DNA of 64,000 nt, taken from a virus (taxonomy: Duplodnaviria; Heunggongvirae; Uroviricota; Caudoviricetes). The translations under genes and the position numbers were made by a program. Location: IMG/VR virus record IMGVR_UViG_3300048625_000166, one strand, 5' to 3'. This document shows, one piece after another, positions 1 through 64,000 of this stretch (the stretch's first letter is position 1; the number at the start of each line of letters is the position of its first letter). The notes under the pieces were generated by a model. It was not told the DNA's origin. It saw only the letters and a list, made by a program, of their open reading frames with translations, and searched no databases.

Positions 1-366
1 GTTAGTAAGATTGACCAGACACTACATCAGCCACCTCCAACAGCTATCGCTCCAGCGATGATGAGCATGGGCACTGATTTGTGCGTTACCGGTGTTAGTG
101 GCGCAACACAAACTCAAATCTTTGGCTTGAGCTTTGGCTCTACCATGCGTGATGCGAACTGTGAACGACTAAAGCTATCAAAGACTTTATTCGACATGGG
201 CATGAAGGTGGCGGCAGTTGCCACAATGTGTCAAGATCGCCGTATCTGGGATGCTATGATGCAAGCTGGCACACCTTGCCCATATGAAGGCAAGATTGGT
301 GAGCAAGCACGTGAAGCATGGGAAGCAAACCCTAAAAAGATTCCTACTATCGGCTTGAAAGAGTAA
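1..366 (+). CDS. Hypothetical phage protein, 5'-truncated by the window edge
   Basis: Frame is open from base 1 (VSKIDQTLHQPPPTAIAPAM...) to TAA at 364-366; Cys-containing CVTGVSGA...NCERLKLSK segment. Confidence 0.7.
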   Translation, partial: VSKIDQTLHQPPPTAIAPAMMSMGTDLCVTGVSGATQTQIFGLSFGSTMRDANCERLKLSKTLFDMGMKVAAVATMCQDRRIWDAMMQAGTPCPYEGKIGEQAREAWEANPKKIPTIGLKE

Positions 367-367
367 G

Positions 368-2254
368 ATGAAGGGACTAGTACTCGGCTTGATGTTATTG
401 AGCAATTCAGTTTTTGCTCAATACATACAAAACGTGGGTATGATTGATGGTGCTACTGGTAACTTAGTATACACCTCTGTCAATCCACCACCTCCTGGCG
501 CCGATCCAGTTACTTGGTCTGGCTTTACGGGCACAACTTCAACTGGTGGCGGATACAGCGGCGGCTATATGCCAGGATACAATTCAACCACTGGCACCTT
601 CATGTTTGGTTATAGTAGAGGAACTATAGCGTATTCGACTCCAGTTAACTATGCATTAGCAATGGCCGGTACAAATATTCAGGTGAATGGGTTTAAGTAT
701 TCTTGGGAGTATATTAACCAAGACTACAGCAGAGGAACACTTAGTGGTAATATTAACTTGACTAGCAACACTGGTCAAGTATTGCAGAACTACAACTATA
801 ATATGCCACAGACAACTGCTGGCTGGACAACAATGAGTGGCATAGAAAACTTCAACACTCAGTATGCCGCATCATCATTGGGCCGTCTAAATGTCAGTTT
901 CACTGGCAAAGATGATAGATTCTGGGCTGGTTACTATGGTCCACAAATTAGAGATATCGATGTGAAGTTGTTATATAGCGTTGCACCTCCTCCTGTGCCA
1001 ACGGACTTTCTAAAGTGGGTTCCTCTTACAAATGAAAACGGAGAGTTCACACTTACTAAGCCAGGTGTGGTTCGCTACGGTGCTAATGATGTGTATGTTT
1101 ATCATGAATTTCAAGCTGGCACGTATAGCTGTACTAACAGTGCTTGGGGCATTGATCCACTTAGTGGTGTTGGCAAATCTTGTTCACTAGGCACAAACAC
1201 ATCCACAACAACTACTCCCACAGTTACTAAGACTACCACAACTGATACTTACACTAGTGGTGTGACATTGTTGGAACCAGTAACAACTGCATCGACACCT
1301 ACTACCACAACGGTAGCAACACCGACAGTAGATTCTACATCCTTGCCAACTAGTTCCGCACCACAAACAAGTGTGATTAGTGCGGTTGTTTCTGCACCAG
1401 CACCGACTACTTCAACGAGTACAACGACTGCAAGTACCTCAACCATATCGAGTACACAGAGTTCAAAAGAATCAAGTGGGTCAAGTGGTTCAACTAGTTT
1501 GGCACTAAGCATTATCAGTAAGAACAATGAACGTGATGCCGCTGGATCAGCAGTTGCACAATCAGCAATGGCACAAGCACAACAGGCGGCAACTCAAGCA
1601 CAACAGGATGCCGCTAATGTAGCATCAAACGCAGTGTCAAACAGCGTGAGTGCTAACGCAGTGTCAATTGGTGGTCAGCAATCAACTGGTAATGGAATCA
1701 GAGCTACATCAAGTGGTAGTTCATCTGTATTGGCGTCGAACGCTTCCTTGTCTATTGGCACAACAGGAACTGCACAGCAACTAGTAATATCACAACAGCC
1801 TGGCACTACTTCTGTTATTAACACAACAACACAAAGCGCAACTGCACAGACAGCATCCGCATATACACAGCAGAACGTTAGCACGACAATGCAAACGCAA
1901 GAGACTTACGTGTTGGTTCAACCTAATACACTAACTGACAGAACAAACCCACTGACCGATATCGTTGAGGGTAAACAATCCGTTCCTCAAAGTAATTCAG
2001 TGGGAATGACAGGCCCTGCAGTGAATAAAAATGCACAGGACAATGACATTGCAGGTGGCGTATCTATCAACAAAATGGCTACTGCGCCTAATGGATACGG
2101 AGACTACTTAAACTTTACTATGCGTGATGTTGCATTCTACGCACCAAAGGAAGTTTACAAGAATCAACGTAACGTTGATAACCAACGTGCATTGCGTACA
2201 CTAACCAGTGACAGCAAGCACAGAGAAATGGTGGAGATGCAATATGCTAAATGA
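368..2254 (+). CDS. Large secreted/virion-like protein with Thr/Ser/Ala-rich linker
   Basis: 628-aa ORF; signal-peptide-like N-terminus, small disulfide module (SCTNSAWGIDPLSGVGKSC), low-complexity stalk. Confidence 0.7.
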   Translation: MKGLVLGLMLLSNSVFAQYIQNVGMIDGATGNLVYTSVNPPPPGADPVTWSGFTGTTSTGGGYSGGYMPGYNSTTGTFMFGYSRGTIAYSTPVNYALAMAGTNIQVNGFKYSWEYINQDYSRGTLSGNINLTSNTGQVLQNYNYNMPQTTAGWTTMSGIENFNTQYAASSLGRLNVSFTGKDDRFWAGYYGPQIRDIDVKLLYSVAPPPVPTDFLKWVPLTNENGEFTLTKPGVVRYGANDVYVYHEFQAGTYSCTNSAWGIDPLSGVGKSCSLGTNTSTTTTPTVTKTTTTDTYTSGVTLLEPVTTASTPTTTTVATPTVDSTSLPTSSAPQTSVISAVVSAPAPTTSTSTTTASTSTISSTQSSKESSGSSGSTSLALSIISKNNERDAAGSAVAQSAMAQAQQAATQAQQDAANVASNAVSNSVSANAVSIGGQQSTGNGIRATSSGSSSVLASNASLSIGTTGTAQQLVISQQPGTTSVINTTTQSATAQTASAYTQQNVSTTMQTQETYVLVQPNTLTDRTNPLTDIVEGKQSVPQSNSVGMTGPAVNKNAQDNDIAGGVSINKMATAPNGYGDYLNFTMRDVAFYAPKEVYKNQRNVDNQRALRTLTSDSKHREMVEMQYAK

Positions 2255-2380
2255 GATTATTAATTGGAATACAACTGCAATGATTATCGTCGCAGTGTTG
2301 AGTATACATGCCGGAATCAAACTAATAAACCGAATGTTTGAAAACCTAGGCAAGAAAAAGAATTCATTATTTTAAAGGAA

Positions 2381-2953
2381 GTGAATATGTCAGAAGAAAT
2401 TAAAGACTTAAACAGTCAAGTCGATAAACTAGAGGAAGCCGCTAAGAAGTATGCGAGTAAAGATACAGTCATTAGCATTGGTGGTTATGAGTTTACGCCA
2501 GCAAAGTTAATGGTTGCATTCACAATTGTGTCTTCAACTCTCGGCGGGCTTTATGGATGTTTTGAGGTCTACAAAGACTACACAAGCATGAAAAAACACA
2601 TCGCGGAATACGTTGCACCTGATCTATCTGTATTTGATAAACGTTTAGCCGTTATCGAAGAAAATAGCCAGAAGTCAACTGACTACACCCGTGATATCAA
2701 AAACGATTTAAAGAACGATATCCGTCGTTTGGAAGGAGTAGTTGAGAATGTAGAACGTAGTCAAAAACAAACTGCTAGAGAAACGGATGTTGCAGTGCGT
2801 GAAGTTCAAACCGAAGTGCGTAATACAACTCGCAGTGTCGAACAGGAACTACGTAAGAACACCCGTGAGATGGAACAGTCAGTAAAGAACATACAAAGAG
2901 AAGTTGACCAAAAAATCAAACAGGCTATTGACAATCCACTAGCAAACAAGTAA
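2381..2953 (+). CDS. Membrane-anchored coiled-coil protein
   Basis: AAGGA RBS; one hydrophobic helix followed by heptad-rich C-terminus. Confidence 0.65.
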   Translation: MNMSEEIKDLNSQVDKLEEAAKKYASKDTVISIGGYEFTPAKLMVAFTIVSSTLGGLYGCFEVYKDYTSMKKHIAEYVAPDLSVFDKRLAVIEENSQKSTDYTRDIKNDLKNDIRRLEGVVENVERSQKQTARETDVAVREVQTEVRNTTRSVEQELRKNTREMEQSVKNIQREVDQKIKQAIDNPLANK

Positions 2954-2962
2954 AATGATTGA

Positions 2963-3523
2963 ATGAAAATCACAGAACTTGAAAAGAAAATGCCCCATCT
3001 GTATCTTGATATGGATGGGGTTCAAGCTGACTTCTTTGGTGCATGGGCTGACAAGCATAACGTTAGTCACTGGAGAGCTATCCAGGACAAAGAAGGTGAA
3101 ATCGAAGAACTGGCAAACAGTACACCAGAACAAGTCTACGATTTCTTCCGCAAGCTAAAACCACTACCAGGTGGACAACTAATTATCAATTGGTTGAAAG
3201 AAAACAAAATCCCCTTTACCGTACTGAGTGCTCCTCTACGGGGCCCATACGCCGATGTTAGTAAGCAAGCCAAACGTGATTGGTTAGATGAACATAATCC
3301 AGGTACTAGCGAAGATGCTATCTTTACTAGCGGCAAGCAAAAGTACGCAGTGACAGATGGTGTTGCTAATGTACTAGTTGACGATTTTGGACCCTATATC
3401 CAAAAATGGACAGATGCTGGCGGCATACCCGTCAAGCATGAGGATGAATCAGAAGTTGCAAGTGCCGCTGAGGACACTATTGAGAAACTAGAAAAGATTT
3501 ATTCTCCTTATCTAAAACGATAA
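2963..3523 (+). CDS. 5'(3')-deoxyribonucleotidase, HAD family (NT5C-like)
   Basis: LYLDMDGVQADF (DxDGV) motif, ILSAP-like LSAP, LVDD motif. Confidence 0.85.
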   Translation: MKITELEKKMPHLYLDMDGVQADFFGAWADKHNVSHWRAIQDKEGEIEELANSTPEQVYDFFRKLKPLPGGQLIINWLKENKIPFTVLSAPLRGPYADVSKQAKRDWLDEHNPGTSEDAIFTSGKQKYAVTDGVANVLVDDFGPYIQKWTDAGGIPVKHEDESEVASAAEDTIEKLEKIYSPYLKR

Positions 3524-3530
3524 GTAGTAG

Positions 3531-3716
3531 ATGACTGCTCCAGGACAAAACCAAACACGTTACGAAGTTATAACACAAGAAGATCCAGAAACTGGTGATC
3601 TTCTTATGCCTATTCCACCTGAACTATTGAAAAGTCTGGGATGGAAAGAAGGCGACGAAATAGAATTCGGCATCGACGACTCTGGTAATTATATTCTAAA
3701 ACGAGTTGATAAATGA
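3531..3716 (+). CDS. AbrB/MazE/SpoVT-type DNA-binding protein
   Basis: MPIPPELLKSLGWKEGDEIEF pattern. Confidence 0.75.
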   Translation: MTAPGQNQTRYEVITQEDPETGDLLMPIPPELLKSLGWKEGDEIEFGIDDSGNYILKRVDK

Positions 3717-4120
3717 GCGAATACGACATAGATTTATCGGACATGGCTTACACAACACTAACATCACCTAATTCAAGTTTAGTCCGGGGTGCAACTGGAA
3801 CAACAGCAACAAACAACGTATACACAGTAGCAGGATCAAACGGGTCAAGTGCCATGTGGTCTGATACTGTTACTATATCTGCGGCACCCCACCCATCACT
3901 TGCAGTAAAAGGTGATGCCACGTTTGAAGGCGATGTTAAAATCAATGGCAAGTCAATCGGTGACTCACTTGAGCGTATTGAAGAACGACTAGCTATCTTA
4001 CGTCCTAACGAAGAACTAGAAGAAAAGTGGGAAAACTTACGTGGCTTACGTAAGATGTATATGGACCTCGAAGCTGAGATTATTGAGAAAGAAAAGATGT
4101 GGGGTATACTCAAAAAGTGA
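3713..4120 (+). CDS. Hypothetical phage protein
   Basis: 135-aa ORF with ATGA overlap to upstream gene. Confidence 0.7.
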   Translation: MSEYDIDLSDMAYTTLTSPNSSLVRGATGTTATNNVYTVAGSNGSSAMWSDTVTISAAPHPSLAVKGDATFEGDVKINGKSIGDSLERIEERLAILRPNEELEEKWENLRGLRKMYMDLEAEIIEKEKMWGILKK

Positions 4121-4123
4121 TAC

Positions 4124-4151
4124 TTGACAATTAACTAAATTCCAATATAAT
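4124..4151 (+). promoter_or_regulatory. sigma70-type promoter
   Basis: TTGACA-16 nt-TATAAT. Confidence 0.7.
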
Positions 4152-4181
4152 AGCGCATATATCAACTATGTCCAAACAGCC

Positions 4182-4577
4182 ATGACAATGCATCTCGCAC
4201 ATCCCTCCCTTTCCATGGGTGGCAAGCGCAAAGGCAAAAAGAAATTTCGCAATGCAGACGAAGCACGTAAAGCACGTGAGCTTGATGCTGAGTGGGAACA
4301 AAAGCAAAAAGAGTGGGCTAAACTCAGTCCACTTGCTAACAAAAAAACAACATTCAAGCCTGCACCTTCCCTGAGTCCGCAGATTCCTGCAGGCCGTGAT
4401 ACAACTCGTCACATCAAGAGTCTAGACACTGGTCACACTGGTGCAATCGCTAGTAAACAAATCCCACAGTACACTGGCACTAAGATCATCGGCATTGGCA
4501 CCCTGCACAAATCAAATGCTGTGCCTATTTTCAGTGATGAAGAAGCGGTTGAAATTTCAAGGATGCGCCGTGGCTAA
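4182..4577 (+). CDS. Basic hypothetical phage protein
   Basis: 131-aa ORF downstream of promoter; ends IGTLHKSNAVPIFS...ISRMRRG. Confidence 0.7.
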   Translation: MTMHLAHPSLSMGGKRKGKKKFRNADEARKARELDAEWEQKQKEWAKLSPLANKKTTFKPAPSLSPQIPAGRDTTRHIKSLDTGHTGAIASKQIPQYTGTKIIGIGTLHKSNAVPIFSDEEAVEISRMRRG

Positions 4578-4821
4578 TTTCTATTTTGAGATTGCTGACT
4601 GCATGATAGACAAAGTTGGCGGCAAGTATTACATGACCAGTAAGTCAATCACTAGTAATCTTGCCGGAAAATCTCAACGACTATTAGAGTATAGCGATAG
4701 GGCTTGGTGCGAAAAAGAAGGCGCAGTCTGGTTTATTAAACACCGCATGGATCCAACTGCCGAAGTTGACTTGAAGGAATTCATGTGGATCAAACTTAGT
4801 GCGGAGGATGTACGTGGTTAA
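4570..4821 (+). CDS. Hypothetical protein, paralog of the next gene
   Basis: GTG start inferred; ends DLKEFMWIKL. Confidence 0.55.
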   Translation: MANFYFEIADCMIDKVGGKYYMTSKSITSNLAGKSQRLLEYSDRAWCEKEGAVWFIKHRMDPTAEVDLKEFMWIKLSAEDVRG

Positions 4822-5101
4822 TCAAAAAACTCCAGCAATGGTCAATCAATACTATTGTGAGTTAGAGCATGGCTATCAGAGCATTGAAGCTGGCATCTAT
4901 ACTTTCAACAAAGGCCAAGGCACAAGACACCCTGCTAGTAAATTGCGATATATAGATATTGCTGATAGAGTTTGGAAAGAAAACGAAGTTGGCGTATTTG
5001 TAATAAAAAATACTCACAAGAGCGTAGGTATACCAAACAAACTCGCAGGTGACGAGTTGAAAGAGTTTATGTGGATTAAACTCAAAGCACAAGATATTTA
5101 A
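4799..5101 (+). CDS. Hypothetical protein, paralog of the previous gene
   Basis: Shares DR(A/V)W.E..(V/G)..(I)K and ELKEFMWIKL with 4570-4821. Confidence 0.6.
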   Translation: MRRMYVVNQKTPAMVNQYYCELEHGYQSIEAGIYTFNKGQGTRHPASKLRYIDIADRVWKENEVGVFVIKNTHKSVGIPNKLAGDELKEFMWIKLKAQDI

Positions 5102-5122
5102 GGAGCGTAAAGCAAAACACAT

Positions 5123-5338
5123 ATGGCAAAAGAAGAAACTATCAATATGGAAGGTAGCGTCATTGAGGTACTACCCAATGCGACATTCCGTGTAACCCTA
5201 ACATCTGGTCAGACCGTTATGGGATTTATCTCAGGCAAGATGCGACAGCATAACATCAAGATTCTACTTGGCGACAGAGTAGAAATTGAGTTCAGTCCAT
5301 ACGACTTGAGTAAAGGACGCATTACAAGGCGCAAGTAA
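5123..5338 (+). CDS. infA: Translation initiation factor IF-1
   Basis: [24 protein letters not shown]...ISGKMR...[24 protein letters not shown]. Confidence 0.95.
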
Positions 5339-5958
5339 TGCAATTCTATGACAAGTATATTGGTCATTCTCTCGGCAATGACTTTAACAGTCTTGGACAT
5401 AGATGTAGAGAAATAGATGACATAAATCATCGAAATTATATATTGTTTGTTGGTGACAATATAACGCTTGGGTTAGGTACCTCCATTGAGGAAACGTATC
5501 CGTATCTAGTCAGTAAACAATTGAACATGGATTACTACAATCTTGCGGTGTTCAATGGTGGATTGGATGCATCCAAGTATAATATGATATCATGGCAAGC
5601 GAATCAACCTACGCCTAGAGCTATCGTAGTTGGACATGAGTTCTTAAATTCATTCCTTACAGCAGATCAGAATTTTCAAAACTGGAAAACATGTGATTTA
5701 TCCGATGCTAGCGTTCAGGATATTTTTGATGCTGGCAATACAAATGGCTTTTTTACCACGAGACAATTCTTAGCTGAAAAGATATTGAAGAATCTAATAA
5801 AGGTTCCTATCTATCAGATAGTGTTCAATGACAAAACACCACTGTTTACTAGTGGGATAGTCAATATAAAATATGATGGTGATCCATACAATCACACCGA
5901 TATCACGACTGTGGTAGTGAATGCAATGCGTACTAATACGAGAAAGATGCTACCATGA
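5338..5958 (+). CDS. SGNH/GDSL-like hypothetical protein
   Basis: ILFVGDNITLGLG...YPYLVS...YYNLA. Confidence 0.5.
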   Translation: MQFYDKYIGHSLGNDFNSLGHRCREIDDINHRNYILFVGDNITLGLGTSIEETYPYLVSKQLNMDYYNLAVFNGGLDASKYNMISWQANQPTPRAIVVGHEFLNSFLTADQNFQNWKTCDLSDASVQDIFDAGNTNGFFTTRQFLAEKILKNLIKVPIYQIVFNDKTPLFTSGIVNIKYDGDPYNHTDITTVVVNAMRTNTRKMLP

Positions 5959-6686
5959 AGTTTCATGGCGATTTCATAGGTTTAGACAATCAGAATCAAA
6001 TAGAACAGTTCACTGGTGGTGATTCTAAGAATCAGTTCGAGCGTCATTTGATTACTCAGCCAGATGATTGGTATTATAGAAATACAGCTATCACATATCA
6101 ATTTAACGACAATGGTCATCGTTGTAAGAACATAGAAGATGTAGACTTAGACAATTACATATTGTTCACTGGTTGCAGTCACACTATGGGAATTGGATTA
6201 GAGCTAGAAAAGACATATCCATATCTTGTCAGTAAACGTTTAGGATATGATTACTACAATCTTGCAATTCCGGCAACTGGCATAGATGTAGTTGAATACA
6301 ATTTGTTGACTTGGTGGGCAACTATAGAGAAAAAGCCAAAATACGTATTCGTGCAGTTGCCAGATCATAGTAGATTTGTGTCATATTTTGCACAATATGA
6401 TCACCTGGTAGAGCGGGGCACGTGGTCGATTGACGATAGGGATTTACGTTTCATTGTGAATGGCGAAGACTCTGGATTCTTTCATGCCAGAAAGATTCTT
6501 CATCTAAATAACATTAAGAATACAGTGAATGTGCCATTGTACACATTTAACTTTGGGGCACAAGTTTCATATGGATCAGAAGACTGGTGTATGAAACAGA
6601 TAGATAAAGCAAGAGACTTATCTCACAGTGGGATATTGTCCAATATTGAGTTTTCGAATCAAGTTTGTAATAGGATACCATTATGA
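5955..6686 (+). CDS. SGNH/GDSL-like hypothetical protein (paralog of upstream gene)
   Basis: ILFTGCSHTMGIG...YPYLVS...YYNLA. Confidence 0.5.
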   Translation: MKFHGDFIGLDNQNQIEQFTGGDSKNQFERHLITQPDDWYYRNTAITYQFNDNGHRCKNIEDVDLDNYILFTGCSHTMGIGLELEKTYPYLVSKRLGYDYYNLAIPATGIDVVEYNLLTWWATIEKKPKYVFVQLPDHSRFVSYFAQYDHLVERGTWSIDDRDLRFIVNGEDSGFFHARKILHLNNIKNTVNVPLYTFNFGAQVSYGSEDWCMKQIDKARDLSHSGILSNIEFSNQVCNRIPL

Positions 6687-7003
6687 TAACATTAACAGAA
6701 TCGGCAATTGCCAAAATAGCAGAAGTATTAGAGGACGAGAGTCCAAGTTCCAGACTTAGAATGTATGTCCAGGGCGGTGGATGCGCTGGTTTCTCATATG
6801 GATTTACCATCGACGATCAAACTAACGACGATGACTTTGAAATCCCAGCTGGCGCTACGACAGTTCTAGTTGATAGCATGAGCGCACAGTATTTGACTGG
6901 TAGCACAGTAGATTATGAGGAAAGTCTAATGGGTGCCAGCTTTAAAATCAAGAATCCACAAGCACAATCTACCTGCGGATGCGGAGCCAGTTTTAGCGCA
7001 TAA
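6683..7003 (+). CDS. erpA: A-type Fe-S cluster carrier (ErpA/IscA/HesB)
   Basis: GGGCAGFSY, LVDSMSAQYL, NPQAQSTCGCGASF. Confidence 0.9.
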   Translation: MITLTESAIAKIAEVLEDESPSSRLRMYVQGGGCAGFSYGFTIDDQTNDDDFEIPAGATTVLVDSMSAQYLTGSTVDYEESLMGASFKIKNPQAQSTCGCGASFSA

Positions 7004-7030
7004 TCCAGAGTTGCCCGTTTCTCCTTTATT

Positions 7031-7038
7031 GATAAATA
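7031..7038 (+). promoter_or_regulatory. T4-like late promoter motif (ATAAATA)
   Basis: GATAAATA upstream of fibre-like gene; the motif recurs before many genes in the window. Confidence 0.55.
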
Positions 7039-7057
7039 CAATAATAAGGATGAAAAC

Positions 7058-8287
7058 ATGGCAATTCCAGGCATTCAAGTCATTAATGTTGGCTTACCTA
7101 ATGAATCAGCAAACAGCGATTCAATACGTAACGCATTTAACAAAACCGTAACTAATTTTAACACTCTATTCGATAACGCTAGTCCGTATAATACATACAC
7201 TGGCAACACTGGCATTTCAGTAGCGGCAAATGCTACTAGCGGCACAGTAGACATAACGAATACAGGCGTCACTAACATCATAGCTGGTACTAACATTGTT
7301 GTTAGTCAAGCGAATGGTAACGTAACAATCTCTGCTACTGGCGGAGGTGGTGGATCTGGAGGCACAGTCACCAGCGTTGGCATCGTGCCAGGAAGCACAA
7401 GTAGACTGACTGTTTCAAACAGCCCAGTAGTGTCTGCTGGCAACATGACAATCGACTTGGCCACTAGTGGTGCGATTGCTGGCTCATATGTATATCCAGC
7501 AATCACAGTTGATAGCTATGGTCGTGTTACTAACATTGCAAATGGCGCTAGCGTTGGCACTGTCACTAGCGTTGGTATTACCCCTGGTGCAGGTATCCAA
7601 GTCACTGGAACTAACCCAATAACGACTTCTGGCACACTTACAGTGGTGAACACTGGCGTAACTAGTTTGAGCGCTGGTACGGGCATTATGCTAAGTGGAA
7701 GTAACGGTAACGTCACTATCAGTACTAGCACATCAGGTGGTACCGTAACTAGTATTGTACTCAGTAGTTCAACATTAACAGTAACTGGTAGTCCAATTAC
7801 CAGTGCTGGCACAATCACTGTAGATTTGCCAAGCACGATAACCTTGTCTGGTAACATCACAGGTGGTAACTTAAAGACTGCTGGTATAGTATCTGCTACT
7901 GGCAATATTAGTGGTGGCAATCTATTGTCATCAGGCGGAATCCTCTCAAACAACAGTTCTGGCATTGGTTATGCAACAGGCTCAGGTGGCACAGTCACTC
8001 AACTAACATCACGCACAACTGGTGTAACAATCAACAAGATTTCTGGCGCAATCACTCTATTCTCTGCCGCTGGCACATCATCATATACAACGTTTACTGT
8101 CACGAACAGCACAGTAGCGGCAACTGACGTAATTATCGTCAATCAAAAATCTGGTACTGACAAGTATGAAGCATTCGTAACTAACGTTTCATCTGGTAGT
8201 TTTGACATTACTTTCTCAGATACTTCAGGTACAACTACTGAGCAACCAGTATTCAATTTCGCTGTTATCAAGGCAGTGGCGGCATAA
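7058..8287 (+). CDS. Virion fibre/baseplate-associated structural protein
   Basis: N-terminal DSIRNAFNKTVTNFNTLF attachment-type motif; repeated GTVTSV Gly/Thr/Ser-rich modules. Confidence 0.65.
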   Translation: MAIPGIQVINVGLPNESANSDSIRNAFNKTVTNFNTLFDNASPYNTYTGNTGISVAANATSGTVDITNTGVTNIIAGTNIVVSQANGNVTISATGGGGGSGGTVTSVGIVPGSTSRLTVSNSPVVSAGNMTIDLATSGAIAGSYVYPAITVDSYGRVTNIANGASVGTVTSVGITPGAGIQVTGTNPITTSGTLTVVNTGVTSLSAGTGIMLSGSNGNVTISTSTSGGTVTSIVLSSSTLTVTGSPITSAGTITVDLPSTITLSGNITGGNLKTAGIVSATGNISGGNLLSSGGILSNNSSGIGYATGSGGTVTQLTSRTTGVTINKISGAITLFSAAGTSSYTTFTVTNSTVAATDVIIVNQKSGTDKYEAFVTNVSSGSFDITFSDTSGTTTEQPVFNFAVIKAVAA

Positions 8288-8296
8288 GGATAAGAA

Positions 8297-9976
8297 ATGA
8301 TAATCGGATCAATAACAATAACATCTTTAGACTCAATCGGCAACAATGTTGCTGGCGATACTCTAATACCGGTTGTAAACATGGATGGTGTCCCAACGAC
8401 ACAAAAGATGACAGTGGCCAACTTAATGCAAGCTGGCATAGGAGCTAATCTAGGACCTGTTGCTAATGTGACAATCTCAGGTGGCACTAACGGATACGTA
8501 CTACAAACAGATGGTACTGGTAATTTAAGTTGGACTGCTCAGACTGGTGGGGGCGGTAACGGATCAGTGGGCGGTGCGAACACACAAGTTCAATTCAATG
8601 ATGCTGGTAATTTCGGCGGCGATACTGGATTTACATTTGATAAAACCACCGGTGCATTAGCAGTTACGAAACTAGATACAGCGACGGTGTATCACTTAAA
8701 TGGTGTAGTTGTAGAAAACGCTGATTTAACACACGGTGCAACTTCTGCACTAATTATTCCAACAAATGGAAACACAACTAATCCAGCACAGTTAAACAAC
8801 TTTTATGGAAACGTTATTGTCACTAGTGGTGTTGATGTTGACCATCTTAAGGTATGGACATTTAATGCTAATGGCGCAATCACTTTTCCTAATCAACCTA
8901 CTAATCAGCGAACTGGTAGTGGCGAAGCACTAATGTTTGCCAAAACAGGCACTCAGAAAATAATTGGCACACAAACAGGAACAGCAAATATACCAGTCGT
9001 AGAACGATTAGTAGTTGCAGGTGGTGATGGATTTGATACTGGTGAAGGTGGTGATATCTATCTATGGGCCGGCTCAAGTGGAGCCAACGGTGGCGGCGGC
9101 GGTGATATCAAAGTAGATGGTGGCACTGGCTACAATGGTAGCGAGGGAGGTACTATTAAGATTCGCGGTGGACAGAGTAATGACACTGGTAATGGTGCTG
9201 GATATGGCGGTTTTGTTGAAATCTATGCCGGTAGTGGCAAGTACGGTGCACCAGTTGACATTCGTTCCGGTCAAGGTGACAGTCAAGCTAATAGTGCTGA
9301 TATCAGATTGAACACACCGTACGGCGGACAGTGGACGTTTGATAATTATGGCAACTTAACACTACCAAGTGGCGGCAAACTAGGCTATGCTGGCATGGGA
9401 TGGACAGGTCTGCATGGTGCTAATACTGGGACTCCGTTGGAAGTAACGGCATACACTAATACTGGAAATACTTCTTCACAACTATTCCTTAATAATAATG
9501 GAAGTCTAGCACTCTTTACTTCCGATGAAGCTAACGCAAACTCTTATTCATGGAATTATAACAGCAATGGTAGTTTGACATTACCTAATATTGGTGTAGG
9601 TGTCGGATTAGATGAACAAACAGTAATTCAAAGTCAACGTAAGATTATACCACCAAATCGTTATAGCGCATTAATTGATGGTAATACACCAACTGTAGTT
9701 TATACTGCTAGTCAGGGTTCATTATCACTAAAAACAACACTTGTTGTCCAACATGCTGGTTTTGGATTAGAGATGTTTGATGTGTCCGCAGTCAGTGCGG
9801 GCGCTAATGTTATCTATAGTGTAAGCAATAGATTGAATGCTACTGGTCAACCTGATACTACAGCAGTAGTTGATTGGGATAGTACTCAACTAGCAATAAC
9901 ATTGACTGTTAATTCAGGCGCAACTACAAGTTGGGTAACATACGATTCTACCGAATTCGGTATCGCAGTAGACTAA
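8297..9976 (+). CDS. Tail-fibre-like structural protein
   Basis: GGTNGYVLQTDGTGNLSW and GGANTQVQFNDAGNFGG fibre motifs; Gly-rich repeats. Confidence 0.65.
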   Translation: MIIGSITITSLDSIGNNVAGDTLIPVVNMDGVPTTQKMTVANLMQAGIGANLGPVANVTISGGTNGYVLQTDGTGNLSWTAQTGGGGNGSVGGANTQVQFNDAGNFGGDTGFTFDKTTGALAVTKLDTATVYHLNGVVVENADLTHGATSALIIPTNGNTTNPAQLNNFYGNVIVTSGVDVDHLKVWTFNANGAITFPNQPTNQRTGSGEALMFAKTGTQKIIGTQTGTANIPVVERLVVAGGDGFDTGEGGDIYLWAGSSGANGGGGGDIKVDGGTGYNGSEGGTIKIRGGQSNDTGNGAGYGGFVEIYAGSGKYGAPVDIRSGQGDSQANSADIRLNTPYGGQWTFDNYGNLTLPSGGKLGYAGMGWTGLHGANTGTPLEVTAYTNTGNTSSQLFLNNNGSLALFTSDEANANSYSWNYNSNGSLTLPNIGVGVGLDEQTVIQSQRKIIPPNRYSALIDGNTPTVVYTASQGSLSLKTTLVVQHAGFGLEMFDVSAVSAGANVIYSVSNRLNATGQPDTTAVVDWDSTQLAITLTVNSGATTSWVTYDSTEFGIAVD

Positions 9977-10029
9977 TAACAGTGGTACAACCCAAGTTGT
10001 AAATTGGGGCTATACAAAGCTATAAAATG

Positions 10030-10055
10030 AAAAAGCCCCTCACTTGGGGCTTTTT
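10030..10055. terminator. Bidirectional intrinsic terminator between convergent gene blocks
   Basis: AAAAAGCCCC-TCACTT-GGGGCTTTTT. Confidence 0.85.
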
Positions 10056-11578
10056 GCTTTCTTTGGGGTCTTCATCTGAGACAACATGTGTTCAGCGTAC
10101 TTATGCATACACATCACTGGAATATTGTCCCAGTATTCTTCTAGATAAAATGGACAACTACCGATCCACTGATTTGTGTCAATGTAATGTTTCAGTTCAC
10201 GTAAATCTTCATCCCGTGTAGGATCAAAAAGCCGACGATTACTGACCGCATTAAGTAGAGAATATCGCATGGTTAGCTATCCATTTCCATTGAGTTGTAT
10301 TCTTTAACAACATCAAGTACTTCTTCCTCTGTGTTACAGATAATTTTACAGTTCTTCCATTCACTGTCGTCATCGCGGCCGCCAACTTCGACCATCCAAC
10401 CATTGTCGTAACGATTGATTGTAATTGATTCGTTTACTTTTGCTAGTTTGCCTAGTTTATTTGCCATTGTTACTTCTCCTTAAAACTTAATGATATCAAA
10501 TAACTCAGAGTGAGTCAACTATTTGTTTACCATTAACCTGGAATAGCACTCTCAGACATAAGAAGACGACCGTACTGTGCTTTTGCCATCTGCACAGCTT
10601 GATGGGGATTATCAGCACGAATCATCACACGACCAAAGCCTGCACCAGGTTCGTCTTTGTATTTTACCATCACATAATATGTGTTCATTTTACAACTCCA
10701 GTTAAAGTGAATTTACCAAGTGCTTCTTTTGCGTCGAACAAGTTTTCAACATCATCTAAAATCTCGGCAGTCTGTTGAATGAGTTCAGTTCGTGCCATTC
10801 TGATCAATTCGATGGCATACTGTGCATCATCATCGCTGATTGTAGCATACCAATTCTCAAATTGTTGAGGCGACAGTGACATGATAAACAAATAATTATC
10901 GCGGTCATGTTTGTTCATTATACGACTCCAGCTTCCTTTGTGTAATCAAGATCGAGTTTGATGTGACCATATCCATTCTTTATCAGATTGGCAGTCACTC
11001 GTGAAGATGCCATTCGCTTCATCCAAACAGTTGTATGGACACCTCATTTAGTTTCTCGACCAGTTACTCTAGTGCCGTTGATGTAAACAGCACCCAGATT
11101 GGTGACTTCTACGTTAACTCGTTTGGATCGCATTATGCAACCTCGTATGATTTGTTCCACTGGCCGATGTTCACATCAACATACCAGCCCACATCGAAGT
11201 AATCTGATTGAATGTCCGAGTTGTTGTGATTGCCGTTGTTCATAGCAGTCATGACTTCTTGCAAGAACGTCAATGCTTTGCCATCGAAGTGGTCGTGATA
11301 CCAGTAAGGGTTAACTTGAATAGAACCTTCTGCCTTACGGAAGTTTTGTGGCTCAGCCATGTAACGAGGAGTACGGCTTACAGTACTGTTAAAGTTATCG
11401 ATAAAGTCGATAGAACCAGACTTGATGTTCAACACCAGGGTAGAGTGATTACGAACAGCAAGAGTGCCTTTGACGTTGTACTTTTTCAAGATAGCCTTGA
11501 CGACTGGTGCGATTTCTGCTTTGTGATCTTGAGACATGTAAGCCATTTTGTTTCTCCGGTTTGTTTGTTGATGAATGA

Positions 11579-11607
11579 ATTATATATCCAAATCCATTCG
11601 TCGTCAA
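11579..11607 (-). promoter_or_regulatory. Early sigma70-type promoter
   Basis: TTGACG-17-TATAAT with GGATTTGG in the spacer. Confidence 0.8.
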
Positions 11608-12485
11608 GTCAAAGTTAATTTAACTTCAACAACTTCCAGGTGGGCTGTTTTTTGAGTGTAAGTGTCACGAATGCCGTCAGCCATGTCAGGTCTGGTTGAA
11701 TTAGCACATTGGTCAATATATGCTTGAACATTGGGATGATATCGATCACCGTCAATAGTCCAAGCATTGTATTGCTGTCCGTTTTTCTCACCTTTGAACA
11801 TGTTCTTGATAGCTTTTTCAGCATTGGCTCGTGAAACGAATTGTGCCGCACTTTGCATGTCCATGCTAAATGAACGGAAGTTTTGACCTGTACAAAATGC
11901 GCCAGTTTCTGTTTCACGAATTACAAACATTTTTGTCCTTAGTTAAAAACTTGACCATCAGCACGAATTTGTGTGATGTTCTCAACATCGAACGTGCGAA
12001 TCACAACTTTGTCAGACAAGCCACCTTGTTCGCCTTCGCTAGCTTCTTGGAGACCTTGAATGCTAGATGCAGGAACAACATTCCCGTCAAGAGTGAAGTA
12101 AGATGCGCCAGCTTTCAGGAAGATCACTTCAAGATAGTGCTTAGTATCGCCGTTCTTAGTATGTTCAACGATTGGCATGTTCTCAAGACGAGTACCCCAT
12201 TGACGAGGACCCAGTGTGAAGTTTGCAGGGTCTTTGCCTTCTGCAATCAAGCGACGATTAACCATATTCTCGTAGCCGTTGGAGTTTTTGTTTTGAAACA
12301 CCATGACGTTAGCACCAGTCATGAACTTCTGAACACGACCTTGATGTGGGTTAGACTTACCGCCAGTAAGTTTAGGAACAGTAACAGTGTCGATAGTTAC
12401 GAAAGAAGCGCCATTAACGTTTGCGATGGCGTTGAGAACTTGAGCGTATTTCATTTTTAACTCCGTTTTGTGTGTTGATGGATGA

Positions 12486-12514
12486 ATTATATGCCCAAAC
12501 CCATTTAATGTCAA
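12486..12514 (-). promoter_or_regulatory. Early sigma70-type promoter
   Basis: TTGACA-17-TATAAT with GGGTTTGG in the spacer. Confidence 0.8.
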
Positions 12515-13189
12515 CCGTTTTTAGGAATTAATTGTATTAAATGGGTCAGTTTCGTCGTATTGTTGATCGTGAATACTTTCTACTACATCGTAGACAAAGG
12601 TAACAGGCACTCCCAATCTGACCGCAATCATCTTGGGAGGCACATCCTCGTCCAGCAACATTTCGATTTCAAGTGCTAGTTCGGACATGTGGCTCATTTT
12701 GAGGAATTACTAGTAGTGTGAAACATAATGCCAGTCAGGATGTTCAAACCCCAGGCTTGCAACCAGGTAACTTCTTTGACACCAGTAACAGCGTCAACCA
12801 AGCAACCATTCCACAACATGTACACTGGCCAACTCAGCAAAAAACTGACGAAGACCAAGAGTGCGATGCCAAAAACTACAGTGATAAGTTTTGCTAGAAA
12901 ATTCATGATGATTCCTTTAATTGTATGGATTACTTACTATTGATTTCTTTAATCTTTTGCTCATACTCAAGTCGGTTGAGCGTGATTGCGTAGAACAAAT
13001 AAATGAACCAAGCGACGAGGCCGCCCCCAATCGCATTGCCAATGATCTGAGCGGGCACATTTGCAACAATGAATGCAACGGCGAATGAACCTGCAATTAC
13101 ACTAACAATGATGCCTGCTGTAATAAGCATTGCTTTTTGTTTAAGGGAGAGAGTCATATTTTTCCTTTATAGAGGAGGGTTGAGAAATC

Positions 13190-13441
13190 TTACATTGTCT
13201 TTAACAAATGCATCGTTAGATCAGGGCCGCCGATCAATACACATTGTTGTGTGTATTTTAAGTAGCCGGTATCTGAGCGATAACCTGTTAGCATGGGAAC
13301 TACACGAACTTGTTTGGGCGTTACCTTAATTACTTTGCCCACATATAACATATTATGATGGCAGAATGCCACCGCGTCATCTTCTTTTACTTCACGACCT
13401 AACAGGTCTTTGTGCTGTTCTTCTGGTTGTTTAATAGTCAT
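13190..13441 (-). CDS. Hypothetical protein (SH3/KOW-like)
   Basis: Probable start MTIKQPEE; DLLGREVKEDDAV...YVGKVIKVTPKQV. Confidence 0.55.
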   Translation of the reverse strand: MTIKQPEEQHKDLLGREVKEDDAVAFCHHNMLYVGKVIKVTPKQVRVVPMLTGYRSDTGYLKYTQQCVLIGGPDLTMHLLKTM

Positions 13442-13589
13442 CTTTGTATCTATGTTTCGGGCGACGATTGTATTGCCCCTTCTTAGGCTTTTCAACCTTA
13501 GGCTGGAAGGGCAATTCATCATCAAACAGTGCCTTGTGGACACGGCGTTTCATGGGCTCGATTCGGAAGGTGATAGTTTCTCGTTTCAT
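13431..13589 (-). CDS. Small basic protein resembling ArfA (alternative ribosome-rescue factor)
   Basis: 52 aa, not in the ORF track: ...KALFDDELPFQPKVEKPKKGQYNRRPKHRY, compared by eye with the ArfA LF..RVEK.KKGKGSY.RK.KH pattern. Confidence 0.4.
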   Translation of the reverse strand: MKRETITFRIEPMKRRVHKALFDDELPFQPKVEKPKKGQYNRRPKHRYKDDY

Positions 13590-13598
13590 AGTGAGAGT

Positions 13599-13627
13599 AT
13601 TATACTTCCAAATCGAGTTCTTGTCAA
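13599..13627 (-). promoter_or_regulatory. Early sigma70-type promoter
   Basis: TTGACA-17-TATAAT with GATTTGG in the spacer. Confidence 0.8.
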
Positions 13628-14940
13628 ATCTCTTGTTTAATCTGGGTGATTACACTATCCCAGGTGGTATCTGTCTGTCTGAACAATTTTACACAAGAAT
13701 AGAAGGGACTGTCACTTCTTTCGGTGAACCAGCGCCAATCGCATCCATATTGACTCAACATTACATACGTTGGTACTCCAAGAGCGCCAGCTAAATGAGC
13801 AGTCACGGTGTCAACTGTTACGATCAAGTCACATTGAATCATCAACTTTGCAGTTTCATGAAAATTGCCTAGAGTGGGAACCAATACGTTGTATTCCTGC
13901 AACAAATGTTTTTCTTCATCTGTTAGATCGAAGTTCAAACATACAAGTTGAATATCATCACGTGAAATCTCAAGGAGCTTTGCAAGATCCATCTTTCTAA
14001 AGCGAGTGATAAATGCAACACCATTACTTCCCCACTGAATACCAACACGTTTCTTTGTAGTTGGTTGCAAGAATCTCATGGAGTGTGGAGTTATCGTTGT
14101 AGATAGATACTGGTCTGGATATGGGATTGTGTCGATAGTAGTGCCGAAACATTTAGGCAATGAAAGCAAAGGCACATTATAATGATAAGAGGGAACTTCA
14201 TCTATTTTTGAGGTTACAATTACGTTTGGGAAATTTTCTTCGAACAAGCTAACTAGCGGCTGTCTTACAAGTAGCACAACTGTGGCATTAAGATTCGCTA
14301 GCATCTTTACATAGCGCACAAACTGAATACAATCACCAAAGCCTTGTTCTCCGTAAACAAGTACAGTTAAGCCATTGACATTTTGTGTGCCATCCCACTC
14401 TGGTCCATGGTACACTGGCTTAAAGCTAGTTGCACTTTCATAGTACCAACGTGCGTCATAGTTCTTCCAGCCTTCAATTAGATCACCCTTCATTAGGTGA
14501 CACACACTTTCATTCAAGCGATGCACTGGATCATTGCTGTAGGTTTGTGCTATCTTGCAGAAATTCGCACCAATCTCTGGCATGCCAAACTCGCGCAGGC
14601 TATTGCCATAGTTGCTGTACGCCGATGCGTTCTTTGGATCAAGAATAAATGCTTGACCAAAGTCCATCATTGCTTGTTTGTAGTGTCCTAGAGTTCTGAG
14701 GACTGCACCTCTACTGATTAAACTTTCAGCATAGCCAGCGGCGATCGGTGCTTCGAAATACTTCAATGCCTGATCGAGTTGATTCAACTTTATACAGGTC
14801 AATCCACAATTATGTTGAATAACGTAATTGTCAATGCCATCATTGAGAATTTTCTCATAGCATTCTTTTGCTAGTTCAAACTCTCCAATCGTGTAATGTG
14901 CATTACCTCGATTGAAAAGTTCAAGTTGTGCTTCATTCAA
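13624..14940 (-). CDS. TPR-repeat protein with C-terminal GT9-like glycosyltransferase domain
   Basis: TPR helices (AYSNYGNSL); EQGFGDCIQFVRY, DLIVTVDTVTAHLAGALG, DWRW motifs. Confidence 0.85.
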   Translation of the reverse strand: MNEAQLELFNRGNAHYTIGEFELAKECYEKILNDGIDNYVIQHNCGLTCIKLNQLDQALKYFEAPIAAGYAESLISRGAVLRTLGHYKQAMMDFGQAFILDPKNASAYSNYGNSLREFGMPEIGANFCKIAQTYSNDPVHRLNESVCHLMKGDLIEGWKNYDARWYYESATSFKPVYHGPEWDGTQNVNGLTVLVYGEQGFGDCIQFVRYVKMLANLNATVVLLVRQPLVSLFEENFPNVIVTSKIDEVPSYHYNVPLLSLPKCFGTTIDTIPYPDQYLSTTITPHSMRFLQPTTKKRVGIQWGSNGVAFITRFRKMDLAKLLEISRDDIQLVCLNFDLTDEEKHLLQEYNVLVPTLGNFHETAKLMIQCDLIVTVDTVTAHLAGALGVPTYVMLSQYGCDWRWFTERSDSPFYSCVKLFRQTDTTWDSVITQIKQEI

Positions 14941-15223
14941 TTGATATCTCCACGGACTTTACGCTTTTAACAGTAAAGCTACGCCACTCTTTTTTATCCG
15001 TGTCGAATACTCGCATGGATTCAGTTGACTCTTTTCGAGGAGTTGCGCCCTCCTTGATTTCAACTTTAGGCAGTTGTGCTGGTTCAAGTGTGCAGTTCAT
15101 GACACGCTCGGTGCCATCTTTTTTAGTAAAAGTTACCTTAGCAGGACCAGCTTGTAGCATACCATGAAGCCACTCACGAAACTTATTCCACTCTTGATCT
15201 GTAAATTCAGCTTTAATTTCCAT
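14933..15223 (-). CDS. WYL_2/Sm-like SH3 beta-barrel phage protein
   Basis: VTFTKKDGTERVMNCTL...VFDTDKKEWRSF. Confidence 0.7.
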   Translation of the reverse strand: MEIKAEFTDQEWNKFREWLHGMLQAGPAKVTFTKKDGTERVMNCTLEPAQLPKVEIKEGATPRKESTESMRVFDTDKKEWRSFTVKSVKSVEISIE

Positions 15224-15515
15224 CTGTTTCTTTCTCTGTTGGCAAACAACCAAATACGATGATAGGAATAATTGTTACAAACGTAACTAAACTAAACCAT
15301 GGGTTAATTCCTGCGTCACGGCAACGTCTAGCTGATGTGGCAAACATCAAATAGAATGATAGTATCAACGATACAAATGCCACGATGCTACCGATTACTC
15401 CTAGCAACACCGATAGCAAAACAATAAACGGCATTACAGCTAGGTAACAAATAAGCAACACACCCCAGAATTCACTGCGGGTTGATCGACCGCTAAAGCT
15501 AAAATATTTTTCCAT
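15213..15515 (-). CDS. DUF805-family membrane protein
   Basis: FSFSGRSTRSEFW...ARRCRDAG. Confidence 0.8.
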   Translation of the reverse strand: MEKYFSFSGRSTRSEFWGVLLICYLAVMPFIVLLSVLLGVIGSIVAFVSLILSFYLMFATSARRCRDAGINPWFSLVTFVTIIPIIVFGCLPTEKETDGN

Positions 15516-17451
15516 TACAGTACTGCCATTCTGAATAGTGCTACACTGTCGATAGATACCAGCAACAGGTAATTTGAAAGCATGCCTAGACTCTTACGTG
15601 TCCATGCGGCCCATGCAAAGATCGCACATTGCGAGATAAAGATGGGATACAGAATAAGAAAAGGTGGTGTTGGCACAGTTAACATCATAGTGATTGAGCA
15701 TCCAATGCTCATGAACCATGCCAAGATTTCTAAGAAACATCTAAGAGGATTGCTTTTCCAATCCTCTTTAATCCAGTTGATTACGCCGTAAAATAATTCA
15801 TTCATTGAGTACATGTCCGTGTGCGAGTTACTGTACCATTGGGTTGCATTGTTTCTACCCAAGGTGTGCAGTTTTCTTTTGATTGATAGATGATTGGTGG
15901 TTGTTGCTGTTGCACAATCACTGGCTGTTGTTCAACAATCACAGTTCGTGGATGACTGAGTTCGTAACCAATCACACCTCCAATGATTGCTGGACCTACC
16001 CAGCCTCCGCGATAACCACCATAGTAATGATGATGGTAATGTTGAGCAAATGCTGGCGCTGATGCTAGTAATGCTACTGCTAATAGAACTTTTTTCATGA
16101 TAGTCTCCTATTCGTATTTAACGTATTAGGAGGTCACCTCGTTGACCTTAGTTTCATTGTGCTTGTCAATAGCCTCTTGCATGAGAATTTCGACCATCTT
16201 GTTTAATGTGATATCACGCTTGTGAGCTTCTAATGCCAGCTTCAATAACATATCATCTTCGAGTGTCAGTGGAACTTCAATACGCTCGTCGAATCCAGTA
16301 CCAATAGAGATAGCTTCTGCTTTGTATAGCCAATCTTCCTCGGTCTCAAGATCGTACCACTTTACATCGTCCCATGCTTGATTAGGATCAACTTTACGTT
16401 CTTTGGCTTCTGTAATCATTGCTTCCTTGAATCGTGGATCTAACCAACGATATGGTTTGATTTCACTTGGAAACCATTCATCTGGTTTAACACTGACCTC
16501 TGCCTGATAGACTTCTTGCGTCTTGGAGTTGAATACGACACTAACGTGACAGTACTCAGTTTCATAATCTAAGTATCGTGCATTTGGCCAGCAATCCCAT
16601 TGATACTCACTGCCATCAGTGATTTTATGAGCCATGATTTCATTTACTTGTGCTAGTTTCATTTGTTGTCCTCGAAATACATTTGTGCCAATCGCATCAT
16701 TAGTGCGGCGTGTTCTTTGCTTTGTGGAACTTGAACACTACGTCCCTCTTTCAAATCGTTGAATTCTTTCAAGAGTGGTTCAATGTCGTTATTATATATT
16801 TGTTCCATCGTTTTGTAAAGCATAATGGCATCTTGTTCAGTCATGCCTGCTGTCCATGAAGGATCGCCTTGTTCTTTACGTAGACCATAGTCATGACGAT
16901 AGGTCATGCACATGTTATAGATGATTTCTTCTTTTGTCATTTTGGATATCCTTTATCATAATCCCAACCTTTACCACCGAGCTTTTCCCAGTTATCCCAT
17001 TTCTGAGCTTCATCCTTACAACGCTGTGGTTGACCCATGGAACCAATTACTGCATTGCATGTATCACATCTATGGGCGCATCCTGAACCAAAATCATAGT
17101 AAGCAGTACCACCACATGGCATATAGATTGGATCTAACGCAGGATGCTTGTCATCAAAGTCGGTATAGTAGTTCATTTCATTATCAATTCTTTGAGTTTC
17201 TTGGCAGTGATAATTTCATGGACACCCTTGACTTCTTTGATGACCATCTCCAATTCAACTACTTCCCATTCACTCACACGATTGCGTCCACTGTCACTTC
17301 TGCTATCACTATTCATGACACCAGTAACAAACGTTCTTAGTTGCCCCAGTGTCTGAAAGATTCTTCCAGATTTATCGTAACTCTGATAGTAAGGTGTACC
17401 CCTCACAAATAACTCAGGGTCATCCTTTTTTCTAATTTTATAGTATATCAT
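15515..17451 (-). other. Run of hypothetical CDS (15515-15805 membrane protein, 15802-16098 secreted protein, 16126-16662 with C-terminal ribbon-helix-helix-like segment, 16659-16940, 16937-17176, 17173-17451)
   Basis: Overlapping ATGA junctions; 16126-16662 ends LKLALEAHKRDITLNKMVEIL. Confidence 0.6.
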
Positions 17452-17452
17452 A

Positions 17453-17722
17453 TTATTCCCATCTTAATTTAAACCACATATACTCTTGCTCACACAAAAA
17501 CTTAAATGTATATCGGCCAGAGTATATCCTGTTGCCATCGTCATTGTCGTAACCTTCACCCTCGGCACATATAAACTTATACCCACGCTCATCCTGCAAC
17601 CATTTGTATGCCTGAACGTATACCCGATAGTTGGGCACAGTATGTAACAACCAGTCATTACACTCACAATGATTCTCGTGGCGACAAATATCTGTCCACT
17701 CTAATTTAACTGTGTCTGTCAT
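17453..17722 (-). CDS. WFxLRW-tail cassette protein
   Basis: Ends EQEYMWFKLRWE. Confidence 0.65.
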   Translation of the reverse strand: MTDTVKLEWTDICRHENHCECNDWLLHTVPNYRVYVQAYKWLQDERGYKFICAEGEGYDNDDGNRIYSGRYTFKFLCEQEYMWFKLRWE

Positions 17723-17973
17723 AGCCATCTCAACACAAACCAGGTGCGTTGCTCCTCTGTTTTGAATCTAATGTAATCACCTGGTGGATTGATTGCGCCA
17801 AATTTAGCCAATTCTTGATTCGCAATTACTCGCAAATGCATTACCCGCCATGGATAAGTCAGCTTCTTTACATGATCGCAGAAGTTGTCCCACAGTGGTG
17901 TTACATTCATATCATCTGAACATACCTGTAACTCATATGGATATGCCCTAAGTTGTTCCGTATCTTCTGTCAT
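17719..17973 (-). CDS. WFxLRW-tail cassette protein
   Basis: Ends EEQRTWFVLRWL; start placed at the ATGA overlap. Confidence 0.65.
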   Translation of the reverse strand: MTEDTEQLRAYPYELQVCSDDMNVTPLWDNFCDHVKKLTYPWRVMHLRVIANQELAKFGAINPPGDYIRFKTEEQRTWFVLRWL

Positions 17974-18356
17974 AGCCACCTCAATATAAACCAAGCATAA
18001 TCTTTTTCATCACGAAATCTAATACGATCAATATGTATATCATACCAGCGTGTCCACGCATCCGGTCGTCTAGGGCGTGGACCAAAATGTTCAGTACACC
18101 ATGCTATGACTTCATCATAATCGTCATAATGATGGTCTGCATCGTACCATCGGGCACGGCTGAATTGATATTTTGGCTGTTGTTTGTAGCTGGCTTTCAT
18201 AGTAAAGATTTCACCCACAGAATCTGTCATAGTTTGTACACCTAGAATAGATTGGGCTAACAGTTGAGGATATACTTGCCTAATCATGGGCATGAGTATC
18301 TGCTGGCCTGTGGCGGTCACACTGGCCGCTAGATTGGGATTATAGTGATGCGTCAT
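17970..18356 (-). CDS. WFxLRW-tail cassette protein
   Basis: Ends EKDYAWFILRWL. Confidence 0.65.
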   Translation of the reverse strand: MTHHYNPNLAASVTATGQQILMPMIRQVYPQLLAQSILGVQTMTDSVGEIFTMKASYKQQPKYQFSRARWYDADHHYDDYDEVIAWCTEHFGPRPRRPDAWTRWYDIHIDRIRFRDEKDYAWFILRWL

Positions 18357-18592
18357 GACCACCTCAACGTAAACCACTCGGCGTCTTTTTCATCACGAAA
18401 TTCGAACCATTCGATATCCCACGTGCCGTCAATCGTTTCACTGCCCAAGAATCCTGGATGATCTTTGCCATAAGTCCAACGCTTTTTATAATTATTGTGT
18501 GCTTCTGGGGGACCAAACATATCAGTCATCCATTTCCATATCTCGGTCATTTCCTGAATAGTGCGTTCAGTATTTCTAGTATAGACTTTCAT
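18353..18592 (-). CDS. WFxLRW-tail cassette protein
   Basis: Ends EKDAEWFTLRWS. Confidence 0.65.
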   Translation of the reverse strand: MKVYTRNTERTIQEMTEIWKWMTDMFGPPEAHNNYKKRWTYGKDHPGFLGSETIDGTWDIEWFEFRDEKDAEWFTLRWS

Positions 18593-18930
18593 GACCACCT
18601 CAACATAAACCACTCGTAGTCTTTGCTATCACGAAATCTAAATGTTCTGTTGACATTAAAGTACCAACGTGACCACGCATCAGGATACTTTGGGTCCGGA
18701 CCAAACTGTTCAATGCACCAGTTATATGCGCCTGCACCGTCTTTAGGCAATTTAGCTTCATGCCACTTAGCACGGCTGAACTTGTATTTCGATTCACTCA
18801 TAATAGTTGGAATATAGGGAGCATAGTATGCTCCATCAATCAATATTGAATCAAGTGTACTTTCTATTGTCTGTGCAGTAAGTAATATTTCCTTGCACAA
18901 GTTTGAATTATAAATTTGAGTTTTATTCAT
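18589..18930 (-). CDS. WFxLRW-tail cassette protein
   Basis: Ends SKDYEWFMLRWS; shares KYxFSRAxW and PDAWxRWY with 17970-18356. Confidence 0.65.
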   Translation of the reverse strand: MNKTQIYNSNLCKEILLTAQTIESTLDSILIDGAYYAPYIPTIMSESKYKFSRAKWHEAKLPKDGAGAYNWCIEQFGPDPKYPDAWSRWYFNVNRTFRFRDSKDYEWFMLRWS

Positions 18931-19235
18931 TGGAACTTCAAAATTAACATTGAATAGATTTTTTCAGGTACATCAAAGTATGAATCGAATGTCCATCCAG
19001 TGTTAGCCTCAACTGCACAATCTTGTTCACGTAACCACTTGCCTGCATCGCTATCTCTGCGGGTTCTAATAGAATACCACTGTTCGCCATCAACAATAGC
19101 TTCATCAACTTTTTCAAATTGAAAATTCTTTGATGTTGGATAGTAGTATGAACTTTTGCCAGTTCGTCTAGCCTGCATAATCAGCATTTCTCCTGCTTTG
19201 AAACCACCTGATTCAATGTCGATAAATGTTTTCAT
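18927..19235 (-). CDS. Hypothetical protein, divergent cassette-family member
   Basis: Ends KIYSMLILKFQ. Confidence 0.55.
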   Translation of the reverse strand: MKTFIDIESGGFKAGEMLIMQARRTGKSSYYYPTSKNFQFEKVDEAIVDGEQWYSIRTRRDSDAGKWLREQDCAVEANTGWTFDSYFDVPEKIYSMLILKFQ

Positions 19236-19510
19236 GACCACCTCAATGTTATGTAAGTGTAAAGCGATTCGTGCACCAGATAGGGCATGCAATTCATTTG
19301 GCCCCAAGAAGGCGTTCCTTCACACCACATGTCGTCTGGTTGTTTCTCGATCCAACGTTGTAAGCTGGTAACGAATACATTGATTTCATACCACATCACA
19401 CCGCTTGAATCAGGACTGGACTCAACATACACAAATGGAGTTAAACCCGCTGTATTAACTACATGTGGGTACATTGAGTTTACATCTGAGTCTAAAAAGT
19501 TTATAGCCAT
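19232..19510 (-). CDS. LRW-tail cassette protein
   Basis: Ends YTYITLRWS. Confidence 0.6.
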   Translation of the reverse strand: MAINFLDSDVNSMYPHVVNTAGLTPFVYVESSPDSSGVMWYEINVFVTSLQRWIEKQPDDMWCEGTPSWGQMNCMPYLVHESLYTYITLRWS

Positions 19511-19731
19511 TTTAATGCAAAGATGGTTGCATCTTTGTGTACTGCAAATTTAAATACTGCTTCATCCCATTCATCACTACAGACCCATGATCCTTTGCAA
19601 TTCTTTTTGCACCATCTGGTAGCGGCACTAACTCGCTGGTCGTGTTCGTACCAGCGCTGATCTTCAATTGCACGTACAGTAATGACATGCGGATGTTCTC
19701 TTCGGGATTTCCTACGTTGTGCTGAGTTCAT
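19501..19731 (-). CDS. LKW-tail cassette protein
   Basis: Ends KDATIFALKWL. Confidence 0.6.
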   Translation of the reverse strand: MNSAQRRKSRREHPHVITVRAIEDQRWYEHDQRVSAATRWCKKNCKGSWVCSDEWDEAVFKFAVHKDATIFALKWL

Positions 19732-20432
19732 GATACTGAATATAGAATGTCAGAGGTTTGATATTGTGTGCCAGCGTTTTGATTATTTTCTACCCATTCC
19801 ATGACTTTCTTATATCCGAATGGTTCTATTAATTTGAAAGCATCGTGTTCGCAGTGCCCATAAAATTTATTAAGAAAATCATTTGATTCAATGACAATCA
19901 CTGGTTTGTATTTCTCAATAGTAGCCAATGCGCCTTGAATGGCCGCTTGTTCATATCCTTCAATATCAAGATGAATTAAATCTGGACGTAGATTCAATGA
20001 ATCTATCTTCAATTGAGGAATATTTCCGCCACCGACTACTCGAATCGCACCAAGATTTTTGTTGCCGCCCCATGTGTCCGGTGGTGGTGAAATAGCTAGA
20101 CCACCTGGGTCATTTCCCAAACAGCATTGAAACTTGAAAATGTTATCAGCATTCGCATTATGAGTAAGACATTGGAACCATTTACTGTCTGGCTCAAACG
20201 TATACACATTTTCAAAATGATTGGCATACAATTTAGCATATAGTCCAGAATTACCGCCAGCTTGAATAACTGTCGATCTACCATCAACATACTGCATGAT
20301 CGTTTCTGGAAAAGTTGCGGCATCATGACGATTAAAGAAATCCCAACACATGGTATCCTGGGCCGGCCATAGCCAACCCGCACCAAATACGTCACTGTCT
20401 CTAATTTCTAACTCTTTGTTCATTCTTTCCAC
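19728..20432 (-). CDS. FkbM-family SAM-dependent methyltransferase
   Basis: VIQAGGNSG, VYTFEPD, LIHLDIEGYE, KYKPVIVIE. Confidence 0.85.
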   Translation of the reverse strand: MERMNKELEIRDSDVFGAGWLWPAQDTMCWDFFNRHDAATFPETIMQYVDGRSTVIQAGGNSGLYAKLYANHFENVYTFEPDSKWFQCLTHNANADNIFKFQCCLGNDPGGLAISPPPDTWGGNKNLGAIRVVGGGNIPQLKIDSLNLRPDLIHLDIEGYEQAAIQGALATIEKYKPVIVIESNDFLNKFYGHCEHDAFKLIEPFGYKKVMEWVENNQNAGTQYQTSDILYSVS

Positions 20433-21653
20433 TTTTTCGATTCTACACTATTGCAATGAATGCAGTAGCGCACTTGTTTTGTAAATGACGAATAACTACT
20501 TGTAACAGGATCACTCCACTTAGTCCACGTGTGCCAATTGAATCGGCACCAGAAGCTAGTCACTGCCGGTGGCAAGTCTTGTAGTGAGCGCCATGTGTTG
20601 ATCTTCTCGTTCATATCTTTAACAGAAACATCATTTGATCCTGTGTGTTATCAAACTTCAAGTAGTTACGACCTTCTTTCCAATTATACACCTGTTCAGC
20701 ATTAAATTCTCTCTTTATAAAGCCCCATAAATCCATTGTATATCCATTAGGATCCATCAACATCATGTTAATGATGCTGTCTTTGTAGTCCGTAATTGGA
20801 ACTAACTTTTTGCCTAACAGTTTATATAGAAAGAATTTCATTGCCACCTCAACATGAACCATAATTTATGGGATTCATCAGAGAATTCAAAATGCTCGTC
20901 AACATAATCCCAATCGTAACCAATCGTATCATCTAACCAAGTTGATAACTGGTACCATTTCCCTTCATTATTATACCAATCACCAGTTCGTGGGAAATAA
21001 ACACGATAGATATTTTTCTTCATGCAAACCTCAGTGAAAACATAAACGCATCTTGTTCACGTATGAACACAAAATTAGTGCAATTATTGAATCGTTCATA
21101 TGTCCAACCACGTTTGTCATACAGACTATATCCATCATTGTCACATTCTACTACATTTAACTTGCACCATGCAAGTGCTTCTGCTACATCCTTTGATGCA
21201 TATAGTTTTGTCATTACATGATAGTCATCTGCCAGACTTCGTTTAATCATGTCCACCTCAAGCTAAACCACTCGGCTTGTTTTTCGTCGTCAAACTGAAA
21301 AGTATAATGAGTCTCAAGATTGTAATAATCTGGTTTAAACCATCGCCATTCAACAAGATGCTTCCATCCCTGTTGTTGAATCCATTCAAACACATCAGGA
21401 AGAACTTCATCCTTTTTCAGATTAACATGTATGTTATAACTCATGACATTAGAATTTTAAAAATCTCATGATACGTAGTTTGACATTGTTGCAAAGCCCA
21501 GTTCAACTGTTTCGCAGGCATGTCATCAACAACGGTGTCAATGTCTTTATCTAAATCCAAATGACTGTACATACGCTTAAACACCATGCGATTCTTGTCC
21601 TCAAGCAAGTGCAAAATGCGTTTAATCTCAGTACGTTTTTGCTTCGGTGTCAT
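20420..21653 (-). other. Run of small CDS (20420-20614, 20611-20841, 20838-21023, 21020-21250, 21247-21444, 21441-21653); four carry FxL(R/K)(W/F/I) tails
   Basis: Tails QMMFLLKI, KLWFMLRWQ, AFMFSLRFA, AEWFSLRWT. Confidence 0.65.
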
Positions 21654-21655
21654 GA

Positions 21656-21982
21656 TTAAATCTTGAATGTAGCCCAGAATGCAGTCTTCTCTAAGTCACT
21701 TTGAAACTCGGGATAGACTTCATCGAGTTGGTCTTTGTCAACTTCTTTATAGCCCTTGTTTGTTTTCTTTTCAAACATCAACATAGCGTCATAGCTTGAT
21801 CCAGAAAACAATTTAGTTTGCAGTTTAGCACCACGACGGCCCCAAAACGAAACGTACTTGTTTGTGCGGAATGGCCATGCTGATGTATTTACTGGCACAT
21901 CTTGTGCTAACAGAATGATGCCCCAAACTTTGTCTGCGTTTGTCTTTTCGTCTTTGCACCAACCGATATGCTCATATTTCAT
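21656..21982 (-). CDS. WGR-domain-like protein
   Basis: ADKVWGI...YVSFWGRRGAKLQTK...KKTNKGY. Confidence 0.55.
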   Translation of the reverse strand: MKYEHIGWCKDEKTNADKVWGIILLAQDVPVNTSAWPFRTNKYVSFWGRRGAKLQTKLFSGSSYDAMLMFEKKTNKGYKEVDKDQLDEVYPEFQSDLEKTAFWATFKI

Positions 21983-21985
21983 ACT

Positions 21986-22240
21986 TTACTCCATTGACAA
22001 TTGTTTTCGTTCAAACTGTTCTAACGTTAACACTTCTGGGAATTGTAGCACAAACCAGGTAGCAATTGCTTCGTTGTAGAAAACAAATTCAACAAAATCT
22101 TCTGTATCATCATGCCAATACCATGTCCAAGTTGATTTGTCATATGAGCATTTGCCAAAGTTTTTCTCGACCCAGTTCCACTTTACCATCATGTCTTCAA
22201 AGTGTTTATGACCGTGTCGTGGGATAACAAACGTAGTCAT
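21986..22240 (-). CDS. Cassette-family hypothetical protein
   Basis: Contains EAIATWFVLQF. Confidence 0.55.
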   Translation of the reverse strand: MTTFVIPRHGHKHFEDMMVKWNWVEKNFGKCSYDKSTWTWYWHDDTEDFVEFVFYNEAIATWFVLQFPEVLTLEQFERKQLSME

Positions 22241-22626
22241 ACATTGAACCCTGCACTACGCAATTCAACGAGAGCCTTGTTTCGATTAGTAGGATCAACT
22301 TCGATTTTGATGACTTTGCCAGATGAAATCAAGTCACTCATGTCCTTGGCTTCTTTCAGCCCAGGGCCACGCCGGTCAACAGTACGAATAGCTTTAATCA
22401 TCGCAACACGATTAGCATTCGGAGAATGACTAGCAATGGTGATGATATTGTTATATTCACCAGTCAGCATTGCAAAGAAAATCTGACCCTTAACGTCAGG
22501 GTCAAGAGTACTTGCAATAGTATCCCACAGTTTCATGCCTTCATCAGTACCGTAGGCTTCTGTGATACTACGCATGAAGTTCATGCCACTTTGGATAATG
22601 TCTTGTTTGTTTTCAGCAGGAATCAT
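22237..22626 (-). CDS. Protein with ribosomal L7/L12 C-terminal-like domain
   Basis: VAMIKAIRTVDRRGPGLKEAKDM resembles the L7/L12 VIKAVR...GLKEAKD motif. Confidence 0.55.
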   Translation of the reverse strand: MIPAENKQDIIQSGMNFMRSITEAYGTDEGMKLWDTIASTLDPDVKGQIFFAMLTGEYNNIITIASHSPNANRVAMIKAIRTVDRRGPGLKEAKDMSDLISSGKVIKIEVDPTNRNKALVELRSAGFNV

Positions 22627-23949
22627 TTTTTAATACCAAGAACTTTCTTTTCTTCGGCAGTCAATTTAGACAATGCCTCTTTGCGAATACGTGCTTCGTG
22701 TGCTTTCTTTTCTTTTGCTTCACGTGCTTTACGGTCAGCTTCTTGGTGAAATTCCCACCACTCACGGACTTCATCATCACGTAGAATCAGGAAATCACCT
22801 TTGCCTTGTTCCATTAGTTCAGTTATTACTTTACAAGCAATACGAGCCAACTTGTCATTATTCGCTTTGAGTTCTTTGTACTGCCAACTTTCTGTTGGCG
22901 AACCGGTGCGATCATTGTCTTCATAACTCATGCATGGCATTTTATTGTCCCATCCTGTCAGGGTTGAGTTCCCAACCCATATCTGAATTTTCTTTTTTAA
23001 GTTTTTCAAATTGGTCAACGCACACTTCTACATCAACAAGGATACGCTTGAGTTCGTCAATGTTGATTTCAAGGAATTCCATTGTTACTGATAACGCTCT
23101 TGCTTCTCCTTGAGACAGAGTGTATTGTTTCTGCAACATTTCGGCCATCATCCGTTCCTTGCCGGCGATTGTGTTACGCAGATTCTCTGCTACGGTTTGG
23201 ATGTTCATAGTTCAACCCAAAAATGTTCTGCCAATTTATTGCGAAGGGTAGCATTATACAGATTCCAATTGATTTTGGAGCCAGGTGTTTGAATGCTTTC
23301 ATCTGCCTTTAGCTCATTACAAGTTTCTTTGCTTATTTTATTACATTCTGCAACAATCAACTCGGCGAACTTTTCTTTGAACAATGTAGCCTGGCTTGGG
23401 TTATTTGCATTAGCCCAGTTCCAGGTTTTATCTACGAATTCCCAAGCCTGCTTCTCAAGTTCTTTAATTCGTTCGTTCATTTGACTTCTTTCAAAATTTT
23501 GTTGATAGCATCAGGCAGAAACTTTTTCATTTCTTCTGCGTCAAGGAAGTCACCAAACGTTCCAGGCGCTTTACTGTATGTTTGTGCATCGAGCCATTTC
23601 TTCAATGCCTCAATTTGTGTCTCAGTCATTTTTCTTCCTCCGCTTTAAGTTCTGCCAGCATTTCAGCAATCAGTTTGTCAGCAAGTGCGTTGCGGCGCAC
23701 GGATTCTTCACGGGTCCAACCACGTGAAACAAAGTTTTTAAATGCACATGACCCATGACGATCCGAACCGTGAGTAGAACCAATTGGCATACATTCAGGA
23801 GCATCAAGGCATCCATCCAAGTCCAACCAGAAGCCAGTAGATGTGATTTCAGTTGTTTCACGATCTACCAAACAGTACAATGGAGTGCGACCGTATGTGT
23901 ACTGGTAGCTAGGATGAATTCGGATGCTGTGTTCGTATGTCATGGTTGA

Positions 23950-23978
23950 ATTATACATCCAAATCCATTTAGTGTCAA
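23950..23978 (-). promoter_or_regulatory. Early sigma70-type promoter
   Basis: TTGACACTAAATGGATTTGGATGTATAAT; identical copy at 24754-24782. Confidence 0.85.
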
Positions 23979-24753
23979 CCGATTAACTGTAGAATCTTTT
24001 CTTTGCAGTCTTCTCGACTACTCTTTGCATTAGGACTGTACTTGAGTCCCGGCTCAGGGTCGCACCTCGATGCACATTCATTGATAAGCAAATTGGCAAA
24101 TGCCTTGATGAATTCAGCAGGAATCTCATACGTGATTTCGCCGTTGGAAGTTTGCAACATAAAATCCTGTGAATCGAATCCCATGTTGTATGTGGCTTCT
24201 TCTGCTAGTTTACTAATAATATCGTTCACTTCACCAACTCCATAACTTTAGTTGCATCAGCTTCGTCACCACGGATGCGAGTGAAAACATCACTGTTATC
24301 CATGCGATCATAATAAGTACGATTTGCTTTGGCAGCCTCTACGATGACCAGTGGGTTTTGCAACCAACGACCATTATCACCAGCTGGCTTGAATTCAAAA
24401 GTACGATCAAACTCAAAGTCAAAGCCGCTGTCATCATAGATGTAGTTGCCAATAAAACTATTCATCTTTGAAACCCAACCTGGATTATAGTGATAGCTAT
24501 TGCCAATGTTACTAAAATCCATGCCAGAGATTTGCCAGATCATCTGAATAATCTCGCGGCCAATCTTAGCATCAGAGTCGCCGCCACAATAAGCCATCTG
24601 GTCACTGTATGCGAGAATGTAGCGCATCATTTCAGCAACGCCAGGGTCTCTATTGCATGTAGCTTTGAGTTCGTCAATTTGCAGTTGCAGATAGTCGTGT
24701 GATTTTTTAGATACGATATCAAACATTGTGGTCTTTCGTTAATGAATGACTGA

Positions 24754-24782
24754 ATTATACATCCAAATCCATTTAGTGTCAA
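24754..24782 (-). promoter_or_regulatory. Early sigma70-type promoter
   Basis: TTGACACTAAATGGATTTGGATGTATAAT. Confidence 0.85.
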
Positions 24783-25658
24783 CGACCTTCTGAATTCTTA
24801 ATAAACTCGAACAAGTTTGCTTTATTGTATGCGTTCTTTACGATAGGAAGATTGTTTCGCCACGTTGCAAACTTTAATATTGAATTCTCAACAAAGTCCA
24901 ATGTTCGTATGCGGAACATAGGAACAATAGAAATGATGCCAGCGATTATCAACATCAAAACAATAAACGGCACAATTGGCACCGTGATTGCCCAAAATAT
25001 GATATTGAGCTTTGCGTCAGGACTGAGTTTCATTTGTATCGCTTCGCTTTCTTGTCGTAGCCGATCTTGTCGTAGAAGTCCCATACTCCCTTGCATACCG
25101 GCACAGTGTTGATATCAACTCCAAGATCATCAAGGTATTCTTTGATGGGGCGACCTGTAACTTGCTCACCACAGTACTTCACAGTGCGAGAATACTCCAT
25201 CCAGTTCATACCCTTGTATAGTCCACCAGAGGTATCAGGATACGCACGTTTCAATTCACGGTCACGAAACCATTGAAACGAAATGCACTGAGGATAAAAG
25301 TTTGGTTCATTTGGTGTCGGCACTTCAACAATGAAGAATTTACCATAGTCACCAGAATGACGGTTAGGTTCGTGTAGTTCCATTAGATATTGTCGCATGA
25401 TTATTTTCCTTCAGGCTTGTTGCATTCCCAGAACACTTCGTTGATGCCGCATTTAATGCAGTGTCCGCCTTCGTGTTCGTAGCCTTTGAGTGCAGATGCA
25501 AAGTCATGGTTACATTCAAATCGATATGACTTGAGTTCCGCAATCATTGCATCTTGCTCCGCCAATCGTTTGGCAAGTTCGCGGCGCTGTTTTTCAGCGT
25601 GTTCGATTTGATCGAGTAGAGTCACAGACATTGCAGTTCCTTTTAAATGTATAGGCTT

Positions 25659-25687
25659 AGTATACATCCAAAATGGTTTAATGTCAA
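25659..25687 (-). promoter_or_regulatory. Early sigma70-type promoter
   Basis: TTGACA-17-TATACT with TTTTGG in the spacer. Confidence 0.75.
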
Positions 25688-25690
25688 CAA

Positions 25691-26125
25691 TTATGTGGCT
25701 AAAAATGCACGTAGATCTGGGAGAATTCTACGTTGTCGATTGATAACGTCTTGTTCCCAAGGTAGATTTTGATAGTATTGATAGTCGGCGTTCTTAGGAA
25801 CAGGGTAGTTGTTACCGTTCCAGATATATTGGCCGTTTGATGTGTTAGACAGTTTGCCTGTCTTAATTTGACTTAAATGTAACAACTCATGTAAGAGAAC
25901 TTGTGGTATCTCTCTGACTGTTAATTTAGAATTGACATTAACCCTATTCTTGAATCTAGGGTTAACAGGGGTGTTTCCGTATTCATGGTCTGCGAGTGCC
26001 GCAAATACAATTTCAATATCAACAGGCAGTTCAACTACTGTTGATAAGTATTCAACCACACGAGTTGCCAGTGCCTCTCGTTCTGCTATTTGCTCACCTG
26101 CTTGATAAATGAATCTGATTGCCAT
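25691..26125 (-). CDS. Putative zinc metallopeptidase (HExxH)
   Basis: VLLHELLHLSQ...LPWE. Confidence 0.6.
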   Translation of the reverse strand: MAIRFIYQAGEQIAEREALATRVVEYLSTVVELPVDIEIVFAALADHEYGNTPVNPRFKNRVNVNSKLTVREIPQVLLHELLHLSQIKTGKLSNTSNGQYIWNGNNYPVPKNADYQYYQNLPWEQDVINRQRRILPDLRAFLAT

Positions 26126-26418
26126 TAGTGGATTGTCTCGCCGAATGAACTATTGATCCAACGCTTTAGTTCTTTCTTTAGGTCTTTCTCGGTATAGCCC
26201 ATTGCGCCTAAACGCATGACCACCTCTGTAAATAGACCTAGTGTAGCTACGCCATATACGTATTCTGGATCTTCATTCTCGTGTTCGAATTCGTCTAGTT
26301 GTTCTAGTACGTTCTCGTTCAAGAATTCGCTTGCTATCTCGGCACTATGTTCAAATTGCCAGTCTTCGTATTCTTCTTCGGTTAATTCCCTTACTTCGAT
26401 TCCTGACTTTTCGCTCAT
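26125..26418 (-). CDS. Acidic hypothetical protein
   Basis: 97-aa ORF with GGAG RBS. Confidence 0.6.
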   Translation of the reverse strand: MSEKSGIEVRELTEEEYEDWQFEHSAEIASEFLNENVLEQLDEFEHENEDPEYVYGVATLGLFTEVVMRLGAMGYTEKDLKKELKRWINSSFGETIH

Positions 26419-26422
26419 AGTG

Positions 26423-26881
26423 TTACTCCTGAATAGTATCTTTATTTATGACGTATTCGTAGTTGGTTGTCTCTAGATTTTCTCTAAAGATAATAGCACC
26501 ATTTTTCAAATGAAAACGTCTTGCCATGTTAGTCTTAGGACTCAGAGTTACAAACCTAGTTACACTTGGGTATTTTTCTTGAATCCCTTTCACCGCCCTA
26601 AGCAATAATTCCTTGCCTTTGCCACTCTTATAAGACCAGATTGTGTAGAAGATTGCAGTCGTAGGGACTTGACTTGTGTTATTCAAGTCAGTTACATCTT
26701 CTGGTACAAAATCATGAAAACTCACACAAACCATCGCCTCTGGATTCTGTTCCTCGTCTGTCAGGGCGGCAATTAAGCGACCGTTTGATACTCGGAAATC
26801 CGCAGGAATCTCAGGACGCACTGGATCGTCCTTGATGAATTCCAATAATTTGTGTGTGAGGTCTTGAATGAAGTGAAGCAT
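26423..26881 (-). CDS. GNAT-like hypothetical protein
   Basis: Start MLHFIQDL 5 nt after ATAAATA; AIFYTIWSYKSGKGKELL...ARRFHLKNGA. Confidence 0.5.
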   Translation of the reverse strand: MLHFIQDLTHKLLEFIKDDPVRPEIPADFRVSNGRLIAALTDEEQNPEAMVCVSFHDFVPEDVTDLNNTSQVPTTAIFYTIWSYKSGKGKELLLRAVKGIQEKYPSVTRFVTLSPKTNMARRFHLKNGAIIFRENLETTNYEYVINKDTIQE

Positions 26882-26913
26882 AATGTTATTTATACGTATA
26901 TTATAAAAATCCA

Positions 26914-26937
26914 AAAAATAGGGACTTTCGCCCCTAG
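26914..26937 (-). terminator. Intrinsic terminator
   Basis: TAGGGGC-GAAA-GTCCCTA-TTTTTT on the minus strand. Confidence 0.75.
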
Positions 26938-26989
26938 TACTGGTTACGAGTTCCAGTGCCACTCAATCTTTGTGGTCGGTTACTATTAT

Positions 26990-28662
26990 TTAATCAGATT
27001 TGTGTGACAGGCGTGTGACAATCTCACGTAATCTTTCGATTTCAGTTGCCGCCTCGTCCAATAAGTTAGCAATTTTGTCCGGTTTGCCTTCTGTTACAGC
27101 GAGTCGTCCTGGAATCTGGCGTCTGATTTCAGCCCGTTTTCTCAGTCTGAATACTAGACTTTGCTCCGCAACTGGTAAATGTGATTCGTCTTTCATCGTT
27201 TGAGTTCCTCCCATACTTCCTGTCGCTCACTGTCGTAAATTCGGTGCAATACAACTAACCAGTTGTATAAGAAAAAGATTACAGGATTAGCAAGTAGGAT
27301 GTAGAGCCAAAATTGATCCGGGCGTCCGCCTGATAGTCCAACTATTACTAATGCGCCGACAATAAACTGAGCAATGCCCAGTAAAAACGTGAGGACAATT
27401 GCCGCAAACATTTCATCTTCAATTATATCACGATAACCTTCAATCATGCCATAATTACTGTCGAATAATCGAAATTGAATTCTCTTTAAAATCCATACTA
27501 TAAAATTCATATCAACTCCTTAAAATGGGATATCGTCATCCCAGCTAGCTGGATATTCAACTGGCTTAGGCTTAGGCGCTACGTAGTTTTCATCATGGAA
27601 GTTATCGAATACTTCTTGGTAACCACCACTCCAATCACTAACACTACGCAACCTGTCTTGATTATCACACAAGATTTCAACCTTGTCTAAGCTAGAGTAG
27701 TCACCGCTAGGGCAGTCATGAACCGTGACATACCCATCAATGTATGTACCGTTCCAACGACCATTGACCACATGAAAGTCAAAATGGGTGGGACTGTATT
27801 CTTGCTCGACATTAACAAGCAAACTTGGTTTATCTTTTGTACCTAACATTAGTCTCATTCTTCAACTCCGAAATGTTCTTTAATCCTGTGTTCAATCTTT
27901 ACTGCTACATCGGCATTGAGTTCTGCCTTGTCCCACATGTCATACGGAACACGGATACATTCCCGAACAATCAACTCGGCGAACTTTTTAGAATTAAACC
28001 AAGGTGGACCATATTGTTTCGGCTCCCAGCATTGCGCTTCAAGTTCTTGAATTCGTTCGTTCATTCGTCATCCTCGTTATAGAAAACTTTGGTATGGTCA
28101 GTGATGTTGTAACCACTTAAATTTAGTCGGCTTCTTGCAGGAATATCACCACGTACATATTCGTACTTGATAAACTTACCCAACTTGGCATCAATCTCAG
28201 CTACAGTACATCCATGCCATCCTCTGCCAAGAATGTATTTTACTTTCACCCATTTGACATTGTTTTCAGGTGCACCGGTATAGCAACTTTGAAAACTGTA
28301 ATAGTCACTATGTCCACCATTCATGCTCATAAGAGACAGAGGACGACACCAATCTTCTGGATCAACTGTGTCATTGGCTTCAAGTAATTGCAGTGTTATC
28401 ATTTAACTACCCTTAATGTTGTTGGGTCTTCCCTACGCTTGTGCATTTCACACATACCATGACCCTTTTCAAAGAACACGATTGCTGGCATATCTGGCAC
28501 AGTACAGCCATATCCAATCACAGTAGTGATGGATGATTTCGTAGCTAGACTTTTGTTCCAGGGATGACCTACGATGGCACGATGATACTTGCAGTTACAA
28601 CAGCAACTGCCACTACTGTTGCCGTCTTCTTCTCGCCATCCCTCGAAGCATAATTCTAGCAT
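26990..28662 (-). other. Run of hypothetical CDS (26990-27214, 27193-27510, 27520-27858, 27855-28064 MNERI family, 28061-28402, 28399-28662)
   Basis: Overlapping ORFs with RBS. Confidence 0.6.
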
Positions 28663-29171
28663 ACTTTACTTTCGTCAATCTTTTCGCACAACGATTCGTA
28701 CTGTTTAAAACTTACTCCGAGTGCTTCTAGCCATTTGGTAAAATAACGATCCAGTTCATTGCTTCTGGCATGTTTTCCATAATGATATGTAGCGAAGTCC
28801 TTCAGGTTCTGTACCTTATCAGCAATCAGCATTTCATTGACTTCAAGAATAGGACTCAATTTCAATGGATAATCTGTATCAATCTTGTCGCTTAGATATG
28901 CATTGGCAATGTTACGATATTCCATCGTTAGGAGCAATACATGTGGCTCAACAAAGGAAGCCATATAGTAGTTCTCTTGCAGGTCTTCATCTGCCTGAAA
29001 CAATGGATGCAAACAGAATGCCTTCTTGGTTGTTTCTACTGCACCGATTTCTTTTAGAATAATCAAGCCTTCGTTGATGTGATTAATCAGAGGGACCTGA
29101 CTGCGCTTGGCAACACGGTCGCCATAGTGCTTGGCAATCAACTTGTATTCGACAGAATTTTTGATACTCAT
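28656..29171 (-). CDS. HD-domain-like hypothetical protein
   Basis: AKRSQVPLINHINEG...FCLHP...LIADKVQN. Confidence 0.45.
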   Translation of the reverse strand: MSIKNSVEYKLIAKHYGDRVAKRSQVPLINHINEGLIILKEIGAVETTKKAFCLHPLFQADEDLQENYYMASFVEPHVLLLTMEYRNIANAYLSDKIDTDYPLKLSPILEVNEMLIADKVQNLKDFATYHYGKHARSNELDRYFTKWLEALGVSFKQYESLCEKIDESKVC

Positions 29172-29276
29172 GTTACCACCCTATATCGTGAGTGCGGATA
29201 CGTTTCAACAAGCCATTCTAACAGGTCTTCGCTGTATGGCAATCTGATTGAATCATATTTGTTTGTGATGTACATA

Positions 29277-29303
29277 AAAGAAAAGGGCGAACAAGTCGCC
29301 CTC
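29277..29303 (-). terminator. Intrinsic terminator
   Basis: GAGGGCGA-CTTGT-TCGCCCTTTTCTTTT. Confidence 0.7.
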
Positions 29304-29320
29304 TCACATGGGAGCAACTG

Positions 29321-29746
29321 TTATGCAGTTTGTGTTTCGGCAGTGTCTGCTTCTTGAGTAGTGGCAGTAGCACGTGCTTTGATTGCGTCAAGAGAGAGTT
29401 CAACCTTGACTTCTTTTTGCTTTGCAGGCTTGGCGGTACGCTCAGAGAGAGCTTCTTGAATAGTTGCCTGATCTGCGGGAGATTGGAAATCTGCATGTTG
29501 AGCCAAGAAAGCAAGTGCTTGCTCTTTAGTCATTGCGTTAGGCAATTCGACCAGGTCAACACGTTTGCTGTCCAGGAAGCCATCACCACGACCACCCAGA
29601 TCATAAGAGACACCGATCTTGCGATCAGAGGACAGAGTTTTCACAAGACGGATCATGTCGTTACCATAGCGAACTTTGGTAACAGTGACATTCTCGCGAG
29701 AGTGAGTAGTAATACCAGCAACAGTAAAAAGTTTAGAAGTAGACAT
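29321..29746 (-). CDS. Hypothetical phage protein
   Basis: Probable start MSTSKLFTVAG after GAGAAA. Confidence 0.6.
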   Translation of the reverse strand: MSTSKLFTVAGITTHSRENVTVTKVRYGNDMIRLVKTLSSDRKIGVSYDLGGRGDGFLDSKRVDLVELPNAMTKEQALAFLAQHADFQSPADQATIQEALSERTAKPAKQKEVKVELSLDAIKARATATTQEADTAETQTA

Positions 29747-29826
29747 ATATTTCTCTTTCAAGATAACACCTGAGATTAAAATATCGTAATTGCTGTCAGG
29801 CACCACAATCACGACTTGGAATAATT

Positions 29827-29855
29827 AGTATAAGTGGAACGGTATCAAATGTCAA
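29827..29855 (-). promoter_or_regulatory. sigma70-type promoter
   Basis: TTGACA-17-TATACT. Confidence 0.7.
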
Positions 29856-29872
29856 CAGTATCTTACCAGAAA

Positions 29873-30943
29873 TTAAACCATTTTGTATCCAACGGAAAAC
29901 TTCATTGCATTTTTGTAGCTTTCCAGCAACACAATGCGTTGATCTTCACTAGGAACTGTGTTAGATTTCAACGGAGACAAGTCAATATTAAAACTTTTGC
30001 TTACATCTTCGATATTGCAATCTGGATGAATTAATGGCAAGCAATCATTATAGATTGATTCAATGAATCTGTAATTGGAGAAACAATGAGAATCGTAGCT
30101 AGGCAACATGAACGTAAACTTAGAACGTTTCACTTTGTCAAGGTACTCATTCCCTGGAATATGTGAGTTCTCGCCAGTGAATTCATTTTTGCAATACACG
30201 TTTGCGACCTTGAATTGACTAGCAATATTATTGACATATTCTGGATAATGTTCACGACCGCTATCATCTAGAATTGTATATCCAAACGTGAAGTCGTAGC
30301 ACTTGTCTACTGCTTCCTCGAATAGTGGATTCTGCTTCGCTTCAAAATAATATTGCAGACTATCTAATCGATTCGCGTTGTACTTAGGAATGTCGTATCC
30401 GTGATACAGATAGAAGTTGTCGCCAACAGCAACGTCCGTATGAAATAAGTCACAACTCATTTCATTTGGATCATATGCCATTTCATGCAGAGGAATTCCA
30501 TACTCACGATGTGCTTTCAACATAGCAAGAATGTTGGTCAAGTGAGTGCCGAGAGATTCAAACTTGATCTGTCCACCATCATGTGGGAAAACACCCTTAC
30601 GCTTTTGGTGACGACCGATATTGCTATTGTGAAAATCTAGTCCACCAATGATATACAAGGCATCGTAGTCCTTCAAGAATGCTGGGTTAATATCGTTGTA
30701 GATATCAATCCACTTGTCAAACTTTTTTGCCTCGTTATCGTAGTATAGACGATAGCTATCATTCATTTCATTGATGCGAATCATTGAATGCTGTTCGATC
30801 AACTTCTTTGATGCGGGTGATTTCTTACTAGTGAGTAAATCGATTTGATCGTGGTGATGTTTCAGAATAGTGAAGTGGCGACAGATGTTCGGGCCTTCTC
30901 GACCATCAATCGCACGTGTTGTATAAAATAGACATTTTGACAT
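29873..30943 (-). CDS. Putative GT-B glycosyltransferase
   Basis: C-terminal YLDKVKRSKFTFMLPSY...RFIESIYNDCLPLI resembles the GT-B nucleotide-sugar-binding helix. Confidence 0.45.
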   Translation of the reverse strand: MSKCLFYTTRAIDGREGPNICRHFTILKHHHDQIDLLTSKKSPASKKLIEQHSMIRINEMNDSYRLYYDNEAKKFDKWIDIYNDINPAFLKDYDALYIIGGLDFHNSNIGRHQKRKGVFPHDGGQIKFESLGTHLTNILAMLKAHREYGIPLHEMAYDPNEMSCDLFHTDVAVGDNFYLYHGYDIPKYNANRLDSLQYYFEAKQNPLFEEAVDKCYDFTFGYTILDDSGREHYPEYVNNIASQFKVANVYCKNEFTGENSHIPGNEYLDKVKRSKFTFMLPSYDSHCFSNYRFIESIYNDCLPLIHPDCNIEDVSKSFNIDLSPLKSNTVPSEDQRIVLLESYKNAMKFSVGYKMV

Positions 30944-30947
30944 ACTG

Positions 30948-31100
30948 TTACTTATAGTGGTCGAACCACTGAAAACTAATTCTTCGCCAAGGCTGATACC
31001 ATGTGAAATAGCCGCCAGTCAAGTGGACCATACGAACCCCAAACTTTCCAATCTGGAGTTCGTATGCAGTAGCGCCTTTAATACAGCCAATGTAAATCAT
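30948..31100 (-). CDS. Small hypothetical protein (50 aa)
   Basis: Starts at ATGA overlap after GAGGTGG; not in the ORF track. Confidence 0.5.
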   Translation of the reverse strand: MIYIGCIKGATAYELQIGKFGVRMVHLTGGYFTWYQPWRRISFQWFDHYK

Positions 31101-31276
31101 GCCCACCTCAATTGATATAAGGTATATTGAATATCAGTTAGCCTCAACCCATACTTTCCAGTACTGGGTTGGTGGGTAGATTTATAGTCATCATTCCACA
31201 CTGCCCTGCACCAAGCGTGTATTTCTTGATATGCAGGTACACGAAGGTGTCTCAAATCAACATATGTTAGATGCAC
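31097..31276 (-). CDS. LRW-tail cassette protein (59 aa, GTG start)
   Basis: Ends QYTLYQLRWA; not in the ORF track. Confidence 0.55.
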   Translation of the reverse strand: MHLTYVDLRHLRVPAYQEIHAWCRAVWNDDYKSTHQPSTGKYGLRLTDIQYTLYQLRWA

Positions 31277-31277
31277 T

Positions 31278-32195
31278 TCAATTTCCTTCTACAAAGTTAC
31301 GAACCCATGCTAAACGAGCTTGCTCGTCCATAGCAGTGTACTCAACAATGTTGGCACGAATAGCGTCAACAAGTGGATAATACTCCTCGTCTAGGTTTTG
31401 CTTGATATCTTTGTTCATATCAACCAATTTATCTGTACGAGGATTACGTGCTACCCACTTAGAGGTCAAGTAGTAAGGACTCTTGATCTTGGAGCTAACT
31501 CCATCTTGTGTATAGAACACATAGCCTTCATGCTTACATTCCTTGACTAAGTTCTTTAGTTGAGCCAGATTAGTTGTTACACTTTCTGGTACAAAACAGT
31601 TGAACATTGCGCCAAGTTCTTTCAACATGAAAACATCATGACCTACCTTAGAACCCCATGCGTTCTCACGATGACCCAAGATGTACATACCTGGCTTTTC
31701 AATCACGATATGTGGATCGTTAGGATGTACGCACTCAAACATGAAAGTCATGTCACGGCAGTCGTCACCCATGAGTGCCATTTGCCAGTCTGTCCAAGGC
31801 ATGTGCTTTAGCATCATTTCTTTTGCCATGGTAACAAAATCACTGTCAGTAGAACCAGTAGTAGATACCAATACATCGCCATTGTGCCAAGTCACTGAAA
31901 CCATAAAGCCATTGACCTTACGGAAAGCAGTCACTTGAGTATCATCGGACAACACAGGTGCTTCTTTTTCGATACCATAATTGTAGATTTTTGTGAATGG
32001 ATATGCAACTAGGTTGAAATCCTTGTCAACAATCGTACCACGGCATTCAGCAATGTAGTCGTTCCACAAGTTATCGTAGAACACTTTCTTCTTGTACTTT
32101 AACACATAGATGCCGTCGCCAGCCTCTTTCATGTTCACAAGGCCAGAAGTCTCTACGTAGTTTTTCAATTCATCTTTAAACATCTTTAGTTCCAT
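31278..32195 (-). CDS. T4 RNA ligase 1 (Rnl1)-like protein
   Basis: ECRG...PFTKIYN, motif I RKVNG, FECVHP, EGYV, KIKS nucleotidyltransferase motifs. Confidence 0.85.
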   Translation of the reverse strand: MELKMFKDELKNYVETSGLVNMKEAGDGIYVLKYKKKVFYDNLWNDYIAECRGTIVDKDFNLVAYPFTKIYNYGIEKEAPVLSDDTQVTAFRKVNGFMVSVTWHNGDVLVSTTGSTDSDFVTMAKEMMLKHMPWTDWQMALMGDDCRDMTFMFECVHPNDPHIVIEKPGMYILGHRENAWGSKVGHDVFMLKELGAMFNCFVPESVTTNLAQLKNLVKECKHEGYVFYTQDGVSSKIKSPYYLTSKWVARNPRTDKLVDMNKDIKQNLDEEYYPLVDAIRANIVEYTAMDEQARLAWVRNFVEGN

Positions 32196-34368
32196 TTTGT
32201 TGAAGACTAGATACGTATTTTACATCATACCATCCAATTGAGCAATACTTTCTATCAAGTATTTCTGCTTGCAGACGTTTGCCGTTGTCATATTTGACAG
32301 AAAGCAACACATATCCATCTTCACCTTTTTTGCCATCAAGTAGCACAAATTCGCCAATGTCTTGTAGAGTAATTGCAGTCATTCCTCAACTCCGAAAATG
32401 TTCCTCTACACGATACGATAGTGTTCCAGTATCTTCTCCACGGTTGTTGCGAAGTATAGTCTGAAATTCTTCCACCATCAACTCGGCGAACTTTTCCAAG
32501 TACCACGCTGGAATATTCATGGTATGAGTGGTTGAACCGTGATGTGTTGCCTGTTCAGCAAGTTGCTTAATTCGTTCGTTCATTTCACAATCTCCACTCG
32601 ACCTTCGTCGATCATTTTATCCCACGCTTGGCAACGATATCCGTTGCAAAAACTTTTGTACACTGTACCGTCTTTTTTGATTTTCTCAAAATTGTAGCTT
32701 TGACGGCGAGGGTCTTCTTTGTCTTTGCCGTAGCAGAATGGGGCCCAGATATGTTTCACACGATACAACCCAGTCTTCCAGTCATCACATTTGTGAATAC
32801 CTGGAATAGTTTCATTCAGTTTTACAACATCACCGACTTTGAGTTTGAACATTACTTTGCTCCTAGTTTAGCTATCATACGTTGTTGTGCAATGAACAGT
32901 GCCTTGGCTTGGTCTTCGTTATTGATTCTTTGTGCCTTGGCGGCATCACGATATTCAATAACTAGATCAGCACAGATTGTAACACATTCCCGAATAAGCA
33001 ACTCGGCAAACTTCTCAAGATGCGGCGCGATGCACAATTCAGTGCCGTATTCCAGATGATACTCTGGAATTTTAGCCTTTTCTGCAAGTTCTTTAAATTG
33101 TTTGTTCATTATTCAACTCCGAAATGTTCTTTGATTCTGTCTTTAACAACTTGGGAAATATTGCCATTTATACCATCTTCACGAGTATACCAAACCTGAT
33201 CTATACATTCCCGAACAATCAGCTGGGCGTGTTTACCAGCGGCAATGGCATAGTAAATGTCATTGTATCTGCGTTCAGCAGGCACAACGCTGTCTGCATA
33301 TTCAATAGCCTGCATGTACAGTTCTTGAATTCGTTCGCTCATAATATTACCGTTGAGTAAAAAGTCGGTCATCCACAAACAGCGTATACTCATGCTCTGC
33401 TATTCCGGGAATAGGATCGGAGACACTGATCATTACTTTGAGTTTCTTTCCTAGAAAGAAGTCAATCAATGTATGCAGGTCTTCTTCTACAACAGCATTA
33501 TGCTGATATCCGTATTGCTCAAGTTTAACTGAGCCTGCCCAAGAGAAAATTAAAACTTTGTTCATTTTACAGTCCAAGTAGTTCACGTTCTTCGTCACTA
33601 AGCAGTTCATTTACCTTACGTTGAGCTTCACGCTTAACTTCTAGTCGGCGTTGTGCTTCTCGTTGTTCTTCTTCAAGTTGATCAAGTTTCCATTCCAGAC
33701 TATCTAAAGTGTCTTGAGTGTCAACATTCCAACTATAGCTAAGTTCATATTCGGAGTCATATCGTTCACGACTATTCTTCACCACGAACAATCCATTTCG
33801 CACTTTAAGATCCATGTCGTATTGATTGTTCAGGCGCTCGAATGCCGCCATCAATCGCGCAGGATACTCACGAGCCTGCTCTGCCAAACGATTTACTTCT
33901 GCTTGACGTTCACGCTCTTGGCGTTCAGCTTTTGTTTCTTTTGCCATATCTTTTGCCCAGTTACGTGCGTCACGTTGTTTTGTAGTTTCACGTACCATTT
34001 TAGGCTCCTAGTTACATATATTTCAATTCGTCCAGTGCTTCTGCATATGCAGATGCTTCATATTGTTCCATCAGATTGGAAGTAGGACTAGTGCTTTGTG
34101 CAGGATAACGTGCTTTGCTCATAACACGATCAAGCAATGTTTCACGTGCCTGTTCGATTGTGCAAACTTCTTCGCCTTCGCGTGGAGTAAATGAATACAC
34201 CAACATGGTAGCTACTTTCAATCGTGCCGCATTGTGAAATGCATCGAGGCCCCAGCTAAGTGCGTGTGCAGGATCTTTATCCAAGGCTTCTTTGAATTTG
34301 TCGATTTTTGCTTGAGCTTGCTCGGCGATTGCGGTGAACTTCTTGAGTGCTTTGGCTGACATTTTGGG
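32176..34368 (-). other. Run of small hypothetical CDS including three MNERI-family members (32386-32583, 32852-33109, 33109-33342)
   Basis: Packed overlapping ORFs; shared EKFAELxVREC motif. Confidence 0.6.
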
Positions 34369-34393
34369 CTCCAGTGTGTTAAACAATGACTGT

Positions 34394-34422
34394 ATTATAT
34401 GCCCAAAATGTTTTGTTGTCAA
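34394..34422 (-). promoter_or_regulatory. Early sigma70-type promoter
   Basis: TTGACA-17-TATAAT with TTTTGG in the spacer. Confidence 0.75.
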
Positions 34423-34427
34423 CCGTT

Positions 34428-34892
34428 TTACTGAGCGTACCAGATTTCTTTGAAGCCTTCGTCTTCGGTAGGAGGATCGTAACTCTCAATCATGTTTTTC
34501 ATCACATGCTCAGGAATGTTTTTGCCAACTCGTGAGTTCAATCGACGATCATGTTCTTCCTTCTCAGGAGTCTTAAAGACCACCGCGATAAACTCATAAC
34601 CAGGCAACATATTGAACTTGCGTTCACGACTGCGAATGGTAGTAGAAGTCTGGTCCCAGATCACATCCAAGTTGTTTGCATGACAGACTGCCGCCTGATT
34701 AGCCATCAACTTAACAGCAATAGGCATGTAGTCTTTGAACACTTCATTGTAAGTCTTGCCTTGGCGAACTGCCTCAGCTTCAACGAAATTGTCAGTAGAA
34801 ACAACAGGCATGTCCTTGGTCCAATCTTGGTTCTTAATCCAAGTAGACTTGCCTGCGGCAGGCACACCAATCAACATATAACACTTAGGCAT
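34428..34892 (-). CDS. P-loop polynucleotide kinase (AAA_33, T4 Pnk kinase-like)
   Basis: LIGVPAAGKSTW, VSTD, IWDQT, R..R lid motif. Confidence 0.8.
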   Translation of the reverse strand: MPKCYMLIGVPAAGKSTWIKNQDWTKDMPVVSTDNFVEAEAVRQGKTYNEVFKDYMPIAVKLMANQAAVCHANNLDVIWDQTSTTIRSRERKFNMLPGYEFIAVVFKTPEKEEHDRRLNSRVGKNIPEHVMKNMIESYDPPTEDEGFKEIWYAQ

Positions 34893-34901
34893 ATTTTCTC
34901 C

Positions 34902-35309
34902 TTACTGAAACACTGTCTTTGCTACGGTTGATGCCAACTTGCCGTCATACTGACCGGCATATGCTTCTTTCAAATGTTTCATGAATGAAGGCATGCTCTC
35001 GTGATGGAGGGCAATTTCACGAAGGGCGCCTTCTCCAAGTTGCTGAGGCAAAAACTGTTCCAAAACTTCGCGTTCGACCACGAATTCAACGAATAGTTGA
35101 TTACGAGCTTGAAGGGCGGCAATGGTTTCATCGATATTCTTGATGAATTTCTTTACCACAGCAACAACTTCTTGGTCAGTAGTTTCTCGATTGGCATTCT
35201 TACCAACCATGCTAGCTTCGCCCAACAGCGTAGTCAACAGACTCGCTTGTGGATCACCGGACTTACGTGCGGCAACTTGTCTTGTTTTGATTTGTTCCAT
35301 CAATGTCAT
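34902..35309 (-). CDS. GatB/YqeY-domain protein
   Basis: AARKSGD...LLTTLLGE...TDQEVVAVVKK...LEQFLPQQL. Confidence 0.8.
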   Translation of the reverse strand: MTLMEQIKTRQVAARKSGDPQASLLTTLLGEASMVGKNANRETTDQEVVAVVKKFIKNIDETIAALQARNQLFVEFVVEREVLEQFLPQQLGEGALREIALHHESMPSFMKHLKEAYAGQYDGKLASTVAKTVFQ

Positions 35310-35319
35310 TTTGTTTTCC

Positions 35320-35862
35320 TTAGTGATGGGCGCGAATTTCGCCCTTTAATGCATCAGCAATCATATCATCTAAATTGCTAACTACTCGACCAGTTGCGTC
35401 AAATGCAACATCACGGGCACGATATTTCTCCATGCCAGTTTTGTTACCATGAACATGTCCATAGAAATGAACACTGCCACGATGCATTTGGTCCCATTCC
35501 CAGATAGGGTAGTGCAACATAATCACGATTTGTCCATTGTGATTATAACGCAAATATTGATGAACTTCTTTAAACTGAAGGCGAAACAATTCATCCTGCA
35601 ACAATTTGCGGTCATGATTGCCTTCAATCAAAATCTTTTCACCATTTAATCTGCATAAGATATCAACTGCATCTTTTGCAGGCAAGAAAGCAAAGTCACC
35701 CAAGATGAATGTTTCATCTTCTGGAGCTACCTTACTGTTCCACTCTGCAATCATCTTCTCTCGCATATCTTCTACATCCTTAAAGCCTGCCCGAGTTACT
35801 GGACAGAACTTCATGATGTTTGCGTGACCGAAATGCAGGTCACTTGTAATCCATTTTGTCAT
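35320..35862 (-). CDS. Calcineurin-like metallophosphoesterase
   Basis: SDLHFGH, LGDF, GNHD, HGHVH-like YGHVH. Confidence 0.9.
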   Translation of the reverse strand: MTKWITSDLHFGHANIMKFCPVTRAGFKDVEDMREKMIAEWNSKVAPEDETFILGDFAFLPAKDAVDILCRLNGEKILIEGNHDRKLLQDELFRLQFKEVHQYLRYNHNGQIVIMLHYPIWEWDQMHRGSVHFYGHVHGNKTGMEKYRARDVAFDATGRVVSNLDDMIADALKGEIRAHH

Positions 35863-37439
35863 TTTGTTGTCTTTCTTAAACTTTTCTCAAACCATTCAGT
35901 TAGGTATGAGTTTTGACTAGTAACATTGTCCTCGTAGAACTCTTGTTCTGCGGCAACACGAATCATAGTGTATAACTCAGTGATGCGTTGTGGATGATCG
36001 AATCCTTGACGCACTTGCTTACGAAATACGCGAGTCAAGAACCAACGTTCAAATTTTGTCATACGTATTCCTTATTCAAACGTTCACGTGCGGCACTTGC
36101 GAATTCGCTGATGTTACCACACTTATCTTCCCAACGCAACAGATTTCGACAAGTGTAACCAATGTCACGCTTATTGTAGCAAACTGCTTCCTGATTTACT
36201 TCACCATTAACCAACACACGGCAGTGATAGTTGCCATTGATATTGCGAACAGTTACTTCATGTTCTACTGCACCAACGAGACAACGCTGGATGCGAATGA
36301 GTTGTTTATATCGTTCCATGTTATTCTCCAATGTACTCACGAACCCATTCAAACTTAGCTTCGCTAGCTTTGACCCATTTGAATTGTTCACGGCGTCTGT
36401 TAATCTTGTCAAAGTCGAAACATATAAAGATCCAACCTTTGTCCTCTGAGAACATGACGGTATCTTGGACTTTGACAATCTGTACGATTTTGTCTTTCAT
36501 CTTTGCTACAATCATCATTATGTTCTCCGGTTAATGCATGTATTATATAACCAATTCCATTTAATGTCAACCGAATCTTGCTTTGTCAGGAAAGAGTCGT
36601 CTTGCATCAATTCTAGCCTGTAGATAAGTTTCTACCACTTGAGTATCCATTTTCTTAAATCCAGATTTAAGCAAAAAGAATAATTCATCCTTCTCAGACT
36701 CTACAGTAACTGCGTGTACATCACCTTCGCTGATTTTGGCAACTGAGTTGCAAATAAATGTTATCTGCACTCCCAGTTCTCGTGTTAACACATCAGGTCC
36801 AGTCATGTCACCTGGGACATAATCATACTGATAGGTATTAGGAACGTCAACGTAGAATACGTAGCTCATGTGCGTTCTCGTTGTACTCGGCCTATACGTG
36901 CTGACTTGTTCCAGTCATACTTTACACCGTCAGGAGTCTTACCGTCTACAACAGAGTCAACTCCAAACATACCCACGATTTCAAAGTCCGGACCTGTGAT
37001 AGTCACAAACTCGTTCATCTTCTTTGCGTACTTCATAGCTTCGTCCAACGACAAAACTTCATGTTCTACACTCTTACCTTTTACTTTATACATTAAAGTC
37101 ATTTAAACTTATCCTTTTCAATCCATACTTGTTTGATATTTCTATGTGATCGGCAATTGCCTCTTTCTTTGTTTTATATCGTCCTAACACCGCACTCTCA
37201 CCATTACCATAAAAGATACAACTTTCATATGGGGCATACTTATACAAGTCGCCATCTAATTCAACTGTGCTTAGTGAGATATCAGCTGGGAACATCCAAA
37301 CATGATCATCGCTTACAATTTGCCAACGCTTGCTATGCATACTATTAAGTGTCACCAAGTTGTTGCGGACTACGCTTAGGGATGATAAGTCCGGATTCAA
37401 GTTCGATTCCATTAATTGTATGAGGCTCGTTTTCGTCAT
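35859..37439 (-). other. Run of small hypothetical CDS (35859-36062, about 36059-36318, 36321-36518, 36567-36869, 36866-37102, 37086-37439)
   Basis: Packed ORFs; promoter at 36542-36570. Confidence 0.55.
36542..36570 (-). promoter_or_regulatory. Early sigma70-type promoter
   Basis: TTGACA-17-TATAAT with GGAATTGG in the spacer. Confidence 0.75.
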
Positions 37440-37851
37440 AAGTCCATCCCAATGCTTTCATCATCTTGTGCTTTACTAGCAAGTTAGGACTGCGAAACAC
37501 TTCTGTGTCTTGAAATCCCATCATTACGCCAATCTCACAAACTGCGCCACTACGACACACACCGGCATGACAATGAACAATCACGTTCATGTGATTTTCT
37601 TGTGCATGTTGTAGCAATCGAACTAGTTCATCGGCTTGCTCTTGACTGCATCTCCATGCTTCGTCAAGTGAGTAATCATTTGCTTCAATATCAAGAAACT
37701 CAAACTGATGAACTTCTTTGAATTTGTACAAGGGAGTAGGAAATTCATAAGCAGGATCAACAATTTGAATCAGCATTGCATTGTCGCCAGGGTTGATATG
37801 AAACCCTTTCTTGATATCACTGAGTGATACGTTTTGAATCCACATTGTCAA
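37345..37851 (-). CDS. CX5R (dual-specificity/tyrosine) phosphatase-fold protein
   Basis: VHCHAGVCRSGAV, preceded by FLDIE acid loop. Confidence 0.85.
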   Translation of the reverse strand: MTMWIQNVSLSDIKKGFHINPGDNAMLIQIVDPAYEFPTPLYKFKEVHQFEFLDIEANDYSLDEAWRCSQEQADELVRLLQHAQENHMNVIVHCHAGVCRSGAVCEIGVMMGFQDTEVFRSPNLLVKHKMMKALGWTYDENEPHTINGIELESGLIIPKRSPQQLGDT

Positions 37852-38276
37852 TCCTCTCGAAACATTTTAATCATGGGTCCGTCAAGATAATCTCGACCTG
37901 GATCCATGTCACTGTAAACAGTCTTACTACCAAACTTCTTTTTCAATCGTTCATATTCAGCTAGTTCTTTGGCTTCTTTCGCCGCCTTGTCGGCTTTGTT
38001 TTTTGCTTTAGTTTTAGCTTCAACTGCGAGTCGTGCGTTATATTCTTTGTCAGTTTCTTCACGGCGTTCACGCAACTTTAATTCTTTGCCACCATCATAG
38101 CCGTAGTGTTCGATATCGAAATACACATCACGATTGCCCATTTCTTCTCGGAGTGCCTTCATGCGTTCGATGATTTCCTCAGGAGTTCTACCGTCAAACT
38201 CACAGAAGTCAACATACTCATTTGCTTCAACATCTAAAATTTTACGTTTGCTCATATTATCTCCAAAGTAAATCAA
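37848..38276 (-). CDS. Hypothetical protein
   Basis: 142-aa ORF. Confidence 0.6.
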   Translation of the reverse strand: MIYFGDNMSKRKILDVEANEYVDFCEFDGRTPEEIIERMKALREEMGNRDVYFDIEHYGYDGGKELKLRERREETDKEYNARLAVEAKTKAKNKADKAAKEAKELAEYERLKKKFGSKTVYSDMDPGRDYLDGPMIKMFRED

Positions 38277-38928
38277 AGTTGCCAGCTAGTACTTTAGTAG
38301 CATTAGCAACTTTACCTGTTAAGTGATCTTGAACTTTATCATCTTGGAAACGATATGTGCGAATCTTGTCACCGCGCATGCCAGAACCAACCTGAGTCTT
38401 TCTATCACTAGCTATTTCGTTATTGTACATCATTTGGTTATTGCTGTCAACACGTTCTTGTATTGCACTCAATGCTTCGTTATAGCTATTCTCACGGCTA
38501 CGACATTGAGCCGTTGCAACTACGCCGCTTGGGATGTGCGTGATTCTGCAACTGTTTTGATGCTTGTTACGATGTTGACCACCTGCACCAGTGCCACTAT
38601 ACCATTCGATTCGTAAATCTTTTTGTTGTATAGTTGTTGTGATTTTAGCAGGATCGATAACGGCAACTGTCACTGTGCTTGTATGCACTCGACCTTTGCG
38701 TTCTGTTGGCGGTACACGTTGTATTCTGTGTCCACCTGGCTCGTTGTATAAGCCGGATAAATCAGTACCCTCTATCTCTAGATGGATCTCGCCTTGATGC
38801 TCATTTATCAGGCGGGTAGTTCAGCCGAGCTTGGAAGCCATGCGAATATAAGACTTCGCTAAATCTTTTACAAACAACTTACTGTCATCGCCACCTTCTG
38901 CGGCTCTAATCTCAATTACACGTTTCAT
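38257..38928 (-). CDS. Class I peptide chain release factor (RF1-like, lacking domain 1) with an in-frame UGA at codon 36
   Basis: AAGGAG RBS; IEIRAAEGGDDSKLFVKDL...KLG*TTRL...EPGGHRIQRVPPTERKGRVHTS...GAGGQHRNK...RTYRF in one 224-codon frame. Confidence 0.85.
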
Positions 38929-38953
38929 GATATTCTCCTTTAATTGTGTTGAG

Positions 38954-38960
38954 TATTTAT
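38954..38960 (-). promoter_or_regulatory. Late promoter motif upstream of the release factor
   Basis: ATAAATA. Confidence 0.55.
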
Positions 38961-39393
38961 TATACACTATAAATCCGTATCTGGAAATAAGAATGGCCGG
39001 ACACTTCCACCACAGAAGCCCCGGCCTTAGTTGTTTACACTGTCTCACGTTATAGTTTCTGGAAACTACTATTCGTCAACCTAGGGCTTTGTCCGTATCC
39101 TGAAATTGGATCGTGTAGTAGTCCCTATGCACTAAACTACGTTGTGGTTGTAGTCAATACCTCACACATCATAACGACTGTGTGACGCCGGGTTTTAGGT
39201 TTGATATGTCACTAAATGCTCAATCCTGAGAAAGATTTTACGGCATGCCAGCATTTTTTACTGTGAACAGAAGGTGTCTCGGATACTATTTTAAACTTCT
39301 TCATATCAAATTAGGGGTTGAATGATTAGGCTGACTCCTGGGCGTCCCCTGGCTTTATTTAAAGTGACTCACACTCACCTAATCAATCAGTAG

Positions 39394-40815
39394 TTACGAC
39401 AAGTCGTAACGTGTCTTCATCACTGTCTTCAACATGACGGCTTCTGGTGTGAAGTCTTCCAAGTCGTTAGACAATACAGAAGTTGCTAGTGCTGGGCTAA
39501 AGCCTGACACTAGTGCAGTACCACTCTTATCGAATGACACTGGTGTGTTACCGTAACTTGCGTTCAAGTTCCAGAAGACAACTTTTGGAAGTGCGTAGCC
39601 TGCGGCTTCGTACTTACGTGCGATCATTTGCATCGCGGTGTCGTCATGCTTAACACATTGGTTAAATTGCATGTCTGAGAAGATAACAAGAGTTTCAGGC
39701 ATTTCTGCTTGTGGAACACTGTTTTCTGTCGCAGTCTTCAGGATCTTTTCAAACGCCTTGTGAAGGTCTGTACTCATATCCCAGTTAGACTTGACCATTT
39801 GGTCAATCTTTTGGTTGATGTTACCCTTTAGGTGCATCAATTCTGGCTTGCTTGAGAAGGTCAAGAAGGTATCTTTGAACTTACCCTTGTTCTTATCAGC
39901 AAAGTACAAACCTAGGCTAACAGCAACTTCCATGCAAGACAGGTTGCTCTTAGAGCCATGACCACCTGCTGGACAAGACATTGAACCAGAAACGTCAACC
40001 AGAGGAAGAACGTTTGCATCGCCAACGTAGTTAGGCATTGCTTCCCATTGCTTTTGGATCAAGTCAGTTTCAGTCTTGTTAAACTGCATCCAACCACCAA
40101 TACGACCCTTCAGTACGTCATATGGGAACACTGCGCCTGCGTTAACCTTAACACCAGCTTCGCCCTTAACGAGCTTAGTTACATATTCAGCGTATGTAGT
40201 ACCATGACGGCCAAACGCTTTCTTGTAACGTGCATGTGCCACTGAAGGAACATGTGAGTAGTTGATGTTATCCCAATTTTGGGCACACATTTGTGTTTCA
40301 ACAACATTAGTAAGGCCGACTAGGCTCTTACGATATTGTTTAGGGGTCATTCCGAAGAATTGACGGATTTCACGTGCTACTTCACCTTTACGTGGAGTCC
40401 ACTTAGCCGCAAGACCGTTACCTGCACGTAGTGCATCGCCGAGCATAGTGTATGCCTTGGCCTTCACAGGCTGAGTCTTAAACACTAGCAAGTCGTCGTA
40501 ACGACCCAATTCTGGAATCTTAGCCATCAAACGCATTGCGTCTTCTGGGTTAGTCTTTTCCAAGTGAACGAGGATGTCTCGGAAGACTTGACGTTCACCT
40601 GAACCACCACGTGCATCACGTGCCCATTGAGCGATACGCAATGCAAGATCAGAGTTCTCTACATAAGCCGCTGTGAAAGCCGGCACGATGTTTTTACCAC
40701 GGCTTGCACCGATGTTGTAAAACAAATCAACACATGCGTTAGCACTTGATTTGCGAGCCTTCATACCATTGGTGGTACGAGTTGATTGATTCTTAACTGC
40801 TTCTGCGAATTGCAT
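39394..40815 (-). CDS. DUF2828-type helical plus vWA protein (Ro60/TROVE-like architecture)
   Basis: WARDARGGSGER, PELGRYDDL, LAAKW.P; MIDAS LVDVSGSM, TFS, IFSDMQF, VFWNL. Confidence 0.8.
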   Translation of the reverse strand: MQFAEAVKNQSTRTTNGMKARKSSANACVDLFYNIGASRGKNIVPAFTAAYVENSDLALRIAQWARDARGGSGERQVFRDILVHLEKTNPEDAMRLMAKIPELGRYDDLLVFKTQPVKAKAYTMLGDALRAGNGLAAKWTPRKGEVAREIRQFFGMTPKQYRKSLVGLTNVVETQMCAQNWDNINYSHVPSVAHARYKKAFGRHGTTYAEYVTKLVKGEAGVKVNAGAVFPYDVLKGRIGGWMQFNKTETDLIQKQWEAMPNYVGDANVLPLVDVSGSMSCPAGGHGSKSNLSCMEVAVSLGLYFADKNKGKFKDTFLTFSSKPELMHLKGNINQKIDQMVKSNWDMSTDLHKAFEKILKTATENSVPQAEMPETLVIFSDMQFNQCVKHDDTAMQMIARKYEAAGYALPKVVFWNLNASYGNTPVSFDKSGTALVSGFSPALATSVLSNDLEDFTPEAVMLKTVMKTRYDLS

Positions 40816-40842
40816 AGTAACTCCTTTCTATGTGTGTTATGC

Positions 40843-40908
40843 AACAGGATGCGCTTTTAGTTTCATCTATGAATTGAAATTTTAAAGTTTGCTGAATGCA
40901 TCCTAAAA
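40843..40908 (-). ncRNA. Y-like RNA A1 (RGGWT-N3-TN-CAGCA family), in the leader of the vWA gene
   Basis: AGGATGCATTCAGCAA...GCGCATCCTG; internal hairpin TTTCA-ATTCATAGA-TGAAA. Confidence 0.7.
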
Positions 40909-40913
40909 CTTGA

Positions 40914-40941
40914 TTGTACTACAGTAGTCATTGTATGTCAA
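40914..40941 (-). promoter_or_regulatory. sigma70-type promoter for A1 and the vWA gene
   Basis: TTGACA-17-TACAAT. Confidence 0.7.
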
Positions 40942-40960
40942 CTGTAGTTCGAAAAATAAA

Positions 40961-41114
40961 ACAGGATCGTTGTTGACTGCTTTTTGAATAGGGCCATCAC
41001 TCCTATTGCGATAGATGCATTTCAATAACTACCTTCAAAGTCCGTAGACTCCAGTAGTTACCATGCGATCCATCAGTTCCAATAAAGTAAATTATTGCTG
41101 TACCGATCCTAAAA
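40961..41114 (-). ncRNA. Y-like RNA A2
   Basis: AGGATCGGTACAGCAA...AACGATCCTG enclosing about 125 nt of hairpins. Confidence 0.65.
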
Positions 41115-41119
41115 ATAAA

Positions 41120-41370
41120 CGGGATGTTTGAACGTAGTTTATTTTATTGTCTGGTTGAGTCTAACTCACCTTTGCAGGACTTACGTTCCTCAACCATATC
41201 AACAATTCATGTTGACTATCTAGTAATTGAGTCTGCTACTAGCAACATAGAATGTCTTTCCATTCTGTCGTCTATTCCCTGAATGCTTAGTTGCCTAAGA
41301 GTATTGCTACTGTCTCCCGACCACCTTCTATAGCTGATAGTTTGATTTTTAAATGCTGAACACATCCCAG
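41120..41370 (-). ncRNA. Y-like RNA A3
   Basis: GGGATGTGTTCAGCAT...AAACATCCCG enclosing about 220 nt; TACAAT -10 box just upstream. Confidence 0.65.
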
Positions 41371-41427
41371 TCATTCAATACAAGTATTGTATCATCAATA
41401 CATGTGATTTTAAACTGTTTTGGGTAA

Positions 41428-42561
41428 CTATCGTAAATTAATTTTTACGTTAGGGTCTAATGTGATGCTAGACCAATTCTTGTTGAAATTGCCCCATATA
41501 TCTTTCTCATTCTTGTAATCAGAAAGCAATGATAGCAATTGTGGATTGAATCGCTCAACTATCTTACGTTGAATAAGACCTGTTGTGGAATTCAGGGTGA
41601 TATCCTCTACTGACATTCTATGAATCGTTTGAGGGATTCGTATGTCTGCGAAAGGACTAAAAGTCATGTTGTTGTCAATGTGCCAATACTGATGATCATA
41701 AAAAATTGTTGAGTATAAAAACTTCATCAACTGTTCTTGGTCGTAGTATTCTTCCATTGAATCTTTGTACTTGGCTACAACATTGGGACGCTTCAAAAAC
41801 CAATAAAGATAATCAGTTTCTTTAGCTAGTTCGTCAATGTGTTTGCCTTGATAGTTTGCCAATGCGTTGATTGCTTCGCCGTCACGGTACTGATATGTCT
41901 CTGCATAGAAGCCAGTTGCATACCAATTTAATTCCGTAAATGCACTTGATACATCATATCCCCAGTGTTTACTGGATACAAAGTCTACCAAGTCACTATC
42001 GTACTCTCTAACTCTGCCCAAAAACTTATGTAACGTATCGTCACCTTGTTTAGGCACATATGCTGTTAGAGTATAGTCTTTTGTGTAGCTGTCTAGTACA
42101 GCCCATGTTGTTAGGGTATCCAGTCCTGCTGAATACAACACATTCATGCGTTCAATATTATTGTACTTGTAGAAGTTTCGTGTGTTTTCTAACAATATAT
42201 CGCCGATGATAATCGACGACTCTTCCAATGACAGTAGGGTATCATTGGGAATTTTAGGTTCATTGTATGTAACAATGCCGTAGCCTTCAGTGGCTAGGTT
42301 TGTTTGTTCACCATTGCGTTCATATAATGGAAAACCTCTGAGAACTGGGTGATACACTTTTTCGTCATGTATCACGCACCATTTCCCAGCTGGCTGATAG
42401 CCATCAAGTATTTCTAGTAGCGTATCTGCTAGAGTACAATCTACGCTATAACCCTTATACCAGATGTTATCTTTTTGTTTCCAGCCGCCATCTAAAAACA
42501 GGCGATCTGAAACTTTGTTCATCGCCTGTATTGGACAATTGGATCCGATGTAGAAAAACAT
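41428..42561 (-). CDS. PP-loop/asparagine-synthetase-like protein
   Basis: VLYSAGLDT resembles the SGGxDS loop; late SPFAD resembles the PFLD motif. Confidence 0.45.
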   Translation of the reverse strand: MFFYIGSNCPIQAMNKVSDRLFLDGGWKQKDNIWYKGYSVDCTLADTLLEILDGYQPAGKWCVIHDEKVYHPVLRGFPLYERNGEQTNLATEGYGIVTYNEPKIPNDTLLSLEESSIIIGDILLENTRNFYKYNNIERMNVLYSAGLDTLTTWAVLDSYTKDYTLTAYVPKQGDDTLHKFLGRVREYDSDLVDFVSSKHWGYDVSSAFTELNWYATGFYAETYQYRDGEAINALANYQGKHIDELAKETDYLYWFLKRPNVVAKYKDSMEEYYDQEQLMKFLYSTIFYDHQYWHIDNNMTFSPFADIRIPQTIHRMSVEDITLNSTTGLIQRKIVERFNPQLLSLLSDYKNEKDIWGNFNKNWSSITLDPNVKINLR

Positions 42562-42785
42562 TATCGCTTGTTGCCGATGCGCTTTAGATAATCACGGCCG
42601 ACTAGGCCCTTTTCGATTTCTTGCAATGCAGTAACAAGATGGCCTGCTTTTGTTGCTAGTTTTGGTCGATGACCACGGGATAATTCACGAGTACGTTGAC
42701 TTGCGATTAGAATCAAATCATATCGATTGCCAACTGCATTAACTGCATCTTCGCTAGTATAGCGAACTCTACTTTCTGTCGTCAT
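42561..42785 (-). CDS. rpoZ: RNA polymerase omega subunit
   Basis: TSEDAVNAVGNRYDLILIASQRTREL...VTALQEIEKG. Confidence 0.85.
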   Translation of the reverse strand: MTTESRVRYTSEDAVNAVGNRYDLILIASQRTRELSRGHRPKLATKAGHLVTALQEIEKGLVGRDYLKRIGNKR

Positions 42786-42814
42786 TTTTTACCTTTTAAG
42801 GTTGTTAATAAACA

Positions 42815-42890
42815 TGGAGCGGGAAAAGGGGCTCGAACCCTCGACCTATACCTTGGCAAGGTATCGCTCTACCAACTGAGCTATTCCCGC
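42815..42890 (-). tRNA. tRNA-Gly(GCC)
   Basis: Cloverleaf, loop TTGCCAA, CCA. Confidence 0.95.
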
Positions 42891-42896
42891 ATGTTC

Positions 42897-42971
42897 TGGT
42901 ACATCGACACGGTTTCGAACCGCGGACCCTCTCCGTGTAAAGGAGACGCTCTACCCCTGAGCTATCGATGC
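42897..42971 (-). tRNA. tRNA-Val(TAC)
   Basis: Cloverleaf, loop TTTACAC, CCA. Confidence 0.95.
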
Positions 42972-42982
42972 ATATATTCTAT

Positions 42983-43171
42983 TTAGCCACCCTGTTGGCT
43001 ATCTTTAATTTCTGTTCCCCAGTCAATTTCCTTCTTGTCATCAGACATATCAGGTAATGGAGGTGGAACGTAACGTTCACGCTTTGGCTTTTCACCAAAG
43101 ATTTTGTCCATGTTCTCACCGAATTCTGTAGGACTAATACTAAATGGACGAGGACGAGAACCCTTGCTCAT
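42983..43171 (-). CDS. Small hypothetical protein
   Basis: MSKGSRPRPFSI... Confidence 0.6.
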   Translation of the reverse strand: MSKGSRPRPFSISPTEFGENMDKIFGEKPKRERYVPPPLPDMSDDKKEIDWGTEIKDSQQGG

Positions 43172-43338
43172 TACTTAGATTCCTTACGTGAACCCTTCTG
43201 ACGGGCATCGCTCTCTGCGATTTGTGTAAAGCTACGCAAGAATGCGCCACGCTTGTGTGAATCTAGAATTGTTGCAGATGCTATCTTAACTAGCTTGCCT
43301 AGCTTCACTGCTTTTGGATCATAACCTCTACATGTCAT
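43171..43338 (-). CDS. Small hypothetical protein (55 aa)
   Basis: AAGGA RBS; MTCRGYDPKAVKLGK...; not in the ORF track. Confidence 0.6.
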   Translation of the reverse strand: MTCRGYDPKAVKLGKLVKIASATILDSHKRGAFLRSFTQIAESDARQKGSRKESK

Positions 43339-43361
43339 ACTATTTTCCTTTTATGTTAAAT

Positions 43362-43439
43362 TGGTCTCGGTAGTAGGATTCGAACCTACGACCCTCTGCT
43401 CCCAAAGCAGATGCGCTAACCAGACTGCGCTACACCGAG
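43362..43439 (-). tRNA. tRNA-Pro(TGG)
   Basis: Cloverleaf, loop TTTGGGA, CCA. Confidence 0.95.
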
Positions 43440-43445
43440 ATTGTT

Positions 43446-43519
43446 TGGATGCGGGTGACAGATTCGAACTGCCGATGCTCCGAGCTTATGAGACTGGAGT
43501 GGTGACCACCCTACCCGCG
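43446..43519 (-). tRNA. tRNA-iMet(CAT)-like, atypical
   Basis: C1:A72 mismatch, loop CTCATAA; short D arm and bulged anticodon stem. Confidence 0.65.
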
Positions 43520-43530
43520 TAAATCGTTTT

Positions 43531-43605
43531 TGGTGCGTGATAGAGGGATCGAACCTCTGACCTTCTCAATGTCACTGAGATATTCTACCGCTGAAATAAT
43601 CACGC
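43531..43605 (-). tRNA. tRNA-Val(GAC)
   Basis: Cloverleaf, loop GTGACAT, CCA. Confidence 0.9.
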
Positions 43606-43610
43606 ATTTT

Positions 43611-43730
43611 AACAGGTTCTCTTTTTTCGTGCTACCACTACACCAACGCGAAGACCAACTCGCGCCTGGGATTCGAACCCAGCCCCTCTTTTTTACAGAA
43701 AGATTATTAAGATTGCTGAAAAGAACCTAA
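43611..43730 (-). ncRNA. Y-like RNA A4 containing a circularly permuted tRNA-Tyr(GTA)
   Basis: AGGTTCTTTTCAGCAA...AGAACCTG; inside, in order: anticodon arm TCTTT-CTGTAAA-AAAGA, T arm CTGGG-TTCGAAT-CCCAG, loop-closed acceptor, D arm GTGT-AGTGGTA-GCAC. Confidence 0.8.
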
Positions 43731-43740
43731 TGGTCAAACT

Positions 43741-43816
43741 TGGTGGAGGTGACAGGACTCGAACCCGCTACCTATTGCTTGCAAAGCAACCGCTCTCCCA
43801 GGTGAGCTACACCCCC
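43741..43816 (-). tRNA. tRNA-Ala(TGC)
   Basis: G3:U70, loop TTTGCAA, CCA. Confidence 0.95.
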
Positions 43817-43891
43817 GAAATTTGTTACACACTACTTATCTCATTATACGCCATGTGTAAGGGCGAGGCTTCTAACTCTTTCGAGTTTTGT

Positions 43892-43968
43892 TGGTGCGGA
43901 TGGTGGGACTCGAACCCACAAAATTTGGCTTCTAAGACCAACACGTATACCAATTCCATCACATCCGC
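43892..43968 (-). tRNA. tRNA-Leu(TAG), short variable loop
   Basis: Loop CTTAGAA; 5-nt variable region. Confidence 0.9.
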
Positions 43969-43979
43969 GTAATTCTATT

Positions 43980-44058
43980 TATACTGAAACACACTAACCA
44001 AGTCTCCTAACCTGTATCAACTGCCCCACTTGTGCAGTTATCAATGCGTTTTAGTATA
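43980..44058 (-). ncRNA. Long-stem RNA B1
   Basis: TATACTAAAACGCATTG...TAGTGTGTTTCAGTATA. Confidence 0.55.
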
Positions 44059-44238
44059 AAGGCTATCAGAGGCTTGCCATCGCCCTTAGGTTATACTGAT
44101 ATTACTCGTTGAAATATACCGAAGTATAGAGTTGGATTCAACAAGACCCTACTACTCACCTAAACTCATGTAGTCTGTAACGCATCATCATGAAGGGTCC
44201 AGCGACCTCTATCGTTACAGCATCTGGTTACATTCTTT

Positions 44239-44320
44239 CTATACTGAAACACACTGACTCTCCAGTATTTCTACTTTCGCCGAGTTTGACCGCGTAGTCG
44301 TGCAATGTGTTTTAGTATAG
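44239..44320 (-). ncRNA. Long-stem RNA B2
   Basis: CTATACTAAAACACATTG...CAGTGTGTTTCAGTATAG. Confidence 0.55.
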
Positions 44321-45198
44321 TGGAGCACTGAGAATACATGCTTACCGAGTAACACCTCAGACATTATTACAATCCTTGCGAGACTGCTTTCTTCTGACTT
44401 CCACTGCAACCTCTTGCGAGTATCACAGTCTGTTACCAACATCGCCGTTTTAAGTCAGGCATTAGACTTGACGCTGTATGCTATTCTACGCTTTCTATCC
44501 CGTTGACCTTTAGAGCCATTCACTACCGCTAAGTAGTTACGAAACTTCCTGCATAAACAGATTTCACCTTGCGAGTTACGTCTGACTGGATTATCTTGCG
44601 ACTCCAGTATTAGATGCTTTTCACATACAACCGAGACAGACTTTGCTTTTTTAATCGATAGAAGGGATCGAACCTTCAGCCGACTGCTTGAAAATGCAGT
44701 TGATCTACCATTGATCTATATCAACCTACTGTGATGTGCTGTCTCAGTTGCTTCATAATCTTTTGGACTACAAAATACAACACGCCACGTACCTTTTGTC
44801 TCGCGGACTACTCAGTCGTCTTTCACGATTAATGTCGGGTCTCGGCTTTCGCGTACCTCCATCAACCATTCAAACTGCATTACAACTCTTAGATGCGACT
44901 CCTCGAATCATAACACTACCCTTTCTCATACCAATTAACTGGACTGGTTTTGTCGTGAGGTCAGCACCACCTGTTACTCTCTAATGACTTGCGTTACCCT
45001 CGATATTATCTCAGGCGCTTAAGCCACTAATTCTTTCCACAACTTCCAGCGTCATTGTTATCACCACCGGTCTTATCAGTGATGAAACCCTCGCGGGTTT
45101 GAGCAGGCTTGCTTAGATGAACTATTTCTAGCGCGGGTCTGTAGGAGACTACCGCTTTGGGCCGATCACTCGGCTTATTCTAATGAGGCTAAGCCCCC
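44321..45198 (-). ncRNA. About 880-nt large structured RNA, GOLLD-like
   Basis: No credible CDS; many GNRA-capped hairpins (CTCGCAAGAG, CCGCGAGG, GCGAAAGC); 5' GGGGGC can pair with 3' GCTCC-A; located in a tRNA array; embedded tRNA-like domain. Confidence 0.6.
44653..44725 (-). ncRNA. tRNA-like domain embedded in the large RNA, 8-nt anticodon loop
   Basis: D arm GATC-AATGGTA-GATC, ACTGC-ATTTTCAA-GCAGT, T arm GAAGG-TTCGATC-CCTTC, no CCA. Confidence 0.7.
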
Positions 45199-45203
45199 AT
45201 AAA

Positions 45204-45320
45204 TTCTTATACTCGCATACACTTGCAATATTGAAATTGCCTACCGGAAGGATATCTCACATCCAGCTGTGTCCGCTCACATCCGTATGGCCTATACGTT
45301 TATGTATGCGAGTATAAGAA
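45204..45320 (-). ncRNA. Long-stem RNA B3
   Basis: 17-bp perfect inverted repeat TTCTTATACTCGCATAC / GTATGCGAGTATAAGAA. Confidence 0.55.
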
Positions 45321-45325
45321 CTACT

Positions 45326-45428
45326 TTCTTAACATTGTTGAACATACTAGTGCATTTCCAAATTATGCTACTCCTCATCAGGGATGGAATCGAACCAACA
45401 TCCCTAATACATTCAACAATGCTAAGAA
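45326..45428 (-). ncRNA. YrlA-like permuted tRNA mimic
   Basis: About 25-bp terminal helix enclosing a T arm (TGG-TTCGATT-CCA), a mini acceptor hairpin and a D arm (TA-GCAT-AATTTGGAA-ATGC). Confidence 0.65.
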
Positions 45429-45444
45429 AATTCTTAGCAATAAT

Positions 45445-45514
45445 TTTTTAAAGAACATCACTGATTTCTCAGTGTCAATACAAGTATTGTATAAGGTTTT
45501 TAATTCACTGTCAA
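45445..45514 (-). promoter_or_regulatory. sigma70 promoter followed by boxB-boxA antitermination site
   Basis: TTGACA-17-TACAAT; CACTGA-GAAA-TCAGTG; TGTTCTTTAAAAA. Confidence 0.75.
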
Positions 45515-45544
45515 CAACTTTTTTAAGATTGTTAACCATTTTAT

Positions 45545-45620
45545 TGGAGCGGGAGGCGGGAGTCGAACCCGTCTATTTCAGTTTGGAAGACTAACGTGTA
45601 ACCACAAACACTTCACCCGC
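45545..45620 (-). tRNA. tRNA-Gly(TCC)
   Basis: Loop CTTCCAA, CCA. Confidence 0.9.
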
Positions 45621-45632
45621 ATAAATAACTTT

Positions 45633-45797
45633 ATGCATATCTATGACGCTATCACAAACTCTGGATTACACATCCACTTGTCCATGAGCGCCGATAATAC
45701 ATTTTACATTCTAGTATACGACATTGATAACTTCATGTTAACTATGAAATTTTTCAACAATGTAGATACTGCAATGCAATTTATCCATTCACTATGA
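45633..45797 (+). CDS. Small hypothetical protein (54 aa), antisense to the tRNA array
   Basis: ATG 5 nt after ATAAATA; ATGA overlap with the next ORF. Confidence 0.5.
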   Translation: MHIYDAITNSGLHIHLSMSADNTFYILVYDIDNFMLTMKFFNNVDTAMQFIHSL

Positions 45798-45985
45798 GTA
45801 GCCCAACAGATTACGAAATCTTATATAGATTAAACACTAGTCCATATGCAGAGACTAAGAGTTGGGTACTGCCTAATACATTCAAAGCAATGTTCTCAAA
45901 TGAGAACTTACCTGAATTTGTTATTGATGAACTATTAAAGAAACAGACGTTTAAATTAGACGATCAGTTTCCTCAATACAAATAA
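45794..45985 (+). CDS. Small hypothetical protein, antisense to the tRNA array
   Basis: 63-aa ORF ending just before the tRNA-Trp 3' end. Confidence 0.5.
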   Translation: MSSPTDYEILYRLNTSPYAETKSWVLPNTFKAMFSNENLPEFVIDELLKKQTFKLDDQFPQYK

Positions 45986-45987
45986 TC

Positions 45988-46063
45988 TGGCATCCCGGGA
46001 GGGATTTGAACCCCCAACTTACGGTTTTGGAGACCGTTGCTCTGCCAATTGAACTACCGAGAT
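45988..46063 (-). tRNA. tRNA-Trp(CCA)
   Basis: Loop CTCCAAA, G73, CCA. Confidence 0.95.
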
Positions 46064-46069
46064 ATATAA

Positions 46070-46132
46070 AACAGGATGCTTATTTTTCAATTAAAAGTTG
46101 AATTATAAGATGTTGCTGGACGCATCCTAAAA
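46070..46132 (-). ncRNA. Y-like RNA A5 displaying a Lys(TTT) anticodon stem-loop
   Basis: AGGATGCGTCCAGCAA...TTCAA-CTTTTAA-TTGAA...AAGCATCCTG. Confidence 0.75.
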
Positions 46133-46134
46133 CT

Positions 46135-46224
46135 TGGCGGAAACGGTGAGATTCGAACTCACGGACCCTTTGAAAGATCGCCGGTTTTCAAGACCGGAGC
46201 CATAGACCACTCGACCACGTTTCC
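46135..46224 (-). tRNA. tRNA-Ser(TGA)
   Basis: Loop CTTGAAA, long variable arm, G73. Confidence 0.95.
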
Positions 46225-46238
46225 ATTAAAATATTTAT

Positions 46239-46322
46239 ACCATATGTAAACACACTAGCGTTTTTCACTAAACTACAACTTGACTGGACTTGACCAGTGA
46301 CTCTATTGTGCTTGCATATGGT
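46239..46322 (-). ncRNA. Long-stem RNA B4
   Basis: ACCATATGCAAGCACAATAG...TAGTGTGTTTACATATGGT. Confidence 0.55.
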
Positions 46323-46436
46323 GACAGTTTAGTCCGATAACTGCCAAGAGTTGTGGTGATCCGGCACACCTTTTATGTATAAGTTGACTACAAGAGGCTT
46401 ATACACTAGGGCCTTCACGTTGCCCTATTTTTTAAT

Positions 46437-46561
46437 ACCATATAGAAACACACTGTCGTTTCTCTTTCCAGTCTAGACAACCTCGCTTACGAAGCACGAT
46501 TATATCACAGGATTACGCATCCTGCTCGTCACTGTACTCAAGCAATGTGTTTTTATATGGT
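46437..46561 (-). ncRNA. Long-stem RNA B5
   Basis: ACCATATAAAAACACATTG...CAGTGTGTTTCTATATGGT; begins in the ACCA of tRNA-Lys. Confidence 0.55.
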
Positions 46562-46632
46562 AGGGGCACAGGGAATCGAACCCTGATAGACCGGTTAAAA
46601 GCCGGATATTCTAGCCGTTGAATTATACCCCC
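46558..46632 (-). tRNA. tRNA-Lys(TTT)
   Basis: Loop CTTTTAA, CCA. Confidence 0.9.
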
Positions 46633-46635
46633 ATA

Positions 46636-46710
46636 TGGTCCCAGTGCTGAGATTCGAACTCAGTTCTCTCGGCTTAAGAGGCCGGACTTCACCTTCAAAG
46701 TTTCTCTGGG
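46636..46710 (-). tRNA. tRNA-Lys(CTT)
   Basis: Loop CTCTTAA, CCA; atypical D arm. Confidence 0.8.
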
Positions 46711-46772
46711 ATGGATCGTAAGAAATTTTCTTTTACGTGCCATCTGAGACCATACGGGGGTCAAAGATGACA

Positions 46773-46796
46773 CTATCGTTTACCTGAACGTTTCAT
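46773..46796 (-). other. 7-codon mini-ORF MKRSGKR followed by two hairpins
   Basis: AAGGT RBS; ATG AAA CGT TCA GGT AAA CGA TAG; then GTGTCATCT/AGATGGCAC stem. Confidence 0.45.
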
Positions 46797-46809
46797 GTCA
46801 TTTACCTTT

Positions 46810-47166
46810 TTAAGATTTAAGTGCTTTTAAAATATTATCCCAAGATTCAGTTGGATTATGACCTTGATCTAGCAAGGCAACATAAGTCTTAACTGCATCT
46901 TCTGGAATCTTGAAATAGATGTTTGCGTAGGTGCAGTCGAATGAATCATCTTCATCACGAACGTACCATGGATGACTTGACATTTCATCAAATACATCTT
47001 CATAGTCTTCACGATTGCCACCACCATTACGTGTGTGAACAACAATGTGACCATCTTCTACATAAACATCACGAAAGCGACCGAAGTCACCTTTTGTTTT
47101 ATCTAACAGACTCAGGAGTTGATCCGAGTTAGGGTTAGTGCCAAACATCATGTTATACAAACTCAT
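46810..47166 (-). CDS. Hypothetical protein
   Basis: AAGGAG RBS before MSLYNMMFG; ORF-track extension overlaps tRNA-Cys. Confidence 0.7.
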   Translation of the reverse strand: MSLYNMMFGTNPNSDQLLSLLDKTKGDFGRFRDVYVEDGHIVVHTRNGGGNREDYEDVFDEMSSHPWYVRDEDDSFDCTYANIYFKIPEDAVKTYVALLDQGHNPTESWDNILKALKS

Positions 47167-47264
47167 TTCATTCTCCTTTGTTAATTTGTGGAAGTTCCGA
47201 TAGCACCCATCGTCACTTACAACCGTTGAGTAGCCTTGCATCAAAACAGTGCTACTATTTGCTC

Positions 47265-47339
47265 TGGAGGACAGGATAGGAATCAAACCTACCTAGAACG
47301 GATTTGCAATCCGCCACATAATCGCTCTGTCACCTGTCC
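47265..47339 (-). tRNA. tRNA-Cys(GCA)
   Basis: Loop TTGCAAA, U73; T loop TTTGATT. Confidence 0.85.
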
Positions 47340-47348
47340 ATATTTTGT

Positions 47349-47436
47349 TGGCGGAGCATGTAGGAATCGAACCTACTCACCTCTTTCGAAATGATGGATT
47401 AGCAATCCATTGCCTTAACCGGTCGGCCAATGCTCC
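47349..47436 (-). tRNA. tRNA-Ser(GCT)
   Basis: Loop TTGCTAA, long variable arm. Confidence 0.95.
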
Positions 47437-47451
47437 GTAAAATATCTGATT

Positions 47452-47620
47452 AAAAATCATAAAATAGTGTATTCAGCTGGCAGACTGCAACAAGATACTA
47501 TCCTCTAATATATTAGTATCACAGTGATATTAAGTTCCGGACCCTAATATCACCAAAGTCTGGCAAATAAGATATATAAATTCAAAGTTTATTAAATGAA
47601 TACACTAATTTATGATTTTT
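47452..47620 (-). ncRNA. Long-stem RNA B8 with internal multi-way junction
   Basis: AAAATCATAAATTAGTGTATTCA...TGAATACACTATTTTATGATTTT. Confidence 0.55.
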
Positions 47621-47696
47621 GGTGGGCCCAACAGGACTCGAACCTGTGGCCAAGGAATTATGAGTTCCCTGCTCTAACCAACTGAGCTATAGGCCC
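47620..47696 (-). tRNA. tRNA-Ile2(CAT)
   Basis: GGGCCTATAGCTCAG body typical of lysidine-modified Ile2; loop CTCATAA. Confidence 0.85.
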
Positions 47697-47706
47697 ATAA
47701 TCTAAA

Positions 47707-47886
47707 ACCATATTATAATACACTCCCAATGCATGTCAAGCACTGTAACTTCATGGTACATCTTGAACCACAGTTTCGAACCTGTGAAATGTAGCACTAT
47801 CTAGTATCAACTCTTTCGAATTCAAAACATACTAGACCCGGCAAGCTGGGGCCTCTATATATGACAAGAGTATACTATAATATGGT
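47707..47886 (-). ncRNA. Long-stem RNA B6
   Basis: ACCATATTATAGTATACTC...GAGTGTATTATAATATGGT; begins in the ACCA of tRNA-Leu; internal T-arm-like CACAG-GTTCGAAA-CTGTG. Confidence 0.55.
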
Positions 47887-47969
47887 GCGGGTGGCCGGAA
47901 TCGAACCGGCACGGTGTCTCCACCGACGGATTTTAAGTCCGTTACGTCTACCTATTTCATCACACCCGC
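47883..47969 (-). tRNA. tRNA-Leu(TAA)
   Basis: Loop CTTAAAA, long variable arm. Confidence 0.95.
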
Positions 47970-47976
47970 ATATTAC

Positions 47977-48053
47977 TGGCGCCTCGTAGGGGACTCGAAC
48001 CCCTGGCCTCTTGCGTGACAGGCAAGCGATCTAACCAACTGAGCTAACGAAGC
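47977..48053 (-). tRNA. tRNA-Asp(GTC)
   Basis: Loop CTGTCAC, G73. Confidence 0.95.
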
Positions 48054-48058
48054 GTAAA

Positions 48059-48210
48059 TGGTGGGCTATCGCGGATTCAAACCACGCAACAACTCTATGT
48101 TGTAGAGTTAGGATTTCCAATCACTCTAAAGCCTATAAATTCATCACCGTTGACGTTTTACCATTGAAAGACACGGTGCCATCTGTCTCAGTCGCATTAC
48201 CTATCACCCC
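48059..48210 (-). ncRNA. 152-nt tRNA-like RNA (Ser-GGA-like loop, expanded D region)
   Basis: GGGTGAT/ATAGCCC-ACCA acceptor, T arm CGTGG-TTTGAAT-CCGCG, loop TTGGAAA, variable hairpin ACAAC/GTTGT. Confidence 0.55.
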
Positions 48211-48259
48211 ATGCTCGGATTCATAGATAGGCATTCTACTGATAATTCAATGTTTATCT

Positions 48260-48346
48260 TGGTGGATGCGGCTGGAGTTGAACCAGCAGTGCCTTTCGGG
48301 CGGCGGGTTTACAGCCCGCTGGGGTTACCAATTTTCCTACACATCC
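48260..48346 (-). tRNA. tRNA-Tyr(GTA)
   Basis: Loop CTGTAAA, long variable arm. Confidence 0.95.
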
Positions 48347-48347
48347 A

Positions 48348-48776
48348 TTATTTGTTTTTGCCACACCAAGTGTCAGTCTGTGAATGACAATTGGGACAGA
48401 GTAATCTTAAGTTTTTAAACTTGTGATTGTGATTATCGCCGTCTATGTGATCTAAATGTAGAGAAATTTCTTTTCCCATCCATTCTTCTAATCCACACGA
48501 CGAGCATTTGTTATCTAATATTTTTTCTTTTAACAAACGCTTTTTCAGTTTTAGTGTTTGATATGTAGGATGCAATCCTTCTAGAATTTCATTCAACTCT
48601 ATCTTCTTTGCACCACCACCTATCTTAAAATCTAAACCTAATCTTTTTGCTCTACGCCAAACTGTAACATCTGGCACATTAAAATAATGTGCTAACTTGC
48701 TCAAGACTGGCGTAATGTTATACTGTTCTATCAATTCAGTATCTGTAAACTTTTCTGTACTATGTTTTTGTTTCAT
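48348..48776 (-). CDS. HNH endonuclease with N-terminal HTH-like segment
   Basis: CSSC...LHLDHIDGDNHN...NLRLLCPNCH; ATAAATA 4 nt upstream. Confidence 0.85.
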   Translation of the reverse strand: MKQKHSTEKFTDTELIEQYNITPVLSKLAHYFNVPDVTVWRRAKRLGLDFKIGGGAKKIELNEILEGLHPTYQTLKLKKRLLKEKILDNKCSSCGLEEWMGKEISLHLDHIDGDNHNHKFKNLRLLCPNCHSQTDTWCGKNK

Positions 48777-48819
48777 ACAGTATTTATGAAAAGTTAGATA
48801 TGAAATCTAAAAATAAACT

Positions 48820-48896
48820 TGGTGCCCCCAGCGGGACTCGAACCCGCAGAATCTTGATTTTGAGTCAAGCACGTATACCAATTCCATCACAAGGGC
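48820..48896 (-). tRNA. tRNA-Leu(CAA), short variable loop
   Basis: Loop CTCAAAA. Confidence 0.9.
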
Positions 48897-48901
48897 AAAA
48901 A

Positions 48902-49017
48902 GAAACATACTAGCGATCTACTGTTGTTGTGATTGAACACAGGACTTAGTATAAGTCGTCCCAACTCCGCATCTTTTTAACACAAGTCCTGCGGTTGCTT
49001 GTGAGCTAATATATTTC
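48902..49017 (-). ncRNA. Long-stem structured RNA
   Basis: GAAATATATTAGC/GCTAGTATGTTTC outer stem; CAGGACTT/AAGTCCTG inner stem. Confidence 0.5.
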
Positions 49018-49024
49018 AAAAACT

Positions 49025-49100
49025 TGGTACTCCGTATGGGAATCGAACCCATCTTACCAACGTGAAAGGCTGGTGTCCTAAACCGATAGACGAACGGAGC
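49025..49100 (-). tRNA. tRNA-Glu(TTC)
   Basis: Loop CTTTCAC. Confidence 0.95.
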
Positions 49101-49110
49101 ATAGTTATTC

Positions 49111-49209
49111 ACTATATGTAAACACAAAAGCAATACTAACCGGGCGGTCGATATCGGCGTTAGCCAAGTCACTTACCCAGACTTTCAAACTAATGTGCTT
49201 ACATATAGT
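49111..49209 (-). ncRNA. Long-stem RNA B7
   Basis: ACTATATGTAAGCACATTAG...TTTGTGTTTACATATAGT. Confidence 0.55.
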
Positions 49210-49242
49210 GACTGCTTCACAGCAGTGTATATGTTGGTTGTT

Positions 49243-49312
49243 TTTTTAAAGAACAGTGCTGATTTCTCAGCGTCAATACATGTATTGTATAACATGTTTG
49301 AATCATTGTCAA
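49243..49312 (-). promoter_or_regulatory. sigma70 promoter followed by boxB-boxA
   Basis: TTGACA-17-TACAAT; GCTGA-GAAA-TCAGC; TGTTCTTTAAAAA. Confidence 0.75.
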
Positions 49313-49320
49313 ACTATTTT

Positions 49321-49435
49321 TAAGTATTTTAGATGGATTCGAACCATCGTTTCACTGGCGATTCCCACCATACAGTTACTATGACTTCACTGTGTGGGCC
49401 CTTGCGTCCTAAGCCCCTAGACGATAAGACACTTA
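49321..49435 (-). ncRNA. 115-nt tRNA-like RNA with an expanded anticodon region and no CCA
   Basis: D arm GTCT-AGGGGCTTAG-GAC, T arm GATGG-TTCGAAT-CCATC, AAGTGT/ATACTT acceptor. Confidence 0.55.
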
Positions 49436-49441
49436 GAAATA

Positions 49442-49520
49442 GTCTGACAAATTGTTAAAGAACAGTGATTGATTTCTCAATCGATACACGTATTGTATGC
49501 GAGTTTTTATTTAGTGTCAA
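49442..49520 (-). promoter_or_regulatory. sigma70 promoter followed by rrn-leader-like boxB-boxA
   Basis: TTGACA-17-TACAAT; GATTGA-GAAA-TCAATC; CACTGTTCTTTAACAATTTGTCAGAC. Confidence 0.85.
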
Positions 49521-49565
49521 GCGTTTCCTAAAATATTTTGATAAATAGTTAAAAGGAACCCCAAA

Positions 49566-50063
49566 ATGAAAAAGTACGCAACATTAAGCATTGATAGCTC
49601 AACTCTAGCAACTGAAATCATGACATATTTGAAATCTTCAATCGATGTTGAGGATAACGATCATCATATCCATGCATTTCACGTGTTAAATTTGACTGAT
49701 CTTGCCAACACTACACTCAACACTACGTTTACCGGATTAACCGCAAAATTCGTGGGGCATTTGACAATCAATGGCAGTCAAATGTTTAATCATTGCTATG
49801 ATTCTGCATTTATGCTTATTCCATTGGAAGATTGTGAATCAACAGTGGTTAAGATTTTTGACGTTGCTCCTGGCGCAGTATTTAATCCAACTGACTCTTG
49901 CTACATGGACCAAGACTGCACACTAGCAAATGCATTGCCACTTACATCACCTATTGTGATTAGTGCGAATACAACTCACACCATTGAAACAACCAACTTC
50001 ACAAAACTAGCAGATGTGTTAATGATCATCTTCAATGAAGATGTATCAACGTTACTAGCTTAA
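49566..50063 (+). CDS. Hypothetical protein, antisense to the tRNA array
   Basis: ATAAATA at 49541 and AAGGA RBS; 165 aa. Confidence 0.65.
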   Translation: MKKYATLSIDSSTLATEIMTYLKSSIDVEDNDHHIHAFHVLNLTDLANTTLNTTFTGLTAKFVGHLTINGSQMFNHCYDSAFMLIPLEDCESTVVKIFDVAPGAVFNPTDSCYMDQDCTLANALPLTSPIVISANTTHTIETTNFTKLADVLMIIFNEDVSTLLA

Positions 50064-50064
50064 G

Positions 50065-50139
50065 TGGTCCGGCGTAGTGGAATCGAACCACTATAATCAC
50101 TTTAGAAGAATGATGTCCTATCCGTTGAACGAACGCCAG
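50065..50139 (-). tRNA. tRNA-Arg(TCT)
   Basis: Loop CTTCTAA. Confidence 0.9.
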
Positions 50140-50164
50140 ATAACTGATAGCATATCACAATAAA

Positions 50165-50203
50165 AAGAAAAAGTCAAGAGATTTTTAGTTTCTTGACTTT
50201 TTT
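50165..50203. terminator. Terminator-like hairpin overlapping a -35 box (TTGACT...TATGCT)
   Basis: AAAAAGTCAAGA-11 nt-TCTTGACTTTTT. Confidence 0.55.
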
Positions 50204-50206
50204 GTT

Positions 50207-50282
50207 TGGCTCCCCTACGTGGGCTCGAACCACGGACATTTTGATTAACAGTCAAACGCTCTACCAACTGAGCTATAGGAGA
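50207..50282 (-). tRNA. tRNA-Asn(GTT)
   Basis: Loop CTGTTAA, G73. Confidence 0.95.
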
Positions 50283-50289
50283 ATAAATG

Positions 50290-50364
50290 TGGTGCCCTCG
50301 AGGTGAATCGAACACCTGATCCTCCGCTTACAAGGCGGATGCATTACCACTCTGCTACAAGGGC
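50290..50364 (-). tRNA. tRNA-Thr(TGT)
   Basis: Loop CTTGTAA. Confidence 0.95.
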
Positions 50365-50382
50365 ATAATTTTATTTATAGTG

Positions 50383-50411
50383 AGTATATCACAGCAAAAC
50401 TTTTTTGTCAA
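50383..50411 (-). promoter_or_regulatory. sigma70-type promoter
   Basis: TTGACA-17-TATACT. Confidence 0.75.
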
Positions 50412-50430
50412 GTCTTGCCATGATATCTTC

Positions 50431-50991
50431 CTACGAAAGCAAGATTCTAGAATGCTTTGGCACACCTGCCATCAAGTATTCCATTTGGTCTGCAAGAATT
50501 GTTCGTTGTTGCAGAATCATGTTTTCATAGTGGTTAGGTTCATAAGGAACATAAAGTAGTTCCATACGTGCTTCTTTCAAAGACTTATGACCCTTCTTAG
50601 AGTTACATTCCTTACATGCAGTAACTACGTTCATCCAAGTGTTGTCGCCGCCATGGTACCGAGGTACAATGTGGTCACGGCTTAGATTGTGATAGTTAGG
50701 GAAATGTCCACCACAGTATGCACAAACATACCGGTCACGACCAAACAATGTCTTGTTAGTCAATGCAACATGTGCGTGACGATGTGGGTTATAACCATGA
50801 CCCTTGATAGCAATAATAGAAGGAGATTCTAGGTAGCTTAGTGATCCGTCACGTTGTACGCCACCACGATACTTCGCAACAATTTCACCCATAGACCATG
50901 CTACGGAGTCAGTTGCGTGATATGCAATTGCGTCATCGTTTGAGATCCATTGCCGGGGAACTCCTGAAATATCTAGTGCTAGAACAGCCAT
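50431..50991 (-). CDS. HNH endonuclease (McrA/HNH_5-like)
   Basis: LFGRDRYVCAYCG...SRDHIVP...GGDNTWMNVVTACKECNSKKG. Confidence 0.9.
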   Translation of the reverse strand: MAVLALDISGVPRQWISNDDAIAYHATDSVAWSMGEIVAKYRGGVQRDGSLSYLESPSIIAIKGHGYNPHRHAHVALTNKTLFGRDRYVCAYCGGHFPNYHNLSRDHIVPRYHGGDNTWMNVVTACKECNSKKGHKSLKEARMELLYVPYEPNHYENMILQQRTILADQMEYLMAGVPKHSRILLS

Positions 50992-51036
50992 GCTTTTCTC
51001 CTTTGTGTTACTGTCTACATTTATTTAATGTTCCTT

Positions 51037-51111
51037 TGGAGGGTCGTACAAGATTCGAACTTGTGACTGCTGGTTTCGAAGACCAGAACTCTTCCACTGA
51101 GCTAACGACCC
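51037..51111 (-). tRNA. tRNA-Arg(TCG)
   Basis: Loop CTTCGAA. Confidence 0.9.
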
Positions 51112-51120
51112 ATGTTAATG

Positions 51121-51149
51121 ATTATATGACAAACACCATTATTTGTCAA
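51121..51149 (-). promoter_or_regulatory. sigma70-type promoter
   Basis: TTGACA-17-TATAAT. Confidence 0.8.
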
Positions 51150-51152
51150 ACT

Positions 51153-51228
51153 TGGTGGCCTCGGGCGGGATCGAACCACCGACACATGGATTTTCAATCC
51201 ACTGCTCTACCATCTGAGCTACGAGGCC
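51153..51228 (-). tRNA. tRNA-Phe(GAA)
   Basis: Loop TTGAAAA. Confidence 0.95.
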
Positions 51229-51229
51229 A

Positions 51230-51403
51230 TTATTTTTGTTCTGGTATCTTACGCAAGCTATCTAGCTTCACTAGACAATCACGTTGAGTACCCATTCTGA
51301 ATACGCGCAGATAATCTACGCCATCAATCTTTTGAATGTCCTTCATGTTTTTACAGAAGAACTTTTCCTTGTTTCTGACATTTTCGAAATAAGTTGTTTT
51401 CAT
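51230..51403 (-). CDS. Small hypothetical protein (57 aa)
   Basis: AAGGAG RBS before MKTTYFE. Confidence 0.6.
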   Translation of the reverse strand: MKTTYFENVRNKEKFFCKNMKDIQKIDGVDYLRVFRMGTQRDCLVKLDSLRKIPEQK

Positions 51404-51417
51404 ATCATTCTCCTTCT

Positions 51418-51494
51418 TGGTACCCCAGATGGGACTCGAACCCACAGATACAACGACCTCAACGTTGCGTGTCTACCAATTCCACCACCGGGGC
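51418..51494 (-). tRNA. tRNA-Leu(GAG), short variable loop
   Basis: Loop TTGAGGT. Confidence 0.9.
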
Positions 51495-51602
51495 ATATAT
51501 TAGTGCCAGGTTGTCCTTGTCCCTAGCGTTGCGGCAAGTTGTTTTAGGTTTTGCTTTTACTATGGATCCGCTTTACCTTAAACCACAAAAGGATTTAAAC
51601 AC

Positions 51603-51692
51603 TGGCAGAGAGTAAGGGATTCGAACCCTTGTGCCGCGCTAGCGACCATCACCTTTCCAAGATGCGCCCTTAAGCCTCTCGGGCAACTCTCT
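51603..51692 (-). tRNA. tRNA-Ser(GGA)
   Basis: Loop TTGGAAA, long variable arm. Confidence 0.9.
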
Positions 51693-51697
51693 ATATT

Positions 51698-51796
51698 TGG
51701 TGCCTCTGGCAGGACTCGAACCTGCACACTGTGGCTTATCTAGCCACTGCTTTGGGGAGGTATAAGCTCCCTTCTTTACCATTAAGCTACAGAGGC
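51698..51796 (-). tRNA. tRNA-Ile(TAT) with a long variable arm (99 nt)
   Basis: GGGAG-CTTATAC-CTCCC; variable hairpin GTGGCT/AGCCAC. Confidence 0.8.
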
Positions 51797-51803
51797 ATTA
51801 TCT

Positions 51804-51895
51804 TGGCGGAAAGCAGAGGAGTCGAACCCCATCCCCGTTAGGAGAACCCAGTTTTCAAGGCTGGTCGGCACACCAACGCGCCTGCATTACTTTCC
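51804..51895 (-). tRNA. (8/4)-fold tRNA-Ser(TGA)
   Basis: 8-bp acceptor GGAAAGTA/TGCTTTCC, 4-bp T stem, 5-bp D stem, loop CTTGAAA. Confidence 0.75.
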
Positions 51896-51896
51896 T

Positions 51897-52901
51897 TTAT
51901 TTTTTGACGCCACGGGATGGATTGAGCAATTCATGTAGATGCTCAATATATCGGTGGACTTCTTGATACACTAATTTTAGGTATCGTCTACGAACCTGCA
52001 CTTCTTGTGGGTTGCGCGGTTCGGCGAATCTATTGCTGATTCTATTGTTTATGTAAGAAATGATATCTTCACTTTCAATGCGAGGAATATCTTGTAGTCT
52101 TTCAACTTTATCTAAGCCATTTGCTTTAATAACGTCTAATGCCATTTGATGTGCAAATGCGGCAATTTCTTGTGGACTAGCATAATACAAGTCGTAGTAA
52201 CGATCTTTGTTCTTAGACTTTACAGCCTTTTGTGCGGCGCTGTAGAACTCACCCTTAGTTTTATCTAAGTAGCTACGATATTCAGTCTTGCCTAGTGGTC
52301 TATGTGCCTGTTGCTTGTGTTGAACTAAGTGTACTGCCTCGTGAACTACAATTGATACAATCTTGTCGATTGCACTGTCCATGTCTTTCAAAAGTACATT
52401 AAGAATTTCTCTGTCATTAGATTTCAACATCTTGAACAAGAAACTCATGCCCTTTGTTCTATCGCCTGCCTCATAATTGTCATACAAATAAATGCTAAAA
52501 CGATTCATGATTGTACGAGCAATTGCTGGCAAGTAAGCACGATTAATAACCATGTTAGAACCCTGTGCGTAACCGCCCATGCCCTTCATGGTACCAAATC
52601 TGAACTTAGATATTGCGTCTTTACCAAGGATCTTTTCCAAGGTAAGTTTCATTTGTTTGGTAATACCTTTTTCAATCTTTTCATTACCTTCACGTTGCAT
52701 GAACTCACGTACATAACGATCACTTAGGTTATCGTCGTTTAAGATTTCTTGCAAGTTTGGATTGTTCATGAATGACTTTTCCAATGCAGACACGCCATTA
52801 ATAATGCCGTCTTTAACAGCCCTTGACAAGTCTTCTTCATACTTGGTCATACTTATGGCTTCATCGACCACTTCTTCATTAACAAATTCAAATATACGCA
52901 T
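51897..52901 (-). CDS. Hypothetical protein with HExxH motif
   Basis: Start MRIFEF 8 nt after ATAAATA; VVHEAVHLVQ. Confidence 0.6.
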   Translation of the reverse strand: MRIFEFVNEEVVDEAISMTKYEEDLSRAVKDGIINGVSALEKSFMNNPNLQEILNDDNLSDRYVREFMQREGNEKIEKGITKQMKLTLEKILGKDAISKFRFGTMKGMGGYAQGSNMVINRAYLPAIARTIMNRFSIYLYDNYEAGDRTKGMSFLFKMLKSNDREILNVLLKDMDSAIDKIVSIVVHEAVHLVQHKQQAHRPLGKTEYRSYLDKTKGEFYSAAQKAVKSKNKDRYYDLYYASPQEIAAFAHQMALDVIKANGLDKVERLQDIPRIESEDIISYINNRISNRFAEPRNPQEVQVRRRYLKLVYQEVHRYIEHLHELLNPSRGVKK

Positions 52902-52922
52902 AGTACATATATTTATCTTATT

Positions 52923-53000
52923 TGGTGTGTCCTGTTGGAATCGAACCAACTTCTCCGATTTTTCAGACCGGCGCTGAATGACCACACTAGCTCAGGACAC
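52923..53000 (-). tRNA. tRNA-Phe(GAA), second divergent copy
   Basis: Loop CTGAAAA. Confidence 0.85.
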
Positions 53001-53001
53001 A

Positions 53002-53364
53002 TTAAATTGTTTTATATCTTTTATCTTTTTGCTTGTGTTCTACGTCCCACTTGATTGCGGCGCCAGAACAAAACTTTTCATCTTTCCAGAATCTTGCTCC
53101 ATTCAATATGAATGGCTTCAATACTCTATCACCGTTCCACCAACCACGTTGGCATTTAATGAAGCCTTTTGCTTCTAATTCGTTTCGTAGTTCTTTGAAC
53201 TCTGGATGATCATCATGTGACAATGACTTACATCGATCCTCGCCCTTGATAATCTTAATCAATTGATCTGGTGTTAGTTCGTTTACTGGAATGTGATCAT
53301 ACATTCCCCACTCTTTTTCAATCTTAACATCACATAATGAATTCATGTCGATTTCAAACTTCAT
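53002..53364 (-). CDS. Hypothetical protein
   Basis: GGAGG RBS before MKFEIDM. Confidence 0.65.
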   Translation of the reverse strand: MKFEIDMNSLCDVKIEKEWGMYDHIPVNELTPDQLIKIIKGEDRCKSLSHDDHPEFKELRNELEAKGFIKCQRGWWNGDRVLKPFILNGARFWKDEKFCSGAAIKWDVEHKQKDKRYKTI

Positions 53365-53530
53365 GCTTCCTCCATTGTAGGTTTTTGAGCGCCCAACTAT
53401 CTTTCTCAAGGACTCACTGGATTGTCTCGTATGAAGGAGTTTAGCAACCTTGTACTGCTACTGGCGTGTCAGTCACAAGAATAGGGACCTAGCGCACAAG
53501 GGACTCTACTTCTACGTCTATCTCAAAAAT

Positions 53531-53585
53531 TGGTGGTAGGCTTTCCTGGCACATGTAACCAGTAAGGCCCGGGCGCCGCCTACCA
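53531..53585 (-). ncRNA. 55-nt CCA-ending minihelix-like RNA
   Basis: TGGTAGGC/GCCTACCA-CCA stem; inner CTGG/CCAG hairpin. Confidence 0.45.
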
Positions 53586-53594
53586 TAACTCGAA

Positions 53595-53676
53595 TGTGTG
53601 TTGTAGGATTCGAACCTACATCAGGAGGTTTTTAGGCCTCTTGTAATGATGCCCTAAACATTTATACGAAACACAC
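53595..53676 (-). pseudogene. Degenerate tRNA-like element
   Basis: GTGTGTT/AACACAC acceptor, T arm GTAGG-TTCGAAT-CCTAC, 8-nt loop CCTAAAAA, no CCA. Confidence 0.55.
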
Positions 53677-53681
53677 AAAAC

Positions 53682-53939
53682 TGGCTTCGTTAGCAAGACT
53701 CGAACTTGCGATAGTGGCTTCAAATCGCGTATGCTGGGTGCCACCGTGTTTCCCAAAGTTACCCTCGTATCCCCTCTGCTAGTTTATCTCACTTTTCTCA
53801 CATTTCGACCTGTTCCGCACTTCCCGGACTCACAGTGTTTGGTTTTAAAGCCTACGCGATTGTTATCTACTTTGTTTTACTAGTTGCCTTATTAATAGCA
53901 TACTCAATACTACTCTACCTTCCTCTACACTATAACGAA
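53682..53939 (-). ncRNA. 258-nt RNA with tRNA acceptor and T arm enclosing about 200 nt (tmRNA-like architecture)
   Basis: TTCGTTA/TAACGAA-G-CCA; GCAAG-TTCGAGT-CTTGC; internal ATCGCGTA/TACGCGAT helix. Confidence 0.65.
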
Positions 53940-53946
53940 ATAAAAT

Positions 53947-54022
53947 TGGCACCGTAGACGGGAATCGAACCCGCCGCGTCTTCATAGACAGTGAAGTATC
54001 ACCCCTAGGTGAACTCTACGGT
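53947..54022 (-). tRNA. tRNA-Asp(GTC), second divergent copy
   Basis: Loop CTGTCTA (U37), G73. Confidence 0.8.
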
Positions 54023-54027
54023 ATAAA

Positions 54028-54567
54028 TCATTTTACAACATCTTGCCAACGAATGACTAGTGATTTGTCGTAATTTTGAGTTTTGTTCTTTCTGCGATTT
54101 TCCAATGCAGGAAGATACTGAAAGTTATCAGGATGATGTAGACCTCCGCATGCCAATGGCACAATATGGTCGACTTCGTATCCAGTTGGACAACTCTCGT
54201 AAATTTTTCGAATTAACTGACTATCAACGTAATCAGGTGTTGCGTTGTACTTTCTCGCTCTATAGTTTTGTACATTCAACACATTTAATTTTGCAGATTC
54301 GTCTTTCGTTTTTCTTCCAACTTTATCCCAATAAGCTATTCTAGCCTCTGATATTTTGGCAGAATGTTCTGCTGTTCTCGGCTTAAGTTTCTTTCCTTTG
54401 GTACTGGTTTGCTTAATTGAACCAGAAGCAATTCCTTCTTTAACCGAGTTGGCTATTTTTCGTTTCGTTTCATCGGATCTAACTCTAGAGTTAGCACACG
54501 GTCTACAACAATACTTTCCTGATCCATATGATCCATCATGTTCACTATTACATTTGAGGCAAAACAT
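54028..54567 (-). CDS. HNH endonuclease with zinc-finger and NUMOD3-like repeats
   Basis: CLKC...CCRPC; SDETKRKI; YEVDHIVPLACGGLHHPDN...ENRRK. Confidence 0.85.
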   Translation of the reverse strand: MFCLKCNSEHDGSYGSGKYCCRPCANSRVRSDETKRKIANSVKEGIASGSIKQTSTKGKKLKPRTAEHSAKISEARIAYWDKVGRKTKDESAKLNVLNVQNYRARKYNATPDYVDSQLIRKIYESCPTGYEVDHIVPLACGGLHHPDNFQYLPALENRRKNKTQNYDKSLVIRWQDVVK

Positions 54568-54616
54568 ATTAAATTCCTTTAATATATTTATCGAACCTCG
54601 CTCATTCTTTAGTTTT

Positions 54617-54692
54617 TGGCTCCCCAGGATGGGATCGAACCACCGACATCCTGATTAACAGTCAGGCGCAACTACCGCTGTGCTACTGGGGA
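54617..54692 (-). tRNA. tRNA-Asn(GTT)
   Basis: Loop CTGTTAA. Confidence 0.95.
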
Positions 54693-54700
54693 ATAATTCT

Positions 54701-54775
54701 TGGTGCCTCCACCTGGGCTCGAACCAGGGACTCCCACCTTATCAAGATGATACTCTACCACTGAGTTATAGAGGC
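54701..54775 (-). tRNA. tRNA-Ile(GAT)
   Basis: Loop TTGATAA. Confidence 0.9.
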
Positions 54776-54785
54776 AATTAATTGT

Positions 54786-54859
54786 TGGTACCCAGTGCAA
54801 GAATTGAACTTGCGTCTATCGATTATCAGTCGATTGCTCTTCCGTTGAGCTAACCGGGC
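54786..54859 (-). tRNA. tRNA-Ile(GAT)
   Basis: Loop CTGATAA. Confidence 0.9.
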
Positions 54860-54865
54860 ATTGTT

Positions 54866-54941
54866 TGGTAGATGTGAGTGGATTCGAACCACCGACCTGC
54901 TCCGTATGAAGGAGATGCACTAGCCGCTGTGCTACACATCC
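54866..54941 (-). tRNA. tRNA-Met(CAT), elongator-type
   Basis: Loop TTCATAC. Confidence 0.8.
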
Positions 54942-54947
54942 ATTGTA

Positions 54948-55022
54948 TGGTGCTCCTTGACAGAATCGAACTGCCACCCCTAGATTACAAAACTAGTCCA
55001 CTACCATTATGATTAAAAGAGC
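54948..55022 (-). tRNA. tRNA-Thr(TGT), divergent copy
   Basis: Loop TTTGTAA, U31:U39 mismatch. Confidence 0.8.
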
Positions 55023-55029
55023 AAATAAA

Positions 55030-55145
55030 ACAGGATACATTCTTGACGAATGCTCTACCAATTGAGCTAATCTCGCATGAAGCGAAATGTTGGAATCGAA
55101 CCAACGACACATCGTTTGATGTAGTTTGCTGTATGTATCCTAAAA
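55030..55145 (-). ncRNA. Y-like RNA A6 containing a permuted tRNA (truncated anticodon arm)
   Basis: AGGATACATACAGCAA...ATGTATCCTG; ACATC-AAAC-GATGT, GTTGG-TTCGATT-CCAAC, ATTTCGC-TTCAT-GCGAGAT, GCTC-AATTGGTA-GAGC. Confidence 0.8.
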
Positions 55146-55146
55146 T

Positions 55147-55266
55147 TGGCGCCGCCGGAGGGATTCGAACCCCCATCTCTTCCTTGACATGGAATTTTTA
55201 TATGCTGAACGTACTCTGTACAGAGTCACTTTTTATAAGTGTCCTGATCCATTAGACGACAGCGGC
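55147..55266 (-). ncRNA. 120-nt tRNA-like RNA with about 45 nt inserted between D and anticodon arms
   Basis: GCCGCTG/CGGCGGC-G-CCA; T arm GGGGG-TTCGAAT-CCCTC; TTCC-ATGTCAA-GGAA (Asp GTC-like). Confidence 0.65.
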
Positions 55267-55273
55267 GATAAAT

Positions 55274-55347
55274 TGGTGCGGGGTAAGGGAGTTGAACCCT
55301 TGACTAAACGTTGGCAACGTTTGATTTTACCGTTAAACTAACCACGC
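55274..55347 (-). tRNA. tRNA-Gly(GCC), divergent copy
   Basis: Loop TTGCCAA; A73, acceptor mismatch. Confidence 0.8.
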
Positions 55348-55355
55348 ATAAAAAC

Positions 55356-55432
55356 TGGAATACGGAGTGAGATTTGAACTCACGAATAACTGGTTTGCAA
55401 TCAGTCCCCTTAGGCCGCTCGGGCATCCGTAC
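55356..55432 (-). tRNA. tRNA-Cys(GCA)
   Basis: Loop TTGCAAA, U73. Confidence 0.85.
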
Positions 55433-55442
55433 ATAAATTGAT

Positions 55443-55518
<76 letters not shown>

Positions 55519-55528
55519 AAATTCACTT

Positions 55529-55605
55529 AGGGGTGACCGGTGGGACTTGAACCCACAAAAACCTGAGTCACAGTCAGGGTCGTCTACCAATTCCGACACG
55601 GCCAC
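55529..55605 (-). tRNA. tRNA-His(GTG), no encoded G-1 or CCA
   Basis: Loop CTGTGAC, C73; 3' end CCT; flanks pair (ACTTAGG/CCTAAGT). Confidence 0.8.
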
Positions 55606-55631
55606 ACCTAAGTAAACTTAGGAGAAATAAA

Positions 55632-55694
55632 ACAGGATGCGTTTTTGCTTTTTACCAATAAAAGTTTTTTTAATTGCTGAATGCATCCTAAAAA
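55632..55694 (-). ncRNA. Y-like RNA A7
   Basis: AGGATGCATTCAGCAA...CTTTT-ATTGGTA-AAAAG...ACGCATCCTG. Confidence 0.7.
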
Positions 55695-55722
55695 CAAAAA
55701 ACCCTGAGAGGATCAGGGTTTG
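55691..55722 (-). terminator. Intrinsic terminator inside the array
   Basis: AAACCCTGA-TCCTC-TCAGGGTTT-TTTGTTTTT. Confidence 0.75.
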
Positions 55723-55741
55723 TAATGTGTTGCAAGTATGT

Positions 55742-56395
55742 TTACTTTTTAGGATAAACATACAGTTTTTGCAAGTCTGGTCTTTCAGGTTCTAACCACT
55801 CGCCTTTCTTGCACATAGCAATGATGCTTTTTGGGCATCCTGCTAACTCTAATTGTGTATAAGAACTAAGTCCTCTACCTTGAATTTTAGGTTGCATATG
55901 ACATGGCTGAGGAACTTCTCTCCAATAACCGGTGCCATTGTCTACACCTGATGCAATGTAGTTAGTGTATTCTGCTTTGATACCAGGACGAAAATAAATT
56001 GTCAAGCCACGATCAGGTGTTTCATACACTCTAGGACCATCAACAAATATTTCTGCCATGTCTAAGCATGTCATTACAGCAGTAGGTCGCTGTAGATGAT
56101 CTAACCTTGTGCCATCAGGGCATGCACCGTTGTCTAACTCAGTTTTATCGCCGTTAGGCAACTCCATGAACTCGCCATGCTGAGTTTTGAATTCACCGAA
56201 CAAGTCTTGGTAATTCTCACTGATCCAGTATTTCTCGCGTGTCCAATCTTCATCCCTATCGATGGTAGTAGTCACACCTTTAAACACTTTAATATAGCCA
56301 CTATCGCCGCCATCAAGTGCTTCATAAGATAATTCTTTATTGACTGTTAATGTCAATTTCTTTGTATTGTAATCATAAATCCATGGTAAAATCAT
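55742..56395 (-). CDS. Hypothetical protein
   Basis: ATAAATA at 56415-56421 and GGAG RBS; 217 aa. Confidence 0.65.
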   Translation of the reverse strand: MILPWIYDYNTKKLTLTVNKELSYEALDGGDSGYIKVFKGVTTTIDRDEDWTREKYWISENYQDLFGEFKTQHGEFMELPNGDKTELDNGACPDGTRLDHLQRPTAVMTCLDMAEIFVDGPRVYETPDRGLTIYFRPGIKAEYTNYIASGVDNGTGYWREVPQPCHMQPKIQGRGLSSYTQLELAGCPKSIIAMCKKGEWLEPERPDLQKLYVYPKK

Positions 56396-56435
56396 AGTTC
56401 GTCTCCGATACTAGTATTTATAGATTAATGAATAA

Positions 56436-56512
56436 TGGCGCCACCGAAGAGATTCGAACTCCTGACTCCTTCGTTCGTAGCGAAGTACTCTAATCCACTG
56501 AGTTACGGCGGC
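56436..56512 (-). tRNA. tRNA-Arg(ACG)
   Basis: Loop CTACGAA. Confidence 0.95.
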
Positions 56513-56520
56513 ATAATATA

Positions 56521-56624
56521 ACAGGATAGTTGTTTTGCAGGGGGAATTGAACCCCCAAGGTTTGATTAGAAGTCAAATTGTGAACCGTTCACATGCGTAT
56601 TGTTTGCTGTAACTATCCTAAAAC
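56521..56624 (-). ncRNA. Y-like RNA A8 containing D, anticodon (Arg TCT) and T arms in normal order
   Basis: AGGATAGTTACAGCAA...GTGAA-CGG-TTCAC, TTTGA-CTTCTAA-TCAAA, GGGGG-TTCAATT-CCCCC...AACTATCCTG. Confidence 0.8.
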
Positions 56625-56699
56625 TGGCATCCTGTACGGGAATCGAACCCGTCTTTATGACTTGAAAGGCCATCGTTCTTACCGATAAACTAACAGGAT
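56625..56699 (-). tRNA. tRNA-Glu(TTC), divergent copy
   Basis: Loop CTTTCAA. Confidence 0.85.
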
Positions 56700-56809
56700 A
56701 TTAATTCGTTCCCGTGCTACGACTTTTACGCAACGACCGTAGTGCCCGATCTCGCAAGTTGCTCCGGACGGGAGTAGAGCAACGTTGTCTTCTTTCTGGC
56801 CAGAAATAC

Positions 56810-56885
56810 TGGCACCCCGTGATGGACTCGAACCACCGCATGTCGGAATCAAAATCCGATGCCTTACCAACTTGGCGAACAGGGT
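56810..56885 (-). tRNA. tRNA-Gln(TTG)
   Basis: Loop TTTTGAT, G73. Confidence 0.9.
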
Positions 56886-56891
56886 ATAATT

Positions 56892-56966
56892 TGGTGGAAG
56901 CCGAGGGAGTTGAACCCTTCTAGACAGCGATCTTGCAAGGATCACCCGTAGCCCGCTACTGCCCCC
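56892..56966 (-). tRNA. tRNA-Ala(TGC), atypical short D arm
   Basis: G3:U70, loop CTTGCAA, D region GTAGC-GG-GCTAC. Confidence 0.7.
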
Positions 56967-57170
56967 AATTGTATGGCGTCCACCGTCGGTATCACACCGC
57001 ACTCCAAGTCAGCTGGTAAGTGCTGACCTACGTATCTCACGTTGAGTGGACTGTCTTATACTTCCATCGTTGCCACCACAGCATTGACTACTCATATAAG
57101 CACTAACTTGAATAGACGCTACCGGGCATTAATATCCGCCCGTATCACAGTTAGTTGGTCTACATAAACT

Positions 57171-57257
57171 TGGTGGAACCCTAAGGAATCGAACCTCTTG
57201 CCACCACCCACCTTATTATGGCTACGATTTTACAGACCGCAAGCGGGAAAGGGCTCC
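57171..57257 (-). tRNA. D-armless tRNA-Tyr(GTA)-like RNA with a long variable arm
   Basis: GGAGCCCT/AGGGTTCC acceptor, GCGGT-CTGTAAA-ATCGT, T loop TTCGATT, CCA; only about 9 nt in place of the D arm. Confidence 0.7.
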
Positions 57258-57268
57258 ATTAAATTGTT

Positions 57269-57342
57269 TGGTCTGGGTGGCAAGAATCGAACTTGCTCCT
57301 CGAGTATCCAAGACTCGCCGACTTCCATTATCCTACACCCAG
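57269..57342 (-). tRNA. tRNA-Pro(TGG), divergent copy
   Basis: Loop CTTGGAT (A37). Confidence 0.85.
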
Positions 57343-57358
57343 ATTGATAAATACTATT

Positions 57359-57922
57359 ATGAATACACAAAAACTACGCCAACTAATGAATCTATGCGAG
57401 GGTCGTAACCCTGATCTAGAATATCAAGACGCAGAAGATAAAGTCATTGCTAGACTTCAAAGTTATAAGAGTCAATCTTATACTAAACTTGCTCAAAAAG
57501 TCAACCGCATCAAAGAATTAAAAGATGAGGTCAAGGCCTTAGAGGAAGAAGTCAAACAAGAAACTCGTGAAAACATCAATGATTTGTTTGATGCCGAAGA
57601 TGCTGTAAAAACACGCATCGTTGAAACTATGAGTTTTATTCTTACTCTAAGCAAGAATCCAAAAGCTACAGAAACTCCTAAGTACAAGGACATTCTGAAT
57701 GAACTTACTAATCACTTGACTCCAGAGTTGATTAACGTCCTAGAAGGTCTTAAGAAACAAATGGTTACTGTTACTCAGAAAGAACCATCATTGAAAATTG
57801 AACCACTTAAGGAAGGTTTCTTAGGCTCATACTTTGCACGTTTGAAAAACGCTGTTATGAGTTGGGGTCAACGTTATGACCAGAAACTCGATAACTTAAA
57901 GCGTTTAGCTTACTCAAAATAA
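57359..57922 (+). CDS. Coiled-coil hypothetical protein, antisense to the tRNA array
   Basis: MNTQKLRQ starts 5 nt after GATAAATA; upstream ORF-track extension is antisense to tRNA-Pro. Confidence 0.7.
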   Translation: MNTQKLRQLMNLCEGRNPDLEYQDAEDKVIARLQSYKSQSYTKLAQKVNRIKELKDEVKALEEEVKQETRENINDLFDAEDAVKTRIVETMSFILTLSKNPKATETPKYKDILNELTNHLTPELINVLEGLKKQMVTVTQKEPSLKIEPLKEGFLGSYFARLKNAVMSWGQRYDQKLDNLKRLAYSK

Positions 57923-57924
57923 GT

Positions 57925-58002
57925 TGGCAGAGGTAACTGGATTCGAACCAGTGTTCACGATTTCAAAGACCGTAGCTTTAGGCCAGACTAAGCTATACCC
58001 CA
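57925..58002 (-). tRNA. tRNA-Gln(TTG)
   Basis: U1:U72 mismatch, loop CTTTGAA, G73. Confidence 0.85.
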
Positions 58003-58243
58003 ACAAAAAACGCTATTCATTAGTATACAGGACATAAGGCCGTCAGGAGGCGAAATGCAGTGTTCATCCTATGATACTAGTGAATAGCATCTTGCGATGC
58101 TATGCTAGAGTCAATGCTCTAGCCAGTTATTTGTACTCCCGGGTTCTCGCCCACGGTTTCATCCAACTGTCCGCCCGTTCAAAGTTTATTATAGTGTTCT
58201 TTCAGGACCTCGTTTCCTGGGCTTACGCTCTTATTCAACACTG

Positions 58244-58411
58244 TTAATCAGCATAGTTTACTAGCTTTTTCAAACTAGCTAACTTTTCCTGATCCTTTTT
58301 CGCTCTCTCATACTTGTTTCGCATGAGAATTCTAACTTGTTCTTTTGACAGAGTATGGTTCTTTAACCAGTTATCTTTGTCAGAAGAACTTAATCTTATT
58401 TCATCCTTCAA
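58244..58411 (-). CDS. Possible 55-aa basic protein (TTG start)
   Basis: Open frame LKDEIRLSS...LVNYAD; weak RBS. Confidence 0.35.
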   Translation of the reverse strand: MKDEIRLSSSDKDNWLKNHTLSKEQVRILMRNKYERAKKDQEKLASLKKLVNYAD

Positions 58412-58457
58412 TTTTTATCAATCTTTCTTTTTGTTCTGTTGTATTTTTGCTACATTC

Positions 58458-58494
58458 AAAACAAAAAACCTCTGGGTTTTTAATCCAGAGGTTT
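58458..58494 (-). terminator. Attenuator terminator upstream of the tRNA array
   Basis: AAACCTCTGG-ATTAAAAAC-CCAGAGGTTT-TTTGTTTT. Confidence 0.85.
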
Positions 58495-58553
58495 CATAAT
58501 CTTTTTGGAGTGTTACTTTAAGCGTAACCGTCTCCTTCTATGAAACTCTCTGG
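58485..58553 (-). promoter_or_regulatory. Antiterminator helix
   Basis: CCAGAGAGTTTCATA (58553-58539) pairs with TATGAAACCTCTGG (58498-58485): 14 bp with one bulge. Confidence 0.75.
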
Positions 58554-58691
58554 TGTTCTCGCATCATAATTGCTCTCTGATCCGCGAATACTAGATAAGC
58601 CTGATGTACCAAACGTAGCCCATACCGGCTGTTGCAATGCGAAAGCATTTAGCCCTGTATGTTTAGCGGTTTGACACATTATGTTTTTCAT
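58518..58691 (-). CDS. 57-aa leader peptide with high codon diversity
   Basis: MKNIMCQTAKHTGLNAFALQQPVWATFGTSGLSSIRGSESNYDARTPESFIEGDGYA; 20 amino acids, 41 distinct codons. Confidence 0.7.
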   Translation of the reverse strand: MKNIMCQTAKHTGLNAFALQQPVWATFGTSGLSSIRGSESNYDARTPESFIEGDGYA

Positions 58692-58768
58692 AGTAAGTTT
58701 ATTTATCTCTGATTAAAAATTTAGTCATTTAAGACTGGTTTTTTGTTGTTTTTGCAACGTATGAGTGA

Positions 58769-58797
58769 AGTATAACTTGTTTTCGATTAGTTGTCAA
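58769..58797 (-). promoter_or_regulatory. sigma70-type promoter for the leader and tRNA array
   Basis: TTGACA-17-TATACT. Confidence 0.85.
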
Positions 58798-58841
58798 CAA
58801 CTTTTTTCGTTAACTTGTCCAAAACTTCAAAATTCTTTTTT

Positions 58842-58895
58842 GCTCGATTTCTCAAGCAATGTGTGTAGTATATATCTGTTTTGAGTTGTTGTCAA
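58842..58895 (-). promoter_or_regulatory. Upstream tandem sigma70 promoter with a boxB-like hairpin and no boxA
   Basis: TTGACA-17-TATACT; GCTTGA-GAAA-TCGAGC. Confidence 0.75.
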
Positions 58896-58911
58896 ACTTT
58901 TTTGGACATCT

Positions 58912-59940
58912 TCACAACAACCATCGTTGATTCTTCATTGTCCACTCTACAACATCACGAAGTTTATCTTGAAATGTGTACTTTGGTTTCCAACCCAACG
59001 ATGCCAGATACTCTCCTGACAAACTGTAGCGAAAATCATGACCAGGTCGTTGACTATCATTTCCAGTGATTTGATATTGTAGCGTCTTGTTCATCACTGT
59101 AGCAATCATTTTGGCAACTGCTAGATTACTAAATTCCTCATTTGCTGTGATGTTGAATTTAGGACAGGTGATGCCTTCTGTGTTGGATGGCAATGAAAAC
59201 TGCTTGTGTGGCAGATTCATAATGAACAATGTGGCTAGAGCCACGTCTTCTACATAGATCCAATGACGTAGTCCACTCACTGTGCCAGTACTATCGCCAT
59301 GAATTGTAACAACTTCATCGTTCGATAACTTATTCATCACTAAACCAATGAACTTTTCTGGATTCTGTCTCTCGCCGAACGTGTTCATAACGTGTAGGCA
59401 GTATATTGGCATGCCATACGTATTCTCATATGCTACGCACAGTTCTTCTGCCGCGGCCTTACTTGCACTATATGGACTACGACTGTTATATCTGTCGTAT
59501 TCGTTGAAATTTACACCAGCTGGAGCACTTCCAAAAATCTCATCCGTCCCAAAATAGATGAACTTTTCTAGATTAGGAAGATGATGCCTTGCATATTCCA
59601 ATAGGTTACATGTGCCTACCACGTTGTCTTGAATGAATTGAACTGGATTTTGTATGCTTCTGTCAACGTGACTACCCGCGGCTAGGTGAATAATATAGTC
59701 AACGTTGCCTAGTTGTTTGGCTAGCTGAGGATTAATTTCTGCACGAAGATCATGGTAGATTACTCTAAGATTATGATTTACTGGATCTAACTCATCGCGT
59801 ATTTCGACTAATCTATTCAGATTGCCAGAAAAATCCAGTCTATCCAGACTAGTCACCTGGTAGCCTCTCGACAATAGTTGTTTTATTAGATGATGACCAA
59901 TGAATCCTGCTCCACCTGTCACTAGTACATTTTTACCCAT
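58912..59940 (-). CDS. NAD-dependent dTDP-glucose 4,6-dehydratase (RmlB-like, extended SDR)
   Basis: VTGGAGFIG, HLAAGSHVDRSI, TDE, YSASK, RPGHDFRY. Confidence 0.9.
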   Translation of the reverse strand: MGKNVLVTGGAGFIGHHLIKQLLSRGYQVTSLDRLDFSGNLNRLVEIRDELDPVNHNLRVIYHDLRAEINPQLAKQLGNVDYIIHLAAGSHVDRSIQNPVQFIQDNVVGTCNLLEYARHHLPNLEKFIYFGTDEIFGSAPAGVNFNEYDRYNSRSPYSASKAAAEELCVAYENTYGMPIYCLHVMNTFGERQNPEKFIGLVMNKLSNDEVVTIHGDSTGTVSGLRHWIYVEDVALATLFIMNLPHKQFSLPSNTEGITCPKFNITANEEFSNLAVAKMIATVMNKTLQYQITGNDSQRPGHDFRYSLSGEYLASLGWKPKYTFQDKLRDVVEWTMKNQRWLL

Positions 59941-59944
59941 CCAG

Positions 59945-59976
59945 TATTTATAGACAAGGTTCCTTCAGAATAAATA
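59945..59976. promoter_or_regulatory. Back-to-back late promoter motifs
   Basis: ATAAATA on minus (59945-59951) and on plus (59970-59976), each 4-5 nt from an ATG. Confidence 0.6.
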
Positions 59977-59981
59977 TCAAC

Positions 59982-60884
59982 ATGGACATACTGACTATTA
60001 CATGCGACCGCGACTTCGATATCATGGAGTCTCACGCCAAAAGCATTCAACGTTTTTTGGCACCATGTAAGCATTGGGTTTTCGTAAATCAGTCAAAACG
60101 CTCACGCCAAGACTGGATGGAAATGCTAGAGCCATATTACACAAGGCATGAACTAGAAATTGTCTTCACCGATGACATAGAATCATTTGGTGACTTGAAT
60201 GGTTGGATCGTTCAACAGATATGGAAGATACGTGCAGTAGATTGGATCAAAAAGGATTACGTTGTTTTTGATTCTAAAAACATATTTGTGCGTGACACTG
60301 ACGTTGGCACATGGACTCATGAAGGACCTGGTGTGTTTGGATACTTACCCGACACTGAGCAGAAGCCAGATGATCCTGACTTTGATTTAACTATCAACTA
60401 CATTCTGTCTGCCAGAGATTGCTATGTAAAGTACTATAATTTACCAGCAATTAAAAAGACTATGAACATTATCACGCCATTCGTAGTGCGTGAAAAAGTA
60501 ATGTCTGAGTTGTCAGCTATGATCAAAAAGAATAACGTGTTTGTAGACGTACCAATCGACGACAAGGTTATATGGCATGGTGACTTTTTGCTATACAGTA
60601 TGGTAGCAGAAAAATATGGACTACTAGACACTGAACCTGACTTCCATCTTCCAGGCGATGTTACTAGTAAATCTGTATTCTATCATCATTCAGAATGGGA
60701 ACAAGATGCATACAAGAGTGGGTTTGATAGATTACGCAACAATGAAAACTATGCGTGTTTGAGTCTACATCATACCTGGTTAGCGAATGCTTCAATGAAT
60801 GAGCGTGTGGAAATGGCAGAGTTCTTAGAGCAATTGGATGTGCTACCAGAACGATTAAAAAAACAAATATTGAGAATAAAATGA
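59982..60884 (+). CDS. Glycosyltransferase-like (GT-A/DUF6492-type) protein
   Basis: TITCDRD, GWIVQQIWKI, YVVFDSKNIFVR. Confidence 0.5.
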   Translation: MDILTITCDRDFDIMESHAKSIQRFLAPCKHWVFVNQSKRSRQDWMEMLEPYYTRHELEIVFTDDIESFGDLNGWIVQQIWKIRAVDWIKKDYVVFDSKNIFVRDTDVGTWTHEGPGVFGYLPDTEQKPDDPDFDLTINYILSARDCYVKYYNLPAIKKTMNIITPFVVREKVMSELSAMIKKNNVFVDVPIDDKVIWHGDFLLYSMVAEKYGLLDTEPDFHLPGDVTSKSVFYHHSEWEQDAYKSGFDRLRNNENYACLSLHHTWLANASMNERVEMAEFLEQLDVLPERLKKQILRIK

Positions 60885-61657
60885 GACATGAACAAACTAA
60901 ATTAGACAATCATATTCTTTTTGCAATTCAGTTACTGAGTTATGCCTCCATTCCATTGATGTTCATGTATGCTACTATTGGACAATGGATTATTGCCAGT
61001 ATCATGTGTTTCTTGTTATATCACGTTGGTGTTGCAGTTACATTCCATCGTTTGTTAACTCATAATTCGTTCAGCACAGGTCCAATCACTAAAGTGGTGA
61101 TGACAATCTTAGGCACATTAGCTACTAATGGCAGTTCATTGTACTGGGTTGCACTGCACACAACACATCACAAGTATTCAGATAGTGATAAAGACGTTCA
61201 CAGTCCACGCTTTGGCTTCTGGAAGACTTGGTTCATGCCTATGTATCCACATAGCCCAGTTGACTCTACTAAGCTAGCTATCCGTTTAGCTAAAGAGCCA
61301 TTGCAATTGTTCTTACACAAGTACTATTGGTTCGTTATTGCCGCATATGTTCTAATGTTGTATGTCATTAGTCCATTCGCTATCGTATATGCTTACTTGT
61401 TCCCTGTAATGTTCTCATGGGCAATGTCAGCAGGCATCGTCAACACACTATGCCATGTTCGTGGATATCGCAATCACGAGACTAAAGACAATTCAACAAA
61501 CATTCGTTGGTTCTCTTGGATCACAAACGGTGAAAGCTATCATAACAATCATCACGCTAGACCAAGCAGTGCTAATTTTGGTAGCGATACCGAGTACGAC
61601 CCAGGCTACTCGTTTATCAAGTTGTTAGCAAAGTTGAAACTGGCAACCTTAAAATGA
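60881..61657 (+). CDS. Acyl-CoA/acyl-lipid delta-9-type fatty acid desaturase
   Basis: His boxes HRLLTH, HTTHH, HNNHH; D.HSP; GESYH; transmembrane helices. Confidence 0.92.
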   Translation: MRHEQTKLDNHILFAIQLLSYASIPLMFMYATIGQWIIASIMCFLLYHVGVAVTFHRLLTHNSFSTGPITKVVMTILGTLATNGSSLYWVALHTTHHKYSDSDKDVHSPRFGFWKTWFMPMYPHSPVDSTKLAIRLAKEPLQLFLHKYYWFVIAAYVLMLYVISPFAIVYAYLFPVMFSWAMSAGIVNTLCHVRGYRNHETKDNSTNIRWFSWITNGESYHNNHHARPSSANFGSDTEYDPGYSFIKLLAKLKLATLK

Positions 61658-61971
61658 TAATTGGCAAACCTAAAGGCAAAGACCACTATACTTGTTCCTT
61701 GAGTGATAAGTATTATGAGAATCAATGTAAGAATCCACCAGATTATTACAGTTTGTTTGACTTCCATCAAGTGCCAGATAGCTATACCTTCGTTCCTGAC
61801 ATAAAGAACTATGATAAATTAGAGAAAGTATGTTATCTATTTCATCACAGGCTAGTTCAGTATTATATTGATCACAATTTAGATCCTGATACCCCGTGGT
61901 GGTGGTATGATGACAAAGAGTTACATGCATTAGCAGATAGGCTAGCACAAAGAATAAAGGACACACTATGA
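61654..61971 (+). CDS. Hypothetical protein
   Basis: ATGA overlaps on both sides. Confidence 0.6.
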   Translation: MIIGKPKGKDHYTCSLSDKYYENQCKNPPDYYSLFDFHQVPDSYTFVPDIKNYDKLEKVCYLFHHRLVQYYIDHNLDPDTPWWWYDDKELHALADRLAQRIKDTL

Positions 61972-62792
61972 GTACTAAACGAATTTCACACAAAAACACG
62001 CCAATGGTCATGCGTATTCCATTGCCAGCATCACTAGCACAATTGCAAAAAGAAACACTAGATTTGATTGCTAAACCAAAAGAAGAACGCCGTAGAGTTG
62101 ACAATGATTCAACATTCGCCGCACTTGACGCAGGCGAAGAAGGCAAGTACTCAGTCTATTCGAATGATGGCATCGATATGCAAGGCACGACTGGTGAAAA
62201 GTTTGAGTACAACGTTGCATCGTTCTTTGAAATGAATGACAAAGCCAAGCAATGGGTAGCTGACAATGGCGGCCATCGTCGTGTTATCAGTCCACTAAAT
62301 CGCTATCGTGGCTACATGAATCCTTGGGTCAGTGAGTACTGGGATCCAGGACTAGACGAGCGTGTGTTTGACAAGCCAACTGAGTTGAACGTTGGTATCT
62401 TTAAAGAACTAAACGATTGGTTCAGTAACAAAGGCTATAGTGTTCGTCGTAGTGCTTTAGTCAGAGTTATGCCGCACCAATTCTTGAGTCCCCACGTTGA
62501 CACTGGTCCTGATTTTATCGTTCGATTCCAAATCCCAGTTATTCACAATGACAAAGCGGTAATGGGTTTCAGAAAGTCTAAGACTGATCCATGGACAGTA
62601 TTCAACTTCGAACCAGGTTACATCTATGCTGTTAACTCAGGACTAGAACATTTTGCACGTAACGATGGCGACGATGACCGAGTTCAATTCCGTATCTGTG
62701 TTGAAGAATACAATGTATTAGAAGAACTAGGTTTCGAAGAATGGAATCAAGCCATGACTTGGGAAGATTGGGAAACACCCAAGTATGACTGA
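61968..62792 (+). CDS. 2OG-Fe(II) oxygenase (aspartyl/asparaginyl beta-hydroxylase-like)
   Basis: LSPHVD...RFQIPV...NSGLEH...N.G...RV. Confidence 0.7.
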   Translation: MSTKRISHKNTPMVMRIPLPASLAQLQKETLDLIAKPKEERRRVDNDSTFAALDAGEEGKYSVYSNDGIDMQGTTGEKFEYNVASFFEMNDKAKQWVADNGGHRRVISPLNRYRGYMNPWVSEYWDPGLDERVFDKPTELNVGIFKELNDWFSNKGYSVRRSALVRVMPHQFLSPHVDTGPDFIVRFQIPVIHNDKAVMGFRKSKTDPWTVFNFEPGYIYAVNSGLEHFARNDGDDDRVQFRICVEEYNVLEELGFEEWNQAMTWEDWETPKYD

Positions 62793-63423
62793 TTGCTATC
62801 AAAGTCATGGTAGCGTTGACGAACAAATTGTACTTGAGTTGCACAAATATCTAGACAGTATTTTTCCTCAAGAGATTCGTAATAGTTATCCATTGTCTGA
62901 GAATGTGTATTACACATTCCACATGAAATACTTGTTTGACAAAAGCGTACCATTGGACATGGACGCATTGTCGTGGTATGGCGATGGTGAACGCACAGTT
63001 GACTTGATATATGATATGCATCCCTTGAAGATTTACAAGGTCATTGAATCAGTTAGACGAGGGGTAATTGATATCATCGCTGTGGTAGATGATGCGCCTG
63101 GTAATGAGACCTTCAAAGAATTCATCGGGGCCATGGAAGAAAAAATGGGTCGCAAAGTCCTGAAGGTTGCATTCAGTGTGTGTGGCGAAGGCCATAGAAT
63201 TAAAATACACAAAGACTTTTCTGTTAAATACGACAACAAACTTCACTTAGTTATTAAGAACGGTGGAGTTAGTTCGCTTGTATGGTACGACGACAATTTC
63301 AAAGAACTTGCTAGATGTAATGGGCAAAGTGGTGAATTGTTCTATTTTGAGGGTGACAAATACTTTCACCGTTTTGATAGACCAAAGAGCGAACGCATAC
63401 ATCTAATTATGTGCTTTGAATGA
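62785..63423 (+). CDS. 2OG-Fe(II) oxygenase-like protein
   Basis: IKIHKD...LHLVI...FHRF...ERIHLI. Confidence 0.55.
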   Translation: MTDCYQSHGSVDEQIVLELHKYLDSIFPQEIRNSYPLSENVYYTFHMKYLFDKSVPLDMDALSWYGDGERTVDLIYDMHPLKIYKVIESVRRGVIDIIAVVDDAPGNETFKEFIGAMEEKMGRKVLKVAFSVCGEGHRIKIHKDFSVKYDNKLHLVIKNGGVSSLVWYDDNFKELARCNGQSGELFYFEGDKYFHRFDRPKSERIHLIMCFE

Positions 63424-64000
63424 AACAGGTTGACTTTCTAATAATTGGCGCAGGCCTTGCTGGAATTGGTGCGGCAGTTCACTTCCAAAAACAATACCCA
63501 AACAAAACTTTTGCTATCGTAGAGAAACGTGGTAGTATTGGTGGCACATGGGATGTGTTCAAGTACCCAGGTGTTCGTTCAGATAGCGACATGTTTACAC
63601 TGGGTTACAGTTTCAAACCGTGGACTGGTAGTTACTATGCCACAGGACAAGAGATTAACAACTACATCAAAGAAACTGCCCAAGAATACAACATTACACA
63701 ACACATCCATTTCAACACTACAGCTAGTGGCTTAGAATGGCAAGACAATCAATGGACTCTATATACTAACAACGATATGTTCGTTGCCAAATTCGTATTG
63801 TTTGCTACCGGTTACATCAACCACGAACGTTCACACTTCCCATTCATCAAGAACCACAATAGTTTTAAAGGCAAAATCATTCATACTCAGTACTGGGATA
63901 GTGACATAGACTATACAGACAAGAAAATAGTCGTGATTGGCAGTGGGGCTACTGCATACACATTAGTGCCAGAACTTGCAAAGACAGCAAAACACGTGAC
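63420..64000 (+). CDS. Flavin-containing (Baeyer-Villiger/EthA-like) monooxygenase, 3'-truncated
   Basis: Manual translation: IIGAGLAGIG, GGTWDVFKYPGVRSDSD, IIHTQYW, VVIGSGATA; absent from the ORF track because there is no stop in the window. Confidence 0.85.
   Translation, partial: MKQVDFLIIGAGLAGIGAAVHFQKQYPNKTFAIVEKRGSIGGTWDVFKYPGVRSDSDMFTLGYSFKPWTGSYYATGQEINNYIKETAQEYNITQHIHFNTTASGLEWQDNQWTLYTNNDMFVAKFVLFATGYINHERSHFPFIKNHNSFKGKIIHTQYWDSDIDYTDKKIVVIGSGATAYTLVPELAKTAKHV

Follow-up and report, generated by a model that had tools for sequence, protein, structure and literature searches.

The question raised by this locus is what a short open reading frame (ORF1), with promoters on its 5' side and an intrinsic terminator on its 3' side, does at the head of a large tRNA array in an uncultured phage with a 364-kb genome. 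The window analyzed here is the whole 64,000-nucleotide stretch of DNA in which the locus lies. With somewhat better than even confidence, we propose that the element is a ribosome-mediated transcription attenuator heading the tRNA array and that its leader peptide serves as a general decoding test. A stronger version, in which the test is universal and the loss of any charged tRNA or any general block would stall the ribosome and turn on the array, we consider possible, at slightly less than even chances.

An earlier note on this DNA had described two tandem sigma70 promoters and a late motif in front of a 57-codon frame, and all of these were located on the minus strand, as listed in the table below. 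Across 31 aligned relatives, the TTGAC of the P2 -35 element and the T, A and final T of its -10 element are invariant, as is the TAAATA core of the late-type motif, which reads CTAAATA in relatives; an upstream promoter resembling P1 was also found in relative L003. In the window, ATAAATA or TATAAATA lies 4-22 nt 5' of several gene starts and 7 nt 5' of three tRNA 5' ends, and the ATAAATA-type motif would by this placement act as a late-promoter-like element. The boxB-like hairpin of P1 indeed lacks a following boxA-like TGTTCTTTA, as had been remarked before; similar hairpins at the internal promoters of the tRNA array are followed by TGTTCTTTA. No Shine-Dalgarno or GGAG-type site precedes ORF1, bearing out the suspected weakness of its ribosome binding site, while a GGAG-type site is present at about half of the phage's genes. 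The ORF1 leader is single-copy in its own genome.

Features of the leader and the head of the tRNA array, in window coordinates.
Feature	Position	Strand	Description
Promoter P1	58867..58895	minus	TTGACA-17-TATACT; 11/12 consensus positions matched
boxB-like hairpin	58840..58859	minus	GAAA-capped, 8 bp, 3' of P1; read from sequence
Promoter P2	58769..58797	minus	TTGACA-17-TATACT; 11/12 positions; 5' UTR ~70 nt
Late-promoter-like GATAAATA	58700..58707	minus	8 nt 5' of ATG
Region 1, CTATGAAA	58686..58693	minus	includes start codon; complementary to TTTCATAG in region 2
ORF1 (leader)	58691..58518	minus	57 codons plus stop codon
Putative sensing part of ORF1	58554..58688	minus	codons 2-46; all 20 amino acids, internal Met included
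Mid hairpin, CGCGGATCA...TGATGCGAG	58558..58586	minus	directly 5' of region 2
Region 2, CCAGAGAGTTTCATAGA	58537..58553	minus	predicted antiterminator 5' strand; codons 47-52
Apical hairpin	58507..58535	minus	stop codon (58520-58518) in loop; three unrelated sequences, same architecture
Region 3, TATGAAACCTCTGG	58485..58498	minus	predicted antiterminator 3' strand and terminator 5' arm
Intrinsic terminator T1	58454..58494	minus	10-bp stem, 9-nt loop, U tract
Promoter-like P3	58393..58421	minus	TTGATA-17-TAAGAT; overlaps ORF2 start; directly after T1
ORF2	58244..58411	minus	conserved 46-58 aa protein, two helices
Conserved structured spacer	58003..58243	minus	14-mer, covarying hairpins, boxB-like hairpin
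tRNA-Gln(UUG)	57925..58002	minus	first gene of 45-tRNA array (42815-58002)
Next strong intrinsic terminator	55699..55721	minus	six tRNAs into array

Any role for a ribosome presupposes that ORF1 is translated. No stop interrupts its frame in any of the 32 distinct DNA copies, the other frames averaging 4.9 and 4.1 stops per sequence, and all indels are multiples of three, with gap runs of 3, 6, 9 or 12 nt. Entropy is 0.73 at the third codon position versus 0.50 and 0.53 at positions 1 and 2, and dN/dS is approximately 0.2-0.6. Judged by this coding signature, ORF1 is translated, as the model put forward in the earlier note requires. The region might instead be an untranslated RNA switch, such as a riboswitch, a leader bound by a protein or a T-box-like sensor of tRNA, with the open frame incidental. 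This would fit the strong nucleotide conservation seen at the end of the 5' UTR, in the last third of the ORF and in the terminator with its loop, but not a frame that stays open where the others carry four to five stops, nor the three-base indels and the codon periodicity, nor the lack of a match to any Rfam family. On its coding signature we set aside an untranslated RNA element, and we leave this reading hardly any probability. At the Rfam gathering score, the 40-64 kb region yielded nothing except tRNAs and GOLLD. At E≤10 the leader region gave chance-level matches only, the best being His_leader with 19.4 bits against a cut-off of 49 (E=0.87), and these Rfam searches detected no T-box or specifier features there.

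Relatives of ORF1, about 77 distinct peptides, come from metagenomic jumbo phages; the family comprises 48 protein clusters, with 47 loci in IMG/VR and metagenomes, and all database relatives are named 'hypothetical protein'. GenBank phages provided no DNA match and only spurious protein matches to ORF1 (E=3), and a collection with one genome per prokaryote species contained no relative; no cultured relative emerged from these searches. Likewise, ORF1 matched no Pfam or PHROGs profile and had no usable match in the ESM Atlas; a full-text literature search found no description of such an element. PHROGs comparison of ten large ORFs of the window did not resolve the phage class. The setting of ORF1 is constant on one side only: the genes upstream differ between relatives, and in every locus with enough sequence the tRNA genes are confined to the downstream side and to the same strand.

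The terminator anticipated past the ORF1 stop codon was found as well. In the window, T1 consists of AAACCTCTGG / ATTAAAAAC / CCAGAGGTTT, then TTTGTTTT, and has a folding energy of -14 kcal/mol. The window and most relatives carry a terminator of this type, with a GC-rich stem of 10-12 bp and a U tract, and 99.7% of the cells in the T1 stem alignment are paired, compensatory changes included. Relatives show almost no variation in the T1 loop, a constraint that a plain terminator would not need; this observation counts against the explanation that we favor.

The 5' arm of T1 has a second potential partner upstream. As proposed, codons 47-51 (CCAGAGAGTTTCATA, 58553-58539) can form 14 bp with TATGAAACCTCTGG (58498-58485), leaving a single A bulged out. 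When the 5' arm of the terminator is matched to the transcript upstream of it, the most stable duplex has an energy of -19.3 kcal/mol, a value matched by none of 2000 dinucleotide shuffles (mean -8.7 ± 1.9 kcal/mol). Region 2 is paired in 95.8% of cells across 31 sequences, and among 40 distinct variants the antiterminator averages -26.5 kcal/mol versus -17.5 kcal/mol for the terminator, being the more stable of the two in every one. It is present in the minimum-energy fold of every variant listed except L020 and L054. Since this long helix overlaps the terminator stem by 10 nt and is more stable in 40/40 variants, T1 of an untranslated RNA would be disabled.

Constraint on this pairing is visible in the codons themselves: synonymous sites are frozen in the Ser-Phe-Ile-Glu-Gly codons (AGT TTC ATA GAA GGA), against a pS of approximately 0.58 elsewhere. 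A covarying antiterminator had been predicted for relatives, and the lineage of the window provides a three-way case, regions 2, 3 and 4 carrying A, T and A in the window and L053 and G, C and G in the others; this G-to-A-type co-change costs a conserved Gly, now Glu. L054 and L055 each lack a C of region 3 together with a G in each of regions 2 and 4. Antiterminator covariation amounts to few events only, and L026 and L051 carry an uncompensated mismatch. The ORF and hairpin persist in L020, L021 and L050, but these three have no U tract, P3 or ORF2; in L025 a deletion has removed the terminator.

Three further structures accompany the two helices. The C-terminal tails differ, yet the stop codon falls within or at the apical hairpin every time, 11-24 nt 5' of region 3, and this hairpin shows a compensatory change from GTTAC/GTAAC to GATAC/GTATC. 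Region 1 is paired in the RNAalifold consensus (98% of cells) and may function as an anti-antiterminator or a start-codon mask; its strand and TTTCATAG are both nearly invariant. The mid hairpin, which almost every variant is predicted to form, has indels restricted to its loop and frozen synonymous sites at Ser40, Asn43, Tyr44 and Asp45, and is a candidate pause or synchronising hairpin. A CCAGAGA/CCAGGAC motif farther upstream, near -20, was weighed as another competing strand and set aside for want of sufficient evidence. Taken in silico, the two mutually exclusive helices, their conservation and their position at the heads of tRNA arrays are established.

These data also bear on a simpler reading, namely that ORF1 is an ordinary small protein gene, T1 insulates it from the P3 unit, and the long helix serves RNA processing or stability, for instance as an RNase III-type site. 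A conserved promoter immediately after the terminator, and the retention of the ORF without a usable terminator in L020, L021 and L050, are what this reading would lead one to expect. It does not account for a helix that overlaps the terminator stem and outcompetes it in all variants, nor for the strict linkage of ORF1 to the heads of tRNA arrays next to upstream genes that vary. AlphaFold2, moreover, gives the ORF1 peptide no fold (pLDDT 58, no secondary structure). We regard an ordinary gene as unlikely, and amino-acid composition, to which it also speaks, is considered next.

In the window, ORF1 reaches its twentieth amino acid at codon 43 and uses 41 distinct codons in total, 37 of them within the first 45, which reproduces the counts of the earlier note. 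The uniform-codon baseline given there, about 37, is correct (37.2) but understates the diversity of ORF1 relative to the phage's own genes, whose 57-codon windows contain 31.7 ± 3.2 distinct codons and reach at least 41 in 1 of 6986 cases. All 20 amino acids occur in 8% of the 57-residue windows of the phage's proteins and in 1.7-2.8% of those of 42-45 residues. ORF1 contains no codon run for any amino acid, and most amino acids occur one to three times.

Completeness extends to the family. All 20 amino acids are found in 73/77 peptides, and in 71/77 they are found, internal Met included, before region 2, within 41-47 residues; the claim that every amino acid is sampled upstream of the antiterminator strand is thereby carried over to these relatives. 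The last new amino acid, Asp, appears 3-4 codons before region 2. Cys, His, Trp, internal Met and Val shift columns in the family yet are retained. Column shuffles left 35 of the 77 peptides complete. Of six representatives sharing less than 70% identity, every one is complete, versus 2.8 expected (p=0.001), and a tree-aware simulation yielded 46 ± 10 complete peptides with a maximum of 69, compared with the observed 71 (p<0.001). The same test was neutral for the family of the neighboring ORF2 (p=0.31), which contains 15-18 amino-acid types and 25-33 codons. Selection for amino-acid completeness in ORF1 is thus demonstrated computationally, from alignments.

Codon choice follows the same trend. 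Family members use 35-42 distinct codons, more than expected from their own amino-acid sequence in 32/32 cases (41 versus 35.8 ± 2.1 for the window, p=0.013), so the codon diversity of orthologous leaders is not ordinary. The label 'pan-codon', on the other hand, has to be given up: the leaders read only 23-27 of 28-33 phage anticodon species, and the sampling is pan-amino-acid. Pan-codon or pan-tRNA sampling was rejected on the same grounds, as 79-89% of the array anticodon species are read, modestly above gene windows (p=0.02-0.18). Rare-codon preference was likewise discarded, the mean RSCU of the leader being at the low end and not significant (p=0.06).

An ordinary gene would explain completeness as a by-product of a conserved, disordered and diverse peptide, and all 20 amino acids do occur by chance in some 57-residue windows, at the frequency given above. 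Purifying selection moreover acts on the peptide, and a pure test-peptide model leaves some of its motifs unexplained. Such a gene would not explain why rare residues move but stay, beyond the tree-aware expectation, when ORF2 is without such an effect.

The amino-acid sequence itself is far from free. Orthologues share 45-98% identity and conserved motifs; of the divergent peptides with retained codon diversity expected in related phages, the diversity is kept and free divergence is not seen. Gly13, Thr12, Pro22 and Ser-Ile-Arg 34-36 are conserved with variable third bases, and by this comparison their conservation is beyond what completeness explains. ORF1 could, accordingly, encode an arrest peptide that stalls on a specific small molecule or factor (cf. 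TnaC, SecM, SpeFL) and in this way sets the choice between terminator and antiterminator. The motifs KHTG, PSIRGS, NYD and PGSFIEG, with variable synonymous sites at several residues, and a conserved C-terminal block that ends few codons before the stop are in keeping with this idea. Yet the C-terminal conservation is in large part one of nucleotides, explained by RNA pairing, no similarity to any known family was found, and the movement and retention of rare residues would be left unexplained; an arrest peptide appears distinctly improbable to us.

Another possibility shares the whole architecture of the favored attenuator, and hence all the evidence for it: the element may report only the overall coupling of RNA polymerase and ribosome, sensing ribosome availability, global elongation rate or infection stage, with completeness playing no sensing role. 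Single codons per amino acid would confer weak specific sensitivity, and with no Shine-Dalgarno site initiation itself may be the regulated step. Against this stand the completeness kept above expectation and wholly upstream of region 2, and the synonymous codon choice that is more diverse than expected in every member examined. We consider coupling alone rather unlikely.

Downstream of T1, P3 reads TTGACA-17-TAGAAT in relatives and is present in 29/36 distinct ones; its -10 element retains TAnnAT while the overlapping amino acids change. Full-length ORF2 is readable only from transcripts passing T1. The AlphaFold2 model of ORF2 reaches a pLDDT of up to 93 in its two helices; ORF2 has no Pfam or PHROG match, a Foldseek search of the model against the PDB returned nothing, and the ESM Atlas returned unnamed clusters at chance-level scores only. 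In the spacer, the 14-mer AACGGGCGGACAGT (58179-58166) occupies the same relative place in 22 fetched loci, a GNRA-capped boxB-like hairpin is found at 58103-58084, and the alignment contains covarying stems; the spacer has no Rfam match.

The array behind the leader comprises 32-49 tRNAs for 19-20 amino-acid types in the window and four relatives, and has at least six strong internal promoters. A terminator at 55.7 kb, already pointed out as a possible limit, is present and may mark the end of the gated unit. That the leader gates the tRNA array, as the earlier note put it, is accurate as to position, the leader being at the array head; its control is limited by P3, the internal promoters and the 55.7-kb terminator. 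Given P3 and the internal promoters, the attenuator can only modulate tRNA output, not determine it.

The favored attenuator would operate as follows. Transcripts from P1 and P2, possibly also from the late-type motif, would carry ORF1. Without a ribosome, region 2 would pair with region 3 in a helix capped by the stop-codon hairpin; this antiterminator, forming first and being more stable than the terminator, would allow read-through into ORF2, the spacer and the tRNA genes. A lead ribosome keeping pace to the stop codon would melt region 2 and leave region 3, 11-24 nt past the stop, uncovered. Region 3 thus freed, the terminator would form and the transcript would end at approximately 58455. 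If any charged tRNA ran severely short, or translation failed generally, the ribosome would be delayed and read-through would go up, so that transcription from P1/P2 would come on top of the basal output of the promoters belonging to the array. As all 20 amino acids are decoded before region 2, a shortage of any charged tRNA should raise read-through. Any faltering of translation would in this way probably increase transcription of the tRNAs. To mild starvation the leader should be far less sensitive than classical codon-run leaders, since each amino acid is present only once or a few times. We infer from this arrangement that termination depends on translation, along with the direction of the response and its physiological trigger.

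Leader-peptide attenuation is a textbook mechanism, known, to our knowledge, only from systems that sense one or a few amino acids and control biosynthetic or synthetase genes. Like the trpL, hisL, pheL and leuL attenuators and the multivalent thrL and ilvL, the phage element has a short translated ORF before the regulated genes and a terminator whose 5' arm also belongs to an antiterminator that is upstream and more stable; in both, the position of the ribosome would select the helix and reaching the stop would favor termination. Possible equivalents of the 1:2 helix and of the pause hairpin are present as well. However, trpL-type leaders contain codon runs for one or a few amino acids, whereas here all 20 occur once or a few times over approximately 45 codons, in a leader three- to fourfold longer than trpL or hisL. 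Furthermore, trpL-type attenuators control biosynthetic enzymes, in contrast to tRNA genes and a small protein on a phage; the default without translation is apparently read-through rather than super-attenuation; and the phage leader scores below the Rfam leader-model threshold.

In pyrBI of E. coli, the distance between lead ribosome and RNA polymerase is read over a 40-50-codon leader without an amino-acid run, as it would be here. There, a close ribosome blocks the terminator, into which the leader extends, whereas the phage leader stops 11-24 nt before the terminator arm and its ribosome should disrupt the antiterminator instead. The erm and cat leaders, and short leader ORFs detected by Term-seq in Firmicutes, are ribosome-mediated attenuators of antibiotic-resistance genes. 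They resemble the phage leader in reporting a general elongation problem, stalling freeing an antiterminator or anti-sequester, and differ in being short and in responding to drug-bound ribosomes at specific peptide contexts; we know of none that is built from all 20 amino acids or controls tRNA genes. T-boxes share with the phage leader the logic by which a charged-tRNA shortage is converted into transcription of decoding genes through a terminator/antiterminator choice. In contrast to the clearly coding ORF1, they are untranslated and bind one uncharged tRNA directly.

If the proposed reading is true, the logic of attenuation would extend to the monitoring of decoding as a whole. Such leaders, compact at approximately 450 bp with sigma70-type promoters and an intrinsic terminator, would also be usable as genetic sensors of translational stress. 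Why phages carry many tRNAs is debated, the alternatives being compensation for codon usage and counter-defence against tRNA-cleaving immunity, and the element would supply a first regulatory rationale for the use of large tRNA sets by giant phages. Should the test prove universal, it could be triggered by starvation, by anticodon nucleases of the host, or by toxin or CRISPR effectors that cut tRNA; damaged host tRNAs would be replaced on demand and the supply kept off when decoding is healthy, and the leader would constitute a virus-borne homeostat of the decoding machinery.

The arrangement in front of the tRNA array is best read, at somewhat better than an even chance, as a ribosome-mediated attenuator. 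Prompt translation of the leader ORF (ORF1) to its stop codon would allow the intrinsic terminator T1 to form; a delayed or absent ribosome would leave the antiterminator in place, and transcription from the upstream promoters P1 and P2 would then enter the small downstream ORF2 and the tRNA genes. With all amino acids placed before region 2, the 5' strand of the antiterminator, any severe decoding failure would act as the trigger. Topologically the arrangement matches the trp, his and ilv leaders, which are defined by a codon run that the present leader lacks. Since such a run is absent and Rfam leader models gave no match to the leader region, we treat it as attenuator-like in working but outside any described family. 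In the full-text literature, no description was found of leader-peptide control of tRNA genes, nor of an all-amino-acid leader.

Features of the leader, the tRNA array and selected relatives' loci
Feature	Position	Strand	Remarks
Promoter P1	58895-58867	-	TTGACA-17-TATACT, 11/12 positions matched
Hairpin after P1	58859-58840		
Promoter P2	58797-58769	-	TTGACA-17-TATACT, 11/12 positions matched
Motif GATAAATA	8 nt before ATG of ORF1	-	
Leader ORF1	58691-58518	-	57 codons
Terminator T1	58494-58454; starts 23 nt past ORF1 stop	-	Hairpin AAACCTCTGG / ATTAAAAAC / CCAGAGGTTT, then TTTGTTTT
P3 and ORF2	58244-58421; L009 2776-2934 and other loci	-	P3 in relatives, TTGACA-17-TAnnAT
Conserved structured spacer, ORF2 to first tRNA	58003-58243	-	
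14-mer AACGGGCGGACAGT	58179-58166		Within spacer
GNRA-capped hairpin	58103-58084		Within spacer
188-aa ORF	57356-57922	+	Between first tRNA-Gln and remaining array
Array terminator	55721-55699	-	AAACCCTG...CTCAGGGTTTTTT
GAAA-capped hairpins, then TGTTCTTTA	49258-49271; 45459-45474	-	Downstream of internal array promoters
Late-promoter motifs TATAAATA	50372-50379; 46232-46239; 43976-43983	-	Perfect T4-type
GOLLD RNA	44325-44788	-	Rfam RF02032, 203 bits
tRNA-like element in GOLLD RNA	44652-44726		ARAGORN: 4-base anticodon
tRNA with anticodon UUA	L007 4843-4915		
Variants without U tract, P3 and ORF2	L020, L021, L050, about 2740-2800		Leader and hairpin kept
Variant without terminator	L025 2640-2720		Leader ORF fused to downstream sequence

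The virus record (364,247 bp with terminal repeats) contains the leader once. Both sigma70-type promoters and the late motif that the earlier note had placed before ORF1 are present, and its counts were exact on recount: all 20 amino acids are used by codon 43, and the distinct codons number 37 up to codon 45 and 41 in the whole ORF. Its uniform baseline of about 37 (37.2) was right too, but it underrated how unusual this diversity is, since in the phage's own genes a 57-codon window contains 31.7 ± 3.2 different codons, and a count of 41 is reached in just 1 of 6986 windows. Likewise, the pairing proposed for codons 47-51 (CCAGAGAGTTTCATA), complementary to TATGAAACCTCTGG, which includes the terminator 5' arm, exceeds chance. 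The best duplex of this arm with the upstream transcript has -19.3 kcal/mol, compared with a mean of -8.7 ± 1.9 for 2000 dinucleotide shuffles, none of which is as good; the T1 hairpin has a folding energy of -14 kcal/mol.

The alignments indicate that ORF1 is translated. Frame 1 is open in all 32 distinct DNA copies, frames 2 and 3 contain 4.9 and 4.1 stops per sequence, and gap runs from the start codon to region 2 measure 3, 6, 9 or 12 nt without exception. Entropy is 0.73 at third codon positions versus 0.50 and 0.53 at the others, third bases of some conserved residues (Thr, Gly, Pro) vary freely, and pairwise dN/dS is about 0.2-0.6. This coding signature rejects an untranslated RNA switch, to which we give hardly any credence. 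AlphaFold2 with the family alignment predicts neither fold nor secondary structure for the peptide (pLDDT 58). Conserved ORF1 motifs that amino-acid completeness leaves unexplained speak for a ligand-sensing arrest peptide, in our judgment an improbable reading.

Profile searches for ORF1 relatives returned 48 protein clusters, every one named 'hypothetical', 22 IMG/VR loci and 25 metagenome loci on contigs of up to 363 kb; none was found in GenBank phages or cellular genomes. Each locus with enough sequence has its tRNA genes solely downstream of the leader, on the same strand, the first (often tRNA-Gln) lying 300-1200 nt from the leader. In the window and four long-contig relatives, the array comprises 32-49 tRNAs in a single orientation, covering 19-20 amino-acid types. 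Genes upstream of the leader vary while its position before the tRNAs is constant, and the leader is therefore linked to the array. One tRNA of the L007 array has the anticodon UUA and would serve as an ochre suppressor.

All 20 amino acids occur in 73 of the 77 distinct peptides, and 71 already reach completeness in the 41-47 residues that precede region 2, counting internal Met, which is read by the elongator tRNA. Just 1.7-2.8% of windows of that length from this phage's proteins are complete. The last amino acid needed is, in every complete member, an invariant Asp 3-4 codons before region 2. Rare residues shift column but are retained: Cys (usually column 6, alternatively 5), His (12; 20 or 7), Trp (16; 25), internal Met (32; 5, 15, 20, 25, 34, 49) and Val (24; 22, 28 or 19). 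Selection for completeness is supported by three tests. In the first, column shuffles leave 35 of 77 peptides complete, and of six representatives with identity below 70% every one is complete versus 2.8 expected (p=0.001). In the second, a family-tree simulation that uses site-specific frequencies and starts from a complete ancestor yields 46 ± 10, with a maximum of 69 in 1000 runs, against 71 observed. In the third, the same procedure is unbiased for the ORF2 family (15-18 amino-acid types, 25-33 codons), with 16.4 types observed versus 16.2 simulated (p=0.31). A leader that senses coupling only, its completeness having no role, is thus rated quite unlikely. Synonymous codon choice likewise exceeds the expected diversity in 32/32 members (window leader, 41 codons versus 35.8 ± 2.1, p=0.013), so that the diversity sought in orthologous leaders is retained. 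The idea that the leader samples almost the whole code holds for amino acids but not for tRNAs, since leaders read 23-27 of their arrays' 28-33 anticodon species, modestly above gene windows.

Pairing of region 2 with region 3, which contains the terminator 5' arm, is more stable than the terminator in all 40 distinct variants (mean -26.5 versus -17.5 kcal/mol); it is also part of the minimum-energy structure predicted for regions 2-4 (region 4 being the terminator 3' strand) in all variants listed except L020 and L054. Untranslated RNA should therefore read through, and it is unlikely that ORF1 is just a small gene of the usual kind whose terminator insulates it. The helix is capped by an apical hairpin holding the stop codon, which occurs as three unrelated sequences with one architecture and includes a compensatory replacement of GTTAC/GTAAC by GATAC/GTATC. 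Region 3 starts 11-24 nt past the stop, a spacing kept across five different C-terminal tails, so that a ribosome at the stop should melt region 2 and leave region 3 uncovered. Synonymous sites are frozen in codons AGT TTC ATA GAA GGA, with pS about 0.58 in the N-terminal two-thirds. The antiterminator covariation looked for in relatives was found as a few joint changes. In the window and L053, A, T and A replace the G, C and G that all others have in regions 2, 3 and 4, so that a conserved Gly becomes Glu, and L054 and L055 have all three regions shortened together; a mismatch in the region 2:3 pairing of L026 and L051 is uncompensated. Two further elements are candidate switch components only: the start region CTATGAAA, which can base-pair with TTTCATAG of region 2 and does so in the RNAalifold consensus (both strands invariant), and a hairpin immediately 5' of region 2, predicted in nearly all variants with indels limited to its loop. 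The terminator loop is near-invariant in relatives, and the array terminator resembles the relatives' leader terminator AAACCCCTGGG...CTCAGGGGTTTTT, which suggests a terminator type shared in this phage group. Natural deletion variants, including L025, whose terminator was lost by deletion, could serve as natural controls.

Directly after T1, 29 of 36 distinct relatives carry the promoter-like P3, whose -10 is retained while the overlapping amino acids vary. The ORF2 start codon sits between the -35 and -10 of P3; full-length ORF2 is therefore readable only from transcripts passing T1, and its product seems possible only from such read-through. Transcription from P3 could also yield the tRNAs. 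ORF2 is conserved (46-58 aa), with two confident AlphaFold2 helices (pLDDT up to 93) and no known family found. The spacer, with its invariant 14-mer in 22 fetched loci and several covarying hairpins, matches nothing in Rfam and may represent a new non-coding RNA or an antitermination leader.

Within the array, GAAA-capped hairpins followed by TGTTCTTTA resemble rrn boxB-boxA; the hairpin after P1 has no such box, consistent with the boxB without boxA described earlier. Three TATAAATA sites precede the mature 5' ends of tRNA-Leu, tRNA-Ser and tRNA-Thr by 7 nt, so that late transcripts might begin at or adjoining the first tRNA base; the window's 6 copies of the motif all fall on the array strand. 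The array also contains a GOLLD RNA with an embedded tRNA-like element. The 188-aa ORF, with weak coiled-coil-like profile matches only, would be crossed antisense by transcription from the leader.

The array itself contains six or more additional strong sigma70-type promoters, and the terminator at 55.7 kb noted previously is indeed present, as a strong one after six tRNAs. Given these and P3, the attenuator would modulate the transcription entering the array without being its sole control, and 'gating' holds only in part. As the leader contains most amino acids just once or a few times, the attenuator should respond to near-total tRNA loss or global slowing, and little to mild starvation.
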